In this document: positions 1 to 64,000 of the stretch, one piece after another
How the letters are laid out: every line of letters starts with the position of its first letter
How positions within the stretch are numbered: the stretch's first letter is position 1
DNA from: Myxococcota bacterium
GTDB taxonomy: Bacteria > Myxococcota > Kuafuiibacteriia > Kuafuiibacteriales > Kuafuiibacteriaceae
Assembly: GCA_036788295.1 (NCBI GenBank)
Contig: DAIQNR010000006.1
Span: 51,523-115,522 of the forward strand
DNA: 64,000 nt
Direction of reading: 5' to 3'
Translations under genes and position numbers: made by a program
The notes under the pieces: generated by a model
Seen by the model: the letters and a program-made list of their open reading frames with translations, nothing else
Database searches by the model: none
What the model was told of the DNA's origin: nothing

Positions 1-331
1 TGCAGCGCGCAGCCTCCATCATGGCTCGAGCGCGACGATAATAGCCGAGCCCCGACCACGCGGCCCGGACCGCGGCCGGGTCGGCCGAAGCGAGAGCCTC
101 CACGGTGGGGAAGAGGCCCAAGAACCGCTCGAAATAGGGGATCGCGGTGGCGACCCTGGTCTGCTGCAGCATGACCTCGGAGACCCAGATCGCGTAAGGA
201 TCGCGGGTTCGTCGCCACGGCAGGTCGCGACGGTGGGCCCGATACCAGGTGAGCAGCGCCTCTCGGAGGGCGGCGACGTCGGCGGGTGGGGGGCGAGGCG
301 CGAGCGGCTGCGGTTCGAGGTCCTCGTCCAC
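1..331 (-). CDS. mutY: A/G-specific adenine DNA glycosylase MutY. Partial: N-terminal ~110 aa, gene runs off the 5' edge of the window. Putative GTG start at 331.
   Basis: Minus-strand translation gives ...[84 protein letters not shown], closely matching the MutY N-terminus ([23 protein letters not shown]...GLGYYARAR). It is not in the ORF track because no in-window stop is present. Confidence 0.7.
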   Translation of the reverse strand, partial: [110 protein letters not shown]

Positions 332-597
332 CCGGCGAAGCTTTCGGGCGAGCCGGGCAAAATCAAGGCCGGTGACGCCAGACGCCGCGTTCGGGCTCGG
401 CGCGGGCCACGTTTTCGGCCGGAGGCGGAAGGGCCGACCCTCTCCGAGGTCTGGACACTTCTGCGACGGCGGCCCGGGCTGGTTCAGCCGTCATTCGAAC
501 GAGGGTCAGCCAGGGGTGTGACGCGGCGGAGGAGCGAGGCGAGGTCCAGGCCGGATCCTCGCCCCCGAGCGCCGAACCCCGTGGTACTCTGCCGCCC

Positions 598-1071
598 ATG
601 GCGGTGCAGCTGGTGATGTATGCAGAGGAGCACAGGCAGCTCCTCGCGGTCTCGGAGCGTCTGTGCCGGGAGGCCAACGCCCGGGTGGTGTTCATCATCG
701 ACAAGAACGGTCAGCTGCTCGCCTCGGGCGGGGACGTGAGCCGAATGGACAGCACCTCGCTCGCGTCCCTGGTCGCCGGGGAGATCGCCGCGACCGGTGG
801 GCTCGCCCAGCTCATGGGGGAGCGAGAGTTTTCGACCTTGTTTCACGAGGGGGTCAAGGAGCACCTCCACATCTCCATCATCGCGAGCCGGGTGATCCTC
901 GTCGTGATCTTCGACAGTCGGTCGAGCCTCGGGCTCGTTCGGCTGCGGGTCCGAAAGCAGTCCGAGGCGCTCGGACACATCGTCGAGGCGCTCGCTCGGC
1001 GCAGCGCCGAGCGGCCCACCGCGCTCGGCGAGATCACCGACGAAGACATCGACAACCTATTCTCGCTGTGA
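598..1071 (+). CDS. mglB: MglB, roadblock/LC7-domain GTPase-activating protein of MglA
   Basis: 157 aa. QLVMYAEE...VVFIIDKNGQLLASGG...HISIIASRVILVVIFDSRSSLGLVRLR...DIDNLFSL matches M. xanthus MglB almost colinearly. Lies immediately upstream of mglA. Confidence 0.9.
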   Translation: MAVQLVMYAEEHRQLLAVSERLCREANARVVFIIDKNGQLLASGGDVSRMDSTSLASLVAGEIAATGGLAQLMGEREFSTLFHEGVKEHLHISIIASRVILVVIFDSRSSLGLVRLRVRKQSEALGHIVEALARRSAERPTALGEITDEDIDNLFSL

Positions 1072-1078
1072 GGCTCCA

Positions 1079-1666
1079 GTGGCGTTCATCCATTACTCGA
1101 ACCGCGAGATCAACTGCAAAATCGTCTACTACGGCCCCGGCCTCGGAGGAAAGACGACGAACGTCGAGCACATCTACGAGATCACGCCCGAGCAGATCCG
1201 GGGCCGGATGATCCGGCTCGCGACCCAGACCGAGCGAACCCTGTACTTCGACTTTCTGCCGCTCCCGCTCGGGGAGATCCGTGGGTTCAAGGCCCGATTC
1301 TATCTATACACCGTACCAGGGCAGGTGTTCTACCACGCGAGCCGGAAGCTCATCCTCCGGGATGTAGACGGCGTGGTGTTCGTCGCCGACAGCCAGGCCG
1401 ATCGCATGGAGAACAACCAGACGTCGATGGACAGCTTGAAGTCCGATCTCGCCGAATACGGCCTCGACCCGGCCAAGGTCCCGCTGGTCATTCAGTACAA
1501 CAAACGCGATCTGCCCGACGTCGCGCCGGTCGCGGACATGTCTCGGCTCCTCAACACGACCAAGTGCCCCGAGTTCGAGGCGGTGGCGACCACCGGCCAC
1601 GGCGTGCTCGACACCCTGAAGGCGATCGCCCGGCTCGTTTTCCAGGAGCTTCAGCGGGGCCGCTGA
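1079..1666 (+). CDS. mglA: MglA, Ras-like small GTPase (mutual gliding motility protein A)
   Basis: 195 aa. REINCKIVYYGPGLGGKTTN P-loop, LYFDFLPLPLGEIRGFKARFYLYTVPGQVFY, VIQYNKRDLP. About 65% identical to M. xanthus MglA by eye. 8 nt after the mglB stop. Confidence 0.95.
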   Translation: MAFIHYSNREINCKIVYYGPGLGGKTTNVEHIYEITPEQIRGRMIRLATQTERTLYFDFLPLPLGEIRGFKARFYLYTVPGQVFYHASRKLILRDVDGVVFVADSQADRMENNQTSMDSLKSDLAEYGLDPAKVPLVIQYNKRDLPDVAPVADMSRLLNTTKCPEFEAVATTGHGVLDTLKAIARLVFQELQRGR

Positions 1667-1711
1667 CCACCGGTCGATTGACAAGAGCGGCCTAGACCCT
1701 ACTTTCGCCCC

Positions 1712-3154
1712 ATGCAGCGGTCGTTTCCGGCGCTGGTCGCGGCTGCGATGGCGGCCGGGTGCTCGAGCGAAGAGCCAACGCCGAACAACCTGGCCCTGGT
1801 GGTGCCCTCCAGCCCGGTTGGATTCTTGGCCGGCGTGGTGCAGGACGCGGTCTCCGACCAGCCCATCGAGGGGACGAGGGTCGATGTGTTCGGCGGTGGG
1901 GTGGCGGCCGAGGCGCTGACGGGCGCCGACGGCCGGTTCAGCGTCGGCCCGGTGGCGGCGGGGGCAGCGCTGCTCGTGTCCTTGTCCCGCGATGGGTACA
2001 CCCCGCTCCAGCGAACGGCGACCATTCCCTCTTCCTCGGGGGACTTTCCTACGGACAACGGCGCGGTGCTCCTTCAGGCGAAGCTGGTCCCGGCGACGGG
2101 AATTCTCGACGTGGACGTCGCCGACTCCGCCGGCCGCCCGGTGCCGGCAGCCGTGGTCCAGGTCAGCGTGACCGGCGAGGCCGGCGTCTACAGCGCCACC
2201 ACCGATGGGTCGGGCCGCGCCTCGCTGTCGGCGCTCCCGGATGTGTGGCGGGTCGCGCCCCGAGCCTGGGTGGAGCTGTGGGTGACGGTCAGCCCGCCGA
2301 CCCCCGAGTACGGAACGTGGAGCCAGGCCCTCCGCCCGTCCGATCTGGCGGCCGGGGTCCGCCGGCTCACAGCGGTCCTGCCCCGTTCGGACCCGCCTAC
2401 GCCGCTGTCGCTGCTGGCGACGAACGCCGCGGACTCCGGTCTGACCATCGTGGATGCAGAGGAGGGCCTCGTGTTCCTGTTCGACCGGCCGGTGTCGGTG
2501 AACGCGTTTTCGGCGGAGCTGTTCGACGACGCCGCGCAGAGGGTCGGGGTCGAACTCTCGCTCGGGGAGCTTCCGGGCCGGGTAGCGGCGCGCCCGAGCG
2601 AAGCGCGCCCCGGACTTGGCTATTTTCTTCGGCTCCGCAGTCTGGACGGGGCTTGGCGGTGGGAGCGGCCGTTTTTCTTGGCCGATCCGGGCGACCAGCC
2701 GGTGGCGGTGTCCGGTCGCTGGGTCGATGGGACCGGGCAGGGCCAATGGGGCAGCCGCGCCGACCGCCTGATCCTCGAGACCAACCTCCCGATGGGGCGC
2801 AAGGATAGCCCCGGGTTTCGCGCTCGCGTGTGGCTCGAGCTCGATCTCGATGGCTCCGGCCGGGTGGGCGATGGCCCGGGCGAGCGCCCCGGCTCCGGCG
2901 CGCCCGACGCCTACCCACCGGGGCTGCCGCTCGACGGCGAGGCGGTGGTCCCCTCGGGCTTCGTCCCCTCCGGGTTCGGGCGGACCATGGCGGGCCCTGG
3001 GCCTTCGGTCGCAGAACCGCTCACCGATCCCGCGTCGAGGGTCGGGTTCGAAGTTCGTTTCCCCACTTCGGAAAATGGCGGCGAGGCGCTCCGGACGCCG
3101 CCGGGGCGTCCGGTGCCCGCCGCTCTCACCGGCGTCCTGTCCCTGTCCCGCTGA
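1712..3154 (+). CDS. Lipoprotein with carboxypeptidase-regulatory-like (CarbopepD_reg) beta-sandwich domain
   Basis: 480 aa. N-terminal signal with lipobox MAAGC. Segment GVVQDAVSDQPIEGTRVDVFGG...LTGADGRFSVGPVAAGAALLVSLSRDGYTP is typical of CarbopepD_reg_2 domains. Stop overlaps the next start (TGATG). Confidence 0.6.
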   Translation: MQRSFPALVAAAMAAGCSSEEPTPNNLALVVPSSPVGFLAGVVQDAVSDQPIEGTRVDVFGGGVAAEALTGADGRFSVGPVAAGAALLVSLSRDGYTPLQRTATIPSSSGDFPTDNGAVLLQAKLVPATGILDVDVADSAGRPVPAAVVQVSVTGEAGVYSATTDGSGRASLSALPDVWRVAPRAWVELWVTVSPPTPEYGTWSQALRPSDLAAGVRRLTAVLPRSDPPTPLSLLATNAADSGLTIVDAEEGLVFLFDRPVSVNAFSAELFDDAAQRVGVELSLGELPGRVAARPSEARPGLGYFLRLRSLDGAWRWERPFFLADPGDQPVAVSGRWVDGTGQGQWGSRADRLILETNLPMGRKDSPGFRARVWLELDLDGSGRVGDGPGERPGSGAPDAYPPGLPLDGEAVVPSGFVPSGFGRTMAGPGPSVAEPLTDPASRVGFEVRFPTSENGGEALRTPPGRPVPAALTGVLSLSR

Positions 3155-3501
3155 TGGAGTCGGCGGTCGGGCGGTGGCTCGAGGGCCACATCTTTCCCAC
3201 GCAGCGGCTGCTGAGGACACTCATCGACCTGGGGTCGGGCGCGGCGCCCTCCGCTCGGGCTGAGCTGGAGGGTCGCGAGCTGGTGTTCCGGTGCTCCGAC
3301 CGGGGCCGAGGGTTTCTGCGGGTCATCCCCCAGGTGAGCGGCGCCCTGCTCGCCTTTCCGCGCGGAGGCGAGCTCTTCGACCCGAAAGGGCAGCTGCGGG
3401 GGCCGGCCGGACTGCAGCGGATGGTCGCGGTCAAAGACCAGTCCGACCTCGATCCCTACCTTCGCCGCCTGATCGACGAGGCGGCTCGGCTCGATCGATG
3501 A
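3154..3501 (+). CDS. Hypothetical protein, translationally coupled to the upstream lipoprotein gene
   Basis: 115 aa. Starts MESAVGRWLEG at the ATG overlapping the upstream TGA. Mixed, protein-like composition. No recognisable motif. Confidence 0.45.
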   Translation: MESAVGRWLEGHIFPTQRLLRTLIDLGSGAAPSARAELEGRELVFRCSDRGRGFLRVIPQVSGALLAFPRGGELFDPKGQLRGPAGLQRMVAVKDQSDLDPYLRRLIDEAARLDR

Positions 3502-3504
3502 CGC

Positions 3505-3945
3505 TCACCCGGGGGAGCGAACGAGGCGGAAGTCGTCCACGTGCAGCTTCGGCGGATTGGACCGGGAGAGCAGCCCCTCGATGACATAGGTCGCTCCCGG
3601 CTCGAACGGGTGGCACTTCACCTGGTTGAGCTTGCCCCGGCACTGGATCGCTTGTCCTTCCCACACCCCGGCGAGCACCACCGGCCAGCCCTCGACCCCG
3701 GGCACGTCGAGCACGAAGGGCCCTTTGCAGACCTGGCAGTCCCGGCAGTAGGTCATGAACCGACCGTCTTCGGTGTCGAGCCGGCACCGGATCCCGGTGC
3801 GCAGCTTGGCCTTGACGGTCACCTTCTTGCCGAGGTGCGAGTCGAGCTCGGAGACGAGCTTTGCCGCGTCGAGGGGGCCCTCCGCGCACCCCAGCGCGCC
3901 GATGCCCAGAGCAGTCAAGGAGACCAGGATCAGAGTGGTTTTCAT
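3505..3945 (-). CDS. Small Cys-rich lipoprotein (146 aa)
   Basis: MKTTLILVSLTALGIGALGCAEG signal/lipobox, 8 further Cys (YCRDCQVCKG, QCRGKLNQVKC). GGAGG RBS 5 nt upstream. Real start lies inside the 331-aa track ORF. Start ATG overlaps the upstream gene stop (ATGA). Confidence 0.6.
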   Translation of the reverse strand: MKTTLILVSLTALGIGALGCAEGPLDAAKLVSELDSHLGKKVTVKAKLRTGIRCRLDTEDGRFMTYCRDCQVCKGPFVLDVPGVEGWPVVLAGVWEGQAIQCRGKLNQVKCHPFEPGATYVIEGLLSRSNPPKLHVDDFRLVRSPG

Positions 3946-4532
3946 CGGTCCTCCAGCCGCGCGGTCATCAGGCCGGTGCCCCATTCGGGGTTCGTGGTTG
4001 GCCCTTCGACCTCGCATTCGAGAAAAAGGTGTCGGTCTTCGAAGAACAGGTGCGGCCCGACCCGATGCGACCCCGGCGCGGCGAGCGAGGGCGGCAGCCC
4101 GGCGGTGGGCAGGGCAGCCGGGTCGGCCTCCAGCGGTCGGCCATAAAGCGCGAGCACGGTCCGGTCGCTGGCAAAGAACAGGTCGAGCATGGTCGCGTCC
4201 CCGGGGTCGTCGCCTTGGAGCGCCGCTCGCGCCGCCACCTTCGCCGCGAGCAGCCCCTCCGAGGGATGGTGGTGCCCGGATGACGACCCGACCGCCAGCG
4301 CCCAGGCGCTCTTGCGCTCGGCTTGGCGGCCGAGCGCATAGTCGCCGGGCGGCAGCCCCGCCCACCATGGGGCGCGGCCCTGGGCGACCGCGGAGTCGAT
4401 CGGCGGTTGGGGAGGATCCGGCGGCCGCGCCGCGGGGACCGAGCTCGTCGGCGGGGCCGGTCGGGCGCGACTCGAGGGGCCGGCCGCCATCGGCGCGCAT
4501 CCGAGCACGGCGATGAGGACGAAGGCTCTCAC
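3942..4532 (-). CDS. Hypothetical lipoprotein (about 197 aa)
   Basis: GTG start at 4532..4530 overlaps the TGA of the upstream gene (GTGA). Product begins VRAFVLIAVLGCAP (lipobox). Longer in-frame extension rejected because it would overlap the upstream gene by 200 nt. Confidence 0.5.
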   Translation of the reverse strand: MRAFVLIAVLGCAPMAAGPSSRARPAPPTSSVPAARPPDPPQPPIDSAVAQGRAPWWAGLPPGDYALGRQAERKSAWALAVGSSSGHHHPSEGLLAAKVAARAALQGDDPGDATMLDLFFASDRTVLALYGRPLEADPAALPTAGLPPSLAAPGSHRVGPHLFFEDRHLFLECEVEGPTTNPEWGTGLMTARLEDR

Positions 4533-5755
4533 GGCGAGAACCTCATCCGGCCGAACCGGTCCACGGCATGGAAATCCCCCACCCGGGGCGGGGACCAGGC
4601 CGAGTACTCCATCCGCTCTTCGCCGTCGTCGCGAAACGACTCCACCCGAAACGCGTTCATCCGCCACTCGGCCCCCGGCGCCGGGGGCCCGGTCACGCCG
4701 CGAATCCCCGTCCACGGGACCTTCCATTCGCTGGTCCAGCCCCGGTCCGGGCGGCCGTCGTTCAGGGTGCCGTCGACTTTCGTGCCCACGGTCTGGCCAG
4801 CGTCGTACGACCGGTTCATGCCCTGTCTGGGGCCATCGAAGCTCGCGTCGAAGATGACTCCGGTTGGGCTCGCCTGAAGCTCGACGTAGGGCCCCGTGTC
4901 GGGGGCGGCGACCCCGGGCATCAAGAACAGCTCGACCGCCTCGAACTCGTAGATCGGGGCGTCCCGCATCGTGTGCTTCTCCCGCACGTCGCGATCTTCG
5001 GCCTCGAAAGCGACGTAGAGATAATCGTCGTCGTACAACAATCGGAGCCGGGTCGGAAACTGGATGGGGCGGGGCCGCCCGAGCGTGTCCGACATCTCGA
5101 GCACCGGTGCCCGCCCCCAGTCTGGTTCATCGAGGACGCCATCCGGCTCGATCCGGCCCCGGGCCCTGGGGACGAGCACCTCGGGGAGGCCGGGCGGCGG
5201 CAGGCCGGCGACCGGCAACTGTACGGCGAGGACCCGGTCACGGCCGTCCGACGAGCCGGGCCCGGCCTCGACCGTCATGCGGTTTGGCCCATCGAACAAC
5301 CCAACCCACACCGAGTAGAGCCCCCTCGGTGCGTCCGGGGGAATCGAGATCCGGTGCACGTCGAGCCAGCGCTCTTTGGCCTTCATCGCGGAGAACGGAA
5401 CCCTGCCCTCGACCGGGCGGTGGTCCGCCACCGCGTACCGGGTCCCCGCGGCCTCGAGGTGAACGAACACCGATGGGTCGGTCGAAAACGGTCGCTCGAC
5501 CTCGAAGACGTGGGACAGCTCGAGCGCGTCGCCCGCCGACGGACTCGCCGGCACGACGGAGAGCCCCAGGTACCGAATTCGCCCCGGCCCCCCACGCTCC
5601 ACGAAGACGGCCTCGGACCGGTGGCCCGGTTCGGCGGCGGGGGCGAGGAACGCCCGCACGAGCGCAGCCGGTCGAGGCTCCTCTCGACAGCCGCCGAGCG
5701 CGAGCAGCGGGGCCCAAGCCAAGACCACCAGACACCGACCGTTCACACTCTCCAT
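4529..5755 (-). CDS. Lipoprotein with CBM9/DOMON-like carbohydrate-binding domain
   Basis: 408 aa. Signal plus lipobox LALGGC. C-terminal half has the YDDDYLYVAFEAED...ELFLMPG... pattern typical of CBM9-like / DOMON-like domains. Confidence 0.6.
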   Translation of the reverse strand: MESVNGRCLVVLAWAPLLALGGCREEPRPAALVRAFLAPAAEPGHRSEAVFVERGGPGRIRYLGLSVVPASPSAGDALELSHVFEVERPFSTDPSVFVHLEAAGTRYAVADHRPVEGRVPFSAMKAKERWLDVHRISIPPDAPRGLYSVWVGLFDGPNRMTVEAGPGSSDGRDRVLAVQLPVAGLPPPGLPEVLVPRARGRIEPDGVLDEPDWGRAPVLEMSDTLGRPRPIQFPTRLRLLYDDDYLYVAFEAEDRDVREKHTMRDAPIYEFEAVELFLMPGVAAPDTGPYVELQASPTGVIFDASFDGPRQGMNRSYDAGQTVGTKVDGTLNDGRPDRGWTSEWKVPWTGIRGVTGPPAPGAEWRMNAFRVESFRDDGEERMEYSAWSPPRVGDFHAVDRFGRMRFSP

Positions 5756-5861
5756 TCAGCGGCAGGCGCGCCCCCGAGTCCACCCTCACCGCCCTGTCAC
5801 GAAGTTAACGGGCCCGTGCGCCCAGGCACGCTGCGAGACCAGAAACCACCGCAGAGGCGAA

Positions 5862-5877
5862 CGGCACCGCTTTCGCA
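5862..5877 (+). promoter_or_regulatory. Candidate sigma-54 (-24/-12) promoter element cGGCAC-N5-TCGCA upstream of the metzincin gene
   Basis: Sequence cggcaccgctttcgca fits TGGCAC-N5-TTGCA at 9 of the 11 consensus positions. Plus orientation, about 290 bp upstream of the 6165 start, in a 410-bp divergent intergenic region. Confidence 0.25.
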
Positions 5878-6164
5878 GAGGAAGCGATTCACGGCGCTGC
5901 CCGGGATGAAAACCCGGTTTGGCCCCCTGGAAACCCGGACGAGGATCGACCCATCGGACGAACGGCGAAACACAGCGGTCACACTGGACTTCCCGGCCTG
6001 AAACTTGGAAGGTCCCGGCCCGTGCCTAGGTGCGGATCGGCGACAGTCCGAGAGGCTGCTCCGGGGACCCCAGAGCCGAGCGGCTGGGCAAGAACGTGCG
6101 AGCGCGAGGGGCGGTCCCGGGCGGTTTGGGCTGCGAAGAGCGCAAGGAGATACGAGGTCATCGA

Positions 6165-9100
6165 ATGAACGAAGGACGCGGAGTGACGGTGAGGATGAAA
6201 GCGGCCCGGGTGCTGGCCCTGCTAGGCGCCTCGGCGACGGTGACCGCTGGGGTCGCGTCGTGCGTGCCGAGAAACCAGGACATCAACCGGGTCCAACCGG
6301 GGTTTGTCCGAAAGGCCATCTTCCAGACCGACCACGAGTGGTACTACCGCCGGACGGTCGCGCGGTCGGAGACGACCAACCAGTACATCATCGAAGGTCA
6401 CGGCGACATCGCGCTCGACCGCGTGAAATTCGATGTGCAGGAAAACCTGCTCCTGGCCTACCAGCCGTACGAGAACCTCCCCGGGACCACGCTCGCGACC
6501 CTGCCTGGCAACACGAGCTACAAGGGGCCCGTGCTCGCGGCATGGCCGATCACGTCGCACTTCGACATCATTCGAAACTACGATCCCCTCACCGGGAACC
6601 TGACGAACCTCATCGTCGAGAACACGGTCGATAGGCCGTGGCACGAGCGAGAGTTCATCAGGGTCGATTGGCACCACAACCTCGTCGAAGGGTCCATCTT
6701 CGCCGACTACTCCGGCTACTGGTTCCCGGTGAACTACGTCAGCGCCGACACCGGCTTCTGGCGAAACCTCGAGGAGAGCCCAACCGACCCGTTCGCGTCG
6801 CGGTTCAGCGACGACTACGTCGAGGTCAACGAGACCGTCGCCCTCGGCATGGACATCTTCATGTGCGCGTCGATGACCGGCTTCTCGTGGGCCGGCTTCT
6901 CGAACTGCGGATTCGGTGAGGCCCAGCTCCGCCACTCGTTCAAGCGCATCGACGAGCCCTCCGACTACATCCCCCGCGAGTTCCCGGATTCGATCGTGCG
7001 CAAGGGGGCGGACGGGCAGCCGATGTTCGACCCCGAGACCGGCGAGGTGGTCCGCGAACACATCTACAACCGGTTTGGAATCTTCCGGATCACGACCCCG
7101 ACCTACGACCCCGGGTACGGGCTGACCGAATCGGGGCGCCTCTTCCGCGCCATGCTGTTCGACATCTGGGAGCGCCACACCGACGCCCAGGGGACGCCCC
7201 TCCCGTTCGCGGCACGGACAGAGAAGCCGATCGTCTACTACCTGAACCACGACTACCCAAACCGCTACCGCCAGGTCGCTCGCGAAGTCGCCGACGAGTA
7301 CAACCGAGTCTTCACCTCCATGGTCGCCGACCTCAAGGGCGTGGAGTACGACCCGGAGACCAACAACTGCGGCGAGGGGTGGCCGGTGCAGTGCATGTTC
7401 GAGATCCGGGACAACGACTGCAGCGAGCCCAACGTCATCCGCTACGTGAACGACAACCCGGATCTGCTGTTTGCGGTGGAGCGAGCGGTGTGCCGCGACG
7501 GCGAGTCCTGCGGTGTGACGCTCGCGGACCTCTCGAGCGCGATCGGCGTCGGCAACCTCGACCAGGTCTGCACCTCTCTCGAGGCCGCGACCGTCGATCC
7601 CCAGACCGGAAAGTCGGACTTCGATTGGCAGCGCGTCGGTGACCCGCGCTACAACATGCTGGTCTACCTGAACAACCCGCAGCGCTCCCCATGGGGCGGC
7701 TACGGCCCCATGCACGCCGATTCGCGGACCGGACGCACCGTGTCGGCGACGTCCTTCATCCGCGGCCACTACTACGAGATCGGCGCCGCAAACGTGGTGG
7801 ATTACATCGAGCTCATCAACGACGAGAAGAGCATCGACGACATCATCTACGGGCAGGACATCCGGCGTCACGTCCGCGACACGCTGCAGAGGGGCGGATT
7901 CCTCGCCAACATGCAGGCTTCGCCCGGCTTCCTCGACCGGCTCGGGGAGCGGATCAGCGACCGCGGGGTGACGAGGGACGAGCTCCTGCCCCGGGTCGAG
8001 AACACCCGCCACCAGATGAGCCGCCTCGACCGAATCAAGGGGACGAAGTTCGAAGACACCCTCATCACCGAAGCCGACCTCCTGATGGCCTCCAACGGCC
8101 AGTGGGACCCGAGACTCGGACCGGCTCCCGACGACCTGAAGGAGCACGCGTCCCCGCTTGGGCGGCTGACGTTCGGGAACCCCGCCTCGCCGCAGCGCCG
8201 CGCCGCGCAGGCAGCGCTCGGGGAGGCCGGCTACTGCTTTCTCGCCGCCGACTTCGACCCCCACTGGGCCGGAATGGCGCTCGCGCTTCGCGACGCCGAC
8301 CGAGAGGAGCGCTTCCGCGTCGCCTCCGAGCGACTCATCAAGCACGTGATCCTGCACGAGCTCGGCCACAACGTCGGCCTCGCCCACAACTTCGAGGGCA
8401 GCTACGACGCCATGAACTACGAGCCCGAGTTCTGGGACCTCGAGGGACGCACCGCTCAGGAGAAGCTGGAGGGTCGCCAAGATGAGCTCAAGCAAACGAC
8501 CGTGATGGAGTACATGCCGAGCGGCAAGGGCGCTTTCGGCGACTACCTCGGAAAGTACGACGAGGCCGCGCTGCGGTTCGCCTACGGCAACCAGGTCGAA
8601 GTGTTCGACGGCCCCGACGTGGACCCGAACCTTCGCGGCGGGGAGGCGCTCCGGGCGTGGCGGTACCTGAACGACTACCGCTCCATCCCCGACCACCTCT
8701 GCGGCTCGAACGGATGCTCCACGCCGGCCCAGCGGGCCGCCGTGGTGACTCAGCGGAGGTGGGTCGATTTCGATCCCCAGAACCCGCCCCAAAACGAGGT
8801 GCCGTACCTCTTCTGCGACAACTACTTCAACCGCATGACGCCGTTCTGCGCGACGTTCGACTTCGGCGCCAACCTGCGGGAGGTGTTCTCGAACTACTAC
8901 GTGATGTGGTCGCAGTACTTCTTCTTCAACAACTTCGCTCGCGACCGCATCTCGCCGATCTCTTGGAACATCAACTCCGCGCTGACCCCTGCGTTCTTGG
9001 CGATGAACTTCGTCGATACCGTGGCGCAGTACTTCTACTTCCTGAACGTCACGCAGGGAGCGGAGTTCCGGAGGACGGCGCTGCACGAGGACATGGCGAC

Positions 9101-10121
9101 GACGCTGGCCAACGGGCTGAACATGGCGGCCGAGATCATCTCGACTCCGGACCCGATCCGGATGTGCCGCTGGCCCGGGGTGAACCCGCCGACCTTCATC
9201 ACCGCCGACGCGCTGCGCTCGTGCGACAAGTACGCCGAGCTGGGCTCGCCGTACGCGCTTCGCAGCGAGATGATCGAGATCCCGCTCGGTCACGGTCGCC
9301 CGGCGTCGATCGGCCTGACCGAGGACTACGAGACCTGGCAGCTCAGCTTCGTCGGGTCCTACTTCGACAAGACGAACGTGATCTTCCTGCTCGGGATGTC
9401 GAACCCGAGGCTGTTCCGATTCAACTACGATCTCGATCTGAGGAACTACTTCATCAGCCTCTACCGGATCTTCGAGCCCGAGCTGCGCGAGTTCTACCAG
9501 TCGCTGTCGAACCTCGACGTCTGGCTGGGCCTGTTCCGGCAGTCGGTGGCCCAGGACTTCGGGTCGTATTGGTGCCGCGACCCGGCGGTCCCGAACCGGC
9601 CCGACCTCGGGTACTTCGAGCCGAGGCGGATGATCGACCCGGTGCTCAACACGTCGATGCCGGGCCCGACGCAAAACTGCTTGGAGCCGGCACTCATCTA
9701 CCCCCGTTTGCTGGCCAACACCCCGTTCAACGCGATGTTGAGCGCCCACGCGCTCTTCTCCTCCGACTTCGACTCCCAGCTCGACCTGGGGAAGGACATG
9801 AAGATCTTCATGCGGGGTACCGATGACGACTTCACGTCCTGGGCGAACTTCCCGAACTGCGAGGAGGCCGGTGCCAACGAGGACTGCTTCTGCTCGCTCG
9901 TCGATGAGCTGACCGGGGTGGAGTTCCGCTCCATCCAGATCGCGTCCTCCCCGACGCTCGACGGCACCGTCCGGACGAGCCCCGGCTGCAGGCTCATCGA
10001 GCAGGCCCAGCTGGCGCAGAACAACTGGCGGACAGGACCATTCGAAAAAGACAACTGGCGACAGTGGATCGAGCGTCTCGAGTACGCGCGCGACCTCTAC
10101 CGCCTCTTCCAGGACCGCTGA
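6165..10121 (+). CDS. Giant zinc metalloprotease lipoprotein, DUF4953-type metzincin (HELGHNVGLAHNF)
   Basis: 1318 aa from ATG 6165 (AAGGAGA RBS). Alternative ATG at 6195 gives MKAARVLALLGASATVTAGVASC, a lipoprotein signal. HExxHxxGxxHNF zinc-binding motif at VILHELGHNVGLAHNFEGSYD. Track ORF start 6030 is upstream of the RBS. Confidence 0.8.
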   Translation: MNEGRGVTVRMKAARVLALLGASATVTAGVASCVPRNQDINRVQPGFVRKAIFQTDHEWYYRRTVARSETTNQYIIEGHGDIALDRVKFDVQENLLLAYQPYENLPGTTLATLPGNTSYKGPVLAAWPITSHFDIIRNYDPLTGNLTNLIVENTVDRPWHEREFIRVDWHHNLVEGSIFADYSGYWFPVNYVSADTGFWRNLEESPTDPFASRFSDDYVEVNETVALGMDIFMCASMTGFSWAGFSNCGFGEAQLRHSFKRIDEPSDYIPREFPDSIVRKGADGQPMFDPETGEVVREHIYNRFGIFRITTPTYDPGYGLTESGRLFRAMLFDIWERHTDAQGTPLPFAARTEKPIVYYLNHDYPNRYRQVAREVADEYNRVFTSMVADLKGVEYDPETNNCGEGWPVQCMFEIRDNDCSEPNVIRYVNDNPDLLFAVERAVCRDGESCGVTLADLSSAIGVGNLDQVCTSLEAATVDPQTGKSDFDWQRVGDPRYNMLVYLNNPQRSPWGGYGPMHADSRTGRTVSATSFIRGHYYEIGAANVVDYIELINDEKSIDDIIYGQDIRRHVRDTLQRGGFLANMQASPGFLDRLGERISDRGVTRDELLPRVENTRHQMSRLDRIKGTKFEDTLITEADLLMASNGQWDPRLGPAPDDLKEHASPLGRLTFGNPASPQRRAAQAALGEAGYCFLAADFDPHWAGMALALRDADREERFRVASERLIKHVILHELGHNVGLAHNFEGSYDAMNYEPEFWDLEGRTAQEKLEGRQDELKQTTVMEYMPSGKGAFGDYLGKYDEAALRFAYGNQVEVFDGPDVDPNLRGGEALRAWRYLNDYRSIPDHLCGSNGCSTPAQRAAVVTQRRWVDFDPQNPPQNEVPYLFCDNYFNRMTPFCATFDFGANLREVFSNYYVMWSQYFFFNNFARDRISPISWNINSALTPAFLAMNFVDTVAQYFYFLNVTQGAEFRRTALHEDMATTLANGLNMAAEIISTPDPIRMCRWPGVNPPTFITADALRSCDKYAELGSPYALRSEMIEIPLGHGRPASIGLTEDYETWQLSFVGSYFDKTNVIFLLGMSNPRLFRFNYDLDLRNYFISLYRIFEPELREFYQSLSNLDVWLGLFRQSVAQDFGSYWCRDPAVPNRPDLGYFEPRRMIDPVLNTSMPGPTQNCLEPALIYPRLLANTPFNAMLSAHALFSSDFDSQLDLGKDMKIFMRGTDDDFTSWANFPNCEEAGANEDCFCSLVDELTGVEFRSIQIASSPTLDGTVRTSPGCRLIEQAQLAQNNWRTGPFEKDNWRQWIERLEYARDLYRLFQDR

Positions 10122-10144
10122 GAATGGGGAGGAGAGGACGAGAG

Positions 10145-13100
10145 ATGGATATCATGAAGAACATGAAGCTGGCCGCGGTCCTGGCCACCGCCGCTGCGGC
10201 CGTGGGCTGCATCGGGGAGCCGCGGACCATCGACCGAACGCAGCCCAACGCGCTCGACAAGTCGATGTTCGAGGGCATCTGGTACTACCGCGCCGCGGTG
10301 GTGGAGTCCGACCCGGAAGCGGGCGTCATCGAGGGCATCACCTCGAACATGGACAAGCTGCGGTGGCGCATCGAGCGCGACCGGCTGGTGGGGTACCGAA
10401 GCTACGAGTTCGTCCCCTACGCCGAGGGATTGAGCGACGAGGGCGGGGACTTCTTCGGCTCGCCCTCGGTCGCGTACCGGATCACGAGCCACTTCGACAT
10501 CCAGCGTGACTACAACACGACGACCGGGGTCGAGACGAACGTCATCGTCGAGAACACGACCGACCGGCCCTGGTACCAGCGCCAGTACATGAGGGTGGAC
10601 TGGTCGCAGAACCTAGTCGGGCGGCCGACGCGGATCGGGTGGGCGAACTACCCGGACGCCTTCTTCTCTGCGTCGGCGATCACCGGCTATTTCGAGCAAG
10701 GGCACGTCGATACCGACGTCAACCGGCCGTTCATCACCCAGGACTACTTCGACGTCACCAACAACTTCAACGTCGCGCCGAACCCGTTCTACTGCAACAT
10801 GATGTTGCTCTTCAACTCCGTGCCCCGCTGCGGCGCGGCGAACGTGAAGGTCCGGCTCTCCTTCCGCAAGGTGGACACCGACGCGAAGTACGACGCTCTC
10901 TACTACCCCGACAACCTCGAGCTCAGGGACGACGAGGGCAACGCCATCGTCCTCAACAACGACGGACGGACCTGCGGACCGAACTGGAACCCATCGCAGT
11001 GCACGGTCCAGACCGTGGGGATGGACTCCCGGTTCGGCAACTTCCGGATCATGCGGGTCGCGTTCGACAAGGAGCGCAACTTCACCCGAACCGGGCGCAT
11101 CTTCCTCGCCGGCCGGTTCAACATCTGGGAGGACGCGTTCGACGAGAACGGCTCCCTCATCCCGTACGAAGCGCGGGTGCCGCGTCCCATCATCTACTAC
11201 AACAACGTGAAGCATCCGGAGGATCTGTTGGACGCGGCGCAGGAGATGGCGTCGTCTTGGACCGAGCCGTTCGACGAGACGGTGGCCTGGCTCAAGGGGT
11301 ACCGCACGGCCGATGGCCGGCCCGACGTGGAGGCGCTGAGGCAGCGGGACCTCGCCGACAACGGGGGCGCGATGTTCCAGGTCCGCCGAAACGCGTGCAA
11401 CCCGGAGGCGATCGTCGCCTATGCCAACGAAAACGGCCTGGGCTCGGTGGTGCAGCGCGTCGCCGGCTCCCCGGAGCTGGTCACGGTCGGGAACGTCGAG
11501 CAGGTCTGCGCGGCGGTTCAATTCGAAGAGATCCGGCAGGGCAAGACGGTCGATCCCAAGGTGGCGGCACGGGGGCAACAGGCGCTGGCGTTCACCTGGC
11601 AGCGCAAGGGCGACCTTCGGTACAACATCAACAACTACATCAACCAGCTGCAGAACGGCCCCTGGGGCGTGGCCCAGTTCGGACAGGATCCCGAGACCGG
11701 GGAGTTCGTCGCCAACATCGCGAACTACTTCGGCGACGCCGGTGACCGGATCTCGCAGCGGGGCGTGGACCAGTTGCAGTGGCTGAACGGGGATCTCTCG
11801 CAGGAGGAGCTGTTCCGCGGCGACTTCACCCGCAACGAGGTCGTGTCGCGCCGCTCGCTCGAGAACTCGAACATCCGGCTCGGGACCCTGCAGCGGTGGA
11901 TGACTCGCGAAGGGGAGATCCTCGACTCCCTCGGAGGAAACATCGCCCGGGAGTCGACCAGCGGCTCCGACGATGACCGCTTCGCTCGGATGTGGCGCGG
12001 GACCTCGATCGAGCGGGACTTCCTGGTGACCGACGACATCCTGCGCGGGTTTGCCGGTCCCACGCTGTACCAGCCGTTCGACAGCGGCGGCGGGGCTCGT
12101 GGCTCCGTTTCGTCTGGGGTGAGCGGCGTCTCGCCGGGCATGATGAGCGAGGAGGCGCTCGCCGCCGCCTCGCCGGTGAACTGGGGGATGACGCCAGAGA
12201 CCAACCCCTACAACCAGGCCGCCTTCGAGCTCGGCAGCCGTGGATGGGACATGGCCGACTTCTTCGACCCGAACATGGCTGGCTTGGCCCGGTTCGTTCA
12301 GGGCTGGGAGCGGGATCGCATTTGGCAGCACATGCGGCGCGGGCTCTACATCGCCGTCCAGGCCCACGAGGTGGGCCACACCGTGGGTCTTCGCCACAAC
12401 TTCCAGGGCTCGGTGGACGGGCTCAACTTCCGCCCAGAGTTCTGGGAGTCGACCGTGGAGATGGGTGAGGATGGCCAGGAGCGACAGATCGGCTTCTGGA
12501 ACAACCCACCGTCCAAGGACAACCCAAACCGCGGACCCGAGTACAAGTACTCCTCCATCATGGACTACGGCTTCGATCTGTCCCAGCAGGGCTGGCACGG
12601 GCTCGGGTCCTACGACAAGGCGGCGATTCGCTTCCAGTACGGGCAGTTGCTCGAGTTCTGGGACCCATCCAAGATCTCGATTCCCAACCCCCGCAAGTAC
12701 GGGAGCTTCGCGCGCCGCTGTGGCCAGGACAACGACTTCTACGGCTTCCGCGGGCTGATGTTCTGGAACCTGCCCGACCAGATCCCGAGCATCCTGTCGA
12801 GCACCCCGGTGGATCAGACCTCTTGCCTTGGGAACTACGACACGAACCAGTCGTGCGACTCGGAGATGGACGCACTGTTCCGGGAGTTGGTGGTGCGGAT
12901 GGAAGCCAACGCGGTTTCGGTCAACGACCCGTCGCGGTGCACCTTGTTCATCACCGACGTGAATGAGCTCCTCGATTCCGTTCAGGAGCAGGCGCCGGAC
13001 GCGTCGAGGGTCTACGGCGCGCGAATGCTCGGGTCGTTCTCGGATTACCTCGAGCAGCAGGTGGAGGTCCTGACGAACTTCCCGGACTACACCAACCGGG

Positions 13101-14689
13101 CGATCGGGGTGTCGACCCCGGAGCGAGCCGGATCGAAGGGCGGGATCTTCCGGGACAAGCCTCTGCTGGACGCGAACGGGCAGGTGGTGCGGGATGAGCT
13201 CGGCAACGCGCGGTGCGAAGTGCAGGTTCAGCGCGACGCGAACGGCAACCCCGAGCTCGACGGCAACGGCAACCCGATCGAGGTAAGGGACGCGTCCGGC
13301 AACCCGGTCTGCGCCCGCATCACGACCTGGGAGGGTGTGCTCCACCCGGTGCCGTACGAGTACTGCTCGGACCTGTACGCGAACTTCTCGAACCCGTTCT
13401 GCCAGCGGTGGGACACCGGTTGGACGTTCACGGAGGCGGTTCAGAGCCACGCCGACAAGTTCGACCGCGACTACGTGTTCAACAACTTCCGGCGGGATTC
13501 GATGTCTCCCTGGGGCAACGCTGGCGCCTACATGCAGCGGCTCATGGCCCGGACGATGTTCCACATGACGAACGTCTACCGGTACTATCTGTTCACTCGG
13601 GGCTCGGCCTTCCAGGCTCCGAGGTACCTCGACTGGGCGGAGGCGTCGTACCGCGGCCTGAACTTCCTGGAGCGGGTCATTCAGACTCCGGAGCCAGGGA
13701 CGCACTGCCTGGGGGCGGACAACGTATACCGGCTTCAGCTCGACCCGAACCAGACCTGCGAGTCGCCGTACACCGTGGGCCTAGGGCCGGCGGCCGGTCG
13801 CTTCCTCGACAGCTCCTGGACACAGGAGTACCACTACAAGGCCAACCGAATCGGTGACTTCTACACGAAGGTGGCGGCGGTCGCGCAGCTCACGTCGTCG
13901 TCCGGGCGCTTCGTCCGGGACTTCGCCGACGTGTTCGACCGACGGGCGTTCTCGCTCGGGTACCTCCGGGTGTTCCAGGATCCGCTCCTGCAGCGGTTCT
14001 CGGCCCTGATCTCCGGGGATCACACGGGGTACCGGAGCCGGGTGGTGGAGGACGAGACCGGCAGCGGTCGCTACGTTCGGTACACGCCGTTCTTCGACGA
14101 GGCCTTCGACGATGGCCGCTCGGTGCGCCAGTGGCTCGAGCGGGACGCGGATCGGGACGGGGTCGCCGACTTCCCGGAGATCGAGCCGGCGTGGTCGTGG
14201 AGCCTTCAGTACTTCTCCATGGCCTACGCTCTGGCGAACTGGAGCTCGATCAACGACAGCGCCCCCGAGTACTTCCGGATGGCGATGATCGCCATCGAAG
14301 GGACCCCATGGGACCCGATCTACCCCGAAGGAATGACGATTCAGACGTTCACCGACCCGGAGACGCAGATCACCTACCGGGCTCCGGTGATCAGGCCGAT
14401 CTCGGAGGGCAGCATTCTCGATCGGGAGTTCCGGGACTACTACGGGGACGCGACGATGCTGACCGAGGGTCGGTTCCGGTTCTGGGGGCCTGGGGCGGAG
14501 ATTCTGGCCGAGGCGGACAACTTCGTTCGGCTCGAGTACGAGCCGGCGCGGCAGGCATGCGAGAGCACGGGCGACGCCGCTTCGTGCGCTCGGTTCCGGC
14601 GAGCCCGAGCCGGGCTGAACGAGCGGACCGGGTTCATCGACCGGGTTCGAAAGTTCGTCCAGCGGGCGCAGATGACCGTCGAGCTGTGA
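10145..14689 (+). CDS. Giant zinc metalloprotease lipoprotein, paralog of the preceding gene (HEVGHTVGLRHNF)
   Basis: 1514 aa from ATG 10145 (GGGAGGAGAGG RBS). MDIMKNMKLAAVLATAAAAVGC signal/lipobox. Motif AVQAHEVGHTVGLRHNFQGS matches the DUF4953 Met-zincin signature. Colinear similarity to the upstream paralog (WYYR..., HFDIQRDYN..., NVIVENTTDRPW...). Confidence 0.8.
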   Translation: MDIMKNMKLAAVLATAAAAVGCIGEPRTIDRTQPNALDKSMFEGIWYYRAAVVESDPEAGVIEGITSNMDKLRWRIERDRLVGYRSYEFVPYAEGLSDEGGDFFGSPSVAYRITSHFDIQRDYNTTTGVETNVIVENTTDRPWYQRQYMRVDWSQNLVGRPTRIGWANYPDAFFSASAITGYFEQGHVDTDVNRPFITQDYFDVTNNFNVAPNPFYCNMMLLFNSVPRCGAANVKVRLSFRKVDTDAKYDALYYPDNLELRDDEGNAIVLNNDGRTCGPNWNPSQCTVQTVGMDSRFGNFRIMRVAFDKERNFTRTGRIFLAGRFNIWEDAFDENGSLIPYEARVPRPIIYYNNVKHPEDLLDAAQEMASSWTEPFDETVAWLKGYRTADGRPDVEALRQRDLADNGGAMFQVRRNACNPEAIVAYANENGLGSVVQRVAGSPELVTVGNVEQVCAAVQFEEIRQGKTVDPKVAARGQQALAFTWQRKGDLRYNINNYINQLQNGPWGVAQFGQDPETGEFVANIANYFGDAGDRISQRGVDQLQWLNGDLSQEELFRGDFTRNEVVSRRSLENSNIRLGTLQRWMTREGEILDSLGGNIARESTSGSDDDRFARMWRGTSIERDFLVTDDILRGFAGPTLYQPFDSGGGARGSVSSGVSGVSPGMMSEEALAAASPVNWGMTPETNPYNQAAFELGSRGWDMADFFDPNMAGLARFVQGWERDRIWQHMRRGLYIAVQAHEVGHTVGLRHNFQGSVDGLNFRPEFWESTVEMGEDGQERQIGFWNNPPSKDNPNRGPEYKYSSIMDYGFDLSQQGWHGLGSYDKAAIRFQYGQLLEFWDPSKISIPNPRKYGSFARRCGQDNDFYGFRGLMFWNLPDQIPSILSSTPVDQTSCLGNYDTNQSCDSEMDALFRELVVRMEANAVSVNDPSRCTLFITDVNELLDSVQEQAPDASRVYGARMLGSFSDYLEQQVEVLTNFPDYTNRAIGVSTPERAGSKGGIFRDKPLLDANGQVVRDELGNARCEVQVQRDANGNPELDGNGNPIEVRDASGNPVCARITTWEGVLHPVPYEYCSDLYANFSNPFCQRWDTGWTFTEAVQSHADKFDRDYVFNNFRRDSMSPWGNAGAYMQRLMARTMFHMTNVYRYYLFTRGSAFQAPRYLDWAEASYRGLNFLERVIQTPEPGTHCLGADNVYRLQLDPNQTCESPYTVGLGPAAGRFLDSSWTQEYHYKANRIGDFYTKVAAVAQLTSSSGRFVRDFADVFDRRAFSLGYLRVFQDPLLQRFSALISGDHTGYRSRVVEDETGSGRYVRYTPFFDEAFDDGRSVRQWLERDADRDGVADFPEIEPAWSWSLQYFSMAYALANWSSINDSAPEYFRMAMIAIEGTPWDPIYPEGMTIQTFTDPETQITYRAPVIRPISEGSILDREFRDYYGDATMLTEGRFRFWGPGAEILAEADNFVRLEYEPARQACESTGDAASCARFRRARAGLNERTGFIDRVRKFVQRAQMTVEL

Positions 14690-14696
14690 TGTAGGT

Positions 14697-14717
14697 CCCC
14701 GGGCTTCGGTCCCGGGG
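14697..14717 (+). terminator. GC-rich hairpin (CCCCGGG-cttcggt-CCCGGGG) 8 nt after the metzincin stop
   Basis: Perfect 7-bp stem with 7-nt loop starting 8 nt after TGA 14687-14689. No U-tract, which is common in high-GC genomes. Confidence 0.4.
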
Positions 14718-14741
14718 GCCCAATACCTTCTACAGAGGGGG

Positions 14742-14844
14742 GTGCTCTGAACGCCGAACCCGGCGGTCGGGGCGCCCCCGGTCCGTTTTCAGGGCGTGCT
14801 CTGAACGCCGGACTCGGCGGAACGCCCCTTCGCCGTTTTCAGGG
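14742..14844. repeat. Two tandem about 50-bp imperfect direct repeats, each an imperfect palindrome (gtgctctgaacgccg...cgttttcaggg)
   Basis: Unit 1 at 14742-14794, unit 2 at 14796-14844. Each begins CTCTGAACGCCG and ends CGTTTTCAGGG, which are inverted complements of each other. Sits between convergent genes; unit 2 overlaps the last 2 codons of the methyltransferase gene. Confidence 0.6.
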
Positions 14845-15834
14845 TTCGGCGCGCCAGCGAAGAATCAGGGTGTCGAGATAGTCGCCCCGGTCCAGTTGGT
14901 TGGGTCGATTGGCGACCGGGTGGTCCCAGCTCGGTAGGCCGAGTCGCTCCAAAACCTCGATTCGACCTCCCGTTTGCGCCGCGCCCCGTTCCGCGGCGAC
15001 GAGCAGCCGGTCCGCGTCGACCTCCAGATGGTGGCTCGACACGACCAGCACCCCGGTGCGGTCGAGCTGGTCGATCGCCCCCCGGAGCATCTCGTCGAGG
15101 TCGCGGTCGAGGGAGAAGGGGCGTCGTCCGTGGCCGAACGCGGGGGGATCCAGGACGACGAGGCCGTAGCTTCGTCGAGGACGCTTGAGGTGGTCGAGGG
15201 CGTCGTCCGGGAACCACCGGTGTTGGTTCGGGTCGAGGCCGCTGTGGGCCATGTTCCTGCGCCCCCAGTCGAGCGCTCGCTGGGAGATGTCGACGCTCGT
15301 GACCCGGGTCGCGCCAGCGAGGGCGGCCTGCACCGAGAAGCTGCCGGTGTAGCAGAACAGGTTGAGGACCTCGACGCCTCGGGCGTGCACGCGGGCTCGC
15401 CACCGGGTCTGGCGATGGTCGAGGAACAAGCCGGTCTGGACGCCGTCGTCGAGGCGGCATTCGAAGGCCGCGTCTCCTTCCCGGACCATCACGAGCGGCG
15501 GCCTTCGCTCGCCGAGGACCTCGGATCGGGATTGCCGGGGGTCTTCGGCGAGCACCTTCAGCACCACGCCGTCGGGGTCGAGGGCCTCTTTGGCCGCTTC
15601 GGCCCAGCTCCTCGCCACCTCGGATGGCACCGTCGTCCTTGCGGCCAGGACCAGCCACCGCCCGTAGCGATCGAGGGTGAGACCGGGTGGGGCCCCGTCG
15701 CCGGGGCCGTTGAGGATTCGGTACGCGTTGGTCCGCGGCTCGCAAAGGGCTTGGTCACGACGATCCTGCGCAGCCAAAATCAGGTTCGGTGACGGATCCG
15801 GTCCCCTCCCGGTCGCTGGCGGCATGTTTTCCAT
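14839..15834 (-). CDS. rlmI: Class I SAM-dependent rRNA (cytosine-C5) methyltransferase, RlmI/RlmK (YccW) family
   Basis: 331 aa. VLNLFCYTGSFSVQAALAGATRVTSVDIS... and LVVLDPPAFG motifs of the RlmI-type 23S rRNA m5C methyltransferase. N-terminal PUA-like region. Confidence 0.7.
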   Translation of the reverse strand: MENMPPATGRGPDPSPNLILAAQDRRDQALCEPRTNAYRILNGPGDGAPPGLTLDRYGRWLVLAARTTVPSEVARSWAEAAKEALDPDGVVLKVLAEDPRQSRSEVLGERRPPLVMVREGDAAFECRLDDGVQTGLFLDHRQTRWRARVHARGVEVLNLFCYTGSFSVQAALAGATRVTSVDISQRALDWGRRNMAHSGLDPNQHRWFPDDALDHLKRPRRSYGLVVLDPPAFGHGRRPFSLDRDLDEMLRGAIDQLDRTGVLVVSSHHLEVDADRLLVAAERGAAQTGGRIEVLERLGLPSWDHPVANRPNQLDRGDYLDTLILRWRAEP

Positions 15835-15938
15835 TTCCCCCCGGTTCCCTTCGAGCTTAGCCGAGGATTACGCTCATCGCAGCCTTGGCTCGGTCGAATG
15901 CGACGGATCGGGGCCGGGGGCCCCAGGGAGGTAGCCCG

Positions 15939-16634
15939 ATGGTGCGAATGGTCCAGTGGGTGGCCCTGGCCGGGTTGGCAGCGAGCTGTGGAGGCGAAGC
16001 GGGCGACTTCGGGGGCACCGTGGAGCCGGTGCAGGTCTGGGCGGAGCCGTCTGGACGTCGCTTCGACGAGGGGCTCGAGGTGAAGCTGCGGTCCGCGGGA
16101 GCGGTCGAGATCTACTTCACCCGAGACGGCAGCTCTCCCACTCGTGAGGACGCCTCCGAGTACACCGGACCGATCTGGCTCGAGCAGAGCTCGCTGTTGA
16201 CCTTTGTCGCCGTGGGGCCGGACGGCCGCACCAGCGCGCTGTCCACCGAGCTCTACCAGCGAAACCCGGTCCGTACCCCATATCGGCCCCCAGCTCGGGG
16301 CCTCGAGGTGTCCACCGACGTGCTGTTCTTTCTCGCCGACCCGGAAGAGACGGAGCTCGAGCAGACCATTCATGTGCGATCGGTGGGGCTCGACCCGGTG
16401 GGGATTCACGGGATCACGATCGTGCCCCGCGGCGCCTACTTCGAGCCGGGGGTCTTCACCGTTTCGCCAGCGGAGCCGACCCGGCTTGCTCCCGGTGATC
16501 GGCTCGAGCTCGTCGTGCGGTATCGGACGACCCCGATGCTGCGAACGGCGGCGCTCGTACTCGACAGCGACGACGAGCGGGCGCTCGACGGCCGCTGGGA
16601 GATCAGCTTGGGGGGCCGCATCGGGTTCTGGTGA
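15939..16634 (+). CDS. Lipoprotein with chitobiase/beta-hexosaminidase C-terminal-like (CHB_HEX_C) domain
   Basis: ATG 15939, GGGAGG RBS 7 nt upstream. MVRMVQWVALAGLAASCGG lipobox. Signature EIYFTRDGSSPTREDASEYTGPIWL of the CHB_HEX_C_1 fold. Confidence 0.6.
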   Translation: MVRMVQWVALAGLAASCGGEAGDFGGTVEPVQVWAEPSGRRFDEGLEVKLRSAGAVEIYFTRDGSSPTREDASEYTGPIWLEQSSLLTFVAVGPDGRTSALSTELYQRNPVRTPYRPPARGLEVSTDVLFFLADPEETELEQTIHVRSVGLDPVGIHGITIVPRGAYFEPGVFTVSPAEPTRLAPGDRLELVVRYRTTPMLRTAALVLDSDDERALDGRWEISLGGRIGFW

Positions 16635-16681
16635 GCTTGCCGCTTGTCCCGGGGCGGCTCGGCGGATACTGACCCACCTCC

Positions 16682-17290
16682 GTGGTGCAGCAGGCGGCCC
16701 TGGAGCGGCAAGCGCTCGAGCAGCTTCGTCGCGGCGATCTGCGCGCGGCCCACGGGACGCTCCGTCTGTTGTCGAAGCTCCGGCCCGGGGATCCTCGGGT
16801 CGCGCGGCGGCTCGAGCAGATCGAAGCGCTGCTCGAGCGCCGGGAAGAGGCGCGCGAGCGGATGCGCAAAGAGCCGCTGCGTTACGCGCATGCCTACATC
16901 AAAGCGGGGCGACTGACCGAGGGGCTGAGGCTGCTTAGGGCCGCGCTCGCCCAGGATCCGGACAACCGAAGGCTGAGGGAGCTGGCGCTGCAGGTCGCTC
17001 GTCGGCTCTCCGATGTGCCGTCGCCCGCTCCCCACGGGCCGGCCGACGCTCCCGTCTCGGCGGTCGCGCCGCCGCCCGAGCCGGCCGAAGTCGATGACGG
17101 TCCGATCGAGCACGAGCCGGGCGGACAGCTCCGGGCTTCCGCAGGAGTGCCGTCTCCGTCGCCCGACCCCTCGGTGCCCAGCGAGGCCGAGGCTCGGGTT
17201 CTCACCCTTCGGGACTGGCTCGCGAGGGTGCAGGCCCATCGCCGGCGTCCATCTCGGTGGTGGTCACAAGCGCAAACGGAAAGGGGGTGA
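16682..17290 (+). CDS. Hypothetical protein, TPR-like N-terminus plus Pro-rich linker (GTG start)
   Basis: 202 aa. Helical repeat-like N-terminal 110 aa, then a P/S/A-rich segment. Its stop overlaps the RBS of the following small ORF. Confidence 0.4.
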   Translation: MVQQAALERQALEQLRRGDLRAAHGTLRLLSKLRPGDPRVARRLEQIEALLERREEARERMRKEPLRYAHAYIKAGRLTEGLRLLRAALAQDPDNRRLRELALQVARRLSDVPSPAPHGPADAPVSAVAPPPEPAEVDDGPIEHEPGGQLRASAGVPSPSPDPSVPSEAEARVLTLRDWLARVQAHRRRPSRWWSQAQTERG

Positions 17291-17295
17291 AAGTC

Positions 17296-17403
17296 ATGGC
17301 ATCAAAGAGCAAGCACAAGCGCATGAAGATGAAGCGGGCCATCCAGTACCGCAAGCGAATGAAGGCGAAGCGCAAGGCCCGCAGCGAGGCGCGCGCCTCC
17401 TGA
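17296..17403 (+). CDS. Candidate small, highly basic protein (35 aa, MASKSKHKRMKMKRAIQYRKRMKAKRKARSEARAS)
   Basis: Not in the ORF track (<60 aa). ATG at 17296 is preceded by AAGGGGGTGA, a strong RBS with 5-nt spacing. 20 of 35 residues are K/R. Followed by a hairpin. Confidence 0.45.
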   Translation: MASKSKHKRMKMKRAIQYRKRMKAKRKARSEARAS

Positions 17404-17415
17404 ACCCGGCACCCC

Positions 17416-17446
17416 CGGCTCGGACGGCCTCGGAGGAGCCGAGCCG
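17416..17446 (+). terminator. Hairpin cggctcgg-N15-ccgagccg after the small ORF, between convergent genes
   Basis: 8-bp perfect stem beginning 13 nt after TGA 17401-17403. Convergent with pcnB (ends 17492). Confidence 0.35.
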
Positions 17447-17491
17447 TCCTCCACCGGGTCGACCGTTGGCTGAGCGGCGTGACCTCGTGGT

Positions 17492-19102
17492 TCAGCTGCC
17501 GGGTCGACGTCTTCGTCCACTCCGTCGCCGACGGGGGCTCGCCGGTCGCGAAGCGGACCCGTCGAGCACCACGCCCTCCTCCTTCGCCCGAACCTCCCAA
17601 TCGCGGACGTCCTCGAGGCCGATGCCGCGGGCTCGGGCGTGGATCTCGTAGAGCCGCAGCGCGGCTGGGAACACGGGCCGTCGGGCCATCGCCGTGGGGG
17701 AGATTCGGCGGCGGCGGCGACCGTCGGAGCCGATCTGCCGCTGAATCGCGAAGCACTGGCGGAGATTCTCCGAGAGGCGACGAGTGAACTGCAGCTCCCG
17801 GCCCACGGAGGTCAGCAGATCGGCGAGGCGCTTGGCCCGGTCCCGGCCCTCGGCGTCGGCGTGGGCCATCACCGCTTCGGCGAGCGGGTAGAGCAAAGCC
17901 CCGAGGACCACGTCATCAGCGACCGGGCCCCGGGCGACCACTTGATCCAGCCCATCGAGGTGGCTGCGCAGATCGCGGAGGCGGTCCTCGGCGGTCCCTT
18001 CGATCTCGGCGCCCGCGAGCAGAGCGAGCGAGCCGTCCACATACGCCTCGATGTCGGGCACCAGGATCTCTAGGACCCCGTGCTCGCGCATCAGGTCGAA
18101 CGACGCACGGGCGTGGCCCATGCGGAGGAGCTTCAGGGTCTCTTCGAGCAGCCGCGCGGGCGCGCACTTTCGAAGCTCCCCGCCGTGGCGGCGCAGCGCC
18201 GCTTCAAGCTCGGGCTCCCACATGAGCCCGGCTTTGGCCCGAAATCGGATGGCCCGCACGATCCGGACCGGATCCTCTCGGAGTCGGATGTCCGGGTCGC
18301 CGATCATCCGGACCAGTCGGGCGTCGATGTCGGGCATTCCTCCGACGTGGTCGATGATGCGCTCGGTCTCGGGATCGTAGAACAGCGCGTTGATGGTGAA
18401 GTCGCGCCGCTGCGCGTCCTCCCGCTCGGTGCCGAAGACGTTGTCTCGCCTGATGAGCAGGTCCGTGTCCGCTTCGGATTCTTCCTCCGCGACCGGGGCT
18501 GCCGCCCGGAAGGTGGCCACCTCGAGGACCTTCCCTCCCCGGAAGTACAGGTGAACCAATCGGAACCGCCGACCAATGATCCGAGCGTTTCGGAACATCG
18601 CCTTGACCTCTTCTGGGCGGGCGTCGGTGGCGATGTCGAAGTCCTTCGGCTCGAGGTCGAGCAGGAGGTCGCGAACGCAGCCGCCTACCAGGTAGGCCTT
18701 GTAGCCGAACCGACGGAGGTGGCGGATGGCCGACACCGCCTGCGGGTCGAGCGCATCGGCTCGGATGCGGTCATCGGCGATGGATTCGCCCTGCTCCTCG
18801 GGGTCTTCGACCGGTACCGGAGCGCGCCGGGGCGAAGCGCTCGCGGGCGGGAAACGGGTTTCGGGGGAGCGGGAAGGCCCGAGCAGACGCTCCCGCGGGC
18901 CGACCGACTCGAGGTCGATCCCTTGCTCGCGGACATAGGCTTCGAGCTCGCGGGTGGCCGACTCGAGCGCTTGGCGAGTCGCCGCGGCCCCCGCGTCGCG
19001 CCGCGGCCGGGTGACCGACCAGTCCCGCACCTCGCGGACGACACGGAGGGAGTCGAGAAGCCAGTCCATCGCAACAGCGTCCGTCATGACCTCGCTCGAC
19101 AC
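17492..19102 (-). CDS. pcnB: Poly(A) polymerase I / tRNA nucleotidyltransferase-family protein (PcnB-like) with N-terminal extension and Arg-rich C-tail
   Basis: YLVGGCVRDLLLDLEPKDFDIATDARPEEVKAMF...IIGRRFRLVHL...RRDFTINALFYD head domain. C-terminal SPRRRRSGRRRRPGS tail typical of PcnB. Confidence 0.8.
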   Translation of the reverse strand: MSSEVMTDAVAMDWLLDSLRVVREVRDWSVTRPRRDAGAAATRQALESATRELEAYVREQGIDLESVGPRERLLGPSRSPETRFPPASASPRRAPVPVEDPEEQGESIADDRIRADALDPQAVSAIRHLRRFGYKAYLVGGCVRDLLLDLEPKDFDIATDARPEEVKAMFRNARIIGRRFRLVHLYFRGGKVLEVATFRAAAPVAEEESEADTDLLIRRDNVFGTEREDAQRRDFTINALFYDPETERIIDHVGGMPDIDARLVRMIGDPDIRLREDPVRIVRAIRFRAKAGLMWEPELEAALRRHGGELRKCAPARLLEETLKLLRMGHARASFDLMREHGVLEILVPDIEAYVDGSLALLAGAEIEGTAEDRLRDLRSHLDGLDQVVARGPVADDVVLGALLYPLAEAVMAHADAEGRDRAKRLADLLTSVGRELQFTRRLSENLRQCFAIQRQIGSDGRRRRRISPTAMARRPVFPAALRLYEIHARARGIGLEDVRDWEVRAKEEGVVLDGSASRPASPRRRRSGRRRRPGS

Positions 19103-19181
19103 CTGCGGCGCGGACAGCCTCGTTGGCCCCGGGAGCGACCCCGCGCGGCTATAGCAGGGGCCGGTCCGAGGGCCAAACCGA

Positions 19182-21194
19182 TTATTTGCCGGCGACCTCC
19201 GCCGCGTTTTTCGTTGGGGCCTGGACTCGCGACGCCGCCGGGGACTCTCGGGAGGAAGCGAGCGAGTGAAACAGGGCCGCCGCGTCCGCGCGGCTGTCGA
19301 GGTAGGTGTAGCCCGCGAGGCCGCCTTCGTAGTGCCGTACCAGCGCCGCGCTCTGCTCGAACGTGATCTTCCCGTCCGCGAGCGCGCGCTCGATGGCCCG
19401 GCGCAGCCGCTCCATGAGGCTCCGCTGGTCGTAGCTGACGTAGCTGAGCACGTCGCGGACGGTGTCGCCCTCGACGACGTGCCGAACCGAGTAGCCGTTT
19501 TGCTCGTCGTGCTCGATGTGCACCGCGTTCACGTCGCCGAATAGGTTGTGAAGGTCGCCCAAGATCTCCTGGTAGGCCCCCACGAGGAACACGGCGAGGA
19601 AGTAGGGCTCGCCCGTCGTGTAGGGGTGAAGCTCGAGCGTCTCCTTCACGTCGTGCAGGCCGATGAACTGATCGATCTTCCCGTCGCTGTCGCAGGTGAG
19701 GTCGGCGAGCACCCCGCGGCGGGTGGGCTGCTCGTTCAGCCGGTGGATCGGCATGACCGGAAACAGAGCTTTCACCGCCCAGGAGTCGGGCACCGACTGA
19801 AACAAGCTGAAGTTGCAATAGTACGTGTCGGAGACCAGCTTCTCGAGCGGCTCGAGGTCCTCGGGAACATAATCGAGCTCCCGCACGATCTTCCAGATCC
19901 TCCGGCAGGTCTCCCCGTACAAGCGCTCCGCCATCGCTCGGTCGCGCAAAGAGAGGATGCCGTGGCGGTACAGCGACAGCGCGTCCTCCTTCAGCTGAAG
20001 CGCGTCGTGGTAAGCCTCCGAATAGTTCTTCTTCGAGACGGTGGTCGCGGTCTCCCGAAGATCCTCGAGGACCTGGTGATCCTCCTCGCCGGCCGGGGGC
20101 AGGGGCCGGGTGTCTTCGGAGGCGTTCGTCCCGAGCACGTTGAAGACCAGGATCGAATGGTGGGCGACCAGGGCCCGGCCCGACTCGGAGAGGATGATCG
20201 GGTGGGGGATGTCCACCTCGTCGAGCGTGGTCGCGGTCTGCCAGACGACGTCGGAGGCGTACTCGTCGAGGCTATAGTTCTTCGAGGCGTGAAAGTTCGT
20301 CTTCGAGCCGTCGTAGTCGACGGCGAGGCCCCCGCCGATGTCGAGGTACGTCAGCGGGGCTCCGAGCTGGTAGAGGTCCGCGAACATCCGAGTGACCTCG
20401 GACATCGCGTCCTTCACCGCTCGGATGGCCGTGATCTGCGAGCCGATGTGAAAGTGCAGGCAGACGAGGCGATCGAGCAGGCCGCGCTCTTCGAGCAGCT
20501 CGCACGCGAGCACCAGCTCTTCGGCCGACAGTCCGAACTTCGACCGCTCGCCCCCGGACTCGGCCCAGCGCCCGCTCCCCTTGGTGGACAGCTTCGCCCT
20601 GAGCCCGATGTTCGGGGCGAGCCCGATGTGCTCCGAGGCGTCGAGGATCGACGGCAGCTCCGCGAATCGGTCCACGATGATGAGCGACGTCACCCCGACC
20701 CGCTGCGCGAGCAGCGCGGTCTGGACGTAGGCTTCGTCCTTGTAGCCGTTGCACACGACGAGCCCGTCCTTGCGTCCGCCCATGAGAGCGAGCGCCACCA
20801 GCAGCTCGGGCTTCGAGCCGGCCTCGAGCCCGAGCCCGAGCGGCTCGCCGACGTCGAGCAGTTCCTCGACCACGTGGCGCTGCTGGTTGACCTTGATCGG
20901 CATCACCGGGCGATAGGAGCCCTTGTAGCCGTACTCGACGATCTTCCGGTCGAACGCGCCCCGCAGCTCCTCCACCCGGCGGCGCAGGATGTCCGAACAC
21001 CGGATGAGCAGCGGCAGGGGAAGCCCGCGCCGGACGAGGTCGTCCACCACCATCTTCAGGTCGATCGGGTTGGCGCCGGTCGCGGCCGACGTGATCTCCA
21101 CGTGGCCGTCGGCGTTGATCCCAAAATACCCGTTGCCCCAGCCCTTGATGCCGTAGAGTTCTTCGGAATCGCGCGATGTCCAGCCGCCAGCCAT
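19182..21194 (-). CDS. speA: Biosynthetic arginine decarboxylase
   Basis: 670 aa from ATG 21194: MAGGWTSRDSEELYGIKGWGNGYFGINADGHVEI, the canonical SpeA N-terminus, plus PLP fold. The track ORF extends 243 codons further upstream (to 21923) through an Arg/Pro-rich low-complexity stretch, judged spurious. Confidence 0.85.
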   Translation of the reverse strand: MAGGWTSRDSEELYGIKGWGNGYFGINADGHVEITSAATGANPIDLKMVVDDLVRRGLPLPLLIRCSDILRRRVEELRGAFDRKIVEYGYKGSYRPVMPIKVNQQRHVVEELLDVGEPLGLGLEAGSKPELLVALALMGGRKDGLVVCNGYKDEAYVQTALLAQRVGVTSLIIVDRFAELPSILDASEHIGLAPNIGLRAKLSTKGSGRWAESGGERSKFGLSAEELVLACELLEERGLLDRLVCLHFHIGSQITAIRAVKDAMSEVTRMFADLYQLGAPLTYLDIGGGLAVDYDGSKTNFHASKNYSLDEYASDVVWQTATTLDEVDIPHPIILSESGRALVAHHSILVFNVLGTNASEDTRPLPPAGEEDHQVLEDLRETATTVSKKNYSEAYHDALQLKEDALSLYRHGILSLRDRAMAERLYGETCRRIWKIVRELDYVPEDLEPLEKLVSDTYYCNFSLFQSVPDSWAVKALFPVMPIHRLNEQPTRRGVLADLTCDSDGKIDQFIGLHDVKETLELHPYTTGEPYFLAVFLVGAYQEILGDLHNLFGDVNAVHIEHDEQNGYSVRHVVEGDTVRDVLSYVSYDQRSLMERLRRAIERALADGKITFEQSAALVRHYEGGLAGYTYLDSRADAAALFHSLASSRESPAASRVQAPTKNAAEVAGK

Positions 21195-21404
21195 GGGCGC
21201 CCGGTTACACGGCGGACCGGGCTTTTTCCACCAAAGACCGAAGGCCGCCCCTTCGATGACCCGGTCCCAGCTTTCCCCGCGGTTGATGGTGCCCGCTCGC
21301 TCGGGCACGCTGCCGGCCGTGAGGGCTCTCACCGTGGCGCTCGGCCCCCGGTTGGCGGCTTGCCCGAGAATCGGCCGGTCTAGGCTCGGTCGGAGGGACG
21401 AGGC

Positions 21405-21863
21405 GTGAACCACGTCGAGGTCCTGAGGCGGCGCCGACCCGGCGCCCGGGGGGGCAACGCGAGGCAGGTCAAGCAGGCGGCGCAGGCCACGCTCGCCCAC
21501 GAGGGGGTCACCGGCCGAGAGGTGTCGGTGCTGCTGACCGACGATCAGGAAATTTGGGCTCTGAACCGGGATTTTCGGGGGGTGGACAAACCCACCGACG
21601 TGCTCGCGTTTGCGTTCGACGAGGCCGAGGAGGGGATGATGGGCCCGAGCCTCGGGGATGTCGCGATCAGCGTGGAGCGGGCGGCGCTGCAGGCAACGAG
21701 CCGGCGTGTCACGCTCGACGCCGAGCTGGAGCTGCTCGTGGTGCACGGCTGCCTTCACCTTCTCGGGTACGACCATGAGGAGCCGGACGAGGCCCGCGCC
21801 ATGCGCAACCGGACCCGGGCGGTGCGCCGGACCCTGCGCGCCTCGCGGGCCGGAGCCCGATGA
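21405..21863 (+). CDS. ybeY: Endoribonuclease YbeY (rRNA maturation factor)
   Basis: 152 aa. HGCLHLLGYDHEEPDEA zinc-binding motif. GGAGGG RBS 7 nt upstream of the start codon at 21405. Confidence 0.85.
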   Translation: MNHVEVLRRRRPGARGGNARQVKQAAQATLAHEGVTGREVSVLLTDDQEIWALNRDFRGVDKPTDVLAFAFDEAEEGMMGPSLGDVAISVERAALQATSRRVTLDAELELLVVHGCLHLLGYDHEEPDEARAMRNRTRAVRRTLRASRAGAR

Positions 21864-21921
21864 CCGGGGCTCGTCTCGGGCCCTTGTCGCCCGGGCGGTG
21901 GCGTCGTACCACCGGCAGCCC

Positions 21922-22506
21922 ATGCGAAGAGTTCGTCGGGTCTGCGTGTTCTGTGGCTCGCAGCCGGGAAAGGACCCGAAGTACGCCGCGGTGGCGGACG
22001 CGGTCGGCCGCGCGATCGCCGAGCGCGGTTTTGGCCTCGTCTACGGGGGCGCGCGGGTTGGCACCATGGGCATGGTCGCCGACGCCGCGCTCGCGGCTGG
22101 CGCGCCGGTGTACGGGGTCATCCCCGAGCGCCTGTCCCGGCGGGAGCTCGCCCATGAAGGGCTCGACGAGCTGTTCGTCGTGGACAGCATGCACGCCCGA
22201 AAGACGATGATGGCCCACCTCTCGGACGCGTTCTGCGTGCTCCCCGGCGGCTTCGGGACGCTCGAGGAGGCGTTCGAGATCCTCACCTGGAGCCAGCTCG
22301 GCTACCACCGAAAGCCGCTTGGGCTGGTGAACCCGGATCGCTTCTTCGACCACCTGGTGGCCTACCTCGACGGGGCGGTGCAGGCTGGCTTTCTTCTCCC
22401 CGAGCACCGCGCGCTGTTGTTCTCGGATCCGGACCCCCAAGCGGTGCTCGACCACCTCGCCACCGCCGAGCCGCCGGAGCTGCCCCGCTGGATCGACAAG
22501 CCGTGA
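21922..22506 (+). CDS. LOG-family cytokinin riboside 5'-monophosphate phosphoribohydrolase (TIGR00730 Rossmann-fold protein)
   Basis: 194 aa from ATG 21922: VCVFCGSQPGKDPKYAAVADAVGRAIAERGFGLVYGGARVGTMG...GGFGTLEE... LOG signature. Confidence 0.8.
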   Translation: MRRVRRVCVFCGSQPGKDPKYAAVADAVGRAIAERGFGLVYGGARVGTMGMVADAALAAGAPVYGVIPERLSRRELAHEGLDELFVVDSMHARKTMMAHLSDAFCVLPGGFGTLEEAFEILTWSQLGYHRKPLGLVNPDRFFDHLVAYLDGAVQAGFLLPEHRALLFSDPDPQAVLDHLATAEPPELPRWIDKP

Positions 22507-23414
22507 CGCCCGACCGCCGCTTCACCCACCGGGTCCGCGGGCTCGAGCTGGTTTGGCACGGGTTTGGGGACCGCGACGGGCCGGCGGTGGTGTGCGTGCA
22601 CGGGTTCCTCGACCACGGCCGGTCCTTCTCCGCGGTCGCAGCTGCGCTCGGGGCCGATCTGTGTCTGTGGTCGCCGGACCTCAGAGGCCACGGCGAGTCG
22701 GGCTGGGTCGGAGCTGGTGGGTACTACCACTTCTACGACTATTTCGACGACGTCCGCCGCGGGCTCGACGCGGCTGGGCTCGACCGGTTCTTGCTCGTCG
22801 GGCATTCGATGGGGGGGAGCATCGCGACCGGGATCGCCGCGCTCATGGGTTCGAGGGTGCGGGGGCTCGTGCTGCTCGAGGGCATGGGGCCTCCCTACAC
22901 CCGTCTCGAGGACACGAAGAACCGGCTGGCCCGGTGGATGGTTTCGGCGGCGCAGCCGGCGGTGGACGGCGACGTCGCCCACCGGCGGGCCCACCGGCCC
23001 AAGATGGCCACCCTCGACGAGGCGGCGGCGAAGCTCTGCCGCTTCAACCCTCGGCTCGACGAGGCCCGGGCGTTTTCGCTCGCCGCGAGCTTCGCCGAGC
23101 CGGTGGAGGGCGGGTACGCCTGGCGGTACGACCCCCTGCACCGGACCCCGGCGCCGAAGCCCTTCCTCGAAGGGGAAGCCCGAGCCCTCTGGGCGACGAT
23201 CGAGGCCCCCACGCTGTCGCTGTACGGGGAGCACGGCATGAAGCCGCCCCTGGTCGCCGAGCGCCACCTCCACCTCCGCGGGGCCAAGAGCGGGGTCGTC
23301 CCCAAAGCCGGCCACAACCTCCACCACGAGCGGCCGGAGCTGGTGGCGGCCGCGATCCGGTCGATGCACGAGACCGGCCGGGCCGTGCTCCCGGATGGGG
23401 TTCACCCCGGCTGA
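22503..23414 (+). CDS. Alpha/beta-fold hydrolase
   Basis: 303 aa. GTG start overlaps the LOG stop (GTGA). HGFLDHG...LVGHSMGG nucleophile elbow (GHSMGG). Confidence 0.7.
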   Translation: MTPDRRFTHRVRGLELVWHGFGDRDGPAVVCVHGFLDHGRSFSAVAAALGADLCLWSPDLRGHGESGWVGAGGYYHFYDYFDDVRRGLDAAGLDRFLLVGHSMGGSIATGIAALMGSRVRGLVLLEGMGPPYTRLEDTKNRLARWMVSAAQPAVDGDVAHRRAHRPKMATLDEAAAKLCRFNPRLDEARAFSLAASFAEPVEGGYAWRYDPLHRTPAPKPFLEGEARALWATIEAPTLSLYGEHGMKPPLVAERHLHLRGAKSGVVPKAGHNLHHERPELVAAAIRSMHETGRAVLPDGVHPG

Positions 23415-24268
23415 GCCGGATGGCGGTCGAGAAAGGCGCGAACCGAGCCGGCGAGGTCCGCTTTGCCGTCGAGCACGGCTCCGAGGTGCTGGTCGAACCA
23501 CGGCCGAACCACCGGCTGGGCGAGCCGCCACTCTCGGTGGATGAGCCAGGCCACCGGCCCGGCCTCGTCGAGGAAGCCGGAGCGACGAAAGTCGGCGTCG
23601 GTGGCCTCCACGTCGTAGGGGACCCGGCCCCGGTCCACCCTCCAGCCGTCGCTCGTGGCCTCGAGCGCGACCCACCCAGCGAGGTGGACGCCATCGGAGG
23701 GCGAGCCGACCGAGCCTGCGTTTACGACCCGGGCGTCGCCGACGCCAAAATCGAGCGCTTCGTGCAGGTGGCCGACCACGAACACGCCGTCCGCGGGGGC
23801 CAGGTCGCGCCGGTTCTTCGTGGCTGGCGACAGGCCCACGTCGTCGCCGCCGAGCGAGGCGTGCACGACGCGCAGCGGGGGCAATCCGGGCACATCGACC
23901 GATACGCCGTCCGGCTGGCCGAACAGGGCTCGTACCCGGGCCCCGAGCTGCCGATGGGTGAAGGCGGAGGTCGCGTGGACGTCCGCGAGCCGGCCGGTGG
24001 GAGCCTCCCCGGTGGCGTGGCGGCGCACGTAGCGCTCGTGGTTTCCGCTCGTGAAGACGAAGCGGGCATCGGCGAGCTGGTGGAGCCGGTCGAAGACCGC
24101 GTCGGAGCGGGGGCCTCGGTTCACCACGTCCCCATGCACCACCACCAGGTCGGCGTGCTGGGGTTGGGCGTCGGCCAGGACCGCTTCGAGCGCGGCTCGG
24201 TTGCCGTGCACGTCGGACAGGCACAGCACCCGGGCCCCGCGGGTCAGCGCTCGATGGACCCACTGCAC
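23402..24268 (-). CDS. Calcineurin-like metallophosphoesterase (PPP-type Ser/Thr phosphatase-like); start uncertain
   Basis: LCLSDVHGN, VHGDVVNRG, GNHE, GHLH motifs. The only in-frame start downstream of the kinase stop is GTG 24268 (VQWVHRALTRGARVLCLSDVHG). The 388-aa track ORF would overlap the kinase gene by 217 nt. Confidence 0.6.
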   Translation of the reverse strand: MQWVHRALTRGARVLCLSDVHGNRAALEAVLADAQPQHADLVVVHGDVVNRGPRSDAVFDRLHQLADARFVFTSGNHERYVRRHATGEAPTGRLADVHATSAFTHRQLGARVRALFGQPDGVSVDVPGLPPLRVVHASLGGDDVGLSPATKNRRDLAPADGVFVVGHLHEALDFGVGDARVVNAGSVGSPSDGVHLAGWVALEATSDGWRVDRGRVPYDVEATDADFRRSGFLDEAGPVAWLIHREWRLAQPVVRPWFDQHLGAVLDGKADLAGSVRAFLDRHPAQPG

Positions 24269-24350
24269 CTCCCAGAGCTTGGGGGAGCGGACCCGCCCGG
24301 TAAAGCGGCCGTGGACCGAGGCTCCGACGCCGGTCCATTCGGCCTCGAGG

Positions 24351-25364
24351 CTAGCCCCGGCCGCCGGGACGCACGAGCCGGCGCCACCACGGCGTGGCCC
24401 CCGGTGAAGGGCGAGGGACGGCGACGGTCGGCTCGGGCCGGGCCCTGCGTAGGCGGCTGGTCTCCTCCGCGATCCGGCCCACCGCCGCTTCCCATGCGTA
24501 CCCCGAGGTCTTCGGCCCGACCGGGCCGAGCGCCCGGCGCAACACCCGCAGCGCAGAGCGCAACTCATCGGCGGTCGCGAACCGGGCGCCGATGTCCGGG
24601 TCGAGCGCCTTCGCGAGGGTTCGGTCCGCTTCTCCGGGGAGCGTCGGGTCGATCTGGCTTGGAGCCGGGATGCCGCGCAGCATCTCCACCGCGACCGCCA
24701 TCGCGCTTCGCGCGGTGAACGGGAGGCGGCCGGTGAGGCCCCGGTACACTACGACCGCGACCGACCACAGGTCGGCTCTGCCGTCCACCGGGGAGCCGGC
24801 GAGCGCCTCGGGGCTCATGAAGCTCGGGGTCCCGATGAGCGCGCCGGCCTCGGTCAGCGGCGTGTGCTCCATCCCGACCGGCCGAACGATGCCGAAGTCG
24901 AGCAGCTTCACCCGCCCCGGGGTCAGGAAGATGTTTGCGGGCTTCACGTCCCGGTGCACGAACCCCCGGGCGTGGGCGGCGCCGAGTGCGTCGAGCACCT
25001 CGATCGCGACCTCGAGCACCCGCTCCCTCGGCATGCTCCCGCCGCTGAACGCTTGGGCCAAGTCTTCGCCTTCGAGCCGCTCGAACACCACGAACGGTTG
25101 GCCATCGGCGTCGAGCCCGGCGTCGAGCACGTCCACGATGCCCGGGTGCCCGAGCGCCCCGACGGCCTGGGCCTCACGAAGAAAGCGGCGCCGGATCGCG
25201 TCCACCGAGGCGAACTGGGGGTGCAGGCGCTTGAGCGCAACCCGTCTTCCGGTCACTCGGTGCACCGCCCCGTACACCGCCCCCATGCCGCCGCTCCCGA
25301 GCAGCTCTACGAGCAGGTACCGGCCGCCGACCTCCTGCCCGAGCTTCGACATCAACTCCGTCAT
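24351..25364 (-). CDS. Ser/Thr protein kinase (Hanks-type), 337 aa
   Basis: Start MTELMSKLGQEVGGRYLLVELLGSGGMGAVYGA...VALKRL...HRDVKPANIFL...DFGI...GTPSFMSPE. ATG 25364 overlaps the TGA of the upstream HD gene (ATGA). The track ORF N-terminal 224 aa is an Arg-rich spurious extension overlapping the HD gene. Confidence 0.85.
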   Translation of the reverse strand: MTELMSKLGQEVGGRYLLVELLGSGGMGAVYGAVHRVTGRRVALKRLHPQFASVDAIRRRFLREAQAVGALGHPGIVDVLDAGLDADGQPFVVFERLEGEDLAQAFSGGSMPRERVLEVAIEVLDALGAAHARGFVHRDVKPANIFLTPGRVKLLDFGIVRPVGMEHTPLTEAGALIGTPSFMSPEALAGSPVDGRADLWSVAVVVYRGLTGRLPFTARSAMAVAVEMLRGIPAPSQIDPTLPGEADRTLAKALDPDIGARFATADELRSALRVLRRALGPVGPKTSGYAWEAAVGRIAEETSRLRRARPEPTVAVPRPSPGATPWWRRLVRPGGRG

Positions 25365-26677
25365 CCCAGCTCCTCGAGCGCCTCGGTTGCGATGGTGGCC
25401 ATGACCGGAGGCAGCGGCAAGCGCAAGCTGGGCAGGCCAGGGCGATCGGAGAGCTCGGATAGGTCGAGCTCGAGGCCTTCTCGGAGCCTTCCTCGGCCCT
25501 GATCTTCCACCACCACGACCGGGTGAAAGGCGAGCTCCGGGTGGGGCTCGATCACACGAACCCGCTCGCCGGTGCTCAGCTCGGCCTCGGTGTCGGCGGG
25601 GACCGCATCCACCAGCCGAGCCAGCCGCTCGAGCAGGTAGGGGTTCAATCCGACCGCCCGCCGCTGAAGCCACGCGATCGAGGCGCCGGCGCTGGATCGA
25701 TGGTGCAGAGCCAAGGTCCGAAGTCCATCGAACTGATCGGCGAGCTTGGTCAGCTCGACCGCGAGCAGGCCCGGAGCGCCGTCCTGCAGCGGCGTGTGGT
25801 GACCGAAGGCGACGACGGCGCCGAGCCGAGCGCCGGCTTCGAGCAGGAGGCGACCCCCTTCGAGCGTGTGGCGGTCGAGCCAGGCCCGCTCCGACGGGGT
25901 GAGCGGGGCCTGCTTGTCGAGAATCGCCGGCGGGATCCGGGTCTTTCCGAGGTCGTGGGTCAACCCGGCGGTCACGAGGCTCTGCACATCGTCTTCGTCG
26001 AGCCCGAGCGTCCGCGCCTGTGCGCCGACCAAGCAAGCGACATTGACCGAGTGGACGAGCTGCCGGTCGTCCCGATCCTTGAGCGCAGCGAGCGCACAGA
26101 GCGGCAACTCAGGTTTCAGCAAGTTGTCCATCAGCGCCTGCGCGAGCCGGGAGAACGCAATCTCGCTGGGGGGCTTGCCGGCGCCGCTCGCCGCGAAGAG
26201 GCTCCCGAGCTCCCGGGTCGCCTGCCGGTAGACCGAACGAAAGTCCTGTGCGGTGGCCCGCTCGTCGAGCTGCAGGTGCCGAAGCTGGATGCGCTCGACA
26301 CCTCTGCGCCCGAGCCACTGCGAAGATGACTCTCCGGCCAGCTCCGCCTCCGTCGCCGACAGGAGGTCGAGCAGCACCTCGACCTCGGAACGCTCGACCC
26401 CGGGAGCGAACGCGACCACTTCGAGCCCGAGCGCGAGCAGCCGCTCGGCGAGCCGGCGGGCGGCCACCGGAGGCTTCGGCAGCAGCACCCCGTCCACCGC
26501 GAGATGGTCGGCCAGCACCCCGATCGTCAACTGCGGTCTGCCGTCGAGGCATCGCCGGATGGCGGCGTGCACGGAGGCCGCGGCCCGGCGGGCGGCCTCG
26601 GCGCCCGGGGCATAGATGCGACGGCTGCGCCACGCCCCAGCGAGCAGGAGGCCGGCGTCGCGGTGGGTCTCATCCAT
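25361..26677 (-). CDS. HD-domain protein related to HD-GYP phosphodiesterases, with degenerate GYP motif
   Basis: 438 aa. HSVNVACL...LTHDLGK (HD), LTPSERAWLDRHTLEGGRLL, FGHHTPLQDGAPG (HHExxDGxGYP degraded to HHTPLQDGAPG). Long N-terminal helical region. Start overlaps the upstream gene end by 8 nt. Confidence 0.7.
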   Translation of the reverse strand: MDETHRDAGLLLAGAWRSRRIYAPGAEAARRAAASVHAAIRRCLDGRPQLTIGVLADHLAVDGVLLPKPPVAARRLAERLLALGLEVVAFAPGVERSEVEVLLDLLSATEAELAGESSSQWLGRRGVERIQLRHLQLDERATAQDFRSVYRQATRELGSLFAASGAGKPPSEIAFSRLAQALMDNLLKPELPLCALAALKDRDDRQLVHSVNVACLVGAQARTLGLDEDDVQSLVTAGLTHDLGKTRIPPAILDKQAPLTPSERAWLDRHTLEGGRLLLEAGARLGAVVAFGHHTPLQDGAPGLLAVELTKLADQFDGLRTLALHHRSSAGASIAWLQRRAVGLNPYLLERLARLVDAVPADTEAELSTGERVRVIEPHPELAFHPVVVVEDQGRGRLREGLELDLSELSDRPGLPSLRLPLPPVMATIATEALEELG

Positions 26678-28718
26678 GTCCGATGGCCTCGAGCGCTCGG
26701 CGGGCGGCGCGGTGGCGGCGGGCCCGCTCGATCAGGACCTTGGCGCTCGGGGAAGGATGATGGACGAGCGCGCGAGCGGCGGCGAGGCGGACCGCCTCGA
26801 CCGGCCCCGACGAGAGGAGGGGGGCCGGCCGGACCAGGAGGTGGCCGAGGTAGGCGAGGGCGAGGCCTCCGTCGGAGTGACCGAGCGCCTCGACCGCGAG
26901 CAGGGCGACCCGATCGCTGAGCCCGTCCTCTTCCGGCCCCGCTCGGAGCAGCCGGCGAATGGGCCCAGGGCCCTTCAGGCCGGCGATGAGACCGACGAGC
27001 TTGAGGCCTGACCCACGGGGCGCCCGGACCAGCGCGTCGATCACGAGTCCGATGTCTTCCCTACGCACGGTGGCGAGTGCGCGCCGCGCGACCTCGAGGC
27101 CCTCCGGGCTGCCGGTAGCGAGCGTGGCTTCGAGCGCGGCCGCGAGCCGGTGGGGACCGAGCGGGCCAAACCCTCCGGCGATGAGCTCGGCGAACGACTC
27201 CGGGGGCAGGCGACGCATGGTGGATCGCAAGTGCAATTGCTGCTGGGGCCCGAATCGGTGGAGTGCGCCGAGCAGGAGCGCGGCTCGCACCGAGTTCGGG
27301 GTCCGAGGGTCCCGGACGAGGCGGGGGAGGCGAGCGAGCCCGCTGGGGCGGTCGACCGCGACCCGTAGCAGCGGCCGCAGCTCCCTGGAATCTCCAGCCC
27401 GGCGGGCGATCTCCAGCTGCACCGGGAGCCCCGCATCCCGGATGCCTTCGTCCTCGAGCGCCTGGGCGAGTCCGAGCGCGTCCTCGGCGAGCTCGGCGCT
27501 GACGGGGCCGTCGGCGGCGAGCAGCGCGCCGTACACCGCGAGCAGCGGCTCTCGGACCAACCTCTTGTCCAGGGTGTGAAGGACGTCTTGCCCAAGAACC
27601 GGGCGGCTCTCCCACCGCCTCCGCAGTTCAGCTTGCCGAATGAGCCCAGGGTAGGAGCCCGGGTCGGTCAGCTCGGCGATCCCGTGCCGCTCGTCGCCGA
27701 GGGTTCGCGCCTCGAGCGACTGCCACAACAGCCCGTCGATGGGGCGCCCCCGGGCGCTCGACGCGCGGTCCACTTGCGCGAGCAGACGCCGCCGGGCGCC
27801 GAGCACCGGCCTCAGCCGGCCGAGGAGACGGCCGACCGCCTTCGCGACCGCCTCGCTGCTGTCTTCGAGCAGCGCGCTGGCGATGGCGTCCACCACCGTG
27901 CCGTCGTCGATGGACGGCCCCAGCGCGGACAGGAGGTCCGAGCCTTCCACTTCGGAGAGGCGCCGCAAGAGCTCGAAGCGGGCTTCGGGGGCGAGGCGGG
28001 CGAGCGCATCGGCGAGCCGGGCCGCGCCCTCTCCGAGGTCGGCCCTGGCCCCAGCATGCAGGCGAAACGCCTCCGCGCCCGCGTCCGCGATCTCGTCCCT
28101 TCCGGCGCGCCCGTCCTCGGCCCGCTCGATGAGGTCCTCGAGAAACTTCCCGAGGCCGTCCGGGTCCCGGACCGACTCGAAGCGGACCGGGATCGGTTCA
28201 CCGCCCCGGCCGAAGCGGATCACGGTGCGGAGCCCCCGCTCGAGCACCGGATCCTCCCTGGCCGCCGGAGGCAAGCGGGCCACGGCGCCGTCGAAGAGCC
28301 CGGCGAAGTCCACGGAGATGAGCTCGAGGCCGGGGCTCTCCAGCTGGTCGAGCCGGGCCGATTCATTCGGCTCGGGAGGCGCGGAGAGGGCGTCGATCAC
28401 GGCGAGGAAGCGGTCTGGGTCGACCCGTCGGTCGAGGCGGATCCCGAGCAGCCCGCGGCGGAGCATGGTCCGGGCGAGCGCGGCGGCCGCGCCCTCCGCT
28501 CGAGCCGGTCCGTCTCGGTCGACGAACAGGCTGCTGCCTCCGGTGGCGAGCGAGAGCCGCCCGGGGTCGGCCCGAAACCGCTCCTCGAGCGCGGTCCGGA
28601 CCTCCTGCCGGGCCTCGACGCACACCGGATGGCTGGGCGCGTAGTAGGCGAGCGCCTGCGCCGCTCGGCCGAGCGCGGACAGAAGCCTCTCGCTCACGAA
28701 AGACCCTCCACCACCCAC
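26670..28718 (-). CDS. Large uncharacterised protein with C-terminal HEAT/PBS-lyase-like repeats (682 aa)
   Basis: Protein-like, diverse composition. C-terminal LLAVEALGHSDGGLALAYLGHLL...AVRLAAARALVHH repeats. Start may be downstream of 28718, which overlaps the preceding gene by 25 nt. Confidence 0.55.
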   Translation of the reverse strand: MGGGGSFVSERLLSALGRAAQALAYYAPSHPVCVEARQEVRTALEERFRADPGRLSLATGGSSLFVDRDGPARAEGAAAALARTMLRRGLLGIRLDRRVDPDRFLAVIDALSAPPEPNESARLDQLESPGLELISVDFAGLFDGAVARLPPAAREDPVLERGLRTVIRFGRGGEPIPVRFESVRDPDGLGKFLEDLIERAEDGRAGRDEIADAGAEAFRLHAGARADLGEGAARLADALARLAPEARFELLRRLSEVEGSDLLSALGPSIDDGTVVDAIASALLEDSSEAVAKAVGRLLGRLRPVLGARRRLLAQVDRASSARGRPIDGLLWQSLEARTLGDERHGIAELTDPGSYPGLIRQAELRRRWESRPVLGQDVLHTLDKRLVREPLLAVYGALLAADGPVSAELAEDALGLAQALEDEGIRDAGLPVQLEIARRAGDSRELRPLLRVAVDRPSGLARLPRLVRDPRTPNSVRAALLLGALHRFGPQQQLHLRSTMRRLPPESFAELIAGGFGPLGPHRLAAALEATLATGSPEGLEVARRALATVRREDIGLVIDALVRAPRGSGLKLVGLIAGLKGPGPIRRLLRAGPEEDGLSDRVALLAVEALGHSDGGLALAYLGHLLVRPAPLLSSGPVEAVRLAAARALVHHPSPSAKVLIERARRHRAARRALEAIGHG

Positions 28719-30577
28719 GTCGCCGGCCCGGCCGGCGCCAGGCGCACCGGCTTCGCGTCGAGCCCGGCGAGCATCGGGGCCTGCGCATCACCGAGCGCAT
28801 CGACCCCCGGGCATCGGCGGAGCGCGGACAAGACGTCCTCCCCGAGCACCAGACCGGGCGCTTCGGTCAGCAGGACGAGGCGGGGCGGGACGGACAAGAG
28901 CCCGGTTCGCCGCCGCTCCCGCCCGAGCTGCGCCCACCGCTGAGCGTGCTCGGCCCTCGCCGATGCCCGCAGCCATGGGAGCGAGAGGCCACGGTCCGCG
29001 GGGCCCGAGGCGAGGCCGATCCCCACCGCGAGCAGCAGTCCTGGAGGGCTCGACGCCTCGACGAGGGCGTCCACGCCTCGCTCCGGATCTTCGGCTGCCG
29101 CTTCGAGCAGGTCGGGGAGGTCTTCGGACCCGATCGGCGGGGGGAGCGCCCGATGAAGAGCCGCTTCTGCCTCGCGCCTCAGCCGCTGCCAGCCGAATGC
29201 GAGCACCGCGAGCGCATCCACCGGACCGGTAGCGGCGACTCGGTCCGGGCCAGCCGGGACCGTCTCGACTCCGGGCTGCTGCTTCGCCAGGTCGCGCGCT
29301 GGTGCGAGCAATACCGCCTGCATGGTCTCTAGCACGACCGAAGCCGAGGGTCCCATGAGGTCCGCTCCGTGCATGGTGAGGAGCAAGACACCTTGCTCGG
29401 TAGGCCGGGCCCGGCTGAGCAGCGGGCGACCGATCTCGAGTTCGAGCGCGGGACGGCGCCGGTCCGCTACAGCTCGCAGGCGGGCGGCCAGCCGCTCGTC
29501 GAGCCGGAGGACCAGGGCCCCGAGCGCGGCGAGCACGGCTCGACGCTCCCGCTGCTCCTCGGACGGAGGGGGGGCCTCGAGCTGCTGCAGGAGGGCCTGG
29601 GCGAGCGGATGGGGGAGACCGCGGAGCGCCTCGAGGAGCCGGGCTCGCCTGGGGGTCTCGGCGACGGCCGCGAGCAGGGCCCGAGGATCCCTCAAGACAT
29701 CGGCCACCGGCGCCGACGCTCGCGGACGGGGGCTCGACCGCTCCGCCTCCCTTCCCGCTCCGCTCCCTGGATGAAGCGAATCCTGCACCGCCGACACCGC
29801 GATCGCTGCGTCTCGCACCCGCTCGGCGGTGACCGCGCGGTCGAGGTGGTCCCGCTCCCGGTCTTCGACGAGCAGGCGCTCGGCCAGGGCGTCGGCGGCG
29901 TCCTTCAGTCGCACCGGCTCATCGCTCGCCCCGTCGATCACCCGGCGGGCGAGGGCGAGCGCCGCCGGGGTGGTGCGATAGTTGTTCACCAGGCGCCCCG
30001 CGATCCGGTCCGGGTCGGCGCCGAGCGACACCGGTGACGGGACGAGCGCGAGGGCCCGGGCCAGGCGGCCGCTGCCTTCGACCGGCTCCCGGTCGAGCCA
30101 CGCGGCGGTGTCGGCCCGGAGCATCAGGTCGAACAGGACCCGGCGCTCGATGCCGGCGGCCCGGAGCCGGTCGGCGAGCCCGGTCACAAAACCGCTCCAT
30201 CCGAGCAGGGCCGCTTCTGTCCCCCGGTGCCCGGACTTCTCCGCTTCGAGGACGCGGAGCAGCACCTCGGGGAGCACCTGGCCGAGCTTCGACCCCGGGC
30301 CGCCGAGAAAAGCGAGCGCGTCCGCCGGGTGCACTCCGGCGTCGGCCTGGGCGAGCCGCATCGCGCGGCGCATCGCGCCCGGTTCGGGCGTCGATCCCAA
30401 GTCCCGGCCGAAGTCGGCGGCGAGCCGGTCGAGCTCGGCTCCGAGCCGAGGGCCAAGTTCGACCGAGCCGGGGAAGCGAACCGAGTCGGGGAGGAGCAGG
30501 TCGAGCCCGCCGCGGTGAAGCGTCGACTCGAAACCTCGCGCCCGGGCCCCGACCCACGCCTCGCAGGTGGGTAGCAC
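28694..30577 (-). CDS. Large uncharacterised helical protein (627 aa), first gene of the operon
   Basis: Long ORF with no recognisable catalytic motif. Contiguous and co-oriented with the next four genes. Divergent intergenic region upstream of the 30577 start (30578-30713). Confidence 0.5.
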   Translation of the reverse strand: MLPTCEAWVGARARGFESTLHRGGLDLLLPDSVRFPGSVELGPRLGAELDRLAADFGRDLGSTPEPGAMRRAMRLAQADAGVHPADALAFLGGPGSKLGQVLPEVLLRVLEAEKSGHRGTEAALLGWSGFVTGLADRLRAAGIERRVLFDLMLRADTAAWLDREPVEGSGRLARALALVPSPVSLGADPDRIAGRLVNNYRTTPAALALARRVIDGASDEPVRLKDAADALAERLLVEDRERDHLDRAVTAERVRDAAIAVSAVQDSLHPGSGAGREAERSSPRPRASAPVADVLRDPRALLAAVAETPRRARLLEALRGLPHPLAQALLQQLEAPPPSEEQRERRAVLAALGALVLRLDERLAARLRAVADRRRPALELEIGRPLLSRARPTEQGVLLLTMHGADLMGPSASVVLETMQAVLLAPARDLAKQQPGVETVPAGPDRVAATGPVDALAVLAFGWQRLRREAEAALHRALPPPIGSEDLPDLLEAAAEDPERGVDALVEASSPPGLLLAVGIGLASGPADRGLSLPWLRASARAEHAQRWAQLGRERRRTGLLSVPPRLVLLTEAPGLVLGEDVLSALRRCPGVDALGDAQAPMLAGLDAKPVRLAPAGPATWVVEGLS

Positions 30578-30713
30578 CCCGCTACCCTACGTCCGGACGC
30601 CAAGGTCCGGAAGTCGGGTCCGCGCCGCCCGGTGCGCAAGCGCCGAGACCCCCGGTCCGGGGGGACAGGTTGGGGGAAAGAGCGAGGATGCCGGCGCGGA
30701 AGCCCCTCCTTTT

Positions 30714-31343
30714 TTGATCTTGAATTTCAGTCGCAATAGCGAAACCGTCCCGGCGCTCGTGCTGGTCGCCGGTGCCATCTTCGTTCTCCTCGGGCAGGCG
30801 GGCCTCTACGCCCTCTGGCCGTCGCCGGACCTGCGGCCGCTTCGGCGATTTCGGCCCGGCGCCGCGGCCGGCAGCGTGGGGCTCGTCGTCGCTGGGGGCG
30901 CGACCGCCGCGCTGGCGGGTGGAGTCACCGGGCTCCTCCTCGTCCTTGCTGCAGCGATGGTCGGCGGGCCGGTCCTCGTGCTCGCCGCGCCGCTCCTCCT
31001 GCGCCTACCAACCGCCCCCGAAGGCGCAGCCCGCCGGGGACGGCTCCGCCACCGGTGGACGACTGGGGAAGGCTGGGTGAAGGCGGTGGCCTCCCTGGTG
31101 GGTGGGTTTGCCGTCTTCGTTCTCACCTGCCTCTGGTTTCCGCTCGTTCTCCCCGAGCTCGGGCTGTCGATGGAGGCGGCGCTCGCTCTGGCTACGCTGC
31201 TCGCGCTCCCGGGTTGGGTGGGTTTGACCTTTGCCTGCCTCTGCGCACGCCGCCCGCTCGGAGCCGTGGCATGGGTTTTGGTGTCCACGCTCGTGCTCGG
31301 GGTTTCTGCCCTCCTCCCCGCGCTCTCGAGGGGCCCGACGTGA
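30714..31343 (+). CDS. Polytopic membrane protein (about 5 TM helices); start uncertain (TTG 30714 or GTG 30762)
   Basis: Hydrophobic segments VPALVLVAGAIFVLLGQAGLYALW, GLLLVLAAAMVGGPVLVLAAPLLL, FAVFVLTCLWFPLVL, LATLLALPGWVGLTFACL, VAWVLVSTLVLGVSALL. Stop overlaps the GTG start of the PepSY gene (GTGA). Confidence 0.5.
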   Translation: MILNFSRNSETVPALVLVAGAIFVLLGQAGLYALWPSPDLRPLRRFRPGAAAGSVGLVVAGGATAALAGGVTGLLLVLAAAMVGGPVLVLAAPLLLRLPTAPEGAARRGRLRHRWTTGEGWVKAVASLVGGFAVFVLTCLWFPLVLPELGLSMEAALALATLLALPGWVGLTFACLCARRPLGAVAWVLVSTLVLGVSALLPALSRGPT

Positions 31344-32862
31344 AGGTCCTCGGCGCCCGGCTCACCCGAATCTTCTGGGATGCGCACGCCGTCATCGGTG
31401 TCTCGTGCAGTCTCGCCCTCTTCGTGATGTTCTACGCTGGGGCCTACACCCTGTACCGGGGCGAGCTCGGGGCTTGGATCGACCCGTCGCTTCGAAGCCA
31501 CGGCAGTTCCGCAAGTCTCGCCGGCGTGGCCGCGCTGCTCGAGCGGCACCCGCCGGACCGGGGGAGCCACGTGCCCTCGTCCATCCATTCGGTGACCGGG
31601 CCTACTACTTCGTCCGGTACGACCACGAGGGCGAAAAGCTCGAGCGCCGCGTGGGCGCATTCGATGGCGCCGCACATCCCCGGGACGGAAGAAGCGCGCT
31701 CCCCGAGCTGCTCCATGACCTCCACTACTTTCGGCAACTGGGCGAGCCGGGGCGGGTCGCGTCTGGGATCGTCGCGCTGTTCGGGGTCGTCGTCCTCCTG
31801 TCCGGGCTGCTCCTTCACTGGGACAAGCTCCCGCGGAGGCTCCATGGCTTTCGGACCCACCGAGGCTGGCGCTGGTGGGTCACCGACGCCCACACGACGT
31901 TGGGGGTCTTGGGCATCCCGTACACGTTGATGTATTGTCTGACCGGCGCCTTCTTCGGGCTTCTCGTCGTGATCCTCGGGCCGACCGCCTTGGTCGTCTT
32001 TGGCGGGGATACCGAGGCGGTCGAGCAGCATCTCACCGGTGTGCGGACGCCCGAACCGGCCCCTCTTGGCGCCGAAGGGCCTTTGCCTGACCTCGGTGAG
32101 GTCGTACGCTGGGTCGAGCAGCGCTGGGGTTCGGACATCGTGCTCTTTCGGACCGATGTCATCGACTGGGGGGACCGTTCCGCAAAATGGGTGGTGGAAG
32201 GGGCACACGCCAAAACTCTCGCCACGTCGGGCAAGGTGGTGGCGAGCGTCGCCACCATGGAGGTCCTGGACGAGCAGCGACCAGAGGAGGCGAACATTCT
32301 GGGCCGCACCATCTCGGTGATCACGAACCTTCATTTCTCACGACTCGGGCACCCGGCCTTCGACGCGCTGTTCTTCCTCTTGGCGCTTCTATCCTGCGCG
32401 GTGATCCTGACCGGCAACGTGCTGTGGCTGTCCGGCCGCTCCCCGTTTCGGCTCGACGCCGGGCGGTGGCTCGACCGCGGGCTCGGCCGAGCCACGATCG
32501 GCGTCGCCCTGGGCCTCGTGGTCGCGGTGCCGGCGGCGCTCACCCTCACCCGGCTCATCCCGCTCGACAGCGCCGGGCGAGCGGCCATCGAGAGCGCGTT
32601 CTTCTTCTCCACATGGCTCGGCATCTCTCTTTTCGCTCTCTCCGTGAGGGATCCACTTCGATTGGGGAAGACGCTGCTCGGCCTCGCCGCCTTCTTTCAC
32701 TTCGCTGCTCCGGCCCTGAACGCCGCGATGACGGCTCGGCCCTTCTCCGACTTCGCGACCCTCAGCGTCGATGTTGGCCTCGTCTCGGGTGGGGCCCTGT
32801 GCTTCGCCCTGCGCCGCATCGTCGCGACGAGCCCGGACCACCCAAGGAGTTCGATCCCATGA
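31340..32862 (+). pseudogene. PepSY-associated TM helix protein (PiuB/XusC-like), disrupted by a -1 frameshift near 31560
   Basis: N-terminus VKVLGARLTRIFWDAHAVIGVSCSLALFVMFYAGAYTLYRGELGAW (PepSY_TM TM1) is in the 31055 track frame. The continuation ...EPRALVHPFGDRAYYFVRYDHEGEKLERRVGAFDGA...LHDLHYFRQLGEPGRVASGIVALFGVVVLLSGLLLHW (TM2) and the rest are in the 31231 frame. Adding one G to the G5 run at about 31561-31565 restores a single ORF. Confidence 0.7.
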
Positions 32863-34112
32863 AAAAAACCTCCATCCAGTGCGCATTGCTCGCCGGCTTC
32901 GTTTTCGCCGCCTGCGGGGACGACAGCATCGGGGACCAGGCCGACGCGGCCATATCCGGCGCCGACGCCGGCGCTCGAGACGGAGGTGCCCCCGACGGCG
33001 GCAGCGCCGATCTGGGGGTCGAAGTCGCACGGCGGTACGCGCTGATGATTCGAATCCGTCAGCCCGACGGGACCACCAACGCGACCTACCTCGAGACCCG
33101 GCAAAACCTCGATCCCTCGGAGCTCATCACCACCCGGAACGCGCGGGAGTTTGCCGCGCAGCTGCGCTTCGCGCGGTTCGAAGACGCGATCTTTCTCGAG
33201 GACGTCCGACAACCCACGCTCGCCCGCCTCGACTACGAAAGATCAACCGGGACCTTCACCGAAGGTCCGGTCCTGTCGTTTCAGCCTCGCGGGCTGACCT
33301 CGGTCCGGGCCCACTTCCTCTCCGCGACCAAGGGGTACGCCATCGATGGAGCCGGGTCGACCATCGCGAACTTCGACCCCGCCGCCATGGAGCTGCGCCC
33401 GGGCACCATCGACATCTCGGCTCAAAGACCCCAGGGCTCGGAGATCGACCTGCTGCTCGTGGTCACCCGCGGCAACCGGACGTTCGTCTCCCTCGCCTAC
33501 ACCAACCTCGACAACCCCGTCATGCCCACCATCGAGCCCGCGATCATCGTCGCGGTCATCGACAACCAGACCGATGCGCTCATCGCCTACCGCCGGGACG
33601 AGCGGTGCGGTCACGCGAGCGGCATGGTGCTGACCCCCACCGGAGACATCTATATTCACGGCGACAACGGCTTCAACGTGATCGACATGAGCCGCAGGGC
33701 GCGCATCGTCCGCATCCCGGCCGGGCAGGAGACATTCGATGACTACTTCTGGCAGCCCGCCGAGGCCCTGGGCGGACGGGAGAGCTCCCGCCTCACCCAC
33801 GCCGGTGGCGCCCGCGCGGTGACGTTTGCGTTGTATCCAGAGCGGCTCAACTTGCAAAACCCTCTCTCCGTCGTATTGGACCCGGTCCGCCGCCCATGGC
33901 TTGTAGACCTCGAGGCCCAGACCGCGACCGAGCTCTCCGATGTGCCCTTCACGAAGACGGGGATCCCATACTTGGTGGACGGGAGCCTCTGGCTCGGTTT
34001 GTCGCAGAGCTTCGACGCCACGGACATCTACAGCGTCGATCCTGTCACCGCCGCAGCGACGCTCGAGGCGCAGAGCGAAGGCCAGGTGTTCTCCGTGACC
34101 CGGCTACCGTGA
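32859..34112 (+). CDS. Surface lipoprotein, candidate siderophore-binding beta-propeller (XusB/DUF4374-like)
   Basis: 417 aa from ATG 32859 (AAGGAG RBS 8 nt upstream; ATGA overlap with the PepSY stop). MKKTSIQCALLAGFVFAACGDD lipobox. Sits between a PepSY-TM gene and a TonB-dependent receptor. Family assignment is by context and size only. Confidence 0.5.
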   Translation: MKKTSIQCALLAGFVFAACGDDSIGDQADAAISGADAGARDGGAPDGGSADLGVEVARRYALMIRIRQPDGTTNATYLETRQNLDPSELITTRNAREFAAQLRFARFEDAIFLEDVRQPTLARLDYERSTGTFTEGPVLSFQPRGLTSVRAHFLSATKGYAIDGAGSTIANFDPAAMELRPGTIDISAQRPQGSEIDLLLVVTRGNRTFVSLAYTNLDNPVMPTIEPAIIVAVIDNQTDALIAYRRDERCGHASGMVLTPTGDIYIHGDNGFNVIDMSRRARIVRIPAGQETFDDYFWQPAEALGGRESSRLTHAGGARAVTFALYPERLNLQNPLSVVLDPVRRPWLVDLEAQTATELSDVPFTKTGIPYLVDGSLWLGLSQSFDATDIYSVDPVTAAATLEAQSEGQVFSVTRLP

Positions 34113-34131
34113 CGAAGGGCGACGCTGTCGG

Positions 34132-36270
34132 ATGCGCGCTCTCTCCTTGGCGATGGCCCCTCTTGCTGTCGCCGTCGCCCAATCCGCCTCCGCCGCCGGG
34201 ACCTCGACCACGACGGTGGATGTAGTCCGGGTCACAGGTAAGCGGTTGTCGGAAGAGCAGAAGGCGATCGAGCGCGCCGCCGCGCTCGATGTGGTCGATC
34301 TATCCGGGGAAGCGATGCGCTCGGTGGACATGGGCACCATTCTGCGGCGCACCCGAGGGGTTGTCCTGCGGCAGACTGGGGGCCTTGGGTCGGCGACCAC
34401 CCTCAGCCTGAACGGGCTGTCCGGTCGGCAAGTCCCCATCTTTCTCGACGGATTGCCGATCGAGCTGTCCGGCTTCTCCACGAATCTCTCCGCGGTGCCC
34501 GTGGGTTTGGTGAGCAAGCTCGAGATCCACAAGGGCGTCGTCCCGGTCGAGCTGGCGAGCGACGCGCTCGGCGGCGCCATCGACCTTCGAACCAGGGAGG
34601 GGCGCCGCCCCCGTGCCTTCGTCAGCTATGAGAATGCCTCCTTCGCTACCCATCGGGCCCTGTTCGACGTCCATACGGGCACCGATTCCATCTATGGGTC
34701 GATTCAGGGCTGGTACGACCGGTCGGCCAACGACTATCGGATCACGGTCGACGCGGTCGACGCCGATACCGGGCGTCTCGTCCGCGATGGACTCGTCGTA
34801 GCGAAGAACAACGCTGATTTCGAGAGCTTCGGCGTCAGCGCGGAGGCCGGTCTCGAGAGGCTCCTCTTCGCCGACCGGCTCGCTGTCCGCGGCTTCGTTG
34901 GGGCCTCGACCCAAGGTCTTCCTCACGACGTCACCCAGGAGACCGCCTACGGGGAAGTTCAGACCGGGCTCGATGCCGCTGGCGGATGGCTCCGCTACGA
35001 GAAGTATGGGATCTTGGAGCGGCTCGACATCGATTTGGCCGTGGGTTTGGTCAGGCGGGCGAATCGACTGTCGGACCTCGCCGAGAGCCGCTACGACTTC
35101 GAAGGCAATCGTACCGCGCCCATCCGAGGCGAGCTGGTGTCCGGGGGCATAGACCAGACCCTCGACGAGTGGCTGGTCTCGGGCCGGCTCAACCTCAGCT
35201 ATCGCCTCACCGACGAGCATGGCCTCGTCCTCACCGCCGCCCCCCAGTGGGAACGACGGAGCGGCGCGCGGCGGGCGCCCGATGAGGACGCAAGCGAAGC
35301 GCGGCCGATCCCACAAGATGACATCCGGTCCCTGGTGGGTGGGCTCGCTCATCGGTGGCGGCCCTTCGACCTTCCCATGGAGAACGACCTGTTCTTCAAG
35401 GTCTACGCGTACGAAGCCCGTGGCGAGGAGGTTCTGCTGGGGTTCAGCGCGGGGCGGTTCTCGAGCGACACCCTCGACGTCGGCGTGGGGGACGCATGGG
35501 TCTTTCGGGCCGGCGACGCGGTGATCGTTCGAGCTTCGGGGGAGTGGGCGACTCGGCTGCCGGACTTCACGGAGATCATGGGGGACGCGGTCCTCGAGAG
35601 CGGCAACCCGGAGCTTCGCCCGGAGCGGAGCCTCAACCTGAATCTCTCCGTCTCAGCGTTGGAGGTCCCCACCGCGGTCGGTACCTTTGGCGGCACGCTC
35701 TGGGGATTTTCGAGGCTCGCCGAGGATCTCATCCAGGTCGAGACCGGGGGCGGAAGGTCTCGGTACGTCAACGTAGACAGCGCGATCATCTATGGTCTCG
35801 AGACCGACGCGCAGTGGTCGAGCCCCGGGGATTGGGTCCGCGTGAGCGGGACCTTCACGTGGGAGGAGACGAGGAATACATCGCTCGAGGGAGCCTACGA
35901 GCGGTTTCGGGACGATCGCCTCCCGAACCGGCCCTACCTCTACGGTTCGGCCGCCGTCAGCGTCGGGGGGCGCAGCCTCCTGTTTGGCGGCGACGAGGCC
36001 CGCCTGAGCGGCCACGGCCTGTGGGTGCACGAGTTCTTCCGCCTGTGGCCGAGCGCGGGGGCGCTCGAGACGAAGGCGGTGATCCCCGAGCAAATCCGGG
36101 TCGACGTAGACCTCTTGTACACCTTTTTGGCCCCTTTCGACCGTCGGACACGGGTGGGGGTGAGCTTCGAGTGCCGAAACCTGCTCGACGACCGCCTGTT
36201 CGACCGTCTCCGAGCCGAGCTCCCCGGCCGGTCGCTCCATTTCAAGGTGTCGGGGTCGTTCGAAGACTGA
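34132..36270 (+). CDS. TonB-dependent outer-membrane receptor
   Basis: 712 aa. Signal peptide MRALSLAMAPLAVAVAQSASA. Plug domain ATTLSLNGLSGRQVPIFLDGLPIE. Long beta-barrel with a C-terminal aromatic-rich end. Confidence 0.8.
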   Translation: MRALSLAMAPLAVAVAQSASAAGTSTTTVDVVRVTGKRLSEEQKAIERAAALDVVDLSGEAMRSVDMGTILRRTRGVVLRQTGGLGSATTLSLNGLSGRQVPIFLDGLPIELSGFSTNLSAVPVGLVSKLEIHKGVVPVELASDALGGAIDLRTREGRRPRAFVSYENASFATHRALFDVHTGTDSIYGSIQGWYDRSANDYRITVDAVDADTGRLVRDGLVVAKNNADFESFGVSAEAGLERLLFADRLAVRGFVGASTQGLPHDVTQETAYGEVQTGLDAAGGWLRYEKYGILERLDIDLAVGLVRRANRLSDLAESRYDFEGNRTAPIRGELVSGGIDQTLDEWLVSGRLNLSYRLTDEHGLVLTAAPQWERRSGARRAPDEDASEARPIPQDDIRSLVGGLAHRWRPFDLPMENDLFFKVYAYEARGEEVLLGFSAGRFSSDTLDVGVGDAWVFRAGDAVIVRASGEWATRLPDFTEIMGDAVLESGNPELRPERSLNLNLSVSALEVPTAVGTFGGTLWGFSRLAEDLIQVETGGGRSRYVNVDSAIIYGLETDAQWSSPGDWVRVSGTFTWEETRNTSLEGAYERFRDDRLPNRPYLYGSAAVSVGGRSLLFGGDEARLSGHGLWVHEFFRLWPSAGALETKAVIPEQIRVDVDLLYTFLAPFDRRTRVGVSFECRNLLDDRLFDRLRAELPGRSLHFKVSGSFED

Positions 36271-36285
36271 GCGGACCTTCGTCGT

Positions 36286-37296
36286 TCACCAGCCCGACCG
36301 CCAGACGTGCTGGGTGAGGGCTGCCATGTATTGAGCGCGCTCGAACGCGGAGGGGTCGGGGCTGTTGACTTGGCTGAGCGAGCCCTTCATCTGCTCGACC
36401 GATTCGTACTCCCGCTCGGTGAGCCAGGCCGAGAGGTCGCTCGAGACCTTGGCTGCGTGGCCGGGGCCGTGGCGGAGCAAGGCCGAAGTCATCATGGTGA
36501 CATCGGCGCCGGCGAGCAGGAGCTTCACCACGTCGCTGGCTTGGTGCACCCCGCTCGTGGCCGCGAGGTCCACCGAGACCCGCCCCTTGAGCAGCGCGAT
36601 CCACCGCAGCGGCAGCCGCATCTCCTCCGCCGAGGACAGGGTGAGCCGCGGCTCGACCGCGAGGTGGTCGAGGTCGATGTCGGGCTGGAGGAACCGGTTG
36701 AACAGGACGAGACCGCTGGCCCCGTTCTCCGCGAGCTGAAGCGCGAAGTGCCCCGGGCTGCTGTAGAACGGCGAGAGCTTCACGGCGAGCGGCAGCTGGG
36801 TCTGGGCCCGGACCTGCCGCACGAGCGCGACGACGTCCCGCTCGACCTCTATGCCCGGCCGAGTGACATCGGCGGGAACGGTGTAGACGTTGAGCTCGAG
36901 CGCGTCGGCACCCGCTTCTTCCACCTTGCGGGCGTGAAGCACCCACCCGCCTTGGGTATGTCCGTTGAGGCTCGCGATGACCGGGATGGACAGGGCCGCT
37001 TTCGCCGCCGCGATCAGCTCGAGCTGCTCGTCGCTGCGGCGCTTCATCTGGTGCATGTCGGGGAAGTAGCCGCCGGCCGCCTCCCCGAAGGTCTCGGCGC
37101 CGATGCGCTGAGCCCGAAACAGCTCCGCCTCCTCATGCTCGATCTGTTCTTCGAAGATCGAAGGCAGCACCACCGCCGATAGGCCGGCGTCTTCGAGCCG
37201 ACGCAGGGTGTCCACGTTTCCGGTGAGCGGGCCGCAGCTCGCCACCAAGGGGCTTTTCAGGGGCAAGCCCAGCCACCGGGTCGATAGATCCATCAT
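36286..37296 (-). CDS. Dihydroorotate dehydrogenase-like (DHOD family, class 1-type) protein coupled to PFOR
   Basis: 337 aa from ATG 37296 (ATGA overlap with the PFOR stop). LKSPLVASCGPLTGNVDTL...ELNVYTVP...LAVKLSPF... TIM-barrel DHOD/DHPD family features. Confidence 0.7.
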   Translation of the reverse strand: MMDLSTRWLGLPLKSPLVASCGPLTGNVDTLRRLEDAGLSAVVLPSIFEEQIEHEEAELFRAQRIGAETFGEAAGGYFPDMHQMKRRSDEQLELIAAAKAALSIPVIASLNGHTQGGWVLHARKVEEAGADALELNVYTVPADVTRPGIEVERDVVALVRQVRAQTQLPLAVKLSPFYSSPGHFALQLAENGASGLVLFNRFLQPDIDLDHLAVEPRLTLSSAEEMRLPLRWIALLKGRVSVDLAATSGVHQASDVVKLLLAGADVTMMTSALLRHGPGHAAKVSSDLSAWLTEREYESVEQMKGSLSQVNSPDPSAFERAQYMAALTQHVWRSGW

Positions 37297-40200
37297 CCTT
37301 GTTCCTCGGTCACGGTGTGGCGCTCGAGCCCGGCGAGCTGCTCGTAGTAGCTCCACCGCTCGTCGATGTCCTTTTGGGCGAGCACGGCGAGCCTCGAGGC
37401 GCGCTCGGGGTCGGCGCGCTGAAGCATCGCGTACCGAGCCTCCTTTTCGGCGTAGGTCTTGAACGGCCGGCTCGGCTTTTTGCTGTCGAGCTGAAAGGGG
37501 TGGGCGTCGGTGTCCGAGTGCCGGGGGTCGAACCGGTACAGCGGCCAGTGCCCGACCGCCTCGGCCTCCTTCATGTGCGACATCGACGTGCTCATGTCGA
37601 TGCCGTGCGCGATGCAGGTGGCGTAGGCGATGACGAGCGAGACGCCGGGGTAGGATGCGGCCTCGCGCATGGCCTGAAGGGTCTGCTTCATGTTTGCGCC
37701 GAGCGCGATCTGGGCCACGTATACGTTGCCGTACCCCATCGCGATCATGCCGAGGTCCTTCTTGCCGATCGGCTTGCCGGCGGCGGCGAACTTGGCGACC
37801 GCGCCCCGGGGCGTGGCCTTCGAGGCCTGGCCGCCGGTGTTCGAATAGACCTCGGTGTCGAGCACCAGGATGTTCAGATCCTCCCCGGAGGTGAGCACGT
37901 GGTCGAGGCCGCCGAAGCCGATGTCATAGGCCCAGCCGTCGCCGCCCACGATCCAGACGCTCTTTGGGACCAGGTGATCGGCGAGCCCGCTCAGCCGCCT
38001 CGCCTCCGCCGATGGGTTCGTGCTGAGTTGGCGCTTCAGCTCGGCGACCGCCTCGCGGCGGCCGGCGATCGCCGGCTCGTCGAGGATCGGGGCCGGGGCA
38101 CGGAGCGCGGCCACGAGCGCGCCCGGGATGGCCAAAGACGGATCGGTGAGCAGGGCCTCCGCGTGCAGGCTCTGCTGCTTCAGCGCGAGCCGCATCCCGA
38201 GCCCGAATTCGGCGTTGTCCTCGAACAGGGAGTTCGACCACGCCGGGCCCCGGCCGGCGCTGTCCTGCGACCACGGGGTGGTGGGGAGGTTGCCGCCGAA
38301 GATCGACGAGCACCCGGTGGCGTTCGCGACGACGGCCCGATCCCCGAGGAGCTGGGTCATGAGCTTCAGGTACGGGGTCTCTCCGCAGCCGGCGCACGCC
38401 CCAGAGTACTCGAACAGGGGCTCGGCGAGCTGGCTGCCCTTGACCGTCTCGAGCCGGACTTTTGTCCGGTCGGCGGCGGGCTGGGCGAGGAAAGCCTCGA
38501 ACCGGGGACGCTCCCGCTCGATGTGCTCGTCCTTGGGAGACATGTCGATCGCCTTGTGCTTGGCCACCGACTTGCTCTTTGCCGGGCAGACGTCCACGCA
38601 AACCCCGCAGCCGGTGCAGTCGTCAGGGGCGACCTGAACCATGAACTTCAGGTCGGGGCCGATGAGTTCTTTGCCCCGGTAGGGCACGGCGCCGAGCGCG
38701 GTGACCTCGTCCGAGTTCGGGAAAGCTTTGGTCCGGATGGCGGCGTGGGGGCAAACGAGCGCGCAGAACCCACACTGGATGCAGATGTCCGAATCCCAGA
38801 TCGGGATCTCGAGCGCGATGCTCCGCTTCTCGTACTGGGCCGTCCCGGTAGGAAAGGCCCCGTCCACGGGCAGGGCGGACACCGGCAGCTTGTCACCGTC
38901 GCCGCGAATGATGGCGCCGGTGACCCGGGTCACGAAGTCCGGAGCGGACGGGGGCACCGCCGGGCGCAGGCGGATCTCGGAGGTGATCGAGAGCGGGACC
39001 TTCACCTCGTGGAGGTGGGCGAGCGCGGCGTCCACTGCGGTGACGTTGGCATCGAGCACCCTCTGGCCCGACTTCTTGTACGTCTTCTCGATCGACCTCT
39101 TGATGGCGGCGATCGCCTCGTCTCTCGGCAAAGCCCCAAAGAGGGCGAAGAAGCAGGTCTGCATCACCGTGTTGATCCGGCCGGCGAGCCCCGCCTCCTC
39201 GGCGACCGCGACCGCGTCGATGACGAACAGCCGCAGCTTCTTCTCGAGGATGGCCCGCTGCACTTCTTCGGGCAGCTTGTCCCAAACGATTTCGGCGCCG
39301 TGCGGGGAGTTCAACAGGAACGTGGCTCCTTCGGCGGCCAAAGACAGCACGTCCCGCTGCTCGAGAAAGTTGAACTGGTGGCAGGCCACGAACTGCGCCG
39401 ACTGCACGAGGTAGGTGGACTCGATGGGGCGGGGAGAGAAGCGCAGGTGGGATACCGTCACCGCGCCCGACTTCTTCGAGTCGTAGACGAAGTATCCCTG
39501 GGCGTGGAGGTCCGTCTCTTCGCCGATGATCTTCACCGAGTTCTTGTTCGCGCCCACCGTTCCGTCGGCCCCGAGTCCGTAGAAGACCGCGCGGACGACA
39601 TCCGAGGGCTCGATCTCGGGCGCCTTGTCGTAGTTGATGCTCAAGTGGGTGACGTCATCGACGATGCCCACCGTGAACCCATTCCGGGGCATGGTCTGGC
39701 GCAGCTCCGAGAACACGCCGGTCGCCATTCGCGGCGTGAACTCTTTCGAGGAGAGGCCGTAGCGGCCGCCCACGACCTCGGGCACCGTCTGCCGCAAACC
39801 CTGCCGACGGGCTTCGCTCAGCGCAGCCAGAACGTCGAGGTAGAGCGGCTCGCCGGGGGCGCCGGGCTCCTTCGTGCGGTCGAGCACCGCCACCTTGCGA
39901 ACCGATGGGGGCAGGGCGTCGAGCAGCCCCTTCATCGAGAACGGCCGAAACAGGCGCACGCCCACCACGCCGACCCGCTCGCCAACCTCCACCATGCGCC
40001 GGACCGCCTCGCGGGCGGCGCCGAGGCCCGAACCCATCATGACGATGACCTGATCCGGCTCGGGGTGTCCGTCGTAGTCGAACAGCCGCATGCTCCGGCC
40101 GGTCTGCTCCGACAGGCGCTTCATGGCCGACTCGATGATGCCCGGGGTTTGGAGGTAGTAGGGGTTGCACGCTTCCCTCGCCTGGAAGAACACGTCCGGG

Positions 40201-40862
40201 TTTTGGGCGGTGCCGCGCAGGCTCGGGTGGTCGGGGCTGAGCGACCGCGCTCGGTGCCGCTCGATGGCGGCCTCGTCGAGCATCGAGCGAATCACCGCGT
40301 CGGGGATGACCTCGACCCCGTTGACCTCGTGGGACGTCCGAAACCCATCGAAGATGTGGAGGAACGGCACCCGCGCGTGCAGGGTGGCGGCGTGGGCGAC
40401 CAGGGCCTGGTCGTGCGCTTCCTGCACCGACGACGAGAACAGCATCCCGAAGCCCGAGGCGCGGGTCGCCATGACGTCGGCGTGATCGCCGAAGATCGAC
40501 AGCGCGTGGGTCGCGAGCGCCCGGGCGGCCACATGGATGACCGCCGGGGTGAGCTCCCCGGCGATCTTGTACATGTTCGGGATCATGAGCAGGAGGCCCT
40601 GCGAGGACGTGAACGTCGTGGTCAGCGCCCCCGCGGACAGCGCGCCGTGCACCGTGCCCGCGGCCCCGCCTTCGCTCTGCATCTCCACCACCCGGGGAAC
40701 CTGGCCGAACACGTTCTTTCGTCGGGCCGAGGCCCAGTCGTCGGACAGCTCACCCATGGGAGAGGCGGGGGTGATGGGATAGATGGCCACGACCTCGCTC
40801 GCCGCGTAGGCGATGCGGGCCGCGGCCTCGTTGCCGTCCATGAGAACGTGCGTCTTTGGCAT
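37293..40862 (-). CDS. nifJ: Pyruvate:ferredoxin (flavodoxin) oxidoreductase, single-chain PFOR
   Basis: 1189 aa from ATG 40862: MPKTHVLMDGNEAAARIAYAASEVVAIYPITPASPMGE. Two 4Fe-4S ferredoxin motifs (CIQCGFCALVCPHAAI, CTGCGVCVDVCP). TPP-binding GGDGWAYDIG. Confidence 0.9.
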   Translation of the reverse strand: MPKTHVLMDGNEAAARIAYAASEVVAIYPITPASPMGELSDDWASARRKNVFGQVPRVVEMQSEGGAAGTVHGALSAGALTTTFTSSQGLLLMIPNMYKIAGELTPAVIHVAARALATHALSIFGDHADVMATRASGFGMLFSSSVQEAHDQALVAHAATLHARVPFLHIFDGFRTSHEVNGVEVIPDAVIRSMLDEAAIERHRARSLSPDHPSLRGTAQNPDVFFQAREACNPYYLQTPGIIESAMKRLSEQTGRSMRLFDYDGHPEPDQVIVMMGSGLGAAREAVRRMVEVGERVGVVGVRLFRPFSMKGLLDALPPSVRKVAVLDRTKEPGAPGEPLYLDVLAALSEARRQGLRQTVPEVVGGRYGLSSKEFTPRMATGVFSELRQTMPRNGFTVGIVDDVTHLSINYDKAPEIEPSDVVRAVFYGLGADGTVGANKNSVKIIGEETDLHAQGYFVYDSKKSGAVTVSHLRFSPRPIESTYLVQSAQFVACHQFNFLEQRDVLSLAAEGATFLLNSPHGAEIVWDKLPEEVQRAILEKKLRLFVIDAVAVAEEAGLAGRINTVMQTCFFALFGALPRDEAIAAIKRSIEKTYKKSGQRVLDANVTAVDAALAHLHEVKVPLSITSEIRLRPAVPPSAPDFVTRVTGAIIRGDGDKLPVSALPVDGAFPTGTAQYEKRSIALEIPIWDSDICIQCGFCALVCPHAAIRTKAFPNSDEVTALGAVPYRGKELIGPDLKFMVQVAPDDCTGCGVCVDVCPAKSKSVAKHKAIDMSPKDEHIERERPRFEAFLAQPAADRTKVRLETVKGSQLAEPLFEYSGACAGCGETPYLKLMTQLLGDRAVVANATGCSSIFGGNLPTTPWSQDSAGRGPAWSNSLFEDNAEFGLGMRLALKQQSLHAEALLTDPSLAIPGALVAALRAPAPILDEPAIAGRREAVAELKRQLSTNPSAEARRLSGLADHLVPKSVWIVGGDGWAYDIGFGGLDHVLTSGEDLNILVLDTEVYSNTGGQASKATPRGAVAKFAAAGKPIGKKDLGMIAMGYGNVYVAQIALGANMKQTLQAMREAASYPGVSLVIAYATCIAHGIDMSTSMSHMKEAEAVGHWPLYRFDPRHSDTDAHPFQLDSKKPSRPFKTYAEKEARYAMLQRADPERASRLAVLAQKDIDERWSYYEQLAGLERHTVTEEQG

Positions 40863-40992
40863 TGTCCGCCGACTGTGCAAACGGTGGTCCAATGCGATTT
40901 CACCGTTCTCGAGGCCCGAGGGCGCACCGAACGGTAACTCTTTGCGGGGTGACAACCGAGCGAGGGGACGAAGATGCGTAGATACCCTTATA

Positions 40993-41913
40993 TCAACGGG
41001 TGAAGGCTCGGTAGGGTCCGGTCCGCCAGGTCATGTCGGCCAGAGCCCGCTGGCCCGCGGCGGAGGGGTGAAAGCAGTCGAAGGGGGAGACCTCGTTCGC
41101 GGCGAAGCGGTACTGCTCGACCGCGTCGGAATACTGGTAGTAGTGGTTTGGGTCGCTCTGCTGGTATTCGGCCGCGAGCCGCTCGAGGATTCGGTTGAAG
41201 GCGAGGTTTCGGCTCCGGGTGAACTGCCGGTCGGCCTCGGAGTTGGTCGGGCTCAGCATCGTTCCGCAGGGATAGATGTTGAGCAGGGTGGTCGCCCAGA
41301 CGGCCCGGCAGTCGAGGAATCCAAACGCGCTGAGGTCGGCGCCGAGCTCGTAGAGCCGGTAGATGTCCACGAGACCGAGCAGGTAGACGGTGGCCCCGGC
41401 CGGCAGGCCCCGTCGAAGCTCGTCGAGCGCCGCCCGCACGTTCGCCTCGAACTCGGCGTCCGATGGGATCTGGGCGAAGTCGTTCTTGCAGACGTCGTTG
41501 TGCCCCATCAGGACCGGGACATAGCTCGCCTGCCGCGCCACCGCTCCCCGCGCCTGAGCGAGCAGGTTCGGGGAGCTCGCCCCGCTCACCCCCTGCATGT
41601 CGTTGACCCGGCCCCGGGAGCCGAAGTTGCGGGTGATGCGCTGGTTGTGGCTGTTGACGTCGGTGCGGCCGAGCAGCCACTCCCAAAAGCCCCGGTAGCC
41701 GTTCGTGTAGCTGGCCCAGGGGTTCGGGTTCGCGATCCGCAGCACGTTGAATTCTTCGGCGTTGACCGCGGCGGTGATGCTGTCGCCGATCGAGGACAGC
41801 CGCGTGGGCGCGAGCTGCGGGGGTTTGCTTTGCGCCATCGCGTCGGGGACGAAGAGCGATGCGGTGAGGGCGGCGCTCAGCGACGCCGCCCGAAGTCGGA
41901 CAATGTAGGCCAT
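40993..41913 (-). CDS. Secreted SGNH/GDSL-family hydrolase
   Basis: 306 aa from ATG 41913 (GGGAGG RBS). Signal peptide MAYIVRLRAASLSAALTASLFVPDAMAQ. GDSIT motif near the N-terminus. DxxH-like C-terminal CFHPSAAG. Confidence 0.7.
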   Translation of the reverse strand: MAYIVRLRAASLSAALTASLFVPDAMAQSKPPQLAPTRLSSIGDSITAAVNAEEFNVLRIANPNPWASYTNGYRGFWEWLLGRTDVNSHNQRITRNFGSRGRVNDMQGVSGASSPNLLAQARGAVARQASYVPVLMGHNDVCKNDFAQIPSDAEFEANVRAALDELRRGLPAGATVYLLGLVDIYRLYELGADLSAFGFLDCRAVWATTLLNIYPCGTMLSPTNSEADRQFTRSRNLAFNRILERLAAEYQQSDPNHYYQYSDAVEQYRFAANEVSPFDCFHPSAAGQRALADMTWRTGPYRAFTR

Positions 41914-42020
41914 GGGTTCCTCCCTTCCTGCGGCCCCGGGCCATCGGGGCTGCCGGCGGACCGTAGCGCCGCGCGGCCTTTTGTCCCAGGGGGCCCCCGC
42001 CACTTTGTCGCGACTCGAGG

Positions 42021-42908
42021 TCACGCTCGCCGCGCCGCGCGCCACGCTCCGGGGGTGACGCCGTGGGTGCTCCGGAAGTGGCTCACGAGGTGCGAAGCGG
42101 AGCTGAGCCCCACTTCGGCCGCGATCGCGTCGAGGTCGAGGTCGGTTCCGCCGAGCAGGTGCTCGATCCGAAGCGAGAGGTGCCGGTCGCGCTCGGCCCG
42201 CAGGGAAGTCTGCGCGACCTCGAGACGGCGCTGCAGCGTGCGCAAAGACAGCCCGAGCGCCTTCGCGACCTCGGCCGTCCCATACACGCCCTGCTTTCGG
42301 AACACCTCCCGGACGCGACGGACGATCTCGGGCGTCTCCATCGCCGACGCCCGAAGAGCTTCGATCGGGGCGAACAGATCCGGCACCTCGCACCACGCGA
42401 ACGCGGGCGCTGCGTCGTCCTGAAAGCACTGAAAAGCGTAGGGAGGCCGAACGACATGCATCGCGCCGGCGACGATCACGCCGACGAACCCGCTGGGATG
42501 GAGGATGGCTTGCTTGAGGATGTTCGCACCCCACGCGTGGCGGCGCGCGACGAGATACGACAGCAGCCGTCCGAACGCGAGCACGTCGGCGGCCTCGAGG
42601 CCCCGGCCGTCTACGAAGGAGACGTGGCCGGCGAACCGTGGGTCGGCCCCGATCTCGAGGAACGGCATCATCTCGGTGATGTCCGCCTCGAGGGGCCGGC
42701 CCCACATGATCACCCCGAGCGCGCGGGTACCGTCCTGAAAGTACAAGAAGGTGCGTCCCACGAAGAAGCGCCGAGCCGGCGGCCCGAGGAAATCCCCCGA
42801 TGCGAAGGCCGGCTCGAACGGACCGAACGGACCCTCTCCACCCACCCGGGCGAGTCGCCTAACACGCCGACGTTCATGGCGCCAACCGGTAGCAAGACCG
42901 CGCCACAC
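42021..42908 (-). CDS. AraC/XylS-family transcriptional regulator
   Basis: C-terminal HTH: VYGTAEVAKALGLSLRTLQRRLEVAQTSLRAERDRHLSLRIEHLL...EVGLSSASHLVSHFRSTHGVTPGAWR. Confidence 0.75.
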   Translation of the reverse strand: MWRGLATGWRHERRRVRRLARVGGEGPFGPFEPAFASGDFLGPPARRFFVGRTFLYFQDGTRALGVIMWGRPLEADITEMMPFLEIGADPRFAGHVSFVDGRGLEAADVLAFGRLLSYLVARRHAWGANILKQAILHPSGFVGVIVAGAMHVVRPPYAFQCFQDDAAPAFAWCEVPDLFAPIEALRASAMETPEIVRRVREVFRKQGVYGTAEVAKALGLSLRTLQRRLEVAQTSLRAERDRHLSLRIEHLLGGTDLDLDAIAAEVGLSSASHLVSHFRSTHGVTPGAWRAARRA

Positions 42909-42934
42909 CCTCGACGACCGAGCGCCCAGCCGTC

Positions 42935-44407
42935 ATGGGTACACCGATGACATCGAGAGCGGGCGAGCGTGCGACGCCAGAGGCCGTGCTGCCCGGACGG
43001 GCTCCGAGCAACCTTCGGCTCAGCTGGGGTCTTTTGTGCGTGTTCTGGGTCGCGCCCGCCGCTTGCTCGAACGGCGGTGGCGATGCCGAGGACGGCGGTG
43101 GCAGGGAGCCGACAGAGACCGCTTTCCCCCAGTGCGTGGACAGCACGGAGGGCCTGTCGCGGGCGGCGCTGTTCCAGGCAACACTGCGGCCGCTCACCGA
43201 GGATGGGGTATTCGAGATCCCCCTATCTGCGACCGGCCGCGTTCGGCTGGTCCAGACGGTGGAGGGCGGGAAGCTGACTCGGCTGTCGGTGCGCAAGGCC
43301 TGGGGCTTTCTGATCTCGGACGGGTCGAGGTCGGTGGAGGCGGAGTCCGAGTTCAGCGACGAGAGGTTCACGGACACTTCGATGCGGGGGGAATACTTCC
43401 GTGACCTCGGCTTCTACTTTCCCGAGGTGGTGGCCCCGAGGAGCCAGCGGCTCCTGGAGACGCTGGAGGTGGAATTGGACGGCTCCGGGCGCATGCTTCG
43501 CCAGGTGGTCCGCGAGTTCTCCGAGGGACGGCTCAGCTTGGAGGTGGAGCAGACGGCGGTAGGCACCGACCAGATCCGCTCGGTGGCGCGCGCCGGCCGA
43601 AATGGGGCAACGGAGTTGATTTGGGATACCACTGGTTCTGCGAAGATGTTCAGTCCGGTCTGCGGTCCCCTCAGGAGTGGTACGCCGGATAGTCAGGTTC
43701 GCGACTGCACGGCGACCGAGTTGGCGCAGATTCAAGAGGAGCTGCTCGGGGGTTTGGAGCAGGGAAAGGCGTGTATCGAGAGGGTGGAAGAAGGCTCCAC
43801 CCCTGACCTCGGCGCCATCGACGGGCTCGTCGAACGGGTGAAGAAGAAGGAAGGCGCGATCAAGTGCTACACGGGAGGAGAGAGCGCTGGGTACATCAGC
43901 CGCAACTCCTCTGGTCCCGGCAGCGCTCTTGGGGCCACTCTCAACGTGAACGTGGGTATGCTCAGCCTATGCGACTCGAGCTTCCGGCGGTCCACTCTCT
44001 TTCATGAGATGTTGCACTTGGTACGGGGGCCTCACGACGAGGCGGACGAGCAAGTCTTCGAGCTTCCCGCGGGAGCCATCGGTCCGCTGACCGCTGCGCT
44101 CACCGATCCCATCCGCGCCTGCGAGGAGCTGTGCTTCGGAGATCCCGCCCGGGTCACCCGGTGCATGTGCGCCAAGTGCTTGGGTACCAAGGCCTGCGAT
44201 GACCGGTGCAGAGGTCTTCCCTCGTGCGTCGTGAGAAACGCAGCCGGAGTAGCGGTCAGCTCCGAGGCGGTCGGGTCGATGTGTTACGACCCTTCGGGAG
44301 TCAACTCGCCGAGCTGGCACGGTACCCATATGGCCTGCACCAGCGTTTGCTCCGGCGGCCGGACGTGCAAGAGCTACTCGGTGTCGTGCGACGACAACTG
44401 CAAGTAG
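42935..44407 (+). CDS. Secreted Cys-rich putative zinc metallopeptidase-like (lipo)protein (HEMLH)
   Basis: Signal LRLSWGLLCVFWVAPAACSNGG. Likely real start is GTG 42989 or ATG 42947 rather than 42935. Single HExxH at RRSTLFHEMLHLVRGPHDE. C-terminal about 110 aa contain about 18 Cys (CEELCFGD...CMCAKCLGTKACDDRCRGLPSC...CTSVCSGGRTCKSYSVSCDDNCK). Divergent from the AraC gene. Confidence 0.55.
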   Translation: MGTPMTSRAGERATPEAVLPGRAPSNLRLSWGLLCVFWVAPAACSNGGGDAEDGGGREPTETAFPQCVDSTEGLSRAALFQATLRPLTEDGVFEIPLSATGRVRLVQTVEGGKLTRLSVRKAWGFLISDGSRSVEAESEFSDERFTDTSMRGEYFRDLGFYFPEVVAPRSQRLLETLEVELDGSGRMLRQVVREFSEGRLSLEVEQTAVGTDQIRSVARAGRNGATELIWDTTGSAKMFSPVCGPLRSGTPDSQVRDCTATELAQIQEELLGGLEQGKACIERVEEGSTPDLGAIDGLVERVKKKEGAIKCYTGGESAGYISRNSSGPGSALGATLNVNVGMLSLCDSSFRRSTLFHEMLHLVRGPHDEADEQVFELPAGAIGPLTAALTDPIRACEELCFGDPARVTRCMCAKCLGTKACDDRCRGLPSCVVRNAAGVAVSSEAVGSMCYDPSGVNSPSWHGTHMACTSVCSGGRTCKSYSVSCDDNCK

Positions 44408-44409
44408 AT

Positions 44410-45984
44410 TCAGTCCATGCAGGCGGCCCGCCACTCGATCACCCGGGGCCACACCCCAACATGGCGGTTCAGCCAAGCGAGGTGGGGCCGAGCTTCGGCG
44501 CAGCGGGCCTCGAGGACATAGGACTCGGCTAGGGCCAGCCGTGCCTCGATGTCATCGGGGGACAGACGAAGCGCGCGCTCTTGGTCGGCCCACGTCGCGT
44601 TCGCATGGTGCGCCACCAAGAATGCCGCCATCCTCAGCCCGCTGAGGCCGACGGCGATGCACAGAACTGCAGCGACCGCGAGGCGAAGGGCCGCGGGGAA
44701 CGGTGGCCCGCCGCTCGAGCGCCCCGAAGCCACCCCCAGCGCCACCGCCGCCGCCGCGAGCCCGCTGGGCAGGCCCAGCACCGCGTCGAAGAGGGAGAGC
44801 GCGAGGAGGACGGCGAGGACAGCGAGCGCGGCGTGCTCCTTTCGTCGCCACAGAGTTCGCGCGAGCTGCCCGACCAGCGCAAGCGCCGCCGCCGTGCCGA
44901 CGAGCCCCTGCTCGACCAGCACCGCGAGGGCGTCGCTGGTCACGAGGCGATTGACCGGCATCAGCGACGAGCGGGATACGGTCGGGACGCCAGGGGGAGA
45001 AACCCGCAGGTAGACCGACGCCCAGGCTCCCGGACCGCTGCCGACCAGCGGTCGCTCTGTCAGGAGCGCCACGGACGCACGGGCCTGCACCACGCGCCCG
45101 GCACCGCTTCCATTCCGTCCGTCGAAGAGCGACCTCGCCGTGTCGGCGTAGGGCGTGGGGCTCCGCCACGACAGGCGGGTGGGCACGACCAGGGCGAGCG
45201 CAGCGAAGGCCCCCGCCAGCGCGAGCGGACGAAGCGTCCGGCCGCAAAGAGACAAGACCGCCACCCCCACGCCCGTCGCGAGCCATGCGGCGCGGCATCG
45301 GGTCACCACCACCGCCGCGACCATGACCGCGCCGAGCATCACGCCCGTGGCTCGCCGCCGGCGGTTCGGCCCGGTCGCCCACCCGAGGGCCACCGGTAGG
45401 CCGAGCGCGCAAACGTGGCCCACCGTGTTGCGCTGACCGAGCGTCGCACCGGGCGCCCGCCCATGCTTGGACCAGCTCGGGAAGGCTCCTTGCGCTTCGA
45501 GCAAGGCCAACACCGCGACGGCGCCGATGGCGACGAGGAGCGCTGCCTCCACGGCGGCCCGGCCGTCGTCGTCGGCCCATCTTCGGGCGCCGAGGAGCAG
45601 CGAAACGCCCACCCACACCAGCGCGGCCTGGCGCAGCACGAGGACTCCGGCCTCGCTCGTCAGCGAGGAAAGGGTCGCGGCGGCAGCGACGGCGAAGGCG
45701 GCCTGGCAAACCCCATCGAGCCGGGGCGGCGAGGGGCTGGCGAGCCACAGAACGGCGGCCATCGTAGCCAACCACAGCTCCTTTGGGAGGTGAAACCCCC
45801 CAAAGCCCGGATCGGACGACGAGAGCCACGGCAAGAGGCCGCCCACGGGAACGAGCATCCAGGCCAAGAGCGGCAACGAGGCAGCGCCTTGAAAACCCGG
45901 CCGAGCCATGAAGCGAAGCGCATAGGTCCATCGGCCCTGGTCCGCGACCACGGCGCGCGCCAACCGGTGGCAGAACCGCGCCAC
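44410..45984 (-). CDS. O-antigen ligase / Wzy_C-family polytopic membrane protein with C-terminal TPR-like tail
   Basis: 524 aa. About 10-12 hydrophobic helices and a large loop. C-terminal ...WADQERALRLSPDDIEARLALAESYVLEARCAEARPHLAWL. Located within a polysaccharide gene cluster. Confidence 0.55.
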   Translation of the reverse strand: MARFCHRLARAVVADQGRWTYALRFMARPGFQGAASLPLLAWMLVPVGGLLPWLSSSDPGFGGFHLPKELWLATMAAVLWLASPSPPRLDGVCQAAFAVAAAATLSSLTSEAGVLVLRQAALVWVGVSLLLGARRWADDDGRAAVEAALLVAIGAVAVLALLEAQGAFPSWSKHGRAPGATLGQRNTVGHVCALGLPVALGWATGPNRRRRATGVMLGAVMVAAVVVTRCRAAWLATGVGVAVLSLCGRTLRPLALAGAFAALALVVPTRLSWRSPTPYADTARSLFDGRNGSGAGRVVQARASVALLTERPLVGSGPGAWASVYLRVSPPGVPTVSRSSLMPVNRLVTSDALAVLVEQGLVGTAAALALVGQLARTLWRRKEHAALAVLAVLLALSLFDAVLGLPSGLAAAAVALGVASGRSSGGPPFPAALRLAVAAVLCIAVGLSGLRMAAFLVAHHANATWADQERALRLSPDDIEARLALAESYVLEARCAEARPHLAWLNRHVGVWPRVIEWRAACMD

Positions 45985-46195
45985 GGCCTCGACGCGCCGG
46001 CGCCGGATTGTCGTCGGAGGGTCTATGGGTTCGCCTCGTTCAGCGTCCAGTTCCCAGTCGATAGTGACACGATAAACGCGCGGGTCTCCATCTACGAATA
46101 CGGGACGAGCAGGACGCTCGGGAGCAATGCGAGCGCTCGAGCGTCGTGACGCTCGAACTCTCTACCGGGACTCGGGAGTCTCAGCCAGGAACCTT

Positions 46196-47209
46196 CTACC
46201 TACGAGTCGAGCTTGCTCGACCAGCGACGCGGGCCTCGAGCGCGGCGGGTCCGGCGCTGCCGTCCACCGCGTCGCCGTTCACGAAGGCCGTGGGCGATTC
46301 GGCGGCGCCGAGCCGGCGGGCGGCCTCGACCCGGCGGGCCACTTCGCCGAGCGGCGCGATTTGAGTGAGGCCCAGTTGGTTCGCGATTCGGTCCACTTCG
46401 CTCGGATCGGCGACCGGAGCGTCGAGCAGAGCGGTCAGCAACTTCGGTTTCAGTCCCTTTCCTTCGGCGGCGACCGCCCACTGCGCGATGCGAAGACCAA
46501 CCTCGTCCCCGTGGCGGGGGATGGGCCGAACCGTCCACCGAACCTTCGGCTGGGCTCGGGCCCAATCGGCGAGGGCGCGGGTCTGGGGCTCGGCGAGCGA
46601 GCCATAGATGACGACGACAGGGCCGTTCTCCGGCCCGGCCGCCTCGCCGGCGGTGAGCGGGATCGCGACCCGAGGGCGCGCTGGCGGAGGGTGGTCGATC
46701 CGAATGTCGGCCTGCTCCCGAAGGCTCCGGATGAAAGACAGCTCCGCTTCGAGGCGGGCCCGCTCCGAGAGGTACATCTCGACCCGAGCTCGGTCCTCTT
46801 CGCCAAGCCCTCGGTCCGCGAGGTAGGCTTCGACCTCGGCCCGGTCCGCCCGCCTCGGCGGCGCCTTTCTTCCCAGCAGCGCCTCGGCCGTGGTCCCGGT
46901 CTCGGCGGCGGCGCGGCGAAGGAGGCGCTCGTCGATTCGCCGCTCGAGCTCCTGCCGCTCGAGGATGTGCAGGTCCACCTGCCGCCGGAAGACCTCCATC
47001 GCGATCTCGGCGTGGACCTCGGACCGAAGGATCGGCGCTCCGTCCACCACGGCGAGCGCTGGATCTTCCACAGCCTTCCCGCACCCGAAGGAGAACACGA
47101 GCACCGCAGGCGACCAGGCGAGAGCCGGACCCATCGAGCAGAGCCGGGAGACGAGGCGAAGCACCGCCCGGACTGTTGCGGCCTTTGCGGGCCGCGGTCG
47201 ACCGGTCAT
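46196..47209 (-). CDS. DsbA-like thioredoxin-fold lipoprotein lacking the CxxC active site
   Basis: 337 aa from ATG 47209 (MTGRPRPAK...VLVFSFGCG lipobox). N-terminal coiled-coil/SurA-like region, then a DsbA-like fold in which the expected C-P-x-C position reads VVVIYGSLAEPQ, with no cysteines. Confidence 0.5.
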   Translation of the reverse strand: MTGRPRPAKAATVRAVLRLVSRLCSMGPALAWSPAVLVFSFGCGKAVEDPALAVVDGAPILRSEVHAEIAMEVFRRQVDLHILERQELERRIDERLLRRAAAETGTTAEALLGRKAPPRRADRAEVEAYLADRGLGEEDRARVEMYLSERARLEAELSFIRSLREQADIRIDHPPPARPRVAIPLTAGEAAGPENGPVVVIYGSLAEPQTRALADWARAQPKVRWTVRPIPRHGDEVGLRIAQWAVAAEGKGLKPKLLTALLDAPVADPSEVDRIANQLGLTQIAPLGEVARRVEAARRLGAAESPTAFVNGDAVDGSAGPAALEARVAGRASSTRR

Positions 47210-47222
47210 GAGGCGGCCGCGC

Positions 47223-48845
47223 CTACGAGGTCGTCTCGATCGGCCGCGGTGCGCACGTTCGGGCGCCGTGGGCCTCGAGGAGCGCCGCCGCTTCGTGGTG
47301 CCCATGCCGCTCGGCGTCGTCTCGCGGCGTGCCGCCCCAGCGATCGACGGGGTCCACCTCGACCCCGCGCTCGAGCAAGAACTCGATGACTTCGAGGTGC
47401 CCCTCCGCAGCGGCGAGATGCATGGCGGTTCGGCGGTCGTAGTCGGCGAGATGCAGGCAGTTGGCGCGGGCGCTGAGCCGCTTCAGCGCGGATACATCCC
47501 CCTTGCTCGCGGCCCACAGCACGGGACCCACCCGGTCCGCGCGCTCCTCTCCAAATGCGATCCGCGGGTCGTCCTTCTCCGTGAGTCCGGTGAGGTTGTC
47601 GTAGTTGTGGAAGTTGTACCGGCTGACGAGGCCCCGAGCCATCGCGAGGCCTCGAACCGAGTTCCCGAAGCTGTCGAGGCGGGGGGACCAAGTGACCATG
47701 CCCATCACGTTCGGCACGACGACCATGATCGCCCCGGCTACGCCCGACTTCGCCGGGAGCCCGACGGTGAACGCGAACTCCCCCGAGAAATCGTACATCC
47801 CGCAGCTGTACATCAGGGACATGCAGTTGCGGACGGTCTGCGGCGAAAACACCGTCTCCCCGGTGAGCGGGTTGACCCCTCCGTTGGCCAAGGTGGCGGC
47901 GAGCACCGCCATCTTCTTGGTCGTGACGTCGATCGAGCAGCACATGAAGTAGAACTCGAGGGTCTGGTGCAGATCGGTGCCCGGAGGGAACGCCTTGTTC
48001 TCCTGCATGAAATAGCCGAGCGCGAAGTTGCGGTCAGCGGTCTGGCGCTCGGACAGGTACACTGAATTGTTGAATCCGACCTTCGCGCCACACGCTCGGC
48101 GCCACTGCGCGAGCACGTAGTCGAACCGGTCGGACATGTCTTCGCCCGGGCGAAGCAGCGAGCAGCACATGATGGCGCCGGCGTTGATCATCGGGTTGTG
48201 CGGTTTGCCGTCGGCGTTCAACGCGAGCTCGTTGAAGCCGCGACCGCTCGGCTCGCGCCCGACGTGCTCATGCACCTTGGCCTCTCCGTGCTCCTCGAGC
48301 GCCAGGCAGTAGTTGATCGGCTTGCAGGTGGACTGGACGCAGAAGTCCAGGTCGTGGTCGCCGAGGTCGATGCGCTGGCCGTCGATCGTGCACACCGAGG
48401 CCGCCCAGTGCTCCGGATCGACCCGAGACAGCTGGGGAATGTAGTTGGCGACTGCGCCCCCGTCTTCGTCCCGGCACTGCTCGAACAGGCCGGTGATGCT
48501 CGCGCGAAAGCGCCCGAACTCGGGGATGACCATTTCTCCTGAGATTGCACGCTCGACCGTGCTGATGCCAGGCTGAATGACCTGGCAGAACGCGTTGTAG
48601 TCCATGCCCGCTTCGGTGTGGTCGCGGAGGCGAGCGAGGACTGGGCGCAGCCGGGGGTCGGTCGCGACGTCGAGCCCCGACGCCTCGAGCGCTTCGGTGA
48701 GCTCGGCGCGGCTCACGAGTTTCTGCGAGCCGGCAAGCGAGGCAAACAACCGGCGCTCCCGGAGGACCGCCGGCTGGGCCAGCTCCTCCGGGGCCAGGCT
48801 GACCGGCGACGCATCCGCGGTCGCCGTCGAGTGGTCTCGATGCAT
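47223..48845 (-). CDS. glsA: Kidney-type (GLS-like) glutaminase with N-terminal EF-hand-like domain and C-terminal ankyrin repeats
   Basis: 540 aa from ATG 48845 (AAGGGGAG RBS). VANYIPQLSRVDPEHWAASVCTIDGQRIDLGD...CVQSTCKPINYCLALEEHG...HEHVGREPSG..FNEL.LN.DGKPHNPMINAGAI and C-terminal DVSALKRLSARANCLHLADYDRRTAMHLAAAEGHLEVIEFLLERGVEVDPVDRWGGTPRDDAERHGHHEA are colinear with human GLS/KGA including its ankyrin tail. Confidence 0.85.
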   Translation of the reverse strand: MHRDHSTATADASPVSLAPEELAQPAVLRERRLFASLAGSQKLVSRAELTEALEASGLDVATDPRLRPVLARLRDHTEAGMDYNAFCQVIQPGISTVERAISGEMVIPEFGRFRASITGLFEQCRDEDGGAVANYIPQLSRVDPEHWAASVCTIDGQRIDLGDHDLDFCVQSTCKPINYCLALEEHGEAKVHEHVGREPSGRGFNELALNADGKPHNPMINAGAIMCCSLLRPGEDMSDRFDYVLAQWRRACGAKVGFNNSVYLSERQTADRNFALGYFMQENKAFPPGTDLHQTLEFYFMCCSIDVTTKKMAVLAATLANGGVNPLTGETVFSPQTVRNCMSLMYSCGMYDFSGEFAFTVGLPAKSGVAGAIMVVVPNVMGMVTWSPRLDSFGNSVRGLAMARGLVSRYNFHNYDNLTGLTEKDDPRIAFGEERADRVGPVLWAASKGDVSALKRLSARANCLHLADYDRRTAMHLAAAEGHLEVIEFLLERGVEVDPVDRWGGTPRDDAERHGHHEAAALLEAHGARTCAPRPIETTS

Positions 48846-49025
48846 GAGTTCTCCCCTTGGAGGCTCGGATGAAAGGGGGACGGCCTCCAACCCGACAGAA
48901 TCGCCAAGCGGGCCCGCTGCGCAAGCCGCATTCCGCGACAATTGACCACGGAGCGCTGATCTTCGCACTCACGCCGCCCGACCGCCGCCGGCGGGCGCGG
49001 GTTTCTGCTCGGTCACCACTACGTG

Positions 49026-49218
49026 GGTCAGCGGGAGGCGGTCTCTTCGAGGCGGCTCCAGAAACGAGCCGTGAGTCGCGACCACGCGTGGGCCTCGGCC
49101 ACCTCCCGCCCCGAGGCCGCCTGGCTATCGGGCGTGTCGCCACGGAGGCCCTCGAGGAGCCGAGCGGCGAAGCACGCGTCGGTCTCGGCCCGCCGGTAGT
49201 GAACGCCGTCCTCGAGCG
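49026..49218. repeat. 193-bp direct repeat, copy 1 (duplicate of the 3' end of the GT4 gene); second copy at 50891-51083
   Basis: Copies are identical except for 2 substitutions, both synonymous in the GT4 reading frame. Copy 1 encodes an orphan fragment (track ORF 49028..49243) identical to the last 60 aa of the GT4 protein (...LEDGVHYRRAETDACFAARLLEGLRGDTPDSQAASGREVAEAHAWSRLTARFWSRLEETASR). Confidence 0.9.
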
Positions 49219-49243
49219 CGCCAGCGTCTTCTGAAATCGGCAC
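49028..49243 (-). pseudogene. Orphan C-terminal fragment of the GT4 glycosyltransferase (duplicated 3' end)
   Basis: 71-aa ORF whose last 60 aa equal the GT4 C-terminus. No glycosyltransferase N-terminal domain is attached. Confidence 0.7.
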
Positions 49244-49400
49244 CCCGACCTCGCTGAAGGCCTAACTCGAGTGATTCCCCGAGGGCTCTCAGGCCGCCGA
49301 GGCGAGCCGCGCTCTGGAAGAGCGCTCGACTTGAAGAAGCTTTGAAGTTCGTCCGGGCTCGCGTCATTCACCGGCGACTTTCAAGAAAGGTCACTCCATC

Positions 49401-50783
49401 ATGAACCAAACACGACATTCCCTCATGATCTAACTCGCCGGATCCCTGACCCTCGCGGCCTGCGGCGGCGACGCGGTGGAGCTCGGCTCGAGCTACCTTG
49501 CCTCCGCCGACATCCTCGCGAGCGCGGGCGGAGGCTTCGTGGTCAGCGAGTCCGAATCCCCCGAGTACGCCGGCGTGGGCATCGACGTCCCGGCCGGGGC
49601 CCTGGCTCAGGACGTGACCCTCACCGTCGCGCCGACCGCCGACCTCGCGACCGTCGAGGACGTCGAATGGGTGGGACCGGCGATGGACTTCGGTCCGGAC
49701 GGCCTCACCTTCTCGATGCCGGCGACGATCACCCTGTTGGTGAACCGATCGCTCGGCGACGATTCCCCGGTGGTCCGCGCCGTGAGCGCCGACGGCAGCT
49801 CGGAGTGGATTGAGACCGATGACATCCAGGTCAACCAGAATGGCACGTGGTCCTTTCCCGCGTCCCACTTCACCATCTTTCAGCCCGGGCGAAGGCCGCG
49901 TCGCCAGACGGCCGGGGAGAGCTTCTCGGATCTCGACTGCCAACCGGGCTTCATCTGCGCCGCGATCGGCCGCTGCATCGACGGCTCGGGCGACGACCTC
50001 TACGAGGTGGCCCAGGCGGCGGGGAACTTCAGCACCCTGTTGACGACGGTGGACAGCCTCCGGCTCGCGGGGCTCATCTCCGTACCCGGACCCTTCACCC
50101 TGTTCGCCCCGACCGACGCTGCCTTCGCGTCGCTGCCCGTCAACCTGAGCGTCGTGGACTCGGCGATCGTCGAGAACATCATCTTCAACCACATCGCGTT
50201 CGACGAATTCGACGCCGCTGCCCTCACCGCAGCCGCGGAGGTGACGACCATCGCAAAGGTCACCCACGCTTTCGGCGGCGGGACGGTGCGCAGCGCCCGG
50301 ATCGCGACCGCCGATGTCGCCGCCTCGAACGGGATCATCCACGTCCTCGACGACGTCATCGTCCCGCCAACCATTCTCGAGACGGTGGCCGCGCGCCGGT
50401 TCACCCAGCTCTCCGCCGCCCTCGCCGCCGCGTCGCCGGCCACCCGCCAGGCGCTCGACCCGGATACCCTCGGGGGCGCGGCGCCGGTCACCCTGTTCGC
50501 GCCGCTCGACTCCGCCTTCGAGGCCGCGAATCTCGCTGGAGAGAACCTGGACGCGGTCCTCGCGACCCACGTGGTGGCCGGGCAGATCACTTCCGGCGAT
50601 CTCACTCCGGGTCGGGTCTTCACGACCCTGTCGGGGAGCCGTCTCACGGTGGGGACCGAAGGCCGGCCTGCGTCGCTGACCGACGAGCGCGGGAACACCT
50701 TCAGTGTGATCTTCTCGGATACGCGGACCCTGACCGGCGTCCTTCACGTCATCGACGGGGTGCTCCTCCCCGCGCGACCCTGA
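49401..50783 (+). pseudogene. Fasciclin (2x FAS1 domain) lipoprotein gene with an in-frame TAA at codon 11 inside the signal peptide
   Basis: ATG 49401 gives MNQTRHSLMI-TAA(49431)-LAGSLTLAACGGDAVELGSS... in the same frame as the 435-aa FAS1 ORF. The only start downstream of the stop is GTG 49476, which lacks a signal peptide. FAS1 signatures FTLFAPTDAAFASLP and NGIIHVLDDVIVP, VTLFAPLDSAF and GVLHVIDGVLLP. Confidence 0.6.
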
Positions 50784-50890
50784 GCGCGGCGTCGGGCTGG
50801 TCGTCGCCCCTGCGCAGGCCATCCCGAGGACCGGGTTCGTCCCTCGCTTTCTCGGTAGGCTCGTCCTCGGCGAGATTCGACGCGCCGGGC

Positions 50891-51083
50891 GGTCAGCGGG
50901 AGGCGGTCTCTTCGAGCCGGCTCCAGAAACGAGCCGTGAGTCGCGACCACGCGTGGGCCTCGGCCACCTCTCGCCCCGAGGCCGCCTGGCTATCGGGCGT
51001 GTCGCCACGGAGGCCCTCGAGGAGCCGAGCGGCGAAGCACGCGTCGGTCTCGGCCCGCCGGTAGTGAACGCCGTCCTCGAGCG
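50891..51083. repeat. 193-bp direct repeat, copy 2 (the native 3' end of the GT4 gene)
   Basis: See copy 1. Offset is 1865 bp. The two copies flank the FAS1 gene. Confidence 0.9.
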
Positions 51084-52068
51084 GAAACCCACGCACGCCC
51101 ACGGCCGTGGACACGAGCGGGATCCCGGCAGCGAGGGCCTCGACGACCTTCAAGGACGAGCCCGCGCCGTGGCTCAAGGGGTTTGCGAAGACGCGCGCCC
51201 GGCGAAGGTATGGCTCCACCGACGGTATGGTTCCCGTGACTTCGACGCGAGGTCCCCGGAGCGCCGCGACCCGAGCAGGTGGGTTTGCCCCACAGAGGAC
51301 GAGCGTGGCCTGGGGCGCTCGTGCCCACACTTGGGGCATGATCCGTTCAACGAGACGATGGGCCGCCGCCTGGTTCGGAGAATGGTCCATTCGGCCCACG
51401 AACAGGACCTCCGCGCCCCGTCGCGCCGACGGCAGCACGAGCGGGACGCGCTCGATCGCGACGCCATTTGGGATCACGTCTGGGCGCTCGGGTGAAAACG
51501 CCGCGATGTGGTCCGCGTCGGCCTCCGTCACGCAGACGATCCGGCTCGCCGCCCGCCACGCCTTCTGCTCGAAGGCGCGCATGGTCGCCACCGCCCATCG
51601 TCCCAGGGCGCCCACCGGTCCGCGAGCCTCGATCGACCCCGCCAGGAAGTCGCTCTCGACGTTGTGCTCATCGAGGAGCCAGGGGAGATCGGCTCCGAGA
51701 GCGGCCCGCGCGCCGTAGACATGCTCGACCCACACGAGGTCGAAACGGCGAGCACGGTGGGCCTCGGCGAAGGCGCGGAGGTTCGAGCGGGGGGTCCCCC
51801 GCGCCGCTCGGGTCGGCAGCCCCGGTTCGGGCAGGAAAAGATGGGGGTAGGGTGCCACCCGGTGCCAAGCGTACGTGGCAAGCAGCGGGTCGATTTCTGG
51901 GTTTCGCCGCTCCTTCCCGGAGGCCATCGTGAAAAGATGTAGCTCGGCCCGCTCGGCCACCCGCCGCGACAGTTCGAACATCCTCATCCTACCCCCGCTC
52001 GTCGGTGGGACCGGGAGGTAGGGGCAGAACAGCGCGATCCGGAGCACGGAAGCCTGGTCCCACGCCAT
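50893..52068 (-). CDS. GT4-family glycosyltransferase (GT-B fold)
   Basis: 391 aa from ATG 52068: MAWDQASVLRIALFCPYLPVPPTSGGRMRMFELSRRV... and C-terminal EX7E-type region. The 635-aa track ORF has a low-complexity upstream extension, judged spurious. Confidence 0.75.
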   Translation of the reverse strand: MAWDQASVLRIALFCPYLPVPPTSGGRMRMFELSRRVAERAELHLFTMASGKERRNPEIDPLLATYAWHRVAPYPHLFLPEPGLPTRAARGTPRSNLRAFAEAHRARRFDLVWVEHVYGARAALGADLPWLLDEHNVESDFLAGSIEARGPVGALGRWAVATMRAFEQKAWRAASRIVCVTEADADHIAAFSPERPDVIPNGVAIERVPLVLPSARRGAEVLFVGRMDHSPNQAAAHRLVERIMPQVWARAPQATLVLCGANPPARVAALRGPRVEVTGTIPSVEPYLRRARVFANPLSHGAGSSLKVVEALAAGIPLVSTAVGVRGFPLEDGVHYRRAETDACFAARLLEGLRGDTPDSQAASGREVAEAHAWSRLTARFWSRLEETASR

Positions 52069-52152
52069 GCGCGTCGGGTCACGTCGCTTCTCGGCCGCCG
52101 TCGAGACGCGAATCGCCCCGTCGGGTCGGCGCCGTGCTAGACGGTCGGGCCC

Positions 52153-53064
52153 GTGATCCCCCTCGTCGGGCATTTCGTTTGGATCGGGCCCCGGCTCGGC
52201 TTCGAGCACGTCCTCGCCGTCCGGTCGGCGGCTGCCCGGGGGGGGCTGGACCGGCTGGTGCTGCACCACGCCGACGCGCTCGACGCCGGGCCCGAGCTCG
52301 AGGCCATCCTCGCCGTCGAGACGCTCGAGCTTCGACGATTCGACCCCGAGACCCTCTTGCGAAAGCCCCTGATTGGGCTCTACCTCCGACTCGAGTCGGC
52401 TGCGGCTCGCGCCGACCTGGTCCGCGTCGCGATCTTGGCCGAGGAGGGCGGGGTGTACCTCGACGCGGACACGCTGACCGTGGCGAGTCTCGCCCCTCTG
52501 TGCGCCGGCGGCGGCGCGTTTGCGGGAGAGGAGCACATCATCTTTCCGGCCTCCGTCCGGGACAGCCGAAGCCCCGTCCGCTGGTCCCGAGCAATCGCGC
52601 AGGTTGGGCTGCGGACCGCGTGCCGCCTCGCGCCGGGGGGCTGGCGGGCGTTCCGGAGGGTCGAAGGCTGGTATCCTCGCGCGATGAACAACGCGGTCCT
52701 TGCTGGGGAGCCGGGACATCCCGTCCTCGACGCGCTGCTCGAGGCGATGGCCGGCCGGGCGGAGAAGTCGCGGCTGTCTCCCTACGCGCTCGGGCCGCAC
52801 CTCCTACAGTCTGGCGCCGCGCGCCTCGAGTCGATGGGGCTCGTCGTTCATCCTCCGCCTGTGTTCTATCCACTGGGCCCCCGGGTCGCGGAGCACTGGT
52901 TTCGGCCGGGCACGGCGCGCCACGTCGACCGGATGCTGGCCCCCGAGACCAGGGTGATTCATTGGTATGCGTCCAACCGGCTCACGGGGCCCATGAGCGC
53001 CGCGTGGGTTCGGGAGCGGGCCGAAGACCTCGCGTTCTGTCGGCTCGCGCGGCCTTTCGTCTGA
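52153..53064 (+). CDS. GT32-like glycosyltransferase (Gly_transf_sug, DXD motif)
   Basis: GTG start. VGHFVWIGPRLGF N-terminal motif and GGVYLDADT DXD motif, characteristic of Och1/capsular-polysaccharide-type GT32 enzymes. Confidence 0.6.
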   Translation: MIPLVGHFVWIGPRLGFEHVLAVRSAAARGGLDRLVLHHADALDAGPELEAILAVETLELRRFDPETLLRKPLIGLYLRLESAAARADLVRVAILAEEGGVYLDADTLTVASLAPLCAGGGAFAGEEHIIFPASVRDSRSPVRWSRAIAQVGLRTACRLAPGGWRAFRRVEGWYPRAMNNAVLAGEPGHPVLDALLEAMAGRAEKSRLSPYALGPHLLQSGAARLESMGLVVHPPPVFYPLGPRVAEHWFRPGTARHVDRMLAPETRVIHWYASNRLTGPMSAAWVRERAEDLAFCRLARPFV

Positions 53065-53118
53065 GAGCGCAGGTCGGCACCCCCCGGAAAGATCGTGCTA
53101 CGAGGAGCGCCAAAAAGC

Positions 53119-54177
53119 ATGTCCATCACCCTCGACGTCCTATCCCGGCCCGCGTTCAAGAACCGGCCGCTCAACCCCTACAACGCCCGCATCAACGAGC
53201 AGCTCGGAGGCTTTGGCGTGCGGGTCTTCGAGTATCGACCCCACCGGCCCCTCATCGAGCACTACGACGTGCTCCACGTGCATTGGCCCGAGACGACGTT
53301 CAACCACGACGTGCTCTCGGCGGCGGCGACGACAGAGTCGCTTCTCCTCGCGATGCGGGTGGCCCGGGCGAAGGGGACGAAGACCGTCTGGACGGCGCAC
53401 AATCTCTATGCTCAGGAGCACCGCTACCCGAAGTGGGAGGCCCACTTCTGGCGGCGATACATTCCCCAGGTCGATGGGGTCATCGCACTGACCGAGGACG
53501 GTCTCGAGCGCACACGAGAGACCTTCCCCGGCCTCGACACGCGGCCCGGGTGGGTGCTGCCTCACCCTCACTACCGCGGCGCCTACCCAGACACGATCTC
53601 CGACGAGGAGGCGCGGGCTCGCCTCTCGCTGCCTCCGAACGCCGAGGTCCTCGTCTTCTTCGGGCAGATCCTCGACTACAAGAACGTTCCCGCGCTCGTT
53701 CGCGCGTTTCGAACGATGTCCGGGGGCCCAAAGCCCCGCCACCTCGTGGTGGCAGGACGCCCACGGAGCCGCGAGCTCGAGCTCGCCGTCCGTCACGCCG
53801 CTCGGGGTGCGGATCGTGTGCATCTGCACCTGCGCTACGTCCCGGATTCGGACGTGCAGATGTTCCTGCGCGCCGCGGACCTCGTGGTGCTCCCGTACAA
53901 GGAGATCCTCAACTCGGGGAGCGCCGTGCTGGGGCTGTCGTTCGACAGGAGGGTCTGCATGCCCTGCACCGGGGCGGCCCCTTCGCTTCGCTCCGTGGTG
54001 GGAGAGCGCTGGATGCATCTGTACGACGAGCTGGGCCCCGAGTCCTTGGCTGCGGCGCTCGAGGGCGTAGGCGATCTGCCGCGGCGCACCGATGGGGCGC
54101 ATCTCGGCGGCATCTCGCCGATGGCGATAGCCGAGAGCACCGCCGCGATCTACCGGGAGCTGCTCGGCTCGAGATGA
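53119..54177 (+). CDS. GT1/GT4-like glycosyltransferase (GT-B C-terminal domain)
   Basis: 353 aa from ATG 53119 (AGGAG upstream). LVVAGRPRS...LRYVPDSDVQMFLRAADLVVLPYKEILNSGSAVLGLSF sugar-donor binding region. Confidence 0.6.
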   Translation: MSITLDVLSRPAFKNRPLNPYNARINEQLGGFGVRVFEYRPHRPLIEHYDVLHVHWPETTFNHDVLSAAATTESLLLAMRVARAKGTKTVWTAHNLYAQEHRYPKWEAHFWRRYIPQVDGVIALTEDGLERTRETFPGLDTRPGWVLPHPHYRGAYPDTISDEEARARLSLPPNAEVLVFFGQILDYKNVPALVRAFRTMSGGPKPRHLVVAGRPRSRELELAVRHAARGADRVHLHLRYVPDSDVQMFLRAADLVVLPYKEILNSGSAVLGLSFDRRVCMPCTGAAPSLRSVVGERWMHLYDELGPESLAAALEGVGDLPRRTDGAHLGGISPMAIAESTAAIYRELLGSR

Positions 54178-54306
54178 CCGGCGTTTCGACGAGGCAGGCC
54201 AGGCGATGGCCGCCATCCGCCTGCGCAGTCCACCGTTCGCCAAGACGCACCTCGGCATGCGCGGACCCGCTCGACAACCTCGCCCGAGCGTGCCATCCCC
54301 GGCCCC

Positions 54307-54933
54307 GTGCTCGGGTGGCTGAAACGCATCTGGCGCACGGCCCCGCCAGAACGGCACCTCGAGTTCCCGGAGTCGGCGATCGCGCACCGTCTCCTCGACG
54401 GGAAGAAGGGGATCGAGATCGGCGCGTCGGCGCACAACCCGTTTGGAATCCCAGGGACGATCTACGTAGACTTCACCGACTCCACCGAGACTTCGTTCAA
54501 GAAGTCGGAACTCGAGCTCGTCCAGCGGACGCAGCGGGTGGACGTGGTAGCCCTCGCTTGGTCGCTCCCTTTCGAGTCCGAGAGCCTCGATTTCGTGCTG
54601 AGCTCGCACGTCATCGAGCACTGCTTCGACATCATCGGCACGGTCGAGGAGTGGTTCCGGGTGCTCCGGCCCGGCGGGCTGGTGTTCATGGTCGTCCCCC
54701 ACATGGACCGAACCTTCGACAAGGACGAGGCTCCCACCCCCGTGAGCGAGCTCGTCGAACGGCACCAGGGACTGCGCGAGCCGACTCGGCCCCCGACCGA
54801 GCACCACTCGTTCTTCCGGACCGAAGACTTCCTCGCGCTGTGCGAGGACCAGCGATGGTCGATCGTCGAGCACCACGACGTGGACGACAAAGTGGGCAAT
54901 GGGTTCATCGTGGTCCTCCGACGAGAGGGATGA
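54307..54933 (+). CDS. Class I SAM-dependent methyltransferase (Methyltransf_11-like)
   Basis: LDGKKGIEIGASAHNPFG...ESLDFVLSSHVIEHCFD...LRPGGLVFMVVP. Confidence 0.65.
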   Translation: MLGWLKRIWRTAPPERHLEFPESAIAHRLLDGKKGIEIGASAHNPFGIPGTIYVDFTDSTETSFKKSELELVQRTQRVDVVALAWSLPFESESLDFVLSSHVIEHCFDIIGTVEEWFRVLRPGGLVFMVVPHMDRTFDKDEAPTPVSELVERHQGLREPTRPPTEHHSFFRTEDFLALCEDQRWSIVEHHDVDDKVGNGFIVVLRREG

Positions 54934-54936
54934 AGG

Positions 54937-56448
54937 TTGCCGGACGAGGCAGACGATGTACGCCGGCGCGGGCGCACGGGGATGGTCATTCTCGGGGCGC
55001 GCTCGGTCCTCAAGGAGGTCGCCGTCGCCGCTGGGAGCCTCGCGCTCGCTCGGCTGCTGGCCCCTGCAGACTTCGGGGTCTTCGCGATCGTCACCTTCGT
55101 CCTCACCCTGTTCCGGAGCGTCGGCGAGGTGGGTTTTGGCGCGGTGTTCATCCAGCGAGCCGAGCCCCCTACCCGGCGTGAGCTGAGCACTGTCTTCTGG
55201 TTTCAGCTCGGGCTGTCGCTGCTGCTGTTTGCGCTCGTCGTGCTCCTCTCCGAAGTCGTCTTCGAGGTCTGGCCGGAGCTTCCGCCGGACGCCCCCAGCC
55301 TCCTCCGAACGCTCGCGGTGTCGCTCGTCCTGGTGGTCCTCGGCGCCATTCCGGGGACACTGCTCGAGCGTGAGCTCCGCTACTTCCCCATCAGCGTCGT
55401 CGAGTTGGTCGGCTCGGTGACTTTCTATGGGACGGCGGTCGGGCTCGCGGCGGCCGGGCTCGGGACCCGCGCCTTCGTCCTTGCCGCGCTCGCTCAGAGC
55501 GTGACCTCGCTCATCGCGCTGTTCATGGCCCGGCCCTGGCTTCCGAGCTTCGTGTTCGATGTCGCAGCGCTGCGGAGGGTGCTTCCGTTCGGCCTGGTCT
55601 TTCAGGGAAAGCACTTCGTCGCCGTGCTCAACGACGCGGTCACCCCGGGTCTTGCCGGGGGCGTGCTCGGGCAGGCGGCGCTCGGCCTCAACAACTTCGC
55701 CCGGGGGACGGCGCTCATGCCGCTTCACGTCGTGGCGGTCATGGGCCGGGTGTCGTTCCCGTTGTTCAGCCGCCTCGCGAGCGACCGCCGGGCCCTCGCC
55801 GAAGAGCTCGACTTCATCTTCCGGCTCTGCGGCACCGCGAGCGTCGGGTTTTCGGTCTTGCTCGTTGGGCTCGGGCCGGAGCTGGTGAGCATCGTCTACC
55901 ACCCGAAGTGGCTTCCCGCGATGCCCGCCCTGTACATCTATTCGCTCGCCTTGAACCTCGGCTTCATGGCCCCGATCATGGCCGGCGCGTTCGAGGGCCT
56001 CGGACGACCGCAGGTCGTACTGCGCCTCGCCACCGCATGGACGGGTCTGAACTGGTTGATCTTGGTCGCTACGCTGTCTTTCGTCCCGACCCTCGAGGCC
56101 TTCGCGCTCGGCTACGTGGCCCACATGGTCATCGGGAACCTCGTGATGTCGCACCTTCTGAAGCGCGAGGTACCAGGCATCCACCCCATCGGGACCTGGC
56201 TGCGCGCCGCCGCGGTGGGGGTCGCCGTGGTCGTGGCGACCCGCGTGGGGGTCTCGCCCTTCGTCGATGGGTTTTGGTCGCTGGCCCTGGCGACCACGCT
56301 GGTCCTTGGCGGGTGGCTCGGGATCTCGGCGCTCGTCGATCCGGCGCTAAGCCGGTCGCTTCGCAGCTTCATCGAGCGGATCCGGCGGAGGCGCGCGCCC
56401 GTTCAGCGACGTGAATCAGCGGCCGACGTGAATCAGCGGCCGACGTGA
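54937..56448 (+). CDS. wzx: Polysaccharide/O-antigen flippase Wzx (MOP/MATE-like); start TTG 54937 or ATG 54982
   Basis: About 12-14 TM helices. N-terminal LALARLLAPADFGVFAIVTF motif typical of Wzx-family flippases. Confidence 0.7.
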   Translation: MPDEADDVRRRGRTGMVILGARSVLKEVAVAAGSLALARLLAPADFGVFAIVTFVLTLFRSVGEVGFGAVFIQRAEPPTRRELSTVFWFQLGLSLLLFALVVLLSEVVFEVWPELPPDAPSLLRTLAVSLVLVVLGAIPGTLLERELRYFPISVVELVGSVTFYGTAVGLAAAGLGTRAFVLAALAQSVTSLIALFMARPWLPSFVFDVAALRRVLPFGLVFQGKHFVAVLNDAVTPGLAGGVLGQAALGLNNFARGTALMPLHVVAVMGRVSFPLFSRLASDRRALAEELDFIFRLCGTASVGFSVLLVGLGPELVSIVYHPKWLPAMPALYIYSLALNLGFMAPIMAGAFEGLGRPQVVLRLATAWTGLNWLILVATLSFVPTLEAFALGYVAHMVIGNLVMSHLLKREVPGIHPIGTWLRAAAVGVAVVVATRVGVSPFVDGFWSLALATTLVLGGWLGISALVDPALSRSLRSFIERIRRRRAPVQRRESAADVNQRPT

Positions 56449-56452
56449 ATCA
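56410..56452. repeat. 17-bp tandem repeat (cgtgaatcagcggccga x 2.5) spanning the overlapping 3' ends of wzx and the RgpF-like gene
   Basis: Copies at 56410-56426 and 56427-56443, partial at 56444-56452. The unit length is not a multiple of 3, and it encodes the last residues of both convergent genes. Confidence 0.7.
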
Positions 56453-57179
56453 ACTCGACTGGGTAACCTCGGGCTTTCATCGCCGAAGCGACCCGGGAGC
56501 GGCTCACCCGTGCCGGGTTGTCTCGAAAGACCTCCACCTTGACCAGAGGCATCCCGAGCTCGAGCAGCACCAGCGGATGGAAGAGCGTGGGGTTGTTGAG
56601 GGTCCGCCGAAAAATCCGGGTCAGGGTTCTGGGCCGGAACAACAGGCGCTCTCGGTCGATGAAGGTGGCCGGGCGCAAGCCGTTTTCCTCGAGGAACGTG
56701 GTGAACCCGAGCTCGTAGCTCCGGATGAGCTGCCACTTGTTGCGGTACGGGAGCACGCTCGCGAAGAACGCTCGAAACGCCGGGTGGTCGAGCGCCGTCC
56801 GCCGGAGCACCAGAAAGTAGCTCTGGATGTGAAAGGCGTGCTCCCGGCTGGCCGTCATCCCCCAGAAGTCCGCCTCCCGCTCATCCATCGCCCGGAACGT
56901 GTCCGCGAGCGAGCCGACGGGCCCGTAAACGCTGGAGTTGGTGAGAATCAGCTCTTCTACGCCGTCGAGGTCGATCCGTTCGAGGGCGTGCTTCCACATC
57001 CCGAAGTCGTACCCCCGATTCTCGAGCAGGATCGGCGGGTCGCAGAGTCTCTCGAGCGGCGCGGGGTCGAGGTCAGGGGCGGTCGAGAGGAAGACGACCC
57101 GGTCCGCGATGGTCCGAAGGCCCTCGACGTAGTGCCGGATGTATGGCTTGACCTCGCCGTCGGCATCATAGTGAGCCAT
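56433..57179 (-). CDS. Rhamnan-synthesis protein F (RgpF)-like glycosyltransferase
   Basis: 248 aa from ATG 57179: MAHYDADGEVKPYIRHYVEGLRTIADRVVFLSTAP...ILLENRGYDFGMWKHAL... matches the Rhamnan_synth family. Overlaps the wzx 3' end by 16 nt. Confidence 0.65.
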   Translation of the reverse strand: MAHYDADGEVKPYIRHYVEGLRTIADRVVFLSTAPDLDPAPLERLCDPPILLENRGYDFGMWKHALERIDLDGVEELILTNSSVYGPVGSLADTFRAMDEREADFWGMTASREHAFHIQSYFLVLRRTALDHPAFRAFFASVLPYRNKWQLIRSYELGFTTFLEENGLRPATFIDRERLLFRPRTLTRIFRRTLNNPTLFHPLVLLELGMPLVKVEVFRDNPARVSRSRVASAMKARGYPVELIHVGR

Positions 57180-57262
57180 CAGCGCCAACCGAGACGTCAC
57201 GGCGCGGGTGGTACGAGCTTGGGCGCGCGCCGACAACCGTCCGGTTCGAAAAGAGCGCCTCG

Positions 57263-58657
57263 ATGAGCATAGACGTCTCGGACATCCTCCAGGAGCTCGC
57301 GGATCGCCCCCTGTCTGCCCTGTTGTGCCTGCCGCCGAGGCTGCTTCGCCTAGCGCGCGGGCCTCGGGCGCCCCGCGTTCCGCCCCTCCCCGACCCGCTG
57401 TCCGAGTTCTCGCTCGCGCTCCCCACCCCTCCGGAGACTCCGGACGTCAGCGTGGTCATACCCGTCTACGGGCAGGCGGCGGTGACCCTGCACTGCCTGC
57501 GGTCCATCGCGAAGGCGCGCGTGGGGCGGTCGCTCGAGGTCATCGTGGTGGACGACCGCTCACCCGACGTCACCCCGCAGCTGCTCGAGCGCGTCTCGGG
57601 GATAAGGGTCGCGCGCCCGGAAGAAAACGGAGGCTTCATTCGGGCCTGCCGACGTGGCGGGGACGCGGCTCGGGGCCGGTTCCTCGTCTTCTTGAACAAC
57701 GACACCGTCGTGACCGATGGCTGGCTCGATGCGCTCATCTGGACAATCGAGACCTTGCCCGGCGCGGGCATCGTCGGGGCCCGGCTCCTGTATCCGAACG
57801 GACAGGTCCAAGAGGTCGGCGGGATCGTGTTTCGAGACGGCAGCGGGGCCCACTTCCATCGGCGCTCCTTTCCCTCGGAAGCCTCCGACTTCGCCCGGGA
57901 GGTCGATTACGTGAGCGGGGCCTGCCTCGCCCTGCGGACGGAGGACTGGCGAGCCCTGGGGGGCTTCGACGAGCGGTACCTCCCCGCGTACTACGAGGAC
58001 ACCGACCTCTGCTTTCGGATGCGCGCGCTCGGAAAGAGCGTCTGGGTTCAGCCGGCGGCCGAGATCTTTCATCTGGAAGGGGCCACGCATGGCCGGGACC
58101 TGAACGTGGGGATCAAGCGCCACCAGGTGGACAACCACGAGCGGTTCTTCGAGCGGTGGCAAGAGACCTTGAAGGACCATCCCGTCCCCGGTCGAACCCA
58201 GCGAGAGAGCCCGTTTGCCGGCTCCCGCCGGCGCGGTGAGGAGTGCCTGGTCTTGGGCCTCGGCGGGGATGCGGACCTCGCACAGAGTGGCCGACGACCG
58301 GTCGAGGTCGCGCTCGCCATCGCCGCCGCCGGCTTTCACCCCGTGTTCTACGCCCCGAGGATGCCGCCTCGGCACCGCGCCGACCTCCAGCGGCTCGGGG
58401 TCGAGGTCCTCGGCCGCGCGAGCTTCGGGACGCTGCGGGCGCTGCTGCGGGCCCCCCGGTCGGGGCGTCTTCGCGCCGCGCTGCTCGCGGAGCCTCGGGT
58501 CGCGCTCATCGAGCTTGCGAGGCGGCGTCTCCCGCAGGCATCGCTCGTGGGGCTCGAGCCGGTTTCGAGCGAGGTCCGTCCCCTCCTCGACGCGATCTGC
58601 CCCGAGCCCCCGCGCGATCTCGGCCCCATGCTCCGCCGCGGACCTCGGACTTCATGA
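57263..58657 (+). CDS. GT2-family glycosyltransferase (GT-A fold)
   Basis: VSVVIPVYGQAAVTLHCLRSI...VIVVDDRSPD...FLNNDTVVTDGWLDAL...(DxD) and YYEDTDLCFRMRALG. Confidence 0.75.
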   Translation: MSIDVSDILQELADRPLSALLCLPPRLLRLARGPRAPRVPPLPDPLSEFSLALPTPPETPDVSVVIPVYGQAAVTLHCLRSIAKARVGRSLEVIVVDDRSPDVTPQLLERVSGIRVARPEENGGFIRACRRGGDAARGRFLVFLNNDTVVTDGWLDALIWTIETLPGAGIVGARLLYPNGQVQEVGGIVFRDGSGAHFHRRSFPSEASDFAREVDYVSGACLALRTEDWRALGGFDERYLPAYYEDTDLCFRMRALGKSVWVQPAAEIFHLEGATHGRDLNVGIKRHQVDNHERFFERWQETLKDHPVPGRTQRESPFAGSRRRGEECLVLGLGGDADLAQSGRRPVEVALAIAAAGFHPVFYAPRMPPRHRADLQRLGVEVLGRASFGTLRALLRAPRSGRLRAALLAEPRVALIELARRRLPQASLVGLEPVSSEVRPLLDAICPEPPRDLGPMLRRGPRTS

Positions 58658-58679
58658 AGGCCGCTCGCGCATCGGGGTA

Positions 58680-59570
58680 GAGTGCCTGGGTGGGCACACG
58701 AGGGATCGGGCTCGCGGCGTCGGTTTGGCGCTCGCGCTCGTCGTTTCACCGAGCGACCAGAAGGCGTCGATGACCTCCGGCTCGCCGGACGCGGTCGCGG
58801 CGTGAGGTACCCATGGCCTCGAAAGTTATGAGCTTCCGGTGCTGAGGGCGTTGGAGTGCTCGAAGGCCACAGCGGCCCCTTCCGCGAGATGGGCGAGGTG
58901 GGGACCGTACCGGCAGGGTGTTGGACACGAAGAAGACGACCGGGTAACCCGGGAGACCCTCACGCCTCCTCGAATGAAGTCCCGCCGAGCCGAGCGCCGG
59001 TGGCCAGACTCCGAGCGCGATGCGTCTGCGGGCGCAGGCATCGCGTGCCCCCGTGTCGGCCCAGAACAGCGCCCGCATCGAGAGGCCCGGCAAGGGGAAC
59101 CGAAGCGAGGGCTGACGGGCGTGAGGGAGTCGGAGGGCCGCATACGAGCGATGACGTCGGGGAACGGGGGCGCCCGGACCCGTCCGAGCGAAGGCGGCCC
59201 GTGTTGATGTGAGCTTCAGGAGGGAACCAGGACCAAGGCCTCGAGCTTGGCTGTAATGTCACCGAAACTGCTGAAGGTAGTGGAAAGAGCGGGAACCGAA
59301 CCCAAAGGGAGGTTCCATACGCTCGCGCATCTCATCGATGTGCCAGCCCTCGAGCGCGCCTACCGGCGAGCCGGAAAGGATGCCGCGTTGGGCGTCGATG
59401 GCGTGACGAAGGATGCATACAGGGAGATGGCGAATTGGCTCGCCCGTAGAGAGCAGAGGCTCCTCCCGCCGGTTCAATCGGCGGCCGGCGGCGCGTACAC
59501 GAGCACCGCCCCGCGCCCCCGGCAGCTGGCGTCGACGTTGGTCCCGCACCGCTGCGGAGCCCCCACGTAG
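58680..59570 (+). mobile_element. 3'-truncated group II intron remnant: about 560 nt of structured 5' RNA plus the N-terminal 100 codons of an intron-encoded reverse transcriptase/maturase
   Basis: ORF from ATG 59256 (GGAGGGAACC RBS): MSPKLLKVVERAGTEPKGRFHTLAHLIDVPALERAYRRAGKDAALGVDGVTKDAYREMANWL..., i.e. the ...KG-GVDG-T...Y.E.L...L...L signature of group II intron RT domain 0. It terminates at 59570 with no RT fingers/palm, and its 3' end overlaps the FG-GAP gene. The 5' boundary was not identified. Confidence 0.45.
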
Positions 59571-60775
59571 AGGCGCCCGTCGACGTCGAAGGCGACGGAG
59601 GTCCCGAACTGCAGGCCCGGGACGAACCAGTCGGAGACGAGGACCAGATCCTCTTGGGTCGGGTCGAGCGGCGCCACCAGGTGGACCGTCCCGTTCCCGT
59701 AGCGCGTGTCGAGGCCGGGGTCGCTCCGGCTCCCCGCCGCCACCCAGCCCCCGCCGGCGTCGATCGCCTCCCCCCGTTTGCGTCCCTGAAGATCGGAGGG
59801 AGGGAGCAGGCTCTTCCAGCCCGAGGCCCCGGGCGCCCGCACGTAAACCTGCCCGTTGTACGGGCAGACCACCTCGTTGGGCGCACATGGGGCCCCGGTC
59901 ATCGCTGCCCTCGTGCCCCGGCACGTGCTCCCCTCCGGTAGACAAGCGTGGGCGAGGGGGGCGGAGACCACCGGCCGGTCGTCGAGCCAGGCGACCGCAG
60001 CTCCGAAGGCCTGGGCGTCGGGCCCGGGCGGGGCGAGCTCGCTGTCCAGGGCCCAGGCTTCTACCCGGTACCCGTAGAGGTAGGCGGCTCCGAGGCAGGA
60101 GGCGCGATCGCAAGGTCGAGCGCCGGCAAGGACCCCGTTCGAAGGGGCACCCACGAGCAGGCGCCCTCCGTTCAGCGCCACCGACCAGCCGAAACGGGCG
60201 CCAGCCCCCAGGCCAGGAGGGATCAGCTCCACCGGCGCCGAGGCGGCCCCGGTCCGATACAAGAGCACCCGCCCTCGGCGGGCGTCGTGGCCCGGGTCGC
60301 CGACCGCGAGCCAGCCGTCGTCCGCGTCCATCGAAAAACCGAGCTCCTCCCCCGCCTCCGGCGCTTCGAGGAAGCTGAGCCCCTCGAGCGTCGGGCTCAG
60401 GCGGGCGATGCGGCCCCCGAGCCCCAACCACACATCGGCCTCGGTCGCCGCCACGGACGCGATGCGGGGAGCGTAGGGGGAGGCGTCGAAGCTGGCGCGG
60501 AAGGTCCAGGCGGCGTCTCGATCGAACGCGAACAGCCGGGGGTCCGAGTCGTCGCCCTGCGCCACGTAGATCGAGCTCGGGGTGGTGGCGATCGCCTCGG
60601 CGAAGCGGCTCGTGTCCCCCGCCGACAGCTTGCCGGCTTCGGTCCAGGCGGTCACGCTGCCGGTGCGGCGGGTGTAGGGAGGTGCTGGCGCCGGCGGCGC
60701 GACGGTCAGCGGGTCGGGCTCACCGCAGGCGAGCGCACCGCCGAGCGCGATGAGCGCGGCCCGGGTGCTCGTCAT
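59474..60775 (-). CDS. FG-GAP repeat (integrin-alpha-type beta-propeller) lipoprotein, third of three tandem paralogs
   Basis: 433 aa from ATG 60775: MTSTRAALIALGGALACGEPDP lipobox. Repeats FGWSVALNGGRLLVGAP, FGAAVAWLDDRPVVSAP, FGTSVAFDVDGRLYVGAP...GAVLVY. ATGA overlap with the upstream paralog's stop. Confidence 0.75.
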   Translation of the reverse strand: MTSTRAALIALGGALACGEPDPLTVAPPAPAPPYTRRTGSVTAWTEAGKLSAGDTSRFAEAIATTPSSIYVAQGDDSDPRLFAFDRDAAWTFRASFDASPYAPRIASVAATEADVWLGLGGRIARLSPTLEGLSFLEAPEAGEELGFSMDADDGWLAVGDPGHDARRGRVLLYRTGAASAPVELIPPGLGAGARFGWSVALNGGRLLVGAPSNGVLAGARPCDRASCLGAAYLYGYRVEAWALDSELAPPGPDAQAFGAAVAWLDDRPVVSAPLAHACLPEGSTCRGTRAAMTGAPCAPNEVVCPYNGQVYVRAPGASGWKSLLPPSDLQGRKRGEAIDAGGGWVAAGSRSDPGLDTRYGNGTVHLVAPLDPTQEDLVLVSDWFVPGLQFGTSVAFDVDGRLYVGAPQRCGTNVDASCRGRGAVLVYAPPAAD

Positions 60776-62109
60776 CGAATCGCCCTCTCGTAGACGTAGA
60801 TCGCGCCGGAGCCGACGGCGCTCGTCCAGGCCGGTTGCGGGGGCACGATGAGCTCGCCGACCCCGACCCCGAGCGAGCCGTCCCCCGGAGCCCCGACCAC
60901 CAGCCCGTCGGGGGCCAGCGCGACCGCGTGGCCGAAGCTCGCCTTCGCCTGGGCGAGGACCCCCTTGAACACGACCGGCTCCGCGCCCGGTCGGGTGAGG
61001 TCGAAGGCGAAGACCGCGCCCGGGCCGCGCTCCTGGTTTCCGTTGCATGACGTGTCGATCCCCGCCAGCTCGGGTGCGCCGGGGTCGTCCCGGACGGTGC
61101 AGCTGCGCTCGTAGGGCGCTCCGACGATGAGGGCCTCGTCGTCGACGGCCACGCTGTAGCCGAACCGAGCGATGGCGCCCTCGAGGACCGAGTAGCGATC
61201 GAGCCGGGCGAGCGTCCCGAGGTCGTGGACCATGACCTCACCGCCGAGCGGGGCCCCGACGTAGAGGCGAGGGCCCCGGATCGCCACGCTGGTCCCGAAG
61301 CCCGTGCAGGGCGCTTCGGCGTCGAGCGGGTCCGCGGGTCGCCAGCCGTCCTGCTCGAGCCGGAAGACCTGCACGAGGCCCCGGGCGTCGGCGCAGTCTC
61401 GTTCGTCCTCCGGGTCCCCGACCACCAGAGTCGAGCCGTCCAGGTCCACCCGTCGCGAGCCCGACTGCAGCCGGCGAGAGGGCAGCGGCAGGGTCTGGGC
61501 GAGCGTGAAGCCGCCGGCCCCGTGTCGGTAGAGATGGACCGCGTCCTCGTCGACCGCGGCGAGCCAGGGGTCGTCCACGTCGAGGGCGAAGCCGAAGCTG
61601 CGGGCAGAGCTCGGGGACTCGAGGACCTGGACCACCCGGGCCTCCGGCTCGGTCTCGAAGACCACGACCTCACCTCGAAGGCCGCGGACCCGCGACCCAG
61701 CGAGCCATCGCCCGTCGCTCGCCAACGCGTGGCCGAGCTGGTCGGCGTCCGCGGTGTCCTCGGGTTGGAGGGGGATGAGCGCGGGGTCGGTAGGGACGGT
61801 CGGGTAGCGCGCGATCAGGCCGCGTCGGTCGCAATCCAACTGGACCGCCTCCGCGGGGCTGCACTGGTGCGAACGATGGGCGGCGACGAAGATCGCGCCC
61901 CCCGCACGCGCGAGGCTCCGGCCGAAGCCGGACTCCGGCTGCCGATCCCGCGGCTTGACGTAGTGCGCTAGGCGAAAGCCGGACTGCGTGGAGCCTGGGT
62001 CGCCCTGGCCGAGGGAGACCTCCTCGGGGCCGCAGCCCAGGAGCGCCCCGGCGAGAGCGCCGCCCAAGAGCGGCGCGCCGATCCGTCTTCGCACAGAAGC
62101 GCTCCTCAT
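60772..62109 (-). CDS. FG-GAP repeat lipoprotein, second of three tandem paralogs
   Basis: 445 aa from ATG 62109: MRSASVRRRIGAPLLGGALAGALLGCGPEE lipobox. FGFALDVDDPWLAAVDEDAVHLY, FGTSVAIRGPRLYVGAP, FGYSVAVDDEALIVGAP, FGHAVALAPDGLVVGAP. ATGA overlaps at both ends. Confidence 0.75.
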   Translation of the reverse strand: MRSASVRRRIGAPLLGGALAGALLGCGPEEVSLGQGDPGSTQSGFRLAHYVKPRDRQPESGFGRSLARAGGAIFVAAHRSHQCSPAEAVQLDCDRRGLIARYPTVPTDPALIPLQPEDTADADQLGHALASDGRWLAGSRVRGLRGEVVVFETEPEARVVQVLESPSSARSFGFALDVDDPWLAAVDEDAVHLYRHGAGGFTLAQTLPLPSRRLQSGSRRVDLDGSTLVVGDPEDERDCADARGLVQVFRLEQDGWRPADPLDAEAPCTGFGTSVAIRGPRLYVGAPLGGEVMVHDLGTLARLDRYSVLEGAIARFGYSVAVDDEALIVGAPYERSCTVRDDPGAPELAGIDTSCNGNQERGPGAVFAFDLTRPGAEPVVFKGVLAQAKASFGHAVALAPDGLVVGAPGDGSLGVGVGELIVPPQPAWTSAVGSGAIYVYERAIR

Positions 62110-63317
62110 GGGGCCCGCCCTCGAGTGTACTTCACGAACCCTCCCTCGGCGCCGGTCACGACTTGATCTTGGTCGGCCCCCAGGACCGCGCCGAAGCCGC
62201 TCCCGAGGCCCTCTTCTGGGCGGGCTCCGATCACGAGGTCGAGCTGCCAGACCCCATCGGCGTCCGGCGTGAACCGATACAGCGCGCCCCGGGCCTGAGC
62301 GTCGCAGACCTCCGCCCCGCTCCGGCCCCGCGCCGCCCCCGGGGTGCACGCGGCCGCGTCGGGGGCGCCCACCCAGATCTGGGCCCCGAAGAGCGCGACC
62401 GCCTGCCCGAAGCCGTCCTGCCGGGCGCCGCGTAAGACGAGCGGCGGCCGCTCCTCCCAGCGCTCGTCCGACCGACGAAACAGGCGGACCTGGCCGAGGG
62501 CGGTCCCGACCGCGAGCCAGCGGCGGTCGAGGGCCAGCGCCTGCGCGAAGCGGGTCCCTCCGATCCGCGCGTCGGGCAGCTCCCGCTCGAGCACCCAGCG
62601 CTGCTCCCGGAGGACGTACAGCTCGACCCGTCCGCTGTCGGGTCGGTCCACGCTGCCGGGACCGGGGGCCGGGGCGTCGCTCAGGGGGAGCCCCACCGCG
62701 AGCCGGGCTCCGCTCATCGCGAGCCGGATGGCGTCGAGCGAGCTCGCGCGATGACGGCTGAGGGTCTCCAGGGTCTCGGTGTGGGCCCACCCATCGCCCA
62801 CTTGGCGGTAGACGGCGACCGCCCCGCGACGGTCTCCGACCAAGCGCGCCGGGATCCCGACCGCGAGCCAACCTTGGTCCATGGCGAGCGCGGCGCCGAA
62901 GCCCTCGACATCGCCGTTGCGGAGGGACACGTGGGTCTGCCCTCCGTCGTGGGTCCGGTAGAGGTCGACCCGGTCGGCACCGGGCGAACCGACCGCAATC
63001 CACCCGTCCGCGATGGCGAGGCTGTCCCCGAAGGTGTCGGCCGCGCTCGAGGTCTCGAGGAGGATGTCCGGCCCGTCGGAGCGGCTCCGGAAGACGACCT
63101 GACGGGGGCAGGGCGCGGCCGGGCAGGCCGCGGCCCGGGTCCAAGCGAGGCTGTCCTCGTCGACCGCCAGCGCGACCGTGCGGGCCGGCGCGACCGGCAG
63201 CTCCCGGGCCGCCGGGATCCACGTCCCGGTCTCGTGGAAGCCTGGGGGGAGGGCCTGCTCGACGATGCAGCCGACGAGCAGGCCGGCCACGCCGACGTCA
63301 ACGTGGACCCGTCGCAT
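62106..63317 (-). CDS. FG-GAP repeat lipoprotein, first of three tandem paralogs
   Basis: 403 aa from ATG 63317: MRRVHVDVGVAGLLVGCIV lipobox. FGDSLAIADGWIAVGSPGADRVDLY, FGAALAMDQGWLAVGIP, FAQALALDRRWLAVGTA, FGQAVALFGAQIWVGAP. Confidence 0.75.
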   Translation of the reverse strand: MRRVHVDVGVAGLLVGCIVEQALPPGFHETGTWIPAARELPVAPARTVALAVDEDSLAWTRAAACPAAPCPRQVVFRSRSDGPDILLETSSAADTFGDSLAIADGWIAVGSPGADRVDLYRTHDGGQTHVSLRNGDVEGFGAALAMDQGWLAVGIPARLVGDRRGAVAVYRQVGDGWAHTETLETLSRHRASSLDAIRLAMSGARLAVGLPLSDAPAPGPGSVDRPDSGRVELYVLREQRWVLERELPDARIGGTRFAQALALDRRWLAVGTALGQVRLFRRSDERWEERPPLVLRGARQDGFGQAVALFGAQIWVGAPDAAACTPGAARGRSGAEVCDAQARGALYRFTPDADGVWQLDLVIGARPEEGLGSGFGAVLGADQDQVVTGAEGGFVKYTRGRAP

Positions 63318-63996
63318 GCCGCTCGGAGAGGGCCTCCACCTCACGGCGGAGGGCGCTCGTGGGGTGTCGGCGGACAAAGCGCGCTGCCGCGCTGCGAAGA
63401 TCCCGGTCCGCGCCCTCGGCCGCCAAAACGAGCAGGAGCACGTAGGCCCTCATGTCCGCGAGCTGACCGGCAGGAAAGCGCGCCGCGTGCTCCAAAGCGA
63501 GCCTGCGCGCCTCGCTCGGGTCCGCAGGCAGGGCGTCGCGCGCCCGGTGGAGGAGCTCGAGCTCGGCTGAGAAGGTCGTGCGCGGCGCGGCCGGACGGAC
63601 CGTCGCCGGGCGCCGCGGCTCAGCCTGCATCCAGCGCGGGCTCGGCCGCGGCGGGGAGGCGCCGAGCTCCGGCTCTGGTGGTGGGGCCGTCCGCTCGGGC
63701 TCAGGGCCGGTCGGCGCGGGTGAGACCGTCGGGGCGTCGGAGGGGGCGGTCGGGGGAGCGACCGTCCGCTCGGGCGACGCGGGAGAGGTCGCCTCGCCCG
63801 CGCCCGGTTCTGCGGGGCTCTGCGACGGAGACAGCGACGCCGCGAGCATGCCAAGCAGGAGGATCCCGCTCACCCCCGCGCTTGCGGTCCCGAGCAGGGA
63901 CAGCCGCGGCGGCGGCGGTCGAGCCGACAGCACCGCGACCTGCGCCCCCACTCTCGCCGCGACCTCGGGGGGGAGCCCTCGCGTGGGTTCGGCCAA
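63298..63996 (-). CDS. Single-pass membrane protein with Pro-rich periplasmic linker, probably partial (continues beyond the 3' window edge); anti-sigma-factor-like topology
   Basis: Frame is open to the window end. The track start is only a TTG. TM segment LSLLGTASAGVSGILLLGMLAASL, then a P/A/T-rich linker and a helical C-terminal domain. Overlaps the first FG-GAP gene start by 20 nt. Confidence 0.45.
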   Translation of the reverse strand: MAEPTRGLPPEVAARVGAQVAVLSARPPPPRLSLLGTASAGVSGILLLGMLAASLSPSQSPAEPGAGEATSPASPERTVAPPTAPSDAPTVSPAPTGPEPERTAPPPEPELGASPPRPSPRWMQAEPRRPATVRPAAPRTTFSAELELLHRARDALPADPSEARRLALEHAARFPAGQLADMRAYVLLLVLAAEGADRDLRSAAARFVRRHPTSALRREVEALSERHATGPR

Positions 63997-64000
63997 GTCG

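What the first reader, a model, noticed from the sequence alone, without database searches (positions are those of the whole stretch)
42021..44407. AraC regulator divergent from a secreted HEMLH protein with an 18-Cys C-terminal module
A single HExxH in a secreted or lipid-anchored protein, plus a densely disulfide-bonded tail, resembles secreted zincin toxins or effectors rather than housekeeping proteases. The divergent AraC gene suggests inducible expression. No family assignment was possible by eye.
Basis: partly seen in the sequence, partly recalled or inferred. Interest (0 to 1): 0.55.

Follow-up and report, generated by a model that had tools for sequence, protein, structure and literature searches.

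The report
Myxobacterial disulfide-rich lipoprotein zinc protease family

Summary
Both ORFs are real. The AraC-type regulator is 42021-42845/42908(-). The divergent 490-aa protein is 42935-44407(+) and has one HEMLH. The cysteine count was off: 14 Cys lie in the last 95 residues and 20 in the mature protein.

The protein matches no Pfam, NCBIfam or PDB sequence entry. An exhaustive HMMER search still found a family of at least 167 clusters. H357, E358, H361, H367, D391 and about 16 Cys are (near-)invariant. The motif is HExxHxxxGxH(D).

The closest relatives are eukaryotic Wss1/WLM proteases (profile E 2e-4, motif region only) and, by fold, the archaeal minimal zincin selecase. The Cys-rich "tail" is predicted as part of the same compact domain, not a separate knottin/EGF module. 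Most members carry lipoprotein signals.

No homolog has an AraC neighbour. In 9 of 12 informative loci the neighbour is an orthologous Wzy_C/TPR membrane protein, in varying orientations.

Best reading: a new family of extracytoplasmic, lipid-anchored zincins tied to cell-envelope glycoconjugate machinery. The substrate is unknown and the toxin idea is unsupported.

The parts
42935..44407 (+). Gene for the 490-aa HEMLH protein, a lipoprotein-type zincin of an unnamed family. The start is ATG 42935 as called; GTG 42986 (V18) is a possible alternative start.
   Evidence: ORF. The identical protein is called on 4 public contigs. GC at codon position 3 is 0.80. The family has at least 167 representative clusters.
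42935..43066 (+). Signal peptide ending in a lipobox-like APAAC; C44 is codon 43064-43066. A Gly-rich tether follows (SNGGGDAEDGGG).
   Evidence: Hydrophobic core at aa 29-43. C44 aligns with a Cys in 72% of 54 homologs. Most of those homologs have classical lipoboxes such as AGC, TGC or SGC. Position -3 is Pro, which is atypical.
43112..43654 (+). N-terminal beta-rich domain (aa ~60-240). It is a meander of about 10 strands with a degenerate DxDGDG-type loop (ELDGSGRM, aa 179-186).
   Evidence: AF2 model, strands 91-235 at pLDDT 75-93. Only weak fold matches were found, to OspA, fHbp, BF3112 and Rhs-like beta sheets (E >= 4e-3, TM <= 0.41). The usual Cys partner of C67 is Arg102 in this protein.
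43655..44404 (+). Catalytic plus Cys-rich domain (aa 241-490), predicted as one compact unit.
   Evidence: AF2 domain model has pLDDT 89 and pTM 0.87. The top PDB fold hits are all zincins: selecase (prob 0.97-0.99, TM 0.50-0.52 over about 105 columns), deuterolysin, the HtpX domain and jannalysin.
44003..44035 (+). Zinc-site motif HEMLHLVRGPH (H357, E358, H361, G365, H367), followed by D368.
   Evidence: H357, E358, H361 and H367 are present in 54/54 sequences. The motif lies on helix 348-364 with H367 just after the Gly turn. It aligns with the Wss1/WLM motif HELTHNLFGPHD.
44105..44107 (+). Invariant D391 in the DPxYACE motif (DPIRACEE in this protein). It is either a second-shell residue or an alternative, aspzincin-like third zinc ligand.
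   Evidence: Present in 54/54 sequences. Weak aspzincin signals exist: the deuterolysin fold hit, AsaP1 at E 0.39, and one member matching Aspzincin_M35 at 0.0016.
44120..44401 (+). Cys-rich C-terminal segment with 14 Cys (aa 396-489). Spacing is C-3-C-9-C-1-C-2-C-5-C-3-C-5-C-18-C-17-C-3-C-5-C-6-C-3-C.
   Evidence: Positions. Each of the 14 is conserved in 78-100% of 54 homologs. pLDDT is 84-97 and the segment packs with the catalytic core.
42021..42845 (-). AraC/XylS-type transcription regulator (274 aa as called; the ORF extends to 42908). The HTH is at about 42036-42266. The N-terminal ~185 aa match no known family.
   Evidence: Pfam HTH_18 at E 4e-13 and HTH_AraC at 5.5e-7. PDB matches are AdpA and Ada HTH domains only. 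The N-terminal part has no Pfam hit. It is not found next to any homolog of the protease.
40993..41913 (-). Secreted GDSL lipase/acylhydrolase (306 aa), 107 bp downstream of the AraC gene on the same strand. It is at least as likely an AraC target as the protease gene.
   Evidence: Pfam Lipase_GDSL_2 at E 6e-15. Gene call. The N-terminus MAYIVRLRAASLSAALTASLFVPDAMAQ looks like a signal peptide.
44410..45984 (-). Wzy_C (O-antigen ligase/polymerase-like) polytopic membrane protein with a short TPR-like C-terminus. It is convergent on the protease gene, with the two stop codons 2 bp apart. This is the conserved neighbour of the family.
   Evidence: Pfam Wzy_C at E 1.7e-7, 31.5 bits, just under the 31.7-bit cut-off. 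Orthologs (33-41% identity, alignment A6) lie next to the protease homolog in L005, L007, L008, L010, L011, L012, L017 and L018.

Best explanation
ORF 42935-44407 encodes an exported, probably lipid-anchored zinc metallohydrolase, most likely an endopeptidase. It belongs to an uncharacterised family that appears confined to Myxococcota-like high-GC soil bacteria.

Proposed mechanism:
- The protein is exported by Sec and acylated at C44.
- It hangs from a membrane on a Gly-rich tether.
- A ~180-aa beta domain is followed by a minimal zincin catalytic core.
- H357, H361 and most likely H367 hold the zinc, and E358 is the general base. This is the HExxHxxxGxH arrangement of Wss1/WLM proteases.
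- D391 is invariant and acts either as a second-shell residue or as an alternative ligand.
- The lower half of the catalytic domain is a Cys-rich sub-domain. Sixteen to twenty Cys, so up to 10 disulfides, presumably rigidify the enzyme outside the cytoplasm.

Functional context:
- Its functional partner is the adjacent Wzy_C/TPR membrane protein, so it acts in cell-envelope or surface glycoconjugate biology rather than as an AraC-controlled toxin.
- The AraC gene is a lineage-specific neighbour. It may regulate this gene and/or the GDSL lipase in this organism only.

Shown here: the family, the motif conservation, the predicted fold, the signal types and the gene neighbourhood.

Inferred: zinc binding, peptidase activity, disulfides, lipidation and functional coupling to Wzy_C. 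The substrate is unknown.
For: Family:
- Exhaustive HMMER search gave 167 representatives at E <= 1e-3 and 69 at E <= 1e-10.
- Invariant residues are H357, E358, H361, H367, D391 and 9 Cys, with 7 more Cys at >= 90%.

Fold:
- The full model has pLDDT 80.9 and the domain model pLDDT 89 with pTM 0.87. HExxH lies on a helix that follows a 3-stranded sheet and two helices.
- The top 8 Foldseek PDB hits of the domain model are all zincins, with selecase first (prob 0.97-0.99, TM 0.5).

Sequence:
- The family profile against PDB gives Wss1 WLM domains at E 1.9e-4 and 7e-3, selecase at 0.02 and astacin at 0.5.
- hhalign against 9 Pfam-annotated WLM proteins gives 85.7% probability, E 5.5e-6, over the motif.

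Export:
- Classical lipoboxes occur in most full-length members and Tat signals in a distant clade.
- C44 aligns with the family's lipobox Cys in 72% of sequences.
- The Tat clade sits beside a MauE/thioredoxin-type gene, which fits a need for disulfide formation.

Neighbourhood:
- The Wzy_C/TPR ortholog is adjacent in 9 of 12 informative loci. These include Myxococcaceae and Polyangiaceae MAGs and a 10.75-Mb NCBI chromosome.
- The arrangement is convergent, divergent or co-directional, including 4-bp and 20-bp overlaps.
- No AraC gene is present in any of these loci.
Against: - No model coordinates were available, so the convergence of H357, H361 and H367 on one site was not measured.
- Foldseek E-values are weak (0.08-0.15). 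Similarity to WLM covers only 25-47 residues around the motif.
- Pfam WLM scores 12-15 bits against a 26-bit cut-off.
- The lipobox has Pro at -3, and an SPase I site (A-P-A) is also possible.
- Three informative loci (L006, L013/L014, L016) lack the Wzy_C neighbour.
- Adjacency among related genomes could partly reflect inherited synteny. No other flanking gene is shared, which argues against that.
- Nothing here identifies a substrate or demonstrates catalysis.
- This copy has lost one Cys of a conserved N-domain pair (R102), which leaves C67 without its usual partner.
Confidence: 0.65

Rival explanations
1. One reading: an AraC-induced secreted zincin toxin or effector used against prey or competitors. 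A myxobacterial variant is a lipoprotein toxin passed on by outer-membrane exchange, like SitA. In that variant the small downstream gene seen in close homologs would serve as immunity.
For: - The protein is an exported zincin with a divergent AraC gene.
- The closest homologs (L004, L005, L008, L009) have a ~190-aa membrane-anchored gene overlapping the stop codon, a layout typical of toxin-immunity pairs.
- Small Wss1-like zincins are known as toxin domains (Tox-MPTase1-5; PMC3482391).
- The N-domain gives weak Rhs-like fold hits.
Against: - AraC is absent from every other locus.
- The window gene has no downstream small gene, because Wzy_C converges 2 bp after its stop.
- The small gene is a paralog of the protease's own N-terminus (hhalign 94.9%, E 4e-8). 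It is not a recognisable immunity family, and PADLOC and Pfam give nothing.
- There are no Tox-MPTase or RHS Pfam hits.
- The whole protein, not just an N-terminal carrier, is conserved as a single copy beside a conserved envelope gene. That is not the pattern of polymorphic toxins.
Confidence: 0.12
2. The conserved pair is an enzyme-substrate pair. The Wzy_C/TPR protein would be a PglL/TfpO-type O-oligosaccharyltransferase dedicated to glycosylating this lipoprotein, for example on its Gly/Ser-rich tether. This can be true in addition to the protein being a protease.
For: - Wzy_C-family O-OTases lie next to their target glycoprotein in 21 of 31 cases (PMC3643930).
- Adjacency here is seen in 9 of 12 informative loci, sometimes with overlapping genes.
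- Low-complexity linkers follow the lipobox Cys in many members.
Against: - The PglL-specific motifs were not tested.
- Wzy_C alone cannot separate ligase, polymerase and O-OTase.
- No sequon is known for these organisms.
- The window's Wzy_C score is borderline (31.5 against 31.7 bits), and NCBIfam gives no assignment.
Confidence: 0.15
3. The catalytic site is aspzincin-like rather than WLM-like. D391 in DPxY(R)AC would be the third zinc ligand, as in the GTxDxxYG motif of M35 peptidases, and H367 would have another role.
For: - D391 is invariant in 54/54 sequences and is followed at +3 by Tyr in 27 of 54.
- It lies 30 residues after H361, a spacing like deuterolysin's (spacing recalled from memory, not checked with a tool here).
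- Deuterolysin is the longest fold match, at 144 columns.
- AsaP1 gives E 0.39, and one member hits Aspzincin_M35 at 0.0016.
Against: - H367 is equally invariant and sits at the exact WLM/metzincin position after a Gly turn.
- The best sequence and fold matches are WLM and selecase.
- The Tyr is not conserved and is Arg in the window protein.
- Only 1 of 54 members touches the M35 model.
Confidence: 0.2
4. The HExxH domain is not a peptidase. It would be a metal-dependent enzyme acting on a glycan, lipid-linked or peptidoglycan substrate handled together with the Wzy_C protein, or a catalytically silent binding protein.
For: - The link to Wzy_C points at glycoconjugates.
- HExxH scaffolds have been recruited to other chemistry; for example, the ChlB HExxH oxygenase domain appears at rank 11 of the fold hits.
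- No substrate evidence exists.
Against: - The complete set H-E-H-H is invariant, as in active zincins.
- All the best matches are peptidases.
- Loss of catalysis normally shows up as motif decay, and only 6 of 150 members lack HExxH, several of which are fragments.
Confidence: 0.1

Closest known systems
WLM domain metalloproteases (Wss1; Pfam PF08325; PDB 5JIG, 5XBN)
   Same: - The zinc-site signature is nearly identical: HEMLHLVRGPHD against HELTHNLFGPHD, both HExxHxxxGxHD, preceded by a beta strand.
- Both have a small catalytic core.
- It is the best sequence-profile match (E 1.9e-4; hhalign 85.7%).
   Different: - Similarity is limited to 25-47 residues, and the Pfam score is below the cut-off.
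- WLM proteins are eukaryotic intracellular DNA-protein-crosslink/SUMO-pathway proteases without disulfides (PMC4559962).
- This family is bacterial and exported, usually as a lipoprotein. It has an N-terminal beta domain and a C-terminal sub-domain of about 14 Cys.
Minigluzincins (selecase MJ1213, jannalysin; PDB 4QHF-4QHJ, 4JIX)
   Same: - They are the best fold matches. The whole ~108-residue selecase aligns (TM 0.50-0.52, 19-22% identity, prob 0.97-0.99).
- The family profile hits selecase at E 0.02.
- Both have a minimal zincin scaffold.
   Different: - Minigluzincins are ~110-residue cytosolic archaeal proteins with no extra domains and no Cys-rich part.
- Here the core is embedded in a 250-residue disulfide-rich domain.
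Aspzincins (M35: deuterolysin 1EB6, AsaP1 2X3A)
   Same: - They are secreted zincins.
- An invariant Asp lies about 30 residues after HExxH in a D-x-x-Y-like context.
- Deuterolysin is disulfide-bonded and gives the longest fold alignment (144 columns).
   Different: - There is no GTxDxxYG motif.
- An invariant His sits at +6, which aspzincins lack.
- Scores are weak (prob 0.54; E 0.39).
Metzincins (astacin and others)
   Same: - The three His have the same spacing, HExxHxxxxxH, with the active-site helix ending at a Gly.
- Both are extracellular and disulfide-bonded.
   Different: - The Gly is shifted by one position (xxxG rather than xxG).
- No invariant Met-turn methionine is present in the alignment.
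- The astacin match is only E 0.14-0.5.
Tox-MPTase1-5 polymorphic-toxin zincins (Zhang et al. 2012, PMC3482391)
   Same: - They are small bacterial zincins described as distantly Wss1-like and are exported.
   Different: - Those are C-terminal cassettes on RHS or other polymorphic toxins with immunity genes.
- Here no Pfam Tox-MPTase match was found, there are no RHS repeats, and the family is a conserved single-copy lipoprotein.

Membership tests
Zincin (clan MA-type) metallopeptidase fold | HExxH located on an alpha-helix that follows a mixed beta-sheet and a backing helix | tested here: met
   DSSP of the AF2 models shows helices 260-284 and 290-303, strands 308-312, 319-322 and 335-339, and helix 348-364 carrying H357-E358-x-x-H361.
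Zincin (clan MA-type) metallopeptidase fold | Significant structural similarity to solved zincins | tested here: inconclusive
Zincin (clan MA-type) metallopeptidase fold | Third zinc ligand downstream of HExxH | tested here: inconclusive
   There are two invariant candidates, H367 (WLM/metzincin position) and D391 (aspzincin-like). No coordinates were available to decide between them.
Zincin (clan MA-type) metallopeptidase fold | Zinc binding and peptide-bond hydrolysis | not testable with these tools
   This needs biochemistry.
WLM domain (Pfam PF08325) | Score above the Pfam gathering threshold (26 bits) | tested here: not met
   The window protein scores 12.3 bits and the family consensus 14.7 bits. 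Only 1 of 54 members reaches E < 0.01.
WLM domain (Pfam PF08325) | HExxHxxxGxHD zinc signature | tested here: met
   HEMLHLVRGPHD aligns with HELTHNVHGEHD and HELTHNLFGPHD.
WLM domain (Pfam PF08325) | Homology extending over the whole ~190-residue domain | tested here: not met
   hhalign aligns only 25 columns. hmmsearch aligns 47.
Metzincins | HExxHxxGxxH/D consensus and a conserved Met-turn | tested here: not met
   The motif is HExxHxxxGxH. No Met is among the invariant or near-invariant columns.
Aspzincins (M35) | HExxH plus GTxDxxYG | tested here: not met
   Only D391-P-x-[Y/R] is present. Tyr occurs in 27 of 54 sequences and is Arg in the window protein. The Aspzincin_M35 model is hit by 1 of 54 members at 0.0016.
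Bacterial lipoproteins | Signal peptide ending in a lipobox [LVI][ASTVI][GAS]C | tested here: inconclusive
   A hydrophobic region is present and C44 aligns with the lipobox Cys of 72% of homologs. The window sequence is A-P-A-A-C, with Pro at -3. No dedicated predictor was available.
AraC/XylS regulators (neighbour gene) | C-terminal double HTH (HTH_18/HTH_AraC) above threshold | tested here: met
   HTH_18 scores 49.9 bits against 33.6, and HTH_AraC 30.0 against 26.6.
AraC/XylS regulators (neighbour gene) | Regulates the divergent gene, with the pairing conserved among homologs | tested here: not met
   No AraC homolog or HTH_18 gene lies beside any of the other loci. Regulation in this genome itself is not testable here.
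Polymorphic toxin / Tox-MPTase / RHS systems | RHS or other carrier repeats, a variable C-terminal toxin cassette, and an adjacent immunity gene | tested here: not met
   No RHS or Tox-MPTase Pfam hits. PADLOC is negative. There is no downstream gene in the window. The downstream gene of close homologs is an N-domain paralog.
Knottin/EGF/granulin-type Cys modules | An autonomous small disulfide domain recognisable by profile or fold | tested here: not met
   No such Pfam hit at E <= 1. One member gives a weak Stig1 hit at 0.0093. The segment is predicted to be continuous with the catalytic domain (pTM 0.87). It has no PDB fold match of its own.
Wzy_C (O-antigen ligase/polymerase/O-OTase) family (neighbour gene) | Pfam PF04932 above the gathering threshold | tested here: inconclusive
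   The window copy scores 31.5 against 31.7 bits. Its orthologs in L005 (49.4 bits), L010 (44.2), L017 and L018 pass. Which subtype it is (ligase, polymerase or O-OTase) was not tested.

The most novel reading that the evidence does not exclude
The lipoprotein zincin and the Wzy_C/TPR membrane protein would form a previously unrecognised two-gene envelope module of Myxococcota. In it, proteolysis and glycan transfer are coupled. Two forms are possible. One is a dedicated O-glycosylation system for the protease. The other is a 'cleave-and-attach' system that links surface proteins to a lipid-linked glycan, functionally analogous to PorU/A-LPS in the type IX secretion system or to exosortase/PEP-CTERM. 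It would be built from a WLM-like protease otherwise known only from eukaryotic DNA-protein-crosslink repair.
Probability: 0.1. Interest if true: 0.75.

Novelty: new variant of a known kind. Interest (0 to 1): 0.45.

Why it matters
- It defines a sizeable protein family (at least 167 clusters at 50% identity) that current Pfam and NCBIfam models miss. It would merit its own peptidase family.
- The WLM/Wss1 zinc signature is known from eukaryotic nuclear proteases. Here it appears in an exported, disulfide-stapled bacterial lipoprotein, which bears on the origin of WLM/minigluzincin-type minimal zincins.
- The conserved pairing with an O-antigen-ligase-like protein gives a concrete, testable lead. 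It may point to an unknown step of myxobacterial cell-surface biogenesis, a field where motility, development and predation depend on surface glycoconjugates.
- It also corrects the initial lead. The AraC gene is incidental, so effort should go to the Wzy_C partner.

Tried and rejected
Searches that gave nothing on the window protein:
- Pfam, NCBIfam, PADLOC and PDB-sequence searches with the single protein.

Homolog searches that underperformed:
- The word-indexed homolog search found only one relative. It found nothing more with the 54-sequence profile. The exhaustive HMMER search was needed.
- The genome scan with A2 failed for lack of a conserved stretch. With A3 the pattern was narrow and gave 3 loci.
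- The metagenome scan gave one 1.6-kb locus.

Structure libraries:
- Model coordinates are not exposed, so no zinc-site geometry or disulfide pairing could be measured.

Regulatory signals:
- The promoter/terminator scan and repeat search of the AraC-protease intergenic region showed nothing above chance.

Literature:
- Searches for the SRA runs, for myxobacterial protease/O-antigen-ligase pairs, and for bacterial secreted WLM proteins found nothing specific.

Ideas rejected:
- A third conserved gene upstream in the Polyangiaceae MAG locus (L007) and the 10.75-Mb chromosome locus (L017): no similarity.
- A paralog elsewhere in the window: none.
- An RHS-type carrier for the N-domain: rejected, because it is only about 180 aa and the matches are weak.

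Unresolved:
- The organism could not be named. Its own genome is not among the species representatives scanned. Relatives are Myxococcota MAGs and all loci are 67-73% GC.
Full report
OBSERVATION

The interval holds two real, divergently oriented genes.

- ORF 42021-42908(-), which gene callers on identical public contigs start at 42845 (274 aa), carries a C-terminal AraC-type double helix-turn-helix. Pfam HTH_18 gives E 4e-13 and 49.9 bits against a cut-off of 33.6.
- Its N-terminal ~185 residues match nothing.
- ORF 42935-44407(+) encodes 490 aa with a single HExxH, HEMLH at residues 357-361.
- Codon-position GC of 0.62/0.54/0.80 supports this frame. The overlapping antisense ORFs are the usual high-GC artefacts.
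- The N-terminus has a hydrophobic core (aa 29-43) ending in A-P-A-A-C44, followed by a Gly-rich stretch.

The cysteine statement needs correction. There are 22 Cys: one in the signal peptide, C44, and 20 in the mature chain. Fourteen of those lie in residues 396-489, and '18' only results if counting starts at C258.

A FAMILY, NOT AN ORPHAN

The single sequence hits no Pfam, NCBIfam, PADLOC or PDB entry. The word-indexed search found only one relative, at 33% identity.

An exhaustive HMMER search of 1.84 billion representatives with the two-sequence profile found 167 proteins at E <= 1e-3 and 69 at E <= 1e-10. Most are 420-490 aa.

In a 54-sequence alignment:
- H357, E358, H361, H367 and D391 are invariant.
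- Nine Cys are invariant and seven more are >= 90% conserved.
- All 14 C-terminal Cys of the window protein are conserved in 78-100% of members.
- The family signature is LFHExxHxxxGxH(D) ... DPxYACExLCF ... TxCxCAxCLxTxxCDxRC.

HExxH is present in 144 of 150 representatives. None of the 54 members reaches any Pfam family, apart from isolated sub-threshold hits to Aspzincin_M35, WLM and Stig1.

FOLD AND NEAREST RELATIVES

AlphaFold2 with the family alignment gives a confident model (pLDDT 80.9, pTM 0.77). It shows:
- a disordered signal and tether;
- a beta-meander domain at about residues 90-235;
- a second domain in which two long helices and a three-stranded sheet precede helix 348-364. That helix carries HExxH and ends at G365, so H367 sits just after the turn.

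Residues 241-490 modelled alone give pLDDT 89 and pTM 0.87, so the Cys-rich part is predicted to be one unit with the catalytic core.

Foldseek of this domain against the PDB ranks six selecase chains first (prob 0.82-0.99, TM 0.46-0.52 on the target, whole 108-residue protein aligned, 19-22% identity). These are followed by deuterolysin, an HtpX domain and, lower, jannalysin. E-values are weak, at 0.076 or more.

The family profile searched against PDB sequences gives:
- S. pombe Wss1 WLM domain at E 1.9e-4;
- S. cerevisiae Wss1 at 7e-3;
- selecase at 0.02;
- astacin at 0.5;
- Spartan at 0.8.

The aligned motif, stlfHEllHlvrgsHd against STLIHELTHNVHGEHD, is essentially the WLM signature. A profile-profile comparison with nine Pfam-annotated WLM proteins gives 85.7% probability and E 5.5e-6, but over only 25 columns. 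Pfam's WLM model scores 12-15 bits against a 26-bit cut-off.

So the protein works like a WLM/minigluzincin-type minimal zincin but is not a member of Pfam WLM. It also fails the metzincin definition (Gly shifted, no invariant Met) and the aspzincin definition (no GTxDxxYG).

The invariant D391, with Tyr at +3 in half the members, keeps an aspzincin-like third ligand possible. I could not settle H367 against D391 because coordinates are not exposed.

EXPORT

- Most full-length members begin with textbook lipoprotein signals (...IAGC, ...FTGC, ...LSGC) followed by Gly/Ser-rich linkers.
- A distant clade instead has twin-arginine signals.
- The window's C44 aligns with the lipobox Cys in 72% of the alignment. 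Its own box, with Pro at -3, is atypical.
- In the Tat clade the downstream gene is a MauE plus AhpC/thioredoxin fusion and the upstream gene carries a PEP-CTERM motif. This is consistent with an extracytoplasmic, disulfide-dependent protein.
- Lipidation and disulfides are inferences.

GENE NEIGHBOURHOOD

The AraC pairing is not conserved. tblastn with the window's AraC and GDSL proteins finds them only on the window's own contigs, and annotated neighbours of homologs include no HTH_18 gene.

What recurs is the gene on the other side. The window's 44410-45984(-) product is a Wzy_C (O-antigen ligase/polymerase-like) polytopic protein with a short TPR-like C-terminus. Orthologs at 33-41% identity (alignment A6) lie directly beside the protease homolog in:
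- L005 (Myxococcaceae MAG);
- L007 (Polyangiaceae MAG);
- L008, L010, L011 and L012 (metagenomes);
- L017 (a 10.75-Mb NCBI chromosome);
- L018 (NCBI MAG).

Counting the window, that is 9 of 12 informative loci. The arrangements are convergent, divergent and co-directional, including 4- and 20-bp overlaps. No other flanking gene is shared, so simple synteny is an unlikely explanation.

Three loci lack the neighbour: L006, the Tat-clade L013/L014, and L016.

The AraC gene is followed 107 bp downstream, on its own strand, by a secreted GDSL lipase (40993-41913). That lipase is at least as plausible a target. No promoter-like or palindromic element stands out in the AraC-protease intergenic region.

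MECHANISM PROPOSED

- Export by Sec, acylation at C44, and tethering to a membrane through a flexible linker.
- A beta domain of unknown role.
- A minimal zincin site with H357, H361 and H367 on zinc and E358 as base.
- A multiply disulfide-bonded lower sub-domain that gives stability outside the cytoplasm.
- Function tied to the Wzy_C/TPR protein, that is, to assembly or decoration of a surface glycoconjugate.

Shown here: family membership, motif invariance, predicted fold class, signal types and neighbourhood. Inferred: metal binding, peptidase chemistry, localisation, disulfides and functional coupling. Unknown: the substrate.

RIVALS

Toxin/effector reading. It gains a little from the ~190-aa membrane-anchored gene that overlaps the stop codon in the four closest homologs. 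It also gains from the known existence of small Wss1-like toxin zincins (PMC3482391). Against it:
- That small gene is a paralog of the protease's own N-terminus (hhalign 94.9%, E 4e-8).
- It is absent from the window.
- The family behaves like a vertically inherited single-copy envelope gene.

Enzyme-substrate reading. The Wzy_C protein could be a dedicated O-oligosaccharyltransferase for this lipoprotein. The precedent is 21 of 31 PglL homologs lying adjacent to their targets (PMC3643930). This is compatible with the main reading and was not tested.

Non-peptidase chemistry cannot be excluded.

NOVELTY AND VERDICT

This is a new family-level variant of a known kind, the zincin metallopeptidases. 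Its unusual features are:
- a WLM-type zinc signature in an exported bacterial lipoprotein;
- an integrated 14-Cys sub-domain;
- a conserved partnership with an O-antigen-ligase-like protein.

Interest is moderate.

Noticed in passing
L004:969-1550, L009:1485-2045, L005:~7227-7805, L008:1667-2005: In the four closest homologs a ~190-aa gene with an N-terminal membrane anchor overlaps the protease stop codon. By hhalign it is a paralog of the protease's own N-terminus (signal, Cys, and the 'LSxxGCxRxR' start of the beta domain; 94.9%, E 4e-8). It is absent from the window, and the window protein has also lost one Cys of that motif (R102).
   Followed up: partly
L013:2115-5778 and L014:846-4509: A distant clade of the family has Tat signals instead of lipoboxes. 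It is flanked upstream by a PEP-CTERM-motif protein and downstream by a MauE plus AhpC/thioredoxin fusion, which may be a private disulfide-forming system.
   Followed up: partly
window 47223-48848 (-): A glutaminase with an N-terminal EF-hand_14 domain and C-terminal ankyrin repeats (Glutaminase E 7e-111). From memory, not checked here, this matches the domain layout of animal kidney-type glutaminase, which would be unusual for a bacterium.
   Followed up: no
window 6030-10121 (+) and 10064-14689 (+): Two very large tandem ORFs (1363 and 1541 aa) each give a marginal hit to DUF4953 'Met-zincin' around residue 765-850. They may be further uncharacterised zincins in the same window.
   Followed up: no
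window 46196-47209 (-): A 337-aa protein between the Wzy_C gene and the glutaminase has no Pfam match and no homolog in the other loci. By eye its C-terminal half looked DsbA/thioredoxin-like, but nothing supported that.
   Followed up: partly
window 32187-37356 and 37293-40955: An XusB-like protein plus a TonB-dependent receptor is followed by a DHODH-family gene and a ~1200-aa pyruvate:ferredoxin oxidoreductase. The PFOR suggests a capacity for low-oxygen metabolism. The 1212-aa ORF antisense to PFOR is a high-GC artefact.
   Followed up: no
window 50893-52800 (-), 57263-58657 (+): GT4 and GT2 glycosyltransferases lie within 6-13 kb downstream of the Wzy_C gene. L010 likewise has GalK, GH2, GT1 and UDP-galactopyranose mutase genes near the pair. 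The pair may sit at the edge of polysaccharide loci.
   Followed up: no
window (whole) and L001-L003: The window's proteins (protease and AraC) are singletons at 90% identity among about 15 billion proteins. They are seen only in one NCBI contig of 125 kb and three SRA runs (SRR3311151, SRR3311153, SRR3311156).
   Followed up: partly
L005:635-4933: A 1432-aa protein full of MopE-type 'putative metal-binding' Cys motifs (E 1e-37) lies upstream of the protease homolog in the Myxococcaceae MAG. It is another example of the Cys-rich exported proteins common in these genomes.
   Followed up: no

Follow-up and report, generated by a model that had tools for sequence, protein, structure and literature searches.

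A direct repeat of the 3' end of a glycosyltransferase (GT4) gene, enclosing a fasciclin-domain (FAS1) gene, is best read from the sequence as a real but ordinary recombination scar and not as a mobile cassette. Specifically, we propose, with a probability of about 0.55, that the locus is the scar of an insertion-duplication rearrangement of the chromosome, produced by the cell's own recombination and repair machinery rather than by a mobile element. The features of the locus are listed in Table 1; the window referred to throughout is the whole 64,000-nt stretch of DNA that was analysed.

Table 1. Coordinates and properties of the features at the GT4-FAS1 locus (positions within the window)
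Feature	Coordinates	Strand	Description or basis
Spacer	48846..49025	-	separates the stop codon of the orphan from ATG 48845, where glutaminase starts
Repeat copy A	49026..49218	-	orphan, 5'-truncated: last 62 codons of GT4, stop codon and 2 nt; 191/193 versus copy B
FecR-type anti-sigma gene, decayed 3' remnant	49219..49334	+	about the last 37 codons; tblastn, translation and nucleotide alignments
Promoter-like block upstream of FAS1	49341..49379	+	TTTGAAGttcg..N..CGTCATTCACcGGCGACT; common to three orthologous loci
FAS1, double fasciclin domain lipoprotein gene	49401..50783	+	PF02469, two fasciclin stretches, E = 7.8e-37
FAS1 3' flank within insert	50784..50890	+	107 nt; ends abruptly at copy B
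Repeat copy B	50891..51083	-	functional 3' end of the intact GT4 gene
GT4 glycosyltransferase, complete	50893..52068	-	391 aa from ATG 52068; PF13692, PF13439

The two copies are 193 nt long, lie in direct orientation with a spacing of 1,865 nt, and agree at 191 of 193 positions (repeat search, MAFFT and a script). In a blastn comparison of the window with itself the pair gave E = 2e-95 and was the sole strong repeat, the other self-match being weak (140 nt, 74%) and located elsewhere. The two mismatches fall at 49052/50917 (G and C; CGC versus CGG) and at 49106/50971 (C and T; CGG versus CGA), and both are third codon positions of arginine codons on the minus strand. The original prediction of a GT4 3' end present twice, 1865 bp apart, with two synonymous differences was thus accurate in its geometry; its figure of 61 codons was not, as the repeat holds 62 full codons plus 2 nt of GT4. 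That both differences are synonymous has a probability of about 0.07 by chance, and is weak evidence of selection on the orphan copy.

The edges of the repeat are abrupt. The outer edge lies 2 nt past the GT4 stop codon (TCA on the plus strand, at 49028-30 and 50893-95), and only one of the seven bases just past it is alike; past the inner edge there is no similarity (MAFFT and script). Alignment likewise detected no similarity when the spacer was compared with the DNA that lies downstream of copy B. Across the spacer, the public call for the 540-aa glutaminase (P0242) starts at 48845. A scan for terminators returned, as its only "terminators", a weak hairpin inside both repeat copies.

Copy A sits inside a 71-aa ORF (49028-49243) that was annotated by public gene callers (P0122), matches no Pfam family on its own, and is most likely a dead gene fragment. 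MAFFT detected no GT4 homology upstream of 49218, which rules out the orphan as the tail of a longer, decayed GT4 paralogue. The GT4 gene that carries copy B is complete: alignments with homologues of 381-392 aa cover residues 1-389 of the query, and the 608-aa call in public data has an over-extended start. The cluster has undergone another rearrangement in this lineage: the closest relatives have GT4b and GT4 as an overlapping tandem pair, but here the orientation of GT4 to GT4b is inverted.

The structure itself was recovered in independent assemblies. We used Logan assemblies (k=31) of runs SRR3311151, SRR3311153 and SRR3311156 (contigs L022, L023 and L031-L034), in which all four junctions are present in contigs of all three runs, and which match the window over about 42 kb except at 2 sites, including 50917. 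Contigs end at 49055 or 49082, 49189, 50920 or 50947, and 51054. These ends lie exactly 30 nt (k-1) inside the segments that the copies share, or the same distance beyond a copy-specific SNP, as a two-copy repeat predicts. Because the assemblies of three runs carry all four junctions and break at these points, an error in the MAG assembly is unlikely. The collapse or expansion artefact that had been suggested is, given identical junctions in all three runs, very unlikely, and the same holds for a mis-resolved graph in which the chromosome carries one repeat (glutaminase - R - GT4) and the insert with the second repeat resides on another molecule or in another strain, such as a 1,865-nt circle or a tandem array. 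A k=31 graph alone looks alike for two copies in a linear arrangement and for a single copy accompanied by a circle. However, at least three runs contain both of the junctions between insert and repeat. The copy-specific SNP at 49052/50917 is found joined to the flank on the glutaminase side in L032 and L033, and to the flank on the FAS1 side in L022. The shared segments measure just 54 and 111 nt and would be resolved by ordinary reads, read pairs or k=141; the MAG assembler ran a 125-kb contig through the region. In addition, the supposed 1.9-kb circle would have no replication function, and no insert-free read-through contig was found in any run.

Between the copies lie 1,672 nt that are single-copy in these samples, with one unbroken unitig across the insert in each run. 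By homology, this insert is a fragment of a conserved locus composed of an ECF sigma factor, a FecR-type anti-sigma factor and FAS1. The fasciclin gene was correctly predicted to lie on the opposite strand from GT4 (a plus-strand PF02469 gene against the minus-strand GT4). Its true frame starts at ATG 49401 and is broken by TAA at 49431-33, which is codon 11 and falls within the signal peptide (MNQTRHSLMI-TAA-LAGSLTLAAC|GG). In the orthologues, which are 462-467 aa long and can be aligned from Met1 through the lipobox, T, S or L stands in place of the TAA, and the signal peptide and L-A-A-C lipobox match those of five orthologues. The longest unbroken ORF, from GTG 49476, is without the signal peptide. 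The premature TAA is present in both Logan contigs examined and was seen in all runs, and the substitutions at otherwise invariant sites are mostly conservative. FAS1 has probably been inactivated recently. The nearest FAS1 relative in a collection of 5.8 billion proteins is 63% identical. An origin of FAS1 as foreign DNA was rejected on account of its GC3 (0.90, versus 0.81-0.88 for its neighbours) and of the chromosomal location of its orthologues in related Myxococcota.

Upstream of FAS1, the remnant translates as ...LKA*LE*FPEGSQAAEASRALEERST* and corresponds by tblastn to ...MRAYLDRFPSGANAEAARRALKE... in an orthologue. It matches, codon for codon, the gene directly upstream of FAS1 in three orthologous loci (L029/L030, L052 and L027), with 54-58% identity and no indels after column 4 when aligned with L029, L027 and L052. 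Two in-frame stops interrupt it, TAA at 49263-65 where the orthologues have TAC (Tyr), and TGA at 49272-74 where they have CGx (Arg); its own stop, at 49332-34, lines up with theirs. The alignments make the anti-sigma homology secure rightwards from about 49250 and plausible for 49219-49250, so that the left end of the insert lies in the remnant or within about 30 nt of it. On the preferred reading, neither the remnant nor the orphan GT4 copy has a function.

The promoter-like block that follows contains CGTCATTCAC and GGCGACT, both invariant in four of four aligned sequences, and its region is 77-82% identical to L029 and L027 by blastn. An ECF sigma factor gene is located two genes upstream in the three orthologous loci, and the block may be an ECF-sigma-dependent promoter; a sigma-70 consensus scan found nothing there. 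The 3' flank of FAS1 includes a hairpin (CCGAGGAC...GTCCTCGG, at 50824-31 and 50863-70) and is not homologous to the sequences that follow FAS1 in the orthologous loci.

No domain of a transposase, integrase or recombinase was found by Pfam searches of the insert ORFs and of about 45 ORFs spread over the 64 kb, which bears out the earlier statement that no transposase is present. We found no terminal inverted repeats pairing 49219... with ...50890, and neither an att-like structure nor an attC-type imperfect-palindrome site at the insert ends. Searches with the insert returned only a 59-nt fasciclin-domain match among plasmids, and no match among phages and viral contigs. The same element was not found at the same target elsewhere or on phage, plasmid or viral records, a comparison of limited power given that no GT4 relative exceeded 53% identity in GTDB species genomes, JGI metagenome contigs or the 5.8-billion-protein collection. 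The collections searched also yielded no empty site (GT4 without the insert) and no genome with FAS1 downstream of GT4, and neither glutaminase nor FAS1 adjoined GT4 in any relative examined. Of the predicted "cassette insertion or recombination", then, the recombination footprint stands, with GT4 intact and an orphan 3' fragment; the cassette does not, the insert being an arbitrary locus fragment that lacks terminal repeats, att-like structure and relatives on plasmids, phages or viral contigs.

A related but improbable account is that the locus is the remnant of a site-specific integrative element that entered at the GT4 3' end and supplied a replacement 3' end, as do e14 and phage 21 at icd, and that later lost its integrase and most of its cargo. 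The topology is identical to that of icd - e14 - icdC (PMC13626634), and the repeat's outer edge falls at the end of the coding sequence, as would be expected of a selected gene end borne by an element. Against this, neither the 1.7-kb insert nor the 64-kb window contains an integrase, excisionase, phage or ICE gene, and the insert has no relatives among phages, plasmids and viral contigs. It consists of ordinary chromosomal DNA whose chromosomal surroundings are conserved in three other organisms, and its edge falls within, or next to, what remains of a truncated anti-sigma gene. Moreover, the copies are 99% identical at the nucleotide level and are not conserved mainly as protein.

The preferred reading, an insertion-duplication by cellular recombination, would proceed as follows. 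A 1,672-nt fragment would have been cut from the sigma/anti-sigma/FAS1 locus, with its right end 107 nt past FAS1, and joined to GT4 188 nt before the GT4 stop codon. Read along the GT4 strand, the product would begin with the full GT4 gene, which ends in copy B; the insert would come next, followed by copy A, a GT4 3' fragment truncated at its 5' end, and then by the original spacer and glutaminase. One homologous exchange within GT4 together with one illegitimate joint, between 49218 and 49219, would give exactly the observed order. In Campbell-type insertion-duplication, a circle that bears a 3'-terminal fragment of a gene integrates by a single crossover. We infer that the pathway was of this type, or was homology-facilitated illegitimate recombination, acting on DNA with FAS1 downstream of GT4. 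Both require what is found here, a full gene, an insert and a 5'-truncated copy in direct orientation, with near-identical copies. The joint passes from the GT4 interior into the anti-sigma remnant, or to no more than about 30 nt beside it, with at most 2 nt of microhomology (CG), as judged against the orthologues and not against the pre-event sequence; it appears to reflect illegitimate joining rather than an att site. FAS1 would have kept its own promoter, lost the adjacent sigma and anti-sigma genes, and later gained a nonsense codon. GT4 remains intact, so the event was tolerated.

Four observations count against this insertion-duplication. The repeat edge 2 nt past the GT4 stop is roughly a 1-2% coincidence under random breakpoints; an edge at the GT4 stop is the expectation for an element that carries a selected replacement 3' end. 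The reading also needs DNA in which FAS1 was already downstream of GT4, whether in a sister strain or in an earlier arrangement. The two nonsense codons of the anti-sigma remnant are more than the divergence of the repeats would lead one to expect, as set out below. Lastly, the anti-sigma homology of 49219-49250 is not secure, which leaves as much as about 30 nt at the joint unassigned.

Tandem segmental duplications and templated-insertion scars arise by template switching, and a possible though rather doubtful alternative is that such switching occurred in place. Here the ancestral order would have been glutaminase ... sigma, anti-sigma, FAS1 and convergent GT4, so that the orphan copy was inserted and FAS1 never was. 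In one variant, sigma and most of anti-sigma were lost at a break, which was repaired with 193 nt copied from the nearby GT4 end; in the other, 49219-51083 (1,865 nt) was first duplicated in tandem, and the first unit was then deleted. Such a duplication makes the novel joint of 51083 to 49219 in one step, and the template is only 1.7 kb off. The anti-sigma remnant stands where it natively does with respect to FAS1, and the conserved promoter is kept; the insert is single-copy, and the cluster has been rearranged otherwise too. On the other hand, two novel joints or two successive events are required, the second joint must again fall by chance exactly 2 nt after the stop codon, and a templated patch of 193 nt is long for bacterial end joining. 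Furthermore, in no relative do sigma, anti-sigma and FAS1 adjoin glutaminase or GT4.

The near-identity of the copies suggests either that the event is young or that gene conversion with the selected GT4 end has homogenised them. The latter is hinted at by site 50917, which is polymorphic: run SRR3311153 has the copy-A base there, in runs that are otherwise near-clonal, and this fits gene conversion or a very recent change. The 99% identity of the repeat is no clock for the event, since one of its two differences is polymorphic and the adjacent dead anti-sigma DNA is far more decayed. At the 1% divergence of the repeats, two nonsense codons in a 37-codon remnant would have a probability of about 0.0007. 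The decay of the remnant thus exceeds that divergence and calls for an extra assumption, namely gene conversion, or an anti-sigma gene that was dead before the event.

A repeat of this kind could also serve as a functional recombination switch, in which RecA pops the FAS1 unit out as a circle and back, giving surface-lipoprotein heterogeneity in a surface-polysaccharide locus. We consider this highly improbable. With 193 nt of near-identity there is more than enough sequence for RecA to act on, the 50917 polymorphism suggests that the copies do exchange sequence, and GT4 would stay intact after the deletion. However, FAS1 has its premature stop in all runs, no run contains an empty-site contig, an origin-less circle would be lost and the switch would be one-way, and nothing sets it apart from incidental recombination between repeats. 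We give equally little credence to the proposal that the 1,865-nt unit, made up of FAS1 and one repeat, acts as a minimal integrative module that is not autonomous and that moves in and out of the 3' end of a polysaccharide-cluster glycosyltransferase, leaving that gene unharmed, via RecA or a recombinase encoded elsewhere. If true, the module would correspond to an icd/e14 system that lacks a recombinase, and it would toggle a surface lipoprotein.

Unless that excisable-module reading is true, the locus holds no new biology, and its importance lies mostly in annotation and method. The 71-aa ORF and the 435-aa FAS1 call in public collections represent an orphan fragment and a probably inactivated gene, respectively. 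The lesson for method is that near-identity of short direct repeats cannot be taken as a measure of age. The locus is also a clean natural example of a gene-end duplication that lets an insertion be tolerated.

The locus shares features with several known systems. Like an IS or transposon, it has direct repeats of target DNA around an inserted segment; as originally pointed out, however, 193 nt is far longer than target-site duplications of 2-14 bp, and transposase and terminal inverted repeats are absent. The insert differs from an integron gene cassette in including a promoter-like block of its own together with the remnant of a gene, and it has neither integrase nor attC-like site. Template-switching scars also copy nearby sequence and show a novel joint with little or no microhomology between unrelated coding sequences, but a simple tandem duplication would double FAS1 too, whereas here only the 193-nt block occurs twice, so that a second event is needed. 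In Escherichia coli K-12 the 3' end of intact icd is directly repeated beyond the inserted e14 DNA, with the orphan icdC beside the original downstream flank (PMC13626634), and recombination between the icd copies would delete the insert and leave a working gene (PMC13626634; Hill et al. 1989 cited there). The intact gene with a displaced orphan 3' end is found here as well, and an integrase beside an att site is not; e14, a prophage of 15 kb, encodes an integrase and undergoes site-specific excision, in contrast to 1.7 kb of chromosomal DNA without a recombinase, and the icd copies differ at several positions, including amino acids, whereas those described here are 99% identical. Campbell-type and homology-facilitated illegitimate recombination are known mainly from laboratory constructs and transformation experiments, and the donor here is hypothetical, but they predict this gene order, near-identical copies and one joint possibly without homology.

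A repeat search of the window returned one outstanding direct repeat, 193 nt long and 99% identical, between positions 49026-49218 (copy A) and 50891-51083 (copy B), at a spacing of 1865 nt. In a blastn comparison of the whole window against itself the pair was matched at E = 2e-95; one further self-match, weak, lay elsewhere. The repeat extends from 2 nt past the stop codon of the GT4 glycosyltransferase gene to 188 nt inside its coding sequence, and similarity stops abruptly outside both edges. Both mismatches between the copies (49052 G / 50917 C and 49106 C / 50971 T) are third positions of arginine codons on the minus strand (CGC/CGG and CGG/CGA); the copies therefore encode the same 62 residues, LEDGVHYRR...EETASR. 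The original prediction, which had recognized the repeat and the GT4 and fasciclin (FAS1) genes, was correct overall, although it counted 61 codons rather than 62. The public GT4 call (P0001, 608 aa, 50893-52719, minus strand) is about 217 codons too long at its 5' end, where it runs into the oppositely oriented DXD glycosyltransferase gene; a start at ATG 52068 (391 aa) is backed by homologues.

Logan contigs, independent k=31 assemblies each made from a single run, also encode three proteins of the window: the fasciclin protein, the glutaminase and the DXD glycosyltransferase. Each mapped contig end falls exactly 30 nt (k-1) into a segment common to both copies, or 30 nt beyond a SNP that tells the copies apart, as a two-copy repeat predicts, and all four junctions therefore exist in the reads of several runs. 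No contig running from the glutaminase directly into GT4 was present in the Logan assemblies of any run. The insert between the copies is spanned as a whole by one unitig per run and is thus single-copy. The assembly collapse or expansion that had originally been allowed for appears very improbable: the sole other resolution of the graph, one chromosomal copy plus a 1,865-nt circle, would still need two repeat copies and an origin-less circle. The locus is a real, population-wide structural scar of well-defined anatomy, comprising an orphan GT4 3' fragment, an anti-sigma remnant, an orphaned and seemingly recently inactivated FAS1, and an intact GT4.

Coordinates of features at the GT4-FAS1 locus, in the window unless a contig is named
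Feature	Position	Strand or run	Remark
GT4 glycosyltransferase, complete	50893-52068	minus	391 aa; full length against homologues
FAS1 lipoprotein gene	49401-50783	plus	premature TAA 49431-49433, hidden by public calls starting at GTG 49476
Conserved block	49341-49379; L029 ~7945-7985; L027 ~935-975; L052 ~5945-5985		
Second difference between window and Logan contigs	44987	SRR3311156	A in window, T in run; inside Wzy_C-type gene
Logan contig L022	49189-50947	SRR3311156	
Logan contig L023	49189-50920	SRR3311153	
Logan contig L031	leftwards from 49055	SRR3311153	
Logan contigs L032, L033	leftwards from 49082	SRR3311156, SRR3311151 respectively	
Logan contig L034	rightwards from 51054	SRR3311156	seen in one other run too
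GT4b-GT4 comparison	50893-54177; L024 6925-9173; L026 7039-9149; L035 4868-7125		

In three other organisms, genes for an ECF sigma factor (Sigma70_r2 / r4_2) and a FecR-type anti-sigma protein directly precede the FAS1 orthologue; on contig L027 the orthologue follows an incompletely assembled gene sharing the anti-sigma C-terminus. Translation of window positions 49221-49334, ...LKA*LE*FPEGSQAAEASRALEERST*, aligns with the anti-sigma C-termini ...MRAYLDRFPSGANAEAARRALKE..., with TAC changed to TAA and CGx to TGA. This homology is secure from about 49250 rightwards, which places the left break in the remnant or within about 30 nt of it; the right end of the insert lies 107 nt past FAS1. A block 3' of the remnant and upstream of FAS1, TTTGAAG...CGTCATTCAC.GGCGACT, is conserved in all four loci. 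Since FAS1 follows an ECF sigma/FecR pair in three of the four organisms bearing it, this block is a candidate ECF-type, and probably ECF-dependent, promoter of FAS1; in the window, the adjacent sigma factor gene has been lost. All this makes the 1,672-nt insert a fragment of a sigma/anti-sigma/FAS1 locus.

The publicly called FAS1 ORF (GTG 49476, 435 aa), which carries two fasciclin domains by Pfam, is not the real gene. From an in-frame upstream ATG at 49401, the translation reads MNQTRHSLMI, then TAA, then LAGSLTLAACGG. Five orthologues of 462-467 aa (59-64% identity) can be aligned with this frame from Met1 onwards, through an A-A-C-G lipobox, and have T, S or L at the position of the TAA; FAS1 is therefore a lipoprotein gene whose signal peptide is interrupted by a premature stop at codon 11. 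The TAA is present in both FAS1 Logan contigs, independent assemblies of two runs. Because changes in the remaining protein relative to the orthologues are mostly conservative, the inactivation looks recent.

The copies diverge by 1%, and at this level the probability that the 37-codon anti-sigma remnant would hold two nonsense codons is about 0.0007; a divergence of 0.1-0.3 is required before this becomes likely. Either the anti-sigma gene had thus already died when the event took place, or homogenisation is acting on the repeat copies, so that repeat identity alone cannot settle whether the event was recent or ancient. The three runs are close to clonal: across about 42 kb they depart from the window at 2 sites, of which one is 50917, where run SRR3311153 carries the copy-A base G. 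A random new mutation would rarely fall at this site, and gene conversion is visible only at such sites; homogenisation by gene conversion thus has direct support.

About 45 ORFs, which together cover the window, showed no integrase, transposase or recombinase in Pfam scans, bearing out the original statement that no transposase is present. The window contains housekeeping genes (pyruvate:ferredoxin oxidoreductase, arginine decarboxylase, a poly(A) polymerase-type nucleotidyltransferase and an MglA/MglB-like pair) and a Wzx/Wzy-type polysaccharide cluster at 44.4-58.7 kb. The MglB/MglA-like pair (376-1666, plus strand), a Roadblock/LC7 protein followed by a small Arf/Ras-like GTPase, is consistent with myxobacterial origin. 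Inside the polysaccharide cluster, the glutaminase (47223-48845, minus strand) combines EF-hand_14, Glutaminase and ankyrin-repeat domains in the order found in kidney-type glutaminase of animals, an unusual one for a bacterium. Two adjacent, very large paralogous ORFs (6030-10121 and 9908-14689, plus strand; 1363 and 1593 aa), with weak Met-zincin (DUF4953) matches, have in common a 140-nt segment, 74% identical (6548-6687 / 10480-10619). The insert ends have no inverted repeats, phage and viral-contig searches found no relatives of the insert, and a plasmid search with it returned only a 59-nt fasciclin-domain match. As the insert is also single-copy and the GC3 of FAS1 (0.90) is native-like, the earlier term 'cassette' is unjustified. 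There is no sign of a new mobile system at the locus, and the novel reading that is left, an excisable module without its own recombinase, is very improbable.

The source organism is a Polyangia-type myxobacterium represented only by a MAG with a 125-kb contig. The nearest homologues of GT4 (53% identical) and FAS1 (63%) show no synteny with the glutaminase or with each other's gene, and at that distance of GT4 no empty site or donor arrangement was found in public data. The closest relatives have GT4b immediately 5' of GT4 in the same orientation, with stop and start overlapping, and in them GT4 is the terminal gene of its cluster, the next gene being 1-20 nt away. In the window, by contrast, GT4 runs opposite to the DXD glycosyltransferase and GT4b, indicating that the cluster had at least one other rearrangement, apparently an inversion of GT4 in this lineage.

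On the GT4 strand, the order is full gene, insert, 5'-truncated copy and native downstream flank. Such an order is the textbook result of integrating, by a single homologous exchange, DNA with a 3'-terminal gene fragment. At the joint between 49218 and 49219, the GT4 interior is fused to the anti-sigma remnant, or to no more than about 30 nt of unassigned sequence next to it; judged against the orthologues, any microhomology would span 2 nt at most. This joint leads us to favour, with a probability of about 0.55, one homologous exchange within GT4 plus one illegitimate joint, which would have involved no dedicated recombinase. The main rival for the same joint, an event in place (tandem duplication of 49219-51083 and then deletion, or a deletion repaired with a templated copy of 193 nt), seems unlikely. 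Of all features, only the outer repeat edge is poorly explained by every random-breakpoint model. Its position, exactly where the coding sequence ends, would be accounted for by a degraded e14-type integrative element, but nothing else supports such an element, and we consider it improbable. Given that GT4 is cluster-terminal in the closest relatives, a recurrent synteny break directly after its stop codon is plausible, if unproven. The locus is of a known kind, an insertion-duplication with an icdC-like orphan gene end: its GT4 - insert - orphan fragment topology is that of icd - e14 - icdC in E. coli, where a duplicated gene end likewise surrounds an insertion (PMC13626634).

Follow-up and report, generated by a model that had tools for sequence, protein, structure and literature searches.

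A group II intron remnant, probably truncated at both ends, between convergent GT2 and FG-GAP repeat genes of a Myxococcota bacterium

The locus and its flanking genes

The sequence analysed here, called the window below, is a stretch of 64,000 nucleotides from contig DAIQNR010000006.1 of a Myxococcota bacterium (assembly GCA_036788295.1). Within it, a family 2 glycosyltransferase (GT2) gene and the last of a row of FG-GAP repeat genes converge on a spacer of 816 nt. The GT2 gene (57263 to 58657, plus strand; Pfam PF00535, E 3.8e-22) has its stop codon at 58655-58657 and retains its native C-terminus: the BLASTP alignment of its product to the best homologue, P0122, runs from end to end, and both proteins finish in ...GPRxS and a stop. 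Facing it, the FG-GAP gene (59474 to 60775, minus strand; Pfam PF14312, E 2.9e-13) has its stop codon at 59474-59476; this is the gene called at 275-1576 in the public contig L001, whose position 1 is window position 59200. Both genes lie outside the relic that occupies much of the spacer. Within the intron fragment described below, G+C content is 0.60-0.66, against 0.72-0.75 in the flanks.

The wider gene context, from window positions 54263-64000 and the gene calls of contigs L030 and L001, has a polysaccharide-synthesis set upstream, consisting of a methyltransferase, a Polysacc_synt flippase, RgpF and the GT2 gene. The downstream side has three FG-GAP repeat genes in tandem, one unknown gene, an ECF-type sigma factor and a pair of trypsin-like protease genes. 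In most of its homologues, the GT2 protein is fused to a C-terminal GT1/GT4-type domain (PF13692, PF00534), for a length of 650-800 aa. This domain is absent from the window protein and from P0122, which comes from a Myxococcales MAG and shares 49% identity with it; both are about 450-464 aa long, and their last ~160 residues nevertheless align end to end with each other.

The open reading frame in the spacer

On the plus strand, the ORF listing gives a frame that starts at 59247 (TTG) or 59256 (ATG) and ends at 59570, for 107 or 104 codons, beginning 589 nt downstream of the GT2 stop codon. It bears ...LGVDGVTKDAYRE, and its 104-aa product is stored in public data as the unnamed protein P0001. 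The length of the ORF is no evidence by itself, because long chance ORFs abound in DNA of ~70% G+C: 50 ORFs of at least 50 aa were counted in 8 kb, spread over all six frames.

Homology is more informative. A protein search with the ORF found 401 proteins with E <= 1e-3 (best non-self match 1.5e-22), and the first ~60 residues match the N-termini of intron-type reverse transcriptases (RTs) at up to 85% identity. The closest matches are 73-85% identical, over just the first 50-65% of the query. Where a relative carries a name, it is RNA-directed DNA polymerase or "retron-type" RT; a PF00078 domain is present in some. In the protein alignment, near-invariant blocks of the form SP..KVVERA..EPEGRFHSLAHLIDVPAL..AY.R.RKDAAVGVDGVTK extend to ...AYRE. 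After that point the window diverges completely, whereas the relatives go on with RYRHQPIRRVHIPK..G.TRPIG, and the ORF stops upstream of every RT palm motif. Neither Pfam nor NCBIfam models match the ORF, since it lies upstream of the modelled RT domain.

The remainder of the frame, the tail at 59427 to 59570 on the plus strand, is unrelated to the intron family, as protein and DNA alignments both diverge completely after 59426. It crosses 47 nt of spacer and then runs antisense to the 3' end of the FG-GAP gene, overlapping it at 59474-59570. The 107-codon ORF is a mosaic of ~60 codons from the N-terminus of an intron protein and 48 codons of unrelated read-through. An earlier inspection of the letters and the ORF list, referred to here as the sequence-only reading, had credited the ORF with an intron-RT signature and had placed its end before the palm motifs; the 401 matches to a frame of 107 or 104 codons bear out the former, and the missing continuation of the window bears out the latter.

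Two RT fragments of different source, P0026 and P0084, have in common a frameshifted tail (...EATSCPSSTAWIA.S) after WILEA, which stands in place of the EADIVSFFDS motif.

Full-length relatives and the intron family

A scan of genomes with the N-terminal peptide found at least nine loci, and a scan of metagenomes with a domain-I motif common to the window and the intron L003 found 15 more copies. L003 is a complete intron of ~2.05 kb at 1324 to ~3370 of JALHTD010000172.1, from a Thermoanaerobaculaceae MAG. Its 5' end, GTGCGAC, is at 1324; positions 1-225 of Rfam model RF02005 match there at 114.7 bits, and domain V/VI (RF00029) is found at 3293-3369 with 33.3 bits. The encoded protein, which starts ~630 nt from the 5' end, is 439 aa long, scores 330 bits against TIGR04416 (group II intron reverse transcriptase/maturase; cutoff 300), and contains PF00078 at residues 94-322. 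Its best matches among solved structures are group II intron maturases; on the models for retron St85, Drt2 and Drt3a it reaches ~50 bits, where the cutoffs are 200-390. Across the full-length relatives, RF02005 scores are 115-139 bits. The Vicinamibacterales loci L005-L007 resemble L003, and L005 also has an RF00029 match.

Copies of the family are often fragments inside longer contigs, and the closest relatives of the window sequence, at 85% identity (L012-L014), are on short contigs or are themselves truncated. L012 (1-553) and L013 (9-661) both end at intron position 1130 and have 163-aa products, P0002 and P0003. Four copies (L024, L026, L028 and L029) end at intron positions 331-360, and L028 lacks positions 1-81 as well. 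L008 (4021-4217) retains just intron positions 717-913, and in L005 (3988-5390) one copy starts at intron position 645, beside intron copies in the opposite orientation.

The 5' flanks of L003 and L015-L029 share an exon motif, ...C-R-Y-A-T-A-G/G-N-G-A-A-A-S-A, directly before GTGCGACCAGGC. Eleven distinct 5' flanks fold no better than shuffled sequences (z -2.3 to +1.4) and have no consistent hairpin. A shared exon motif without a hairpin suggests a putative sequence-specific homing site for the family. Class IIC introns, which target terminators or attC sites, insert just downstream of a stem-loop and with little sequence specificity. The copy in the window no longer has its insertion junction, from which its own target would be read. 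The family protein has no endonuclease domain, and IIC and IIA structures score alike with it.

Extent of the intron fragment

By blastn, window positions 58815-59426 align without interruption to L003 1518-2151 (75% identity, E 1e-109); the aligned part of L003 is intron positions 195-828 of ~2,050 nt. Comparison with ten further copies puts the left limit at 58815 (58801 for the closest, L014) and the right limit at 59413-59426. We set the intron fragment at 58814-59426, a length of 613 nt and ~30% of the full element.

Its larger part, 58814 to 59228 on the plus strand, is a ribozyme remnant that corresponds by RF02005 and blastn to intron positions ~195-630; domain I is represented by its 3' part and domain IV by its 5' side, with domains II-III between them. 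Run permissively over 58400-59800, Rfam found a single match, to RF02005 (group-II-D1D4-6) at 58816-58919 on the plus strand; it covers model positions 116-216 of 225 with 32.6 bits (E 3e-7), which falls below the gathering score of 49 bits. The ribosome-binding site of the intron protein, AGGAGG, is kept at 59218-59223. It is followed at 59229 to 59426, on the same strand, by the remnant of the intron protein, codons 1-66, comprising the N-terminal extension and the RT0 region by tblastn and alignments. With the L003 protein as the tblastn query, residues 2-64 align to 59232-59420 at 71% identity (E 6e-23).

Homology to a bona fide intron is thus colinear over both the ribozyme and the protein-coding parts. 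An intron origin lies beyond chance, because the blastn match to a bona fide intron has an E-value of 1e-109 and the RF02005 match one of 3e-7. The derivation of 58814-59426 from a group II intron is therefore strongly supported.

The 3' breakpoint, at 59426/59427, is sharp when six relatives are compared: the window agrees with them up to ...GAC GAA GGA TGC ATA CAG GGA GA. Between 59426 and the FG-GAP stop codon lie 47 nt of unrelated spacer. The sequence-only reading had the 3' end of the intron overwritten by the FG-GAP gene. It is not, because homology ends 47 nt outside that gene.

Lost parts and signs of decay

No other piece of the element was found in the 64-kb window, either by blastn with the whole L003 intron or by tblastn with the L003 protein. 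At gathering score, Rfam gives no match at all in the whole 64-kb window. For domain V/VI (RF00029) in particular, there is none in the 64 kb at gathering score and none at E <= 10 in 58400-59800. The ORF yielded no RT motifs 1-7 and no X/maturase domain (TIGR04416, PF00078), and its homology ends at residue ~60-66, before RT1. Both splice sites and the maturase domain are missing from the whole 64-kb window. Of the hallmarks of a functional group II intron, then, the fragment lacks the GUGYG boundary with 5' domain I, an RF02005 match at gathering score, domain V/VI and a full protein. It can neither splice nor move, nor can a protein of its own reverse-transcribe it, because the splice sites, 5' domain I, domains V and VI, the palm motifs and the maturase are gone.

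What is retained has also changed. The native start codon, ATG, has become AGG at 59229-59231: at the protein start the window has GGAGGGAACCAGG in place of the GGAGGGAACCATG shared by all five relatives in the alignment. Private changes at sites that are invariant in eight relatives account for 5 of the 56 residues compared. The dN/dS of the retained codons against the relatives is 0.14-0.28, which is no higher than among the relatives, gives no strong signal of decay and points to little decay of the coding part; most of the divergence therefore predates inactivation.

Assembly support

In three runs of one study, Logan contigs agree with the window at 99.96-100%, and with both flanks at 100%. 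On the GT2 side they end at 58743 (L030), and on the FG-GAP side they restart at 59200 (L001, L002). Contigs over 58744-59199 were sought via two ORFs from that stretch, neither of which is on record. The 3' junction at 59426 is spanned by two independent Logan assemblies at 100% identity, and the 5' junction (58793-58814) is backed by the window contig only. From the left break, at 58743, it is another 50-70 nt to the point where intron homology is first detected.

From the restart at 59200 to the private T-to-G change at 59230, the distance is exactly 30 nt. If Logan contigs are built with k = 31, this fits a sibling copy of the intron that has kept its ATG and occurs in the same samples. 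Such a sibling need not share a genome with the window sequence, since exact stretches of up to 39 nt are common to the window and relatives at 59191-59229, and L013 has 39 identical bases there. A broader reading, in which the site itself varies in the sampled population (some strains, or a second locus, would carry a close copy with its ATG intact and perhaps the full element) and the structured relic RNA is kept as a 3'-UTR or an insulator between the convergent GT2 and FG-GAP units, has in our estimation a slender chance of being right.

These breaks bear on the possibility of an assembly artefact, a chimeric join through a multi-copy intron that would leave one or both truncation boundaries unreal. 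In its favour, contigs from three runs fail to bridge 58744-59199, and related copies in one sample, if they share exact stretches of up to 39 nt as the relatives do, would make the assembly graph hard to resolve. However, both boundaries are internal to the intron, which makes a chimeric join unlikely, for a repeat-mediated join normally keeps an intron terminus next to unique DNA. The junction at 59426 is moreover present in two independent assemblies, both flanks occur at 100% identity in runs of one study, and the fragment bears decay marks of its own. We judge an artefact to be distinctly unlikely, and prefer to regard both boundaries as those of a truncated intron fragment.

The missing 5' end

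Between the GT2 stop codon and the fragment, at 58658 to 58813, lies spacer in which nhmmer, blastn, Rfam and a shuffle test detect no intron homology, at the place where intron positions 1-194 would stand. The intron's first ~194 nt are absent, and with them its GUGCG boundary and the 5' half of domain I. When 14 copies were used to build an nhmmer profile of intron positions 1-320, the window matched it only from profile position 194 on (58814-58926, E 3e-15). The envelope of this match begins at 58793, and the last ~20 nt of the spacer (58793-58813) may be very decayed intron.

We also weighed another history, in which the intron was truncated at its 3' end alone and its 5' end and domains I-III are present from ~58680, merely diverged. 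The spacing is near what this would require, with 589 nt from the GT2 stop codon to the ORF compared with ~630 nt in L003, and MAFFT alignment to the relatives, although not positive for the missing 5' end, gave a few weak matches. Against this, there is no GUGYG boundary and profile positions 1-193 are unmatched; RF02005 positions 1-115 find no match even at E <= 10 in 58400-59800; and the local alignment score of 58658-58813 against intron positions 1-194 equals the shuffle mean. RNA folding of the same spacer is no better than that of shuffles (z +0.87). Divergence is a poor explanation: between L003 and L006 it is as great as between either of them and the window, and these two can still be aligned over positions 1-349, at 75% identity. 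Position also argues against it. Of the 16 family copies examined, 14 have GTGCGAC at a distance of 267-269 nt upstream of a motif that the window carries at 58889, and this spacing predicts an intact 5' end near 58621, within the GT2 gene. An intact 5' end is not at the predicted place, because ~58621 is inside a coding region with a native C-terminus. Retention of a diverged 5' end is thus very unlikely, and by these comparisons the intron 5' end is missing, not just diverged.

One short match within the spacer is also in line with a diverged 5' end: 25 nt at 58753-58777 resemble intron positions 236-260, in domain I, with an nhmmer E-value of 0.004 in a search of 701 nt. This stretch is 86% identical over 22 nt to many copies and lies ~100 nt ahead of the place where the fragment carries the segment proper. 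Its status is doubtful, and it may be a chance match or a scrap of a rearranged piece.

The sequence-only reading holds up in its outline: a decayed, truncated group II intron stands between the GT2 and FG-GAP genes, as DNA homology, the partial domain-I covariance-model match at 58816-58919 and protein homology concur. Both matches to intron-encoded proteins and an intron-like structure were found, and domain V, which that reading had thought probably absent, is found by Rfam nowhere in the 64-kb window. Its account of the 5' side has to be amended. The "5' ribozyme region" is not intact, and the truncation that it recognized at the 3' side is accompanied by loss of the 5' end. Of the ~560 nt upstream of the ORF that it assigned to domains I-III, about 415 nt (58814-59228) are ribozyme and 156 nt are unrelated spacer.

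Interpretation

Our preferred reading, to which we give a probability of about 0.9, is that 58814-59426 represents about 30% of a mobile group II intron, an inert internal piece truncated at both ends by deletion. A full-length intron, or a copy already truncated, would once have stood in the spacer on which the GT2 and FG-GAP genes converge. Deletions would then have taken the first ~194 nt and all that lay beyond codon ~66 of the reverse transcriptase/maturase gene. What is left is the 3' part of domain I together with domains II-III, the beginning of domain IV, the ribosome-binding site and 66 codons with an AGG start. It lies as debris between two convergent genes and harms neither of them. 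We infer both the deletion after insertion at this site and the absence of function. The order of insertion and deletion can only be inferred because no orthologous locus without the fragment was found for comparison; the nearest GT2 relative is 49% identical and is not syntenic.

Absence of function might be contested on the grounds that the host has kept the fragment, either as a structured RNA or as a peptide of ~60 residues, serving for example as a 3'-UTR stabiliser or an insulator. The retained sub-helix of domain I still scores as structured (RF02005 E 3e-7), and Toro et al. speculate that conserved intergenic intron fragments may turn cis-regulatory (PMC4181065). The start codon is lost, however, and among the matches listed none shows conservation of the locus in another genome. 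The fragment region has no promoter-like site and no terminator-like site on the plus strand; the sole terminator-like site is weak, on the minus strand and inside the intron fragment. Nothing sets the fragment apart from neutral debris, and co-option seems to us extremely unlikely. A chance ORF in G+C-rich DNA, where long chance ORFs abound, or a piece of a non-intron RT such as a retron or defence RT, as the JGI label "retron-type reverse transcriptase" on some relatives might suggest, has a negligible probability and is refuted by the RF02005, blastn, tblastn and TIGR04416 results, for homology reaches 415 nt upstream into ribozyme sequence and the full-length relatives pass the TIGR04416 cutoff but remain at ~50 bits on retron and Drt models with cutoffs of 200-390.

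Read as an inert intron fragment, the locus has some consequences for annotation. P0001 is not a real protein, and its entry should be replaced by a group II intron remnant or a pseudogene. The 816-nt spacer between the GT2 and FG-GAP genes is explained by retroelement debris. An endonuclease-less intron lineage, present also in Acidobacteriota MAGs (Thermoanaerobaculaceae and Vicinamibacterales), once invaded this genome, as the fragment shows. The locus is one more case of bacterial group II introns decaying to intergenic fragments, with little meaning beyond annotation.

Comparison with known systems

Within its own family, the fragment resembles L003, L015, L019 and L020 in its RF02005-type domain I and in a protein N-terminus of the form MSPxLLKVVERA...GVDGVTK. 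Those four are complete, with GUGCGAC, a full domain I, a 439-aa RT/maturase without endonuclease, and domains V/VI, whereas the window retains ~30% and no catalytic parts. The full-length family protein matches the structures 7UIM (Eubacterium rectale IIC), 5G2X (LtrA) and 6AR1 (GsI-IIC) with E-values of 1e-36 to 6e-41. Of these structures the window keeps the equivalent of the N-terminal extension and RT0; since its peptide stops before RT1, it gives no basis for predicting a fold or an activity.

In bacteria, truncated copies of group II introns are reported to be in the majority (PMC4028801). Toro et al. note that bacterial introns lose their 3' terminus as they decay, and that intergenic fragments made up of domains I-III with some of domain IV survive for a long time (PMC4181065). 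A close counterpart is FRE652, an intergenic remnant of 652 nt with domains I-III, part of domain IV and a damaged start codon (Toro et al. 2014; PMC4181065). Like FRE652 and the fragmented RmInt1-like introns of Sinorhizobium, the window fragment is intergenic, non-functional, ~600-650 nt long and composed of domains I-III with part of IV; as in FRE652, truncation lies near the start of the protein gene, and the start codon is damaged. The two belong to different intron lineages and different hosts, and FRE652 is conserved across strains. FRE652 keeps its 5' end save for the first G, together with the exon-binding sites, whereas the window fragment has lost the first ~194 nt. The fragment is an ordinary feature of an already known kind, the same kind as FRE652 with the addition of 5' loss.
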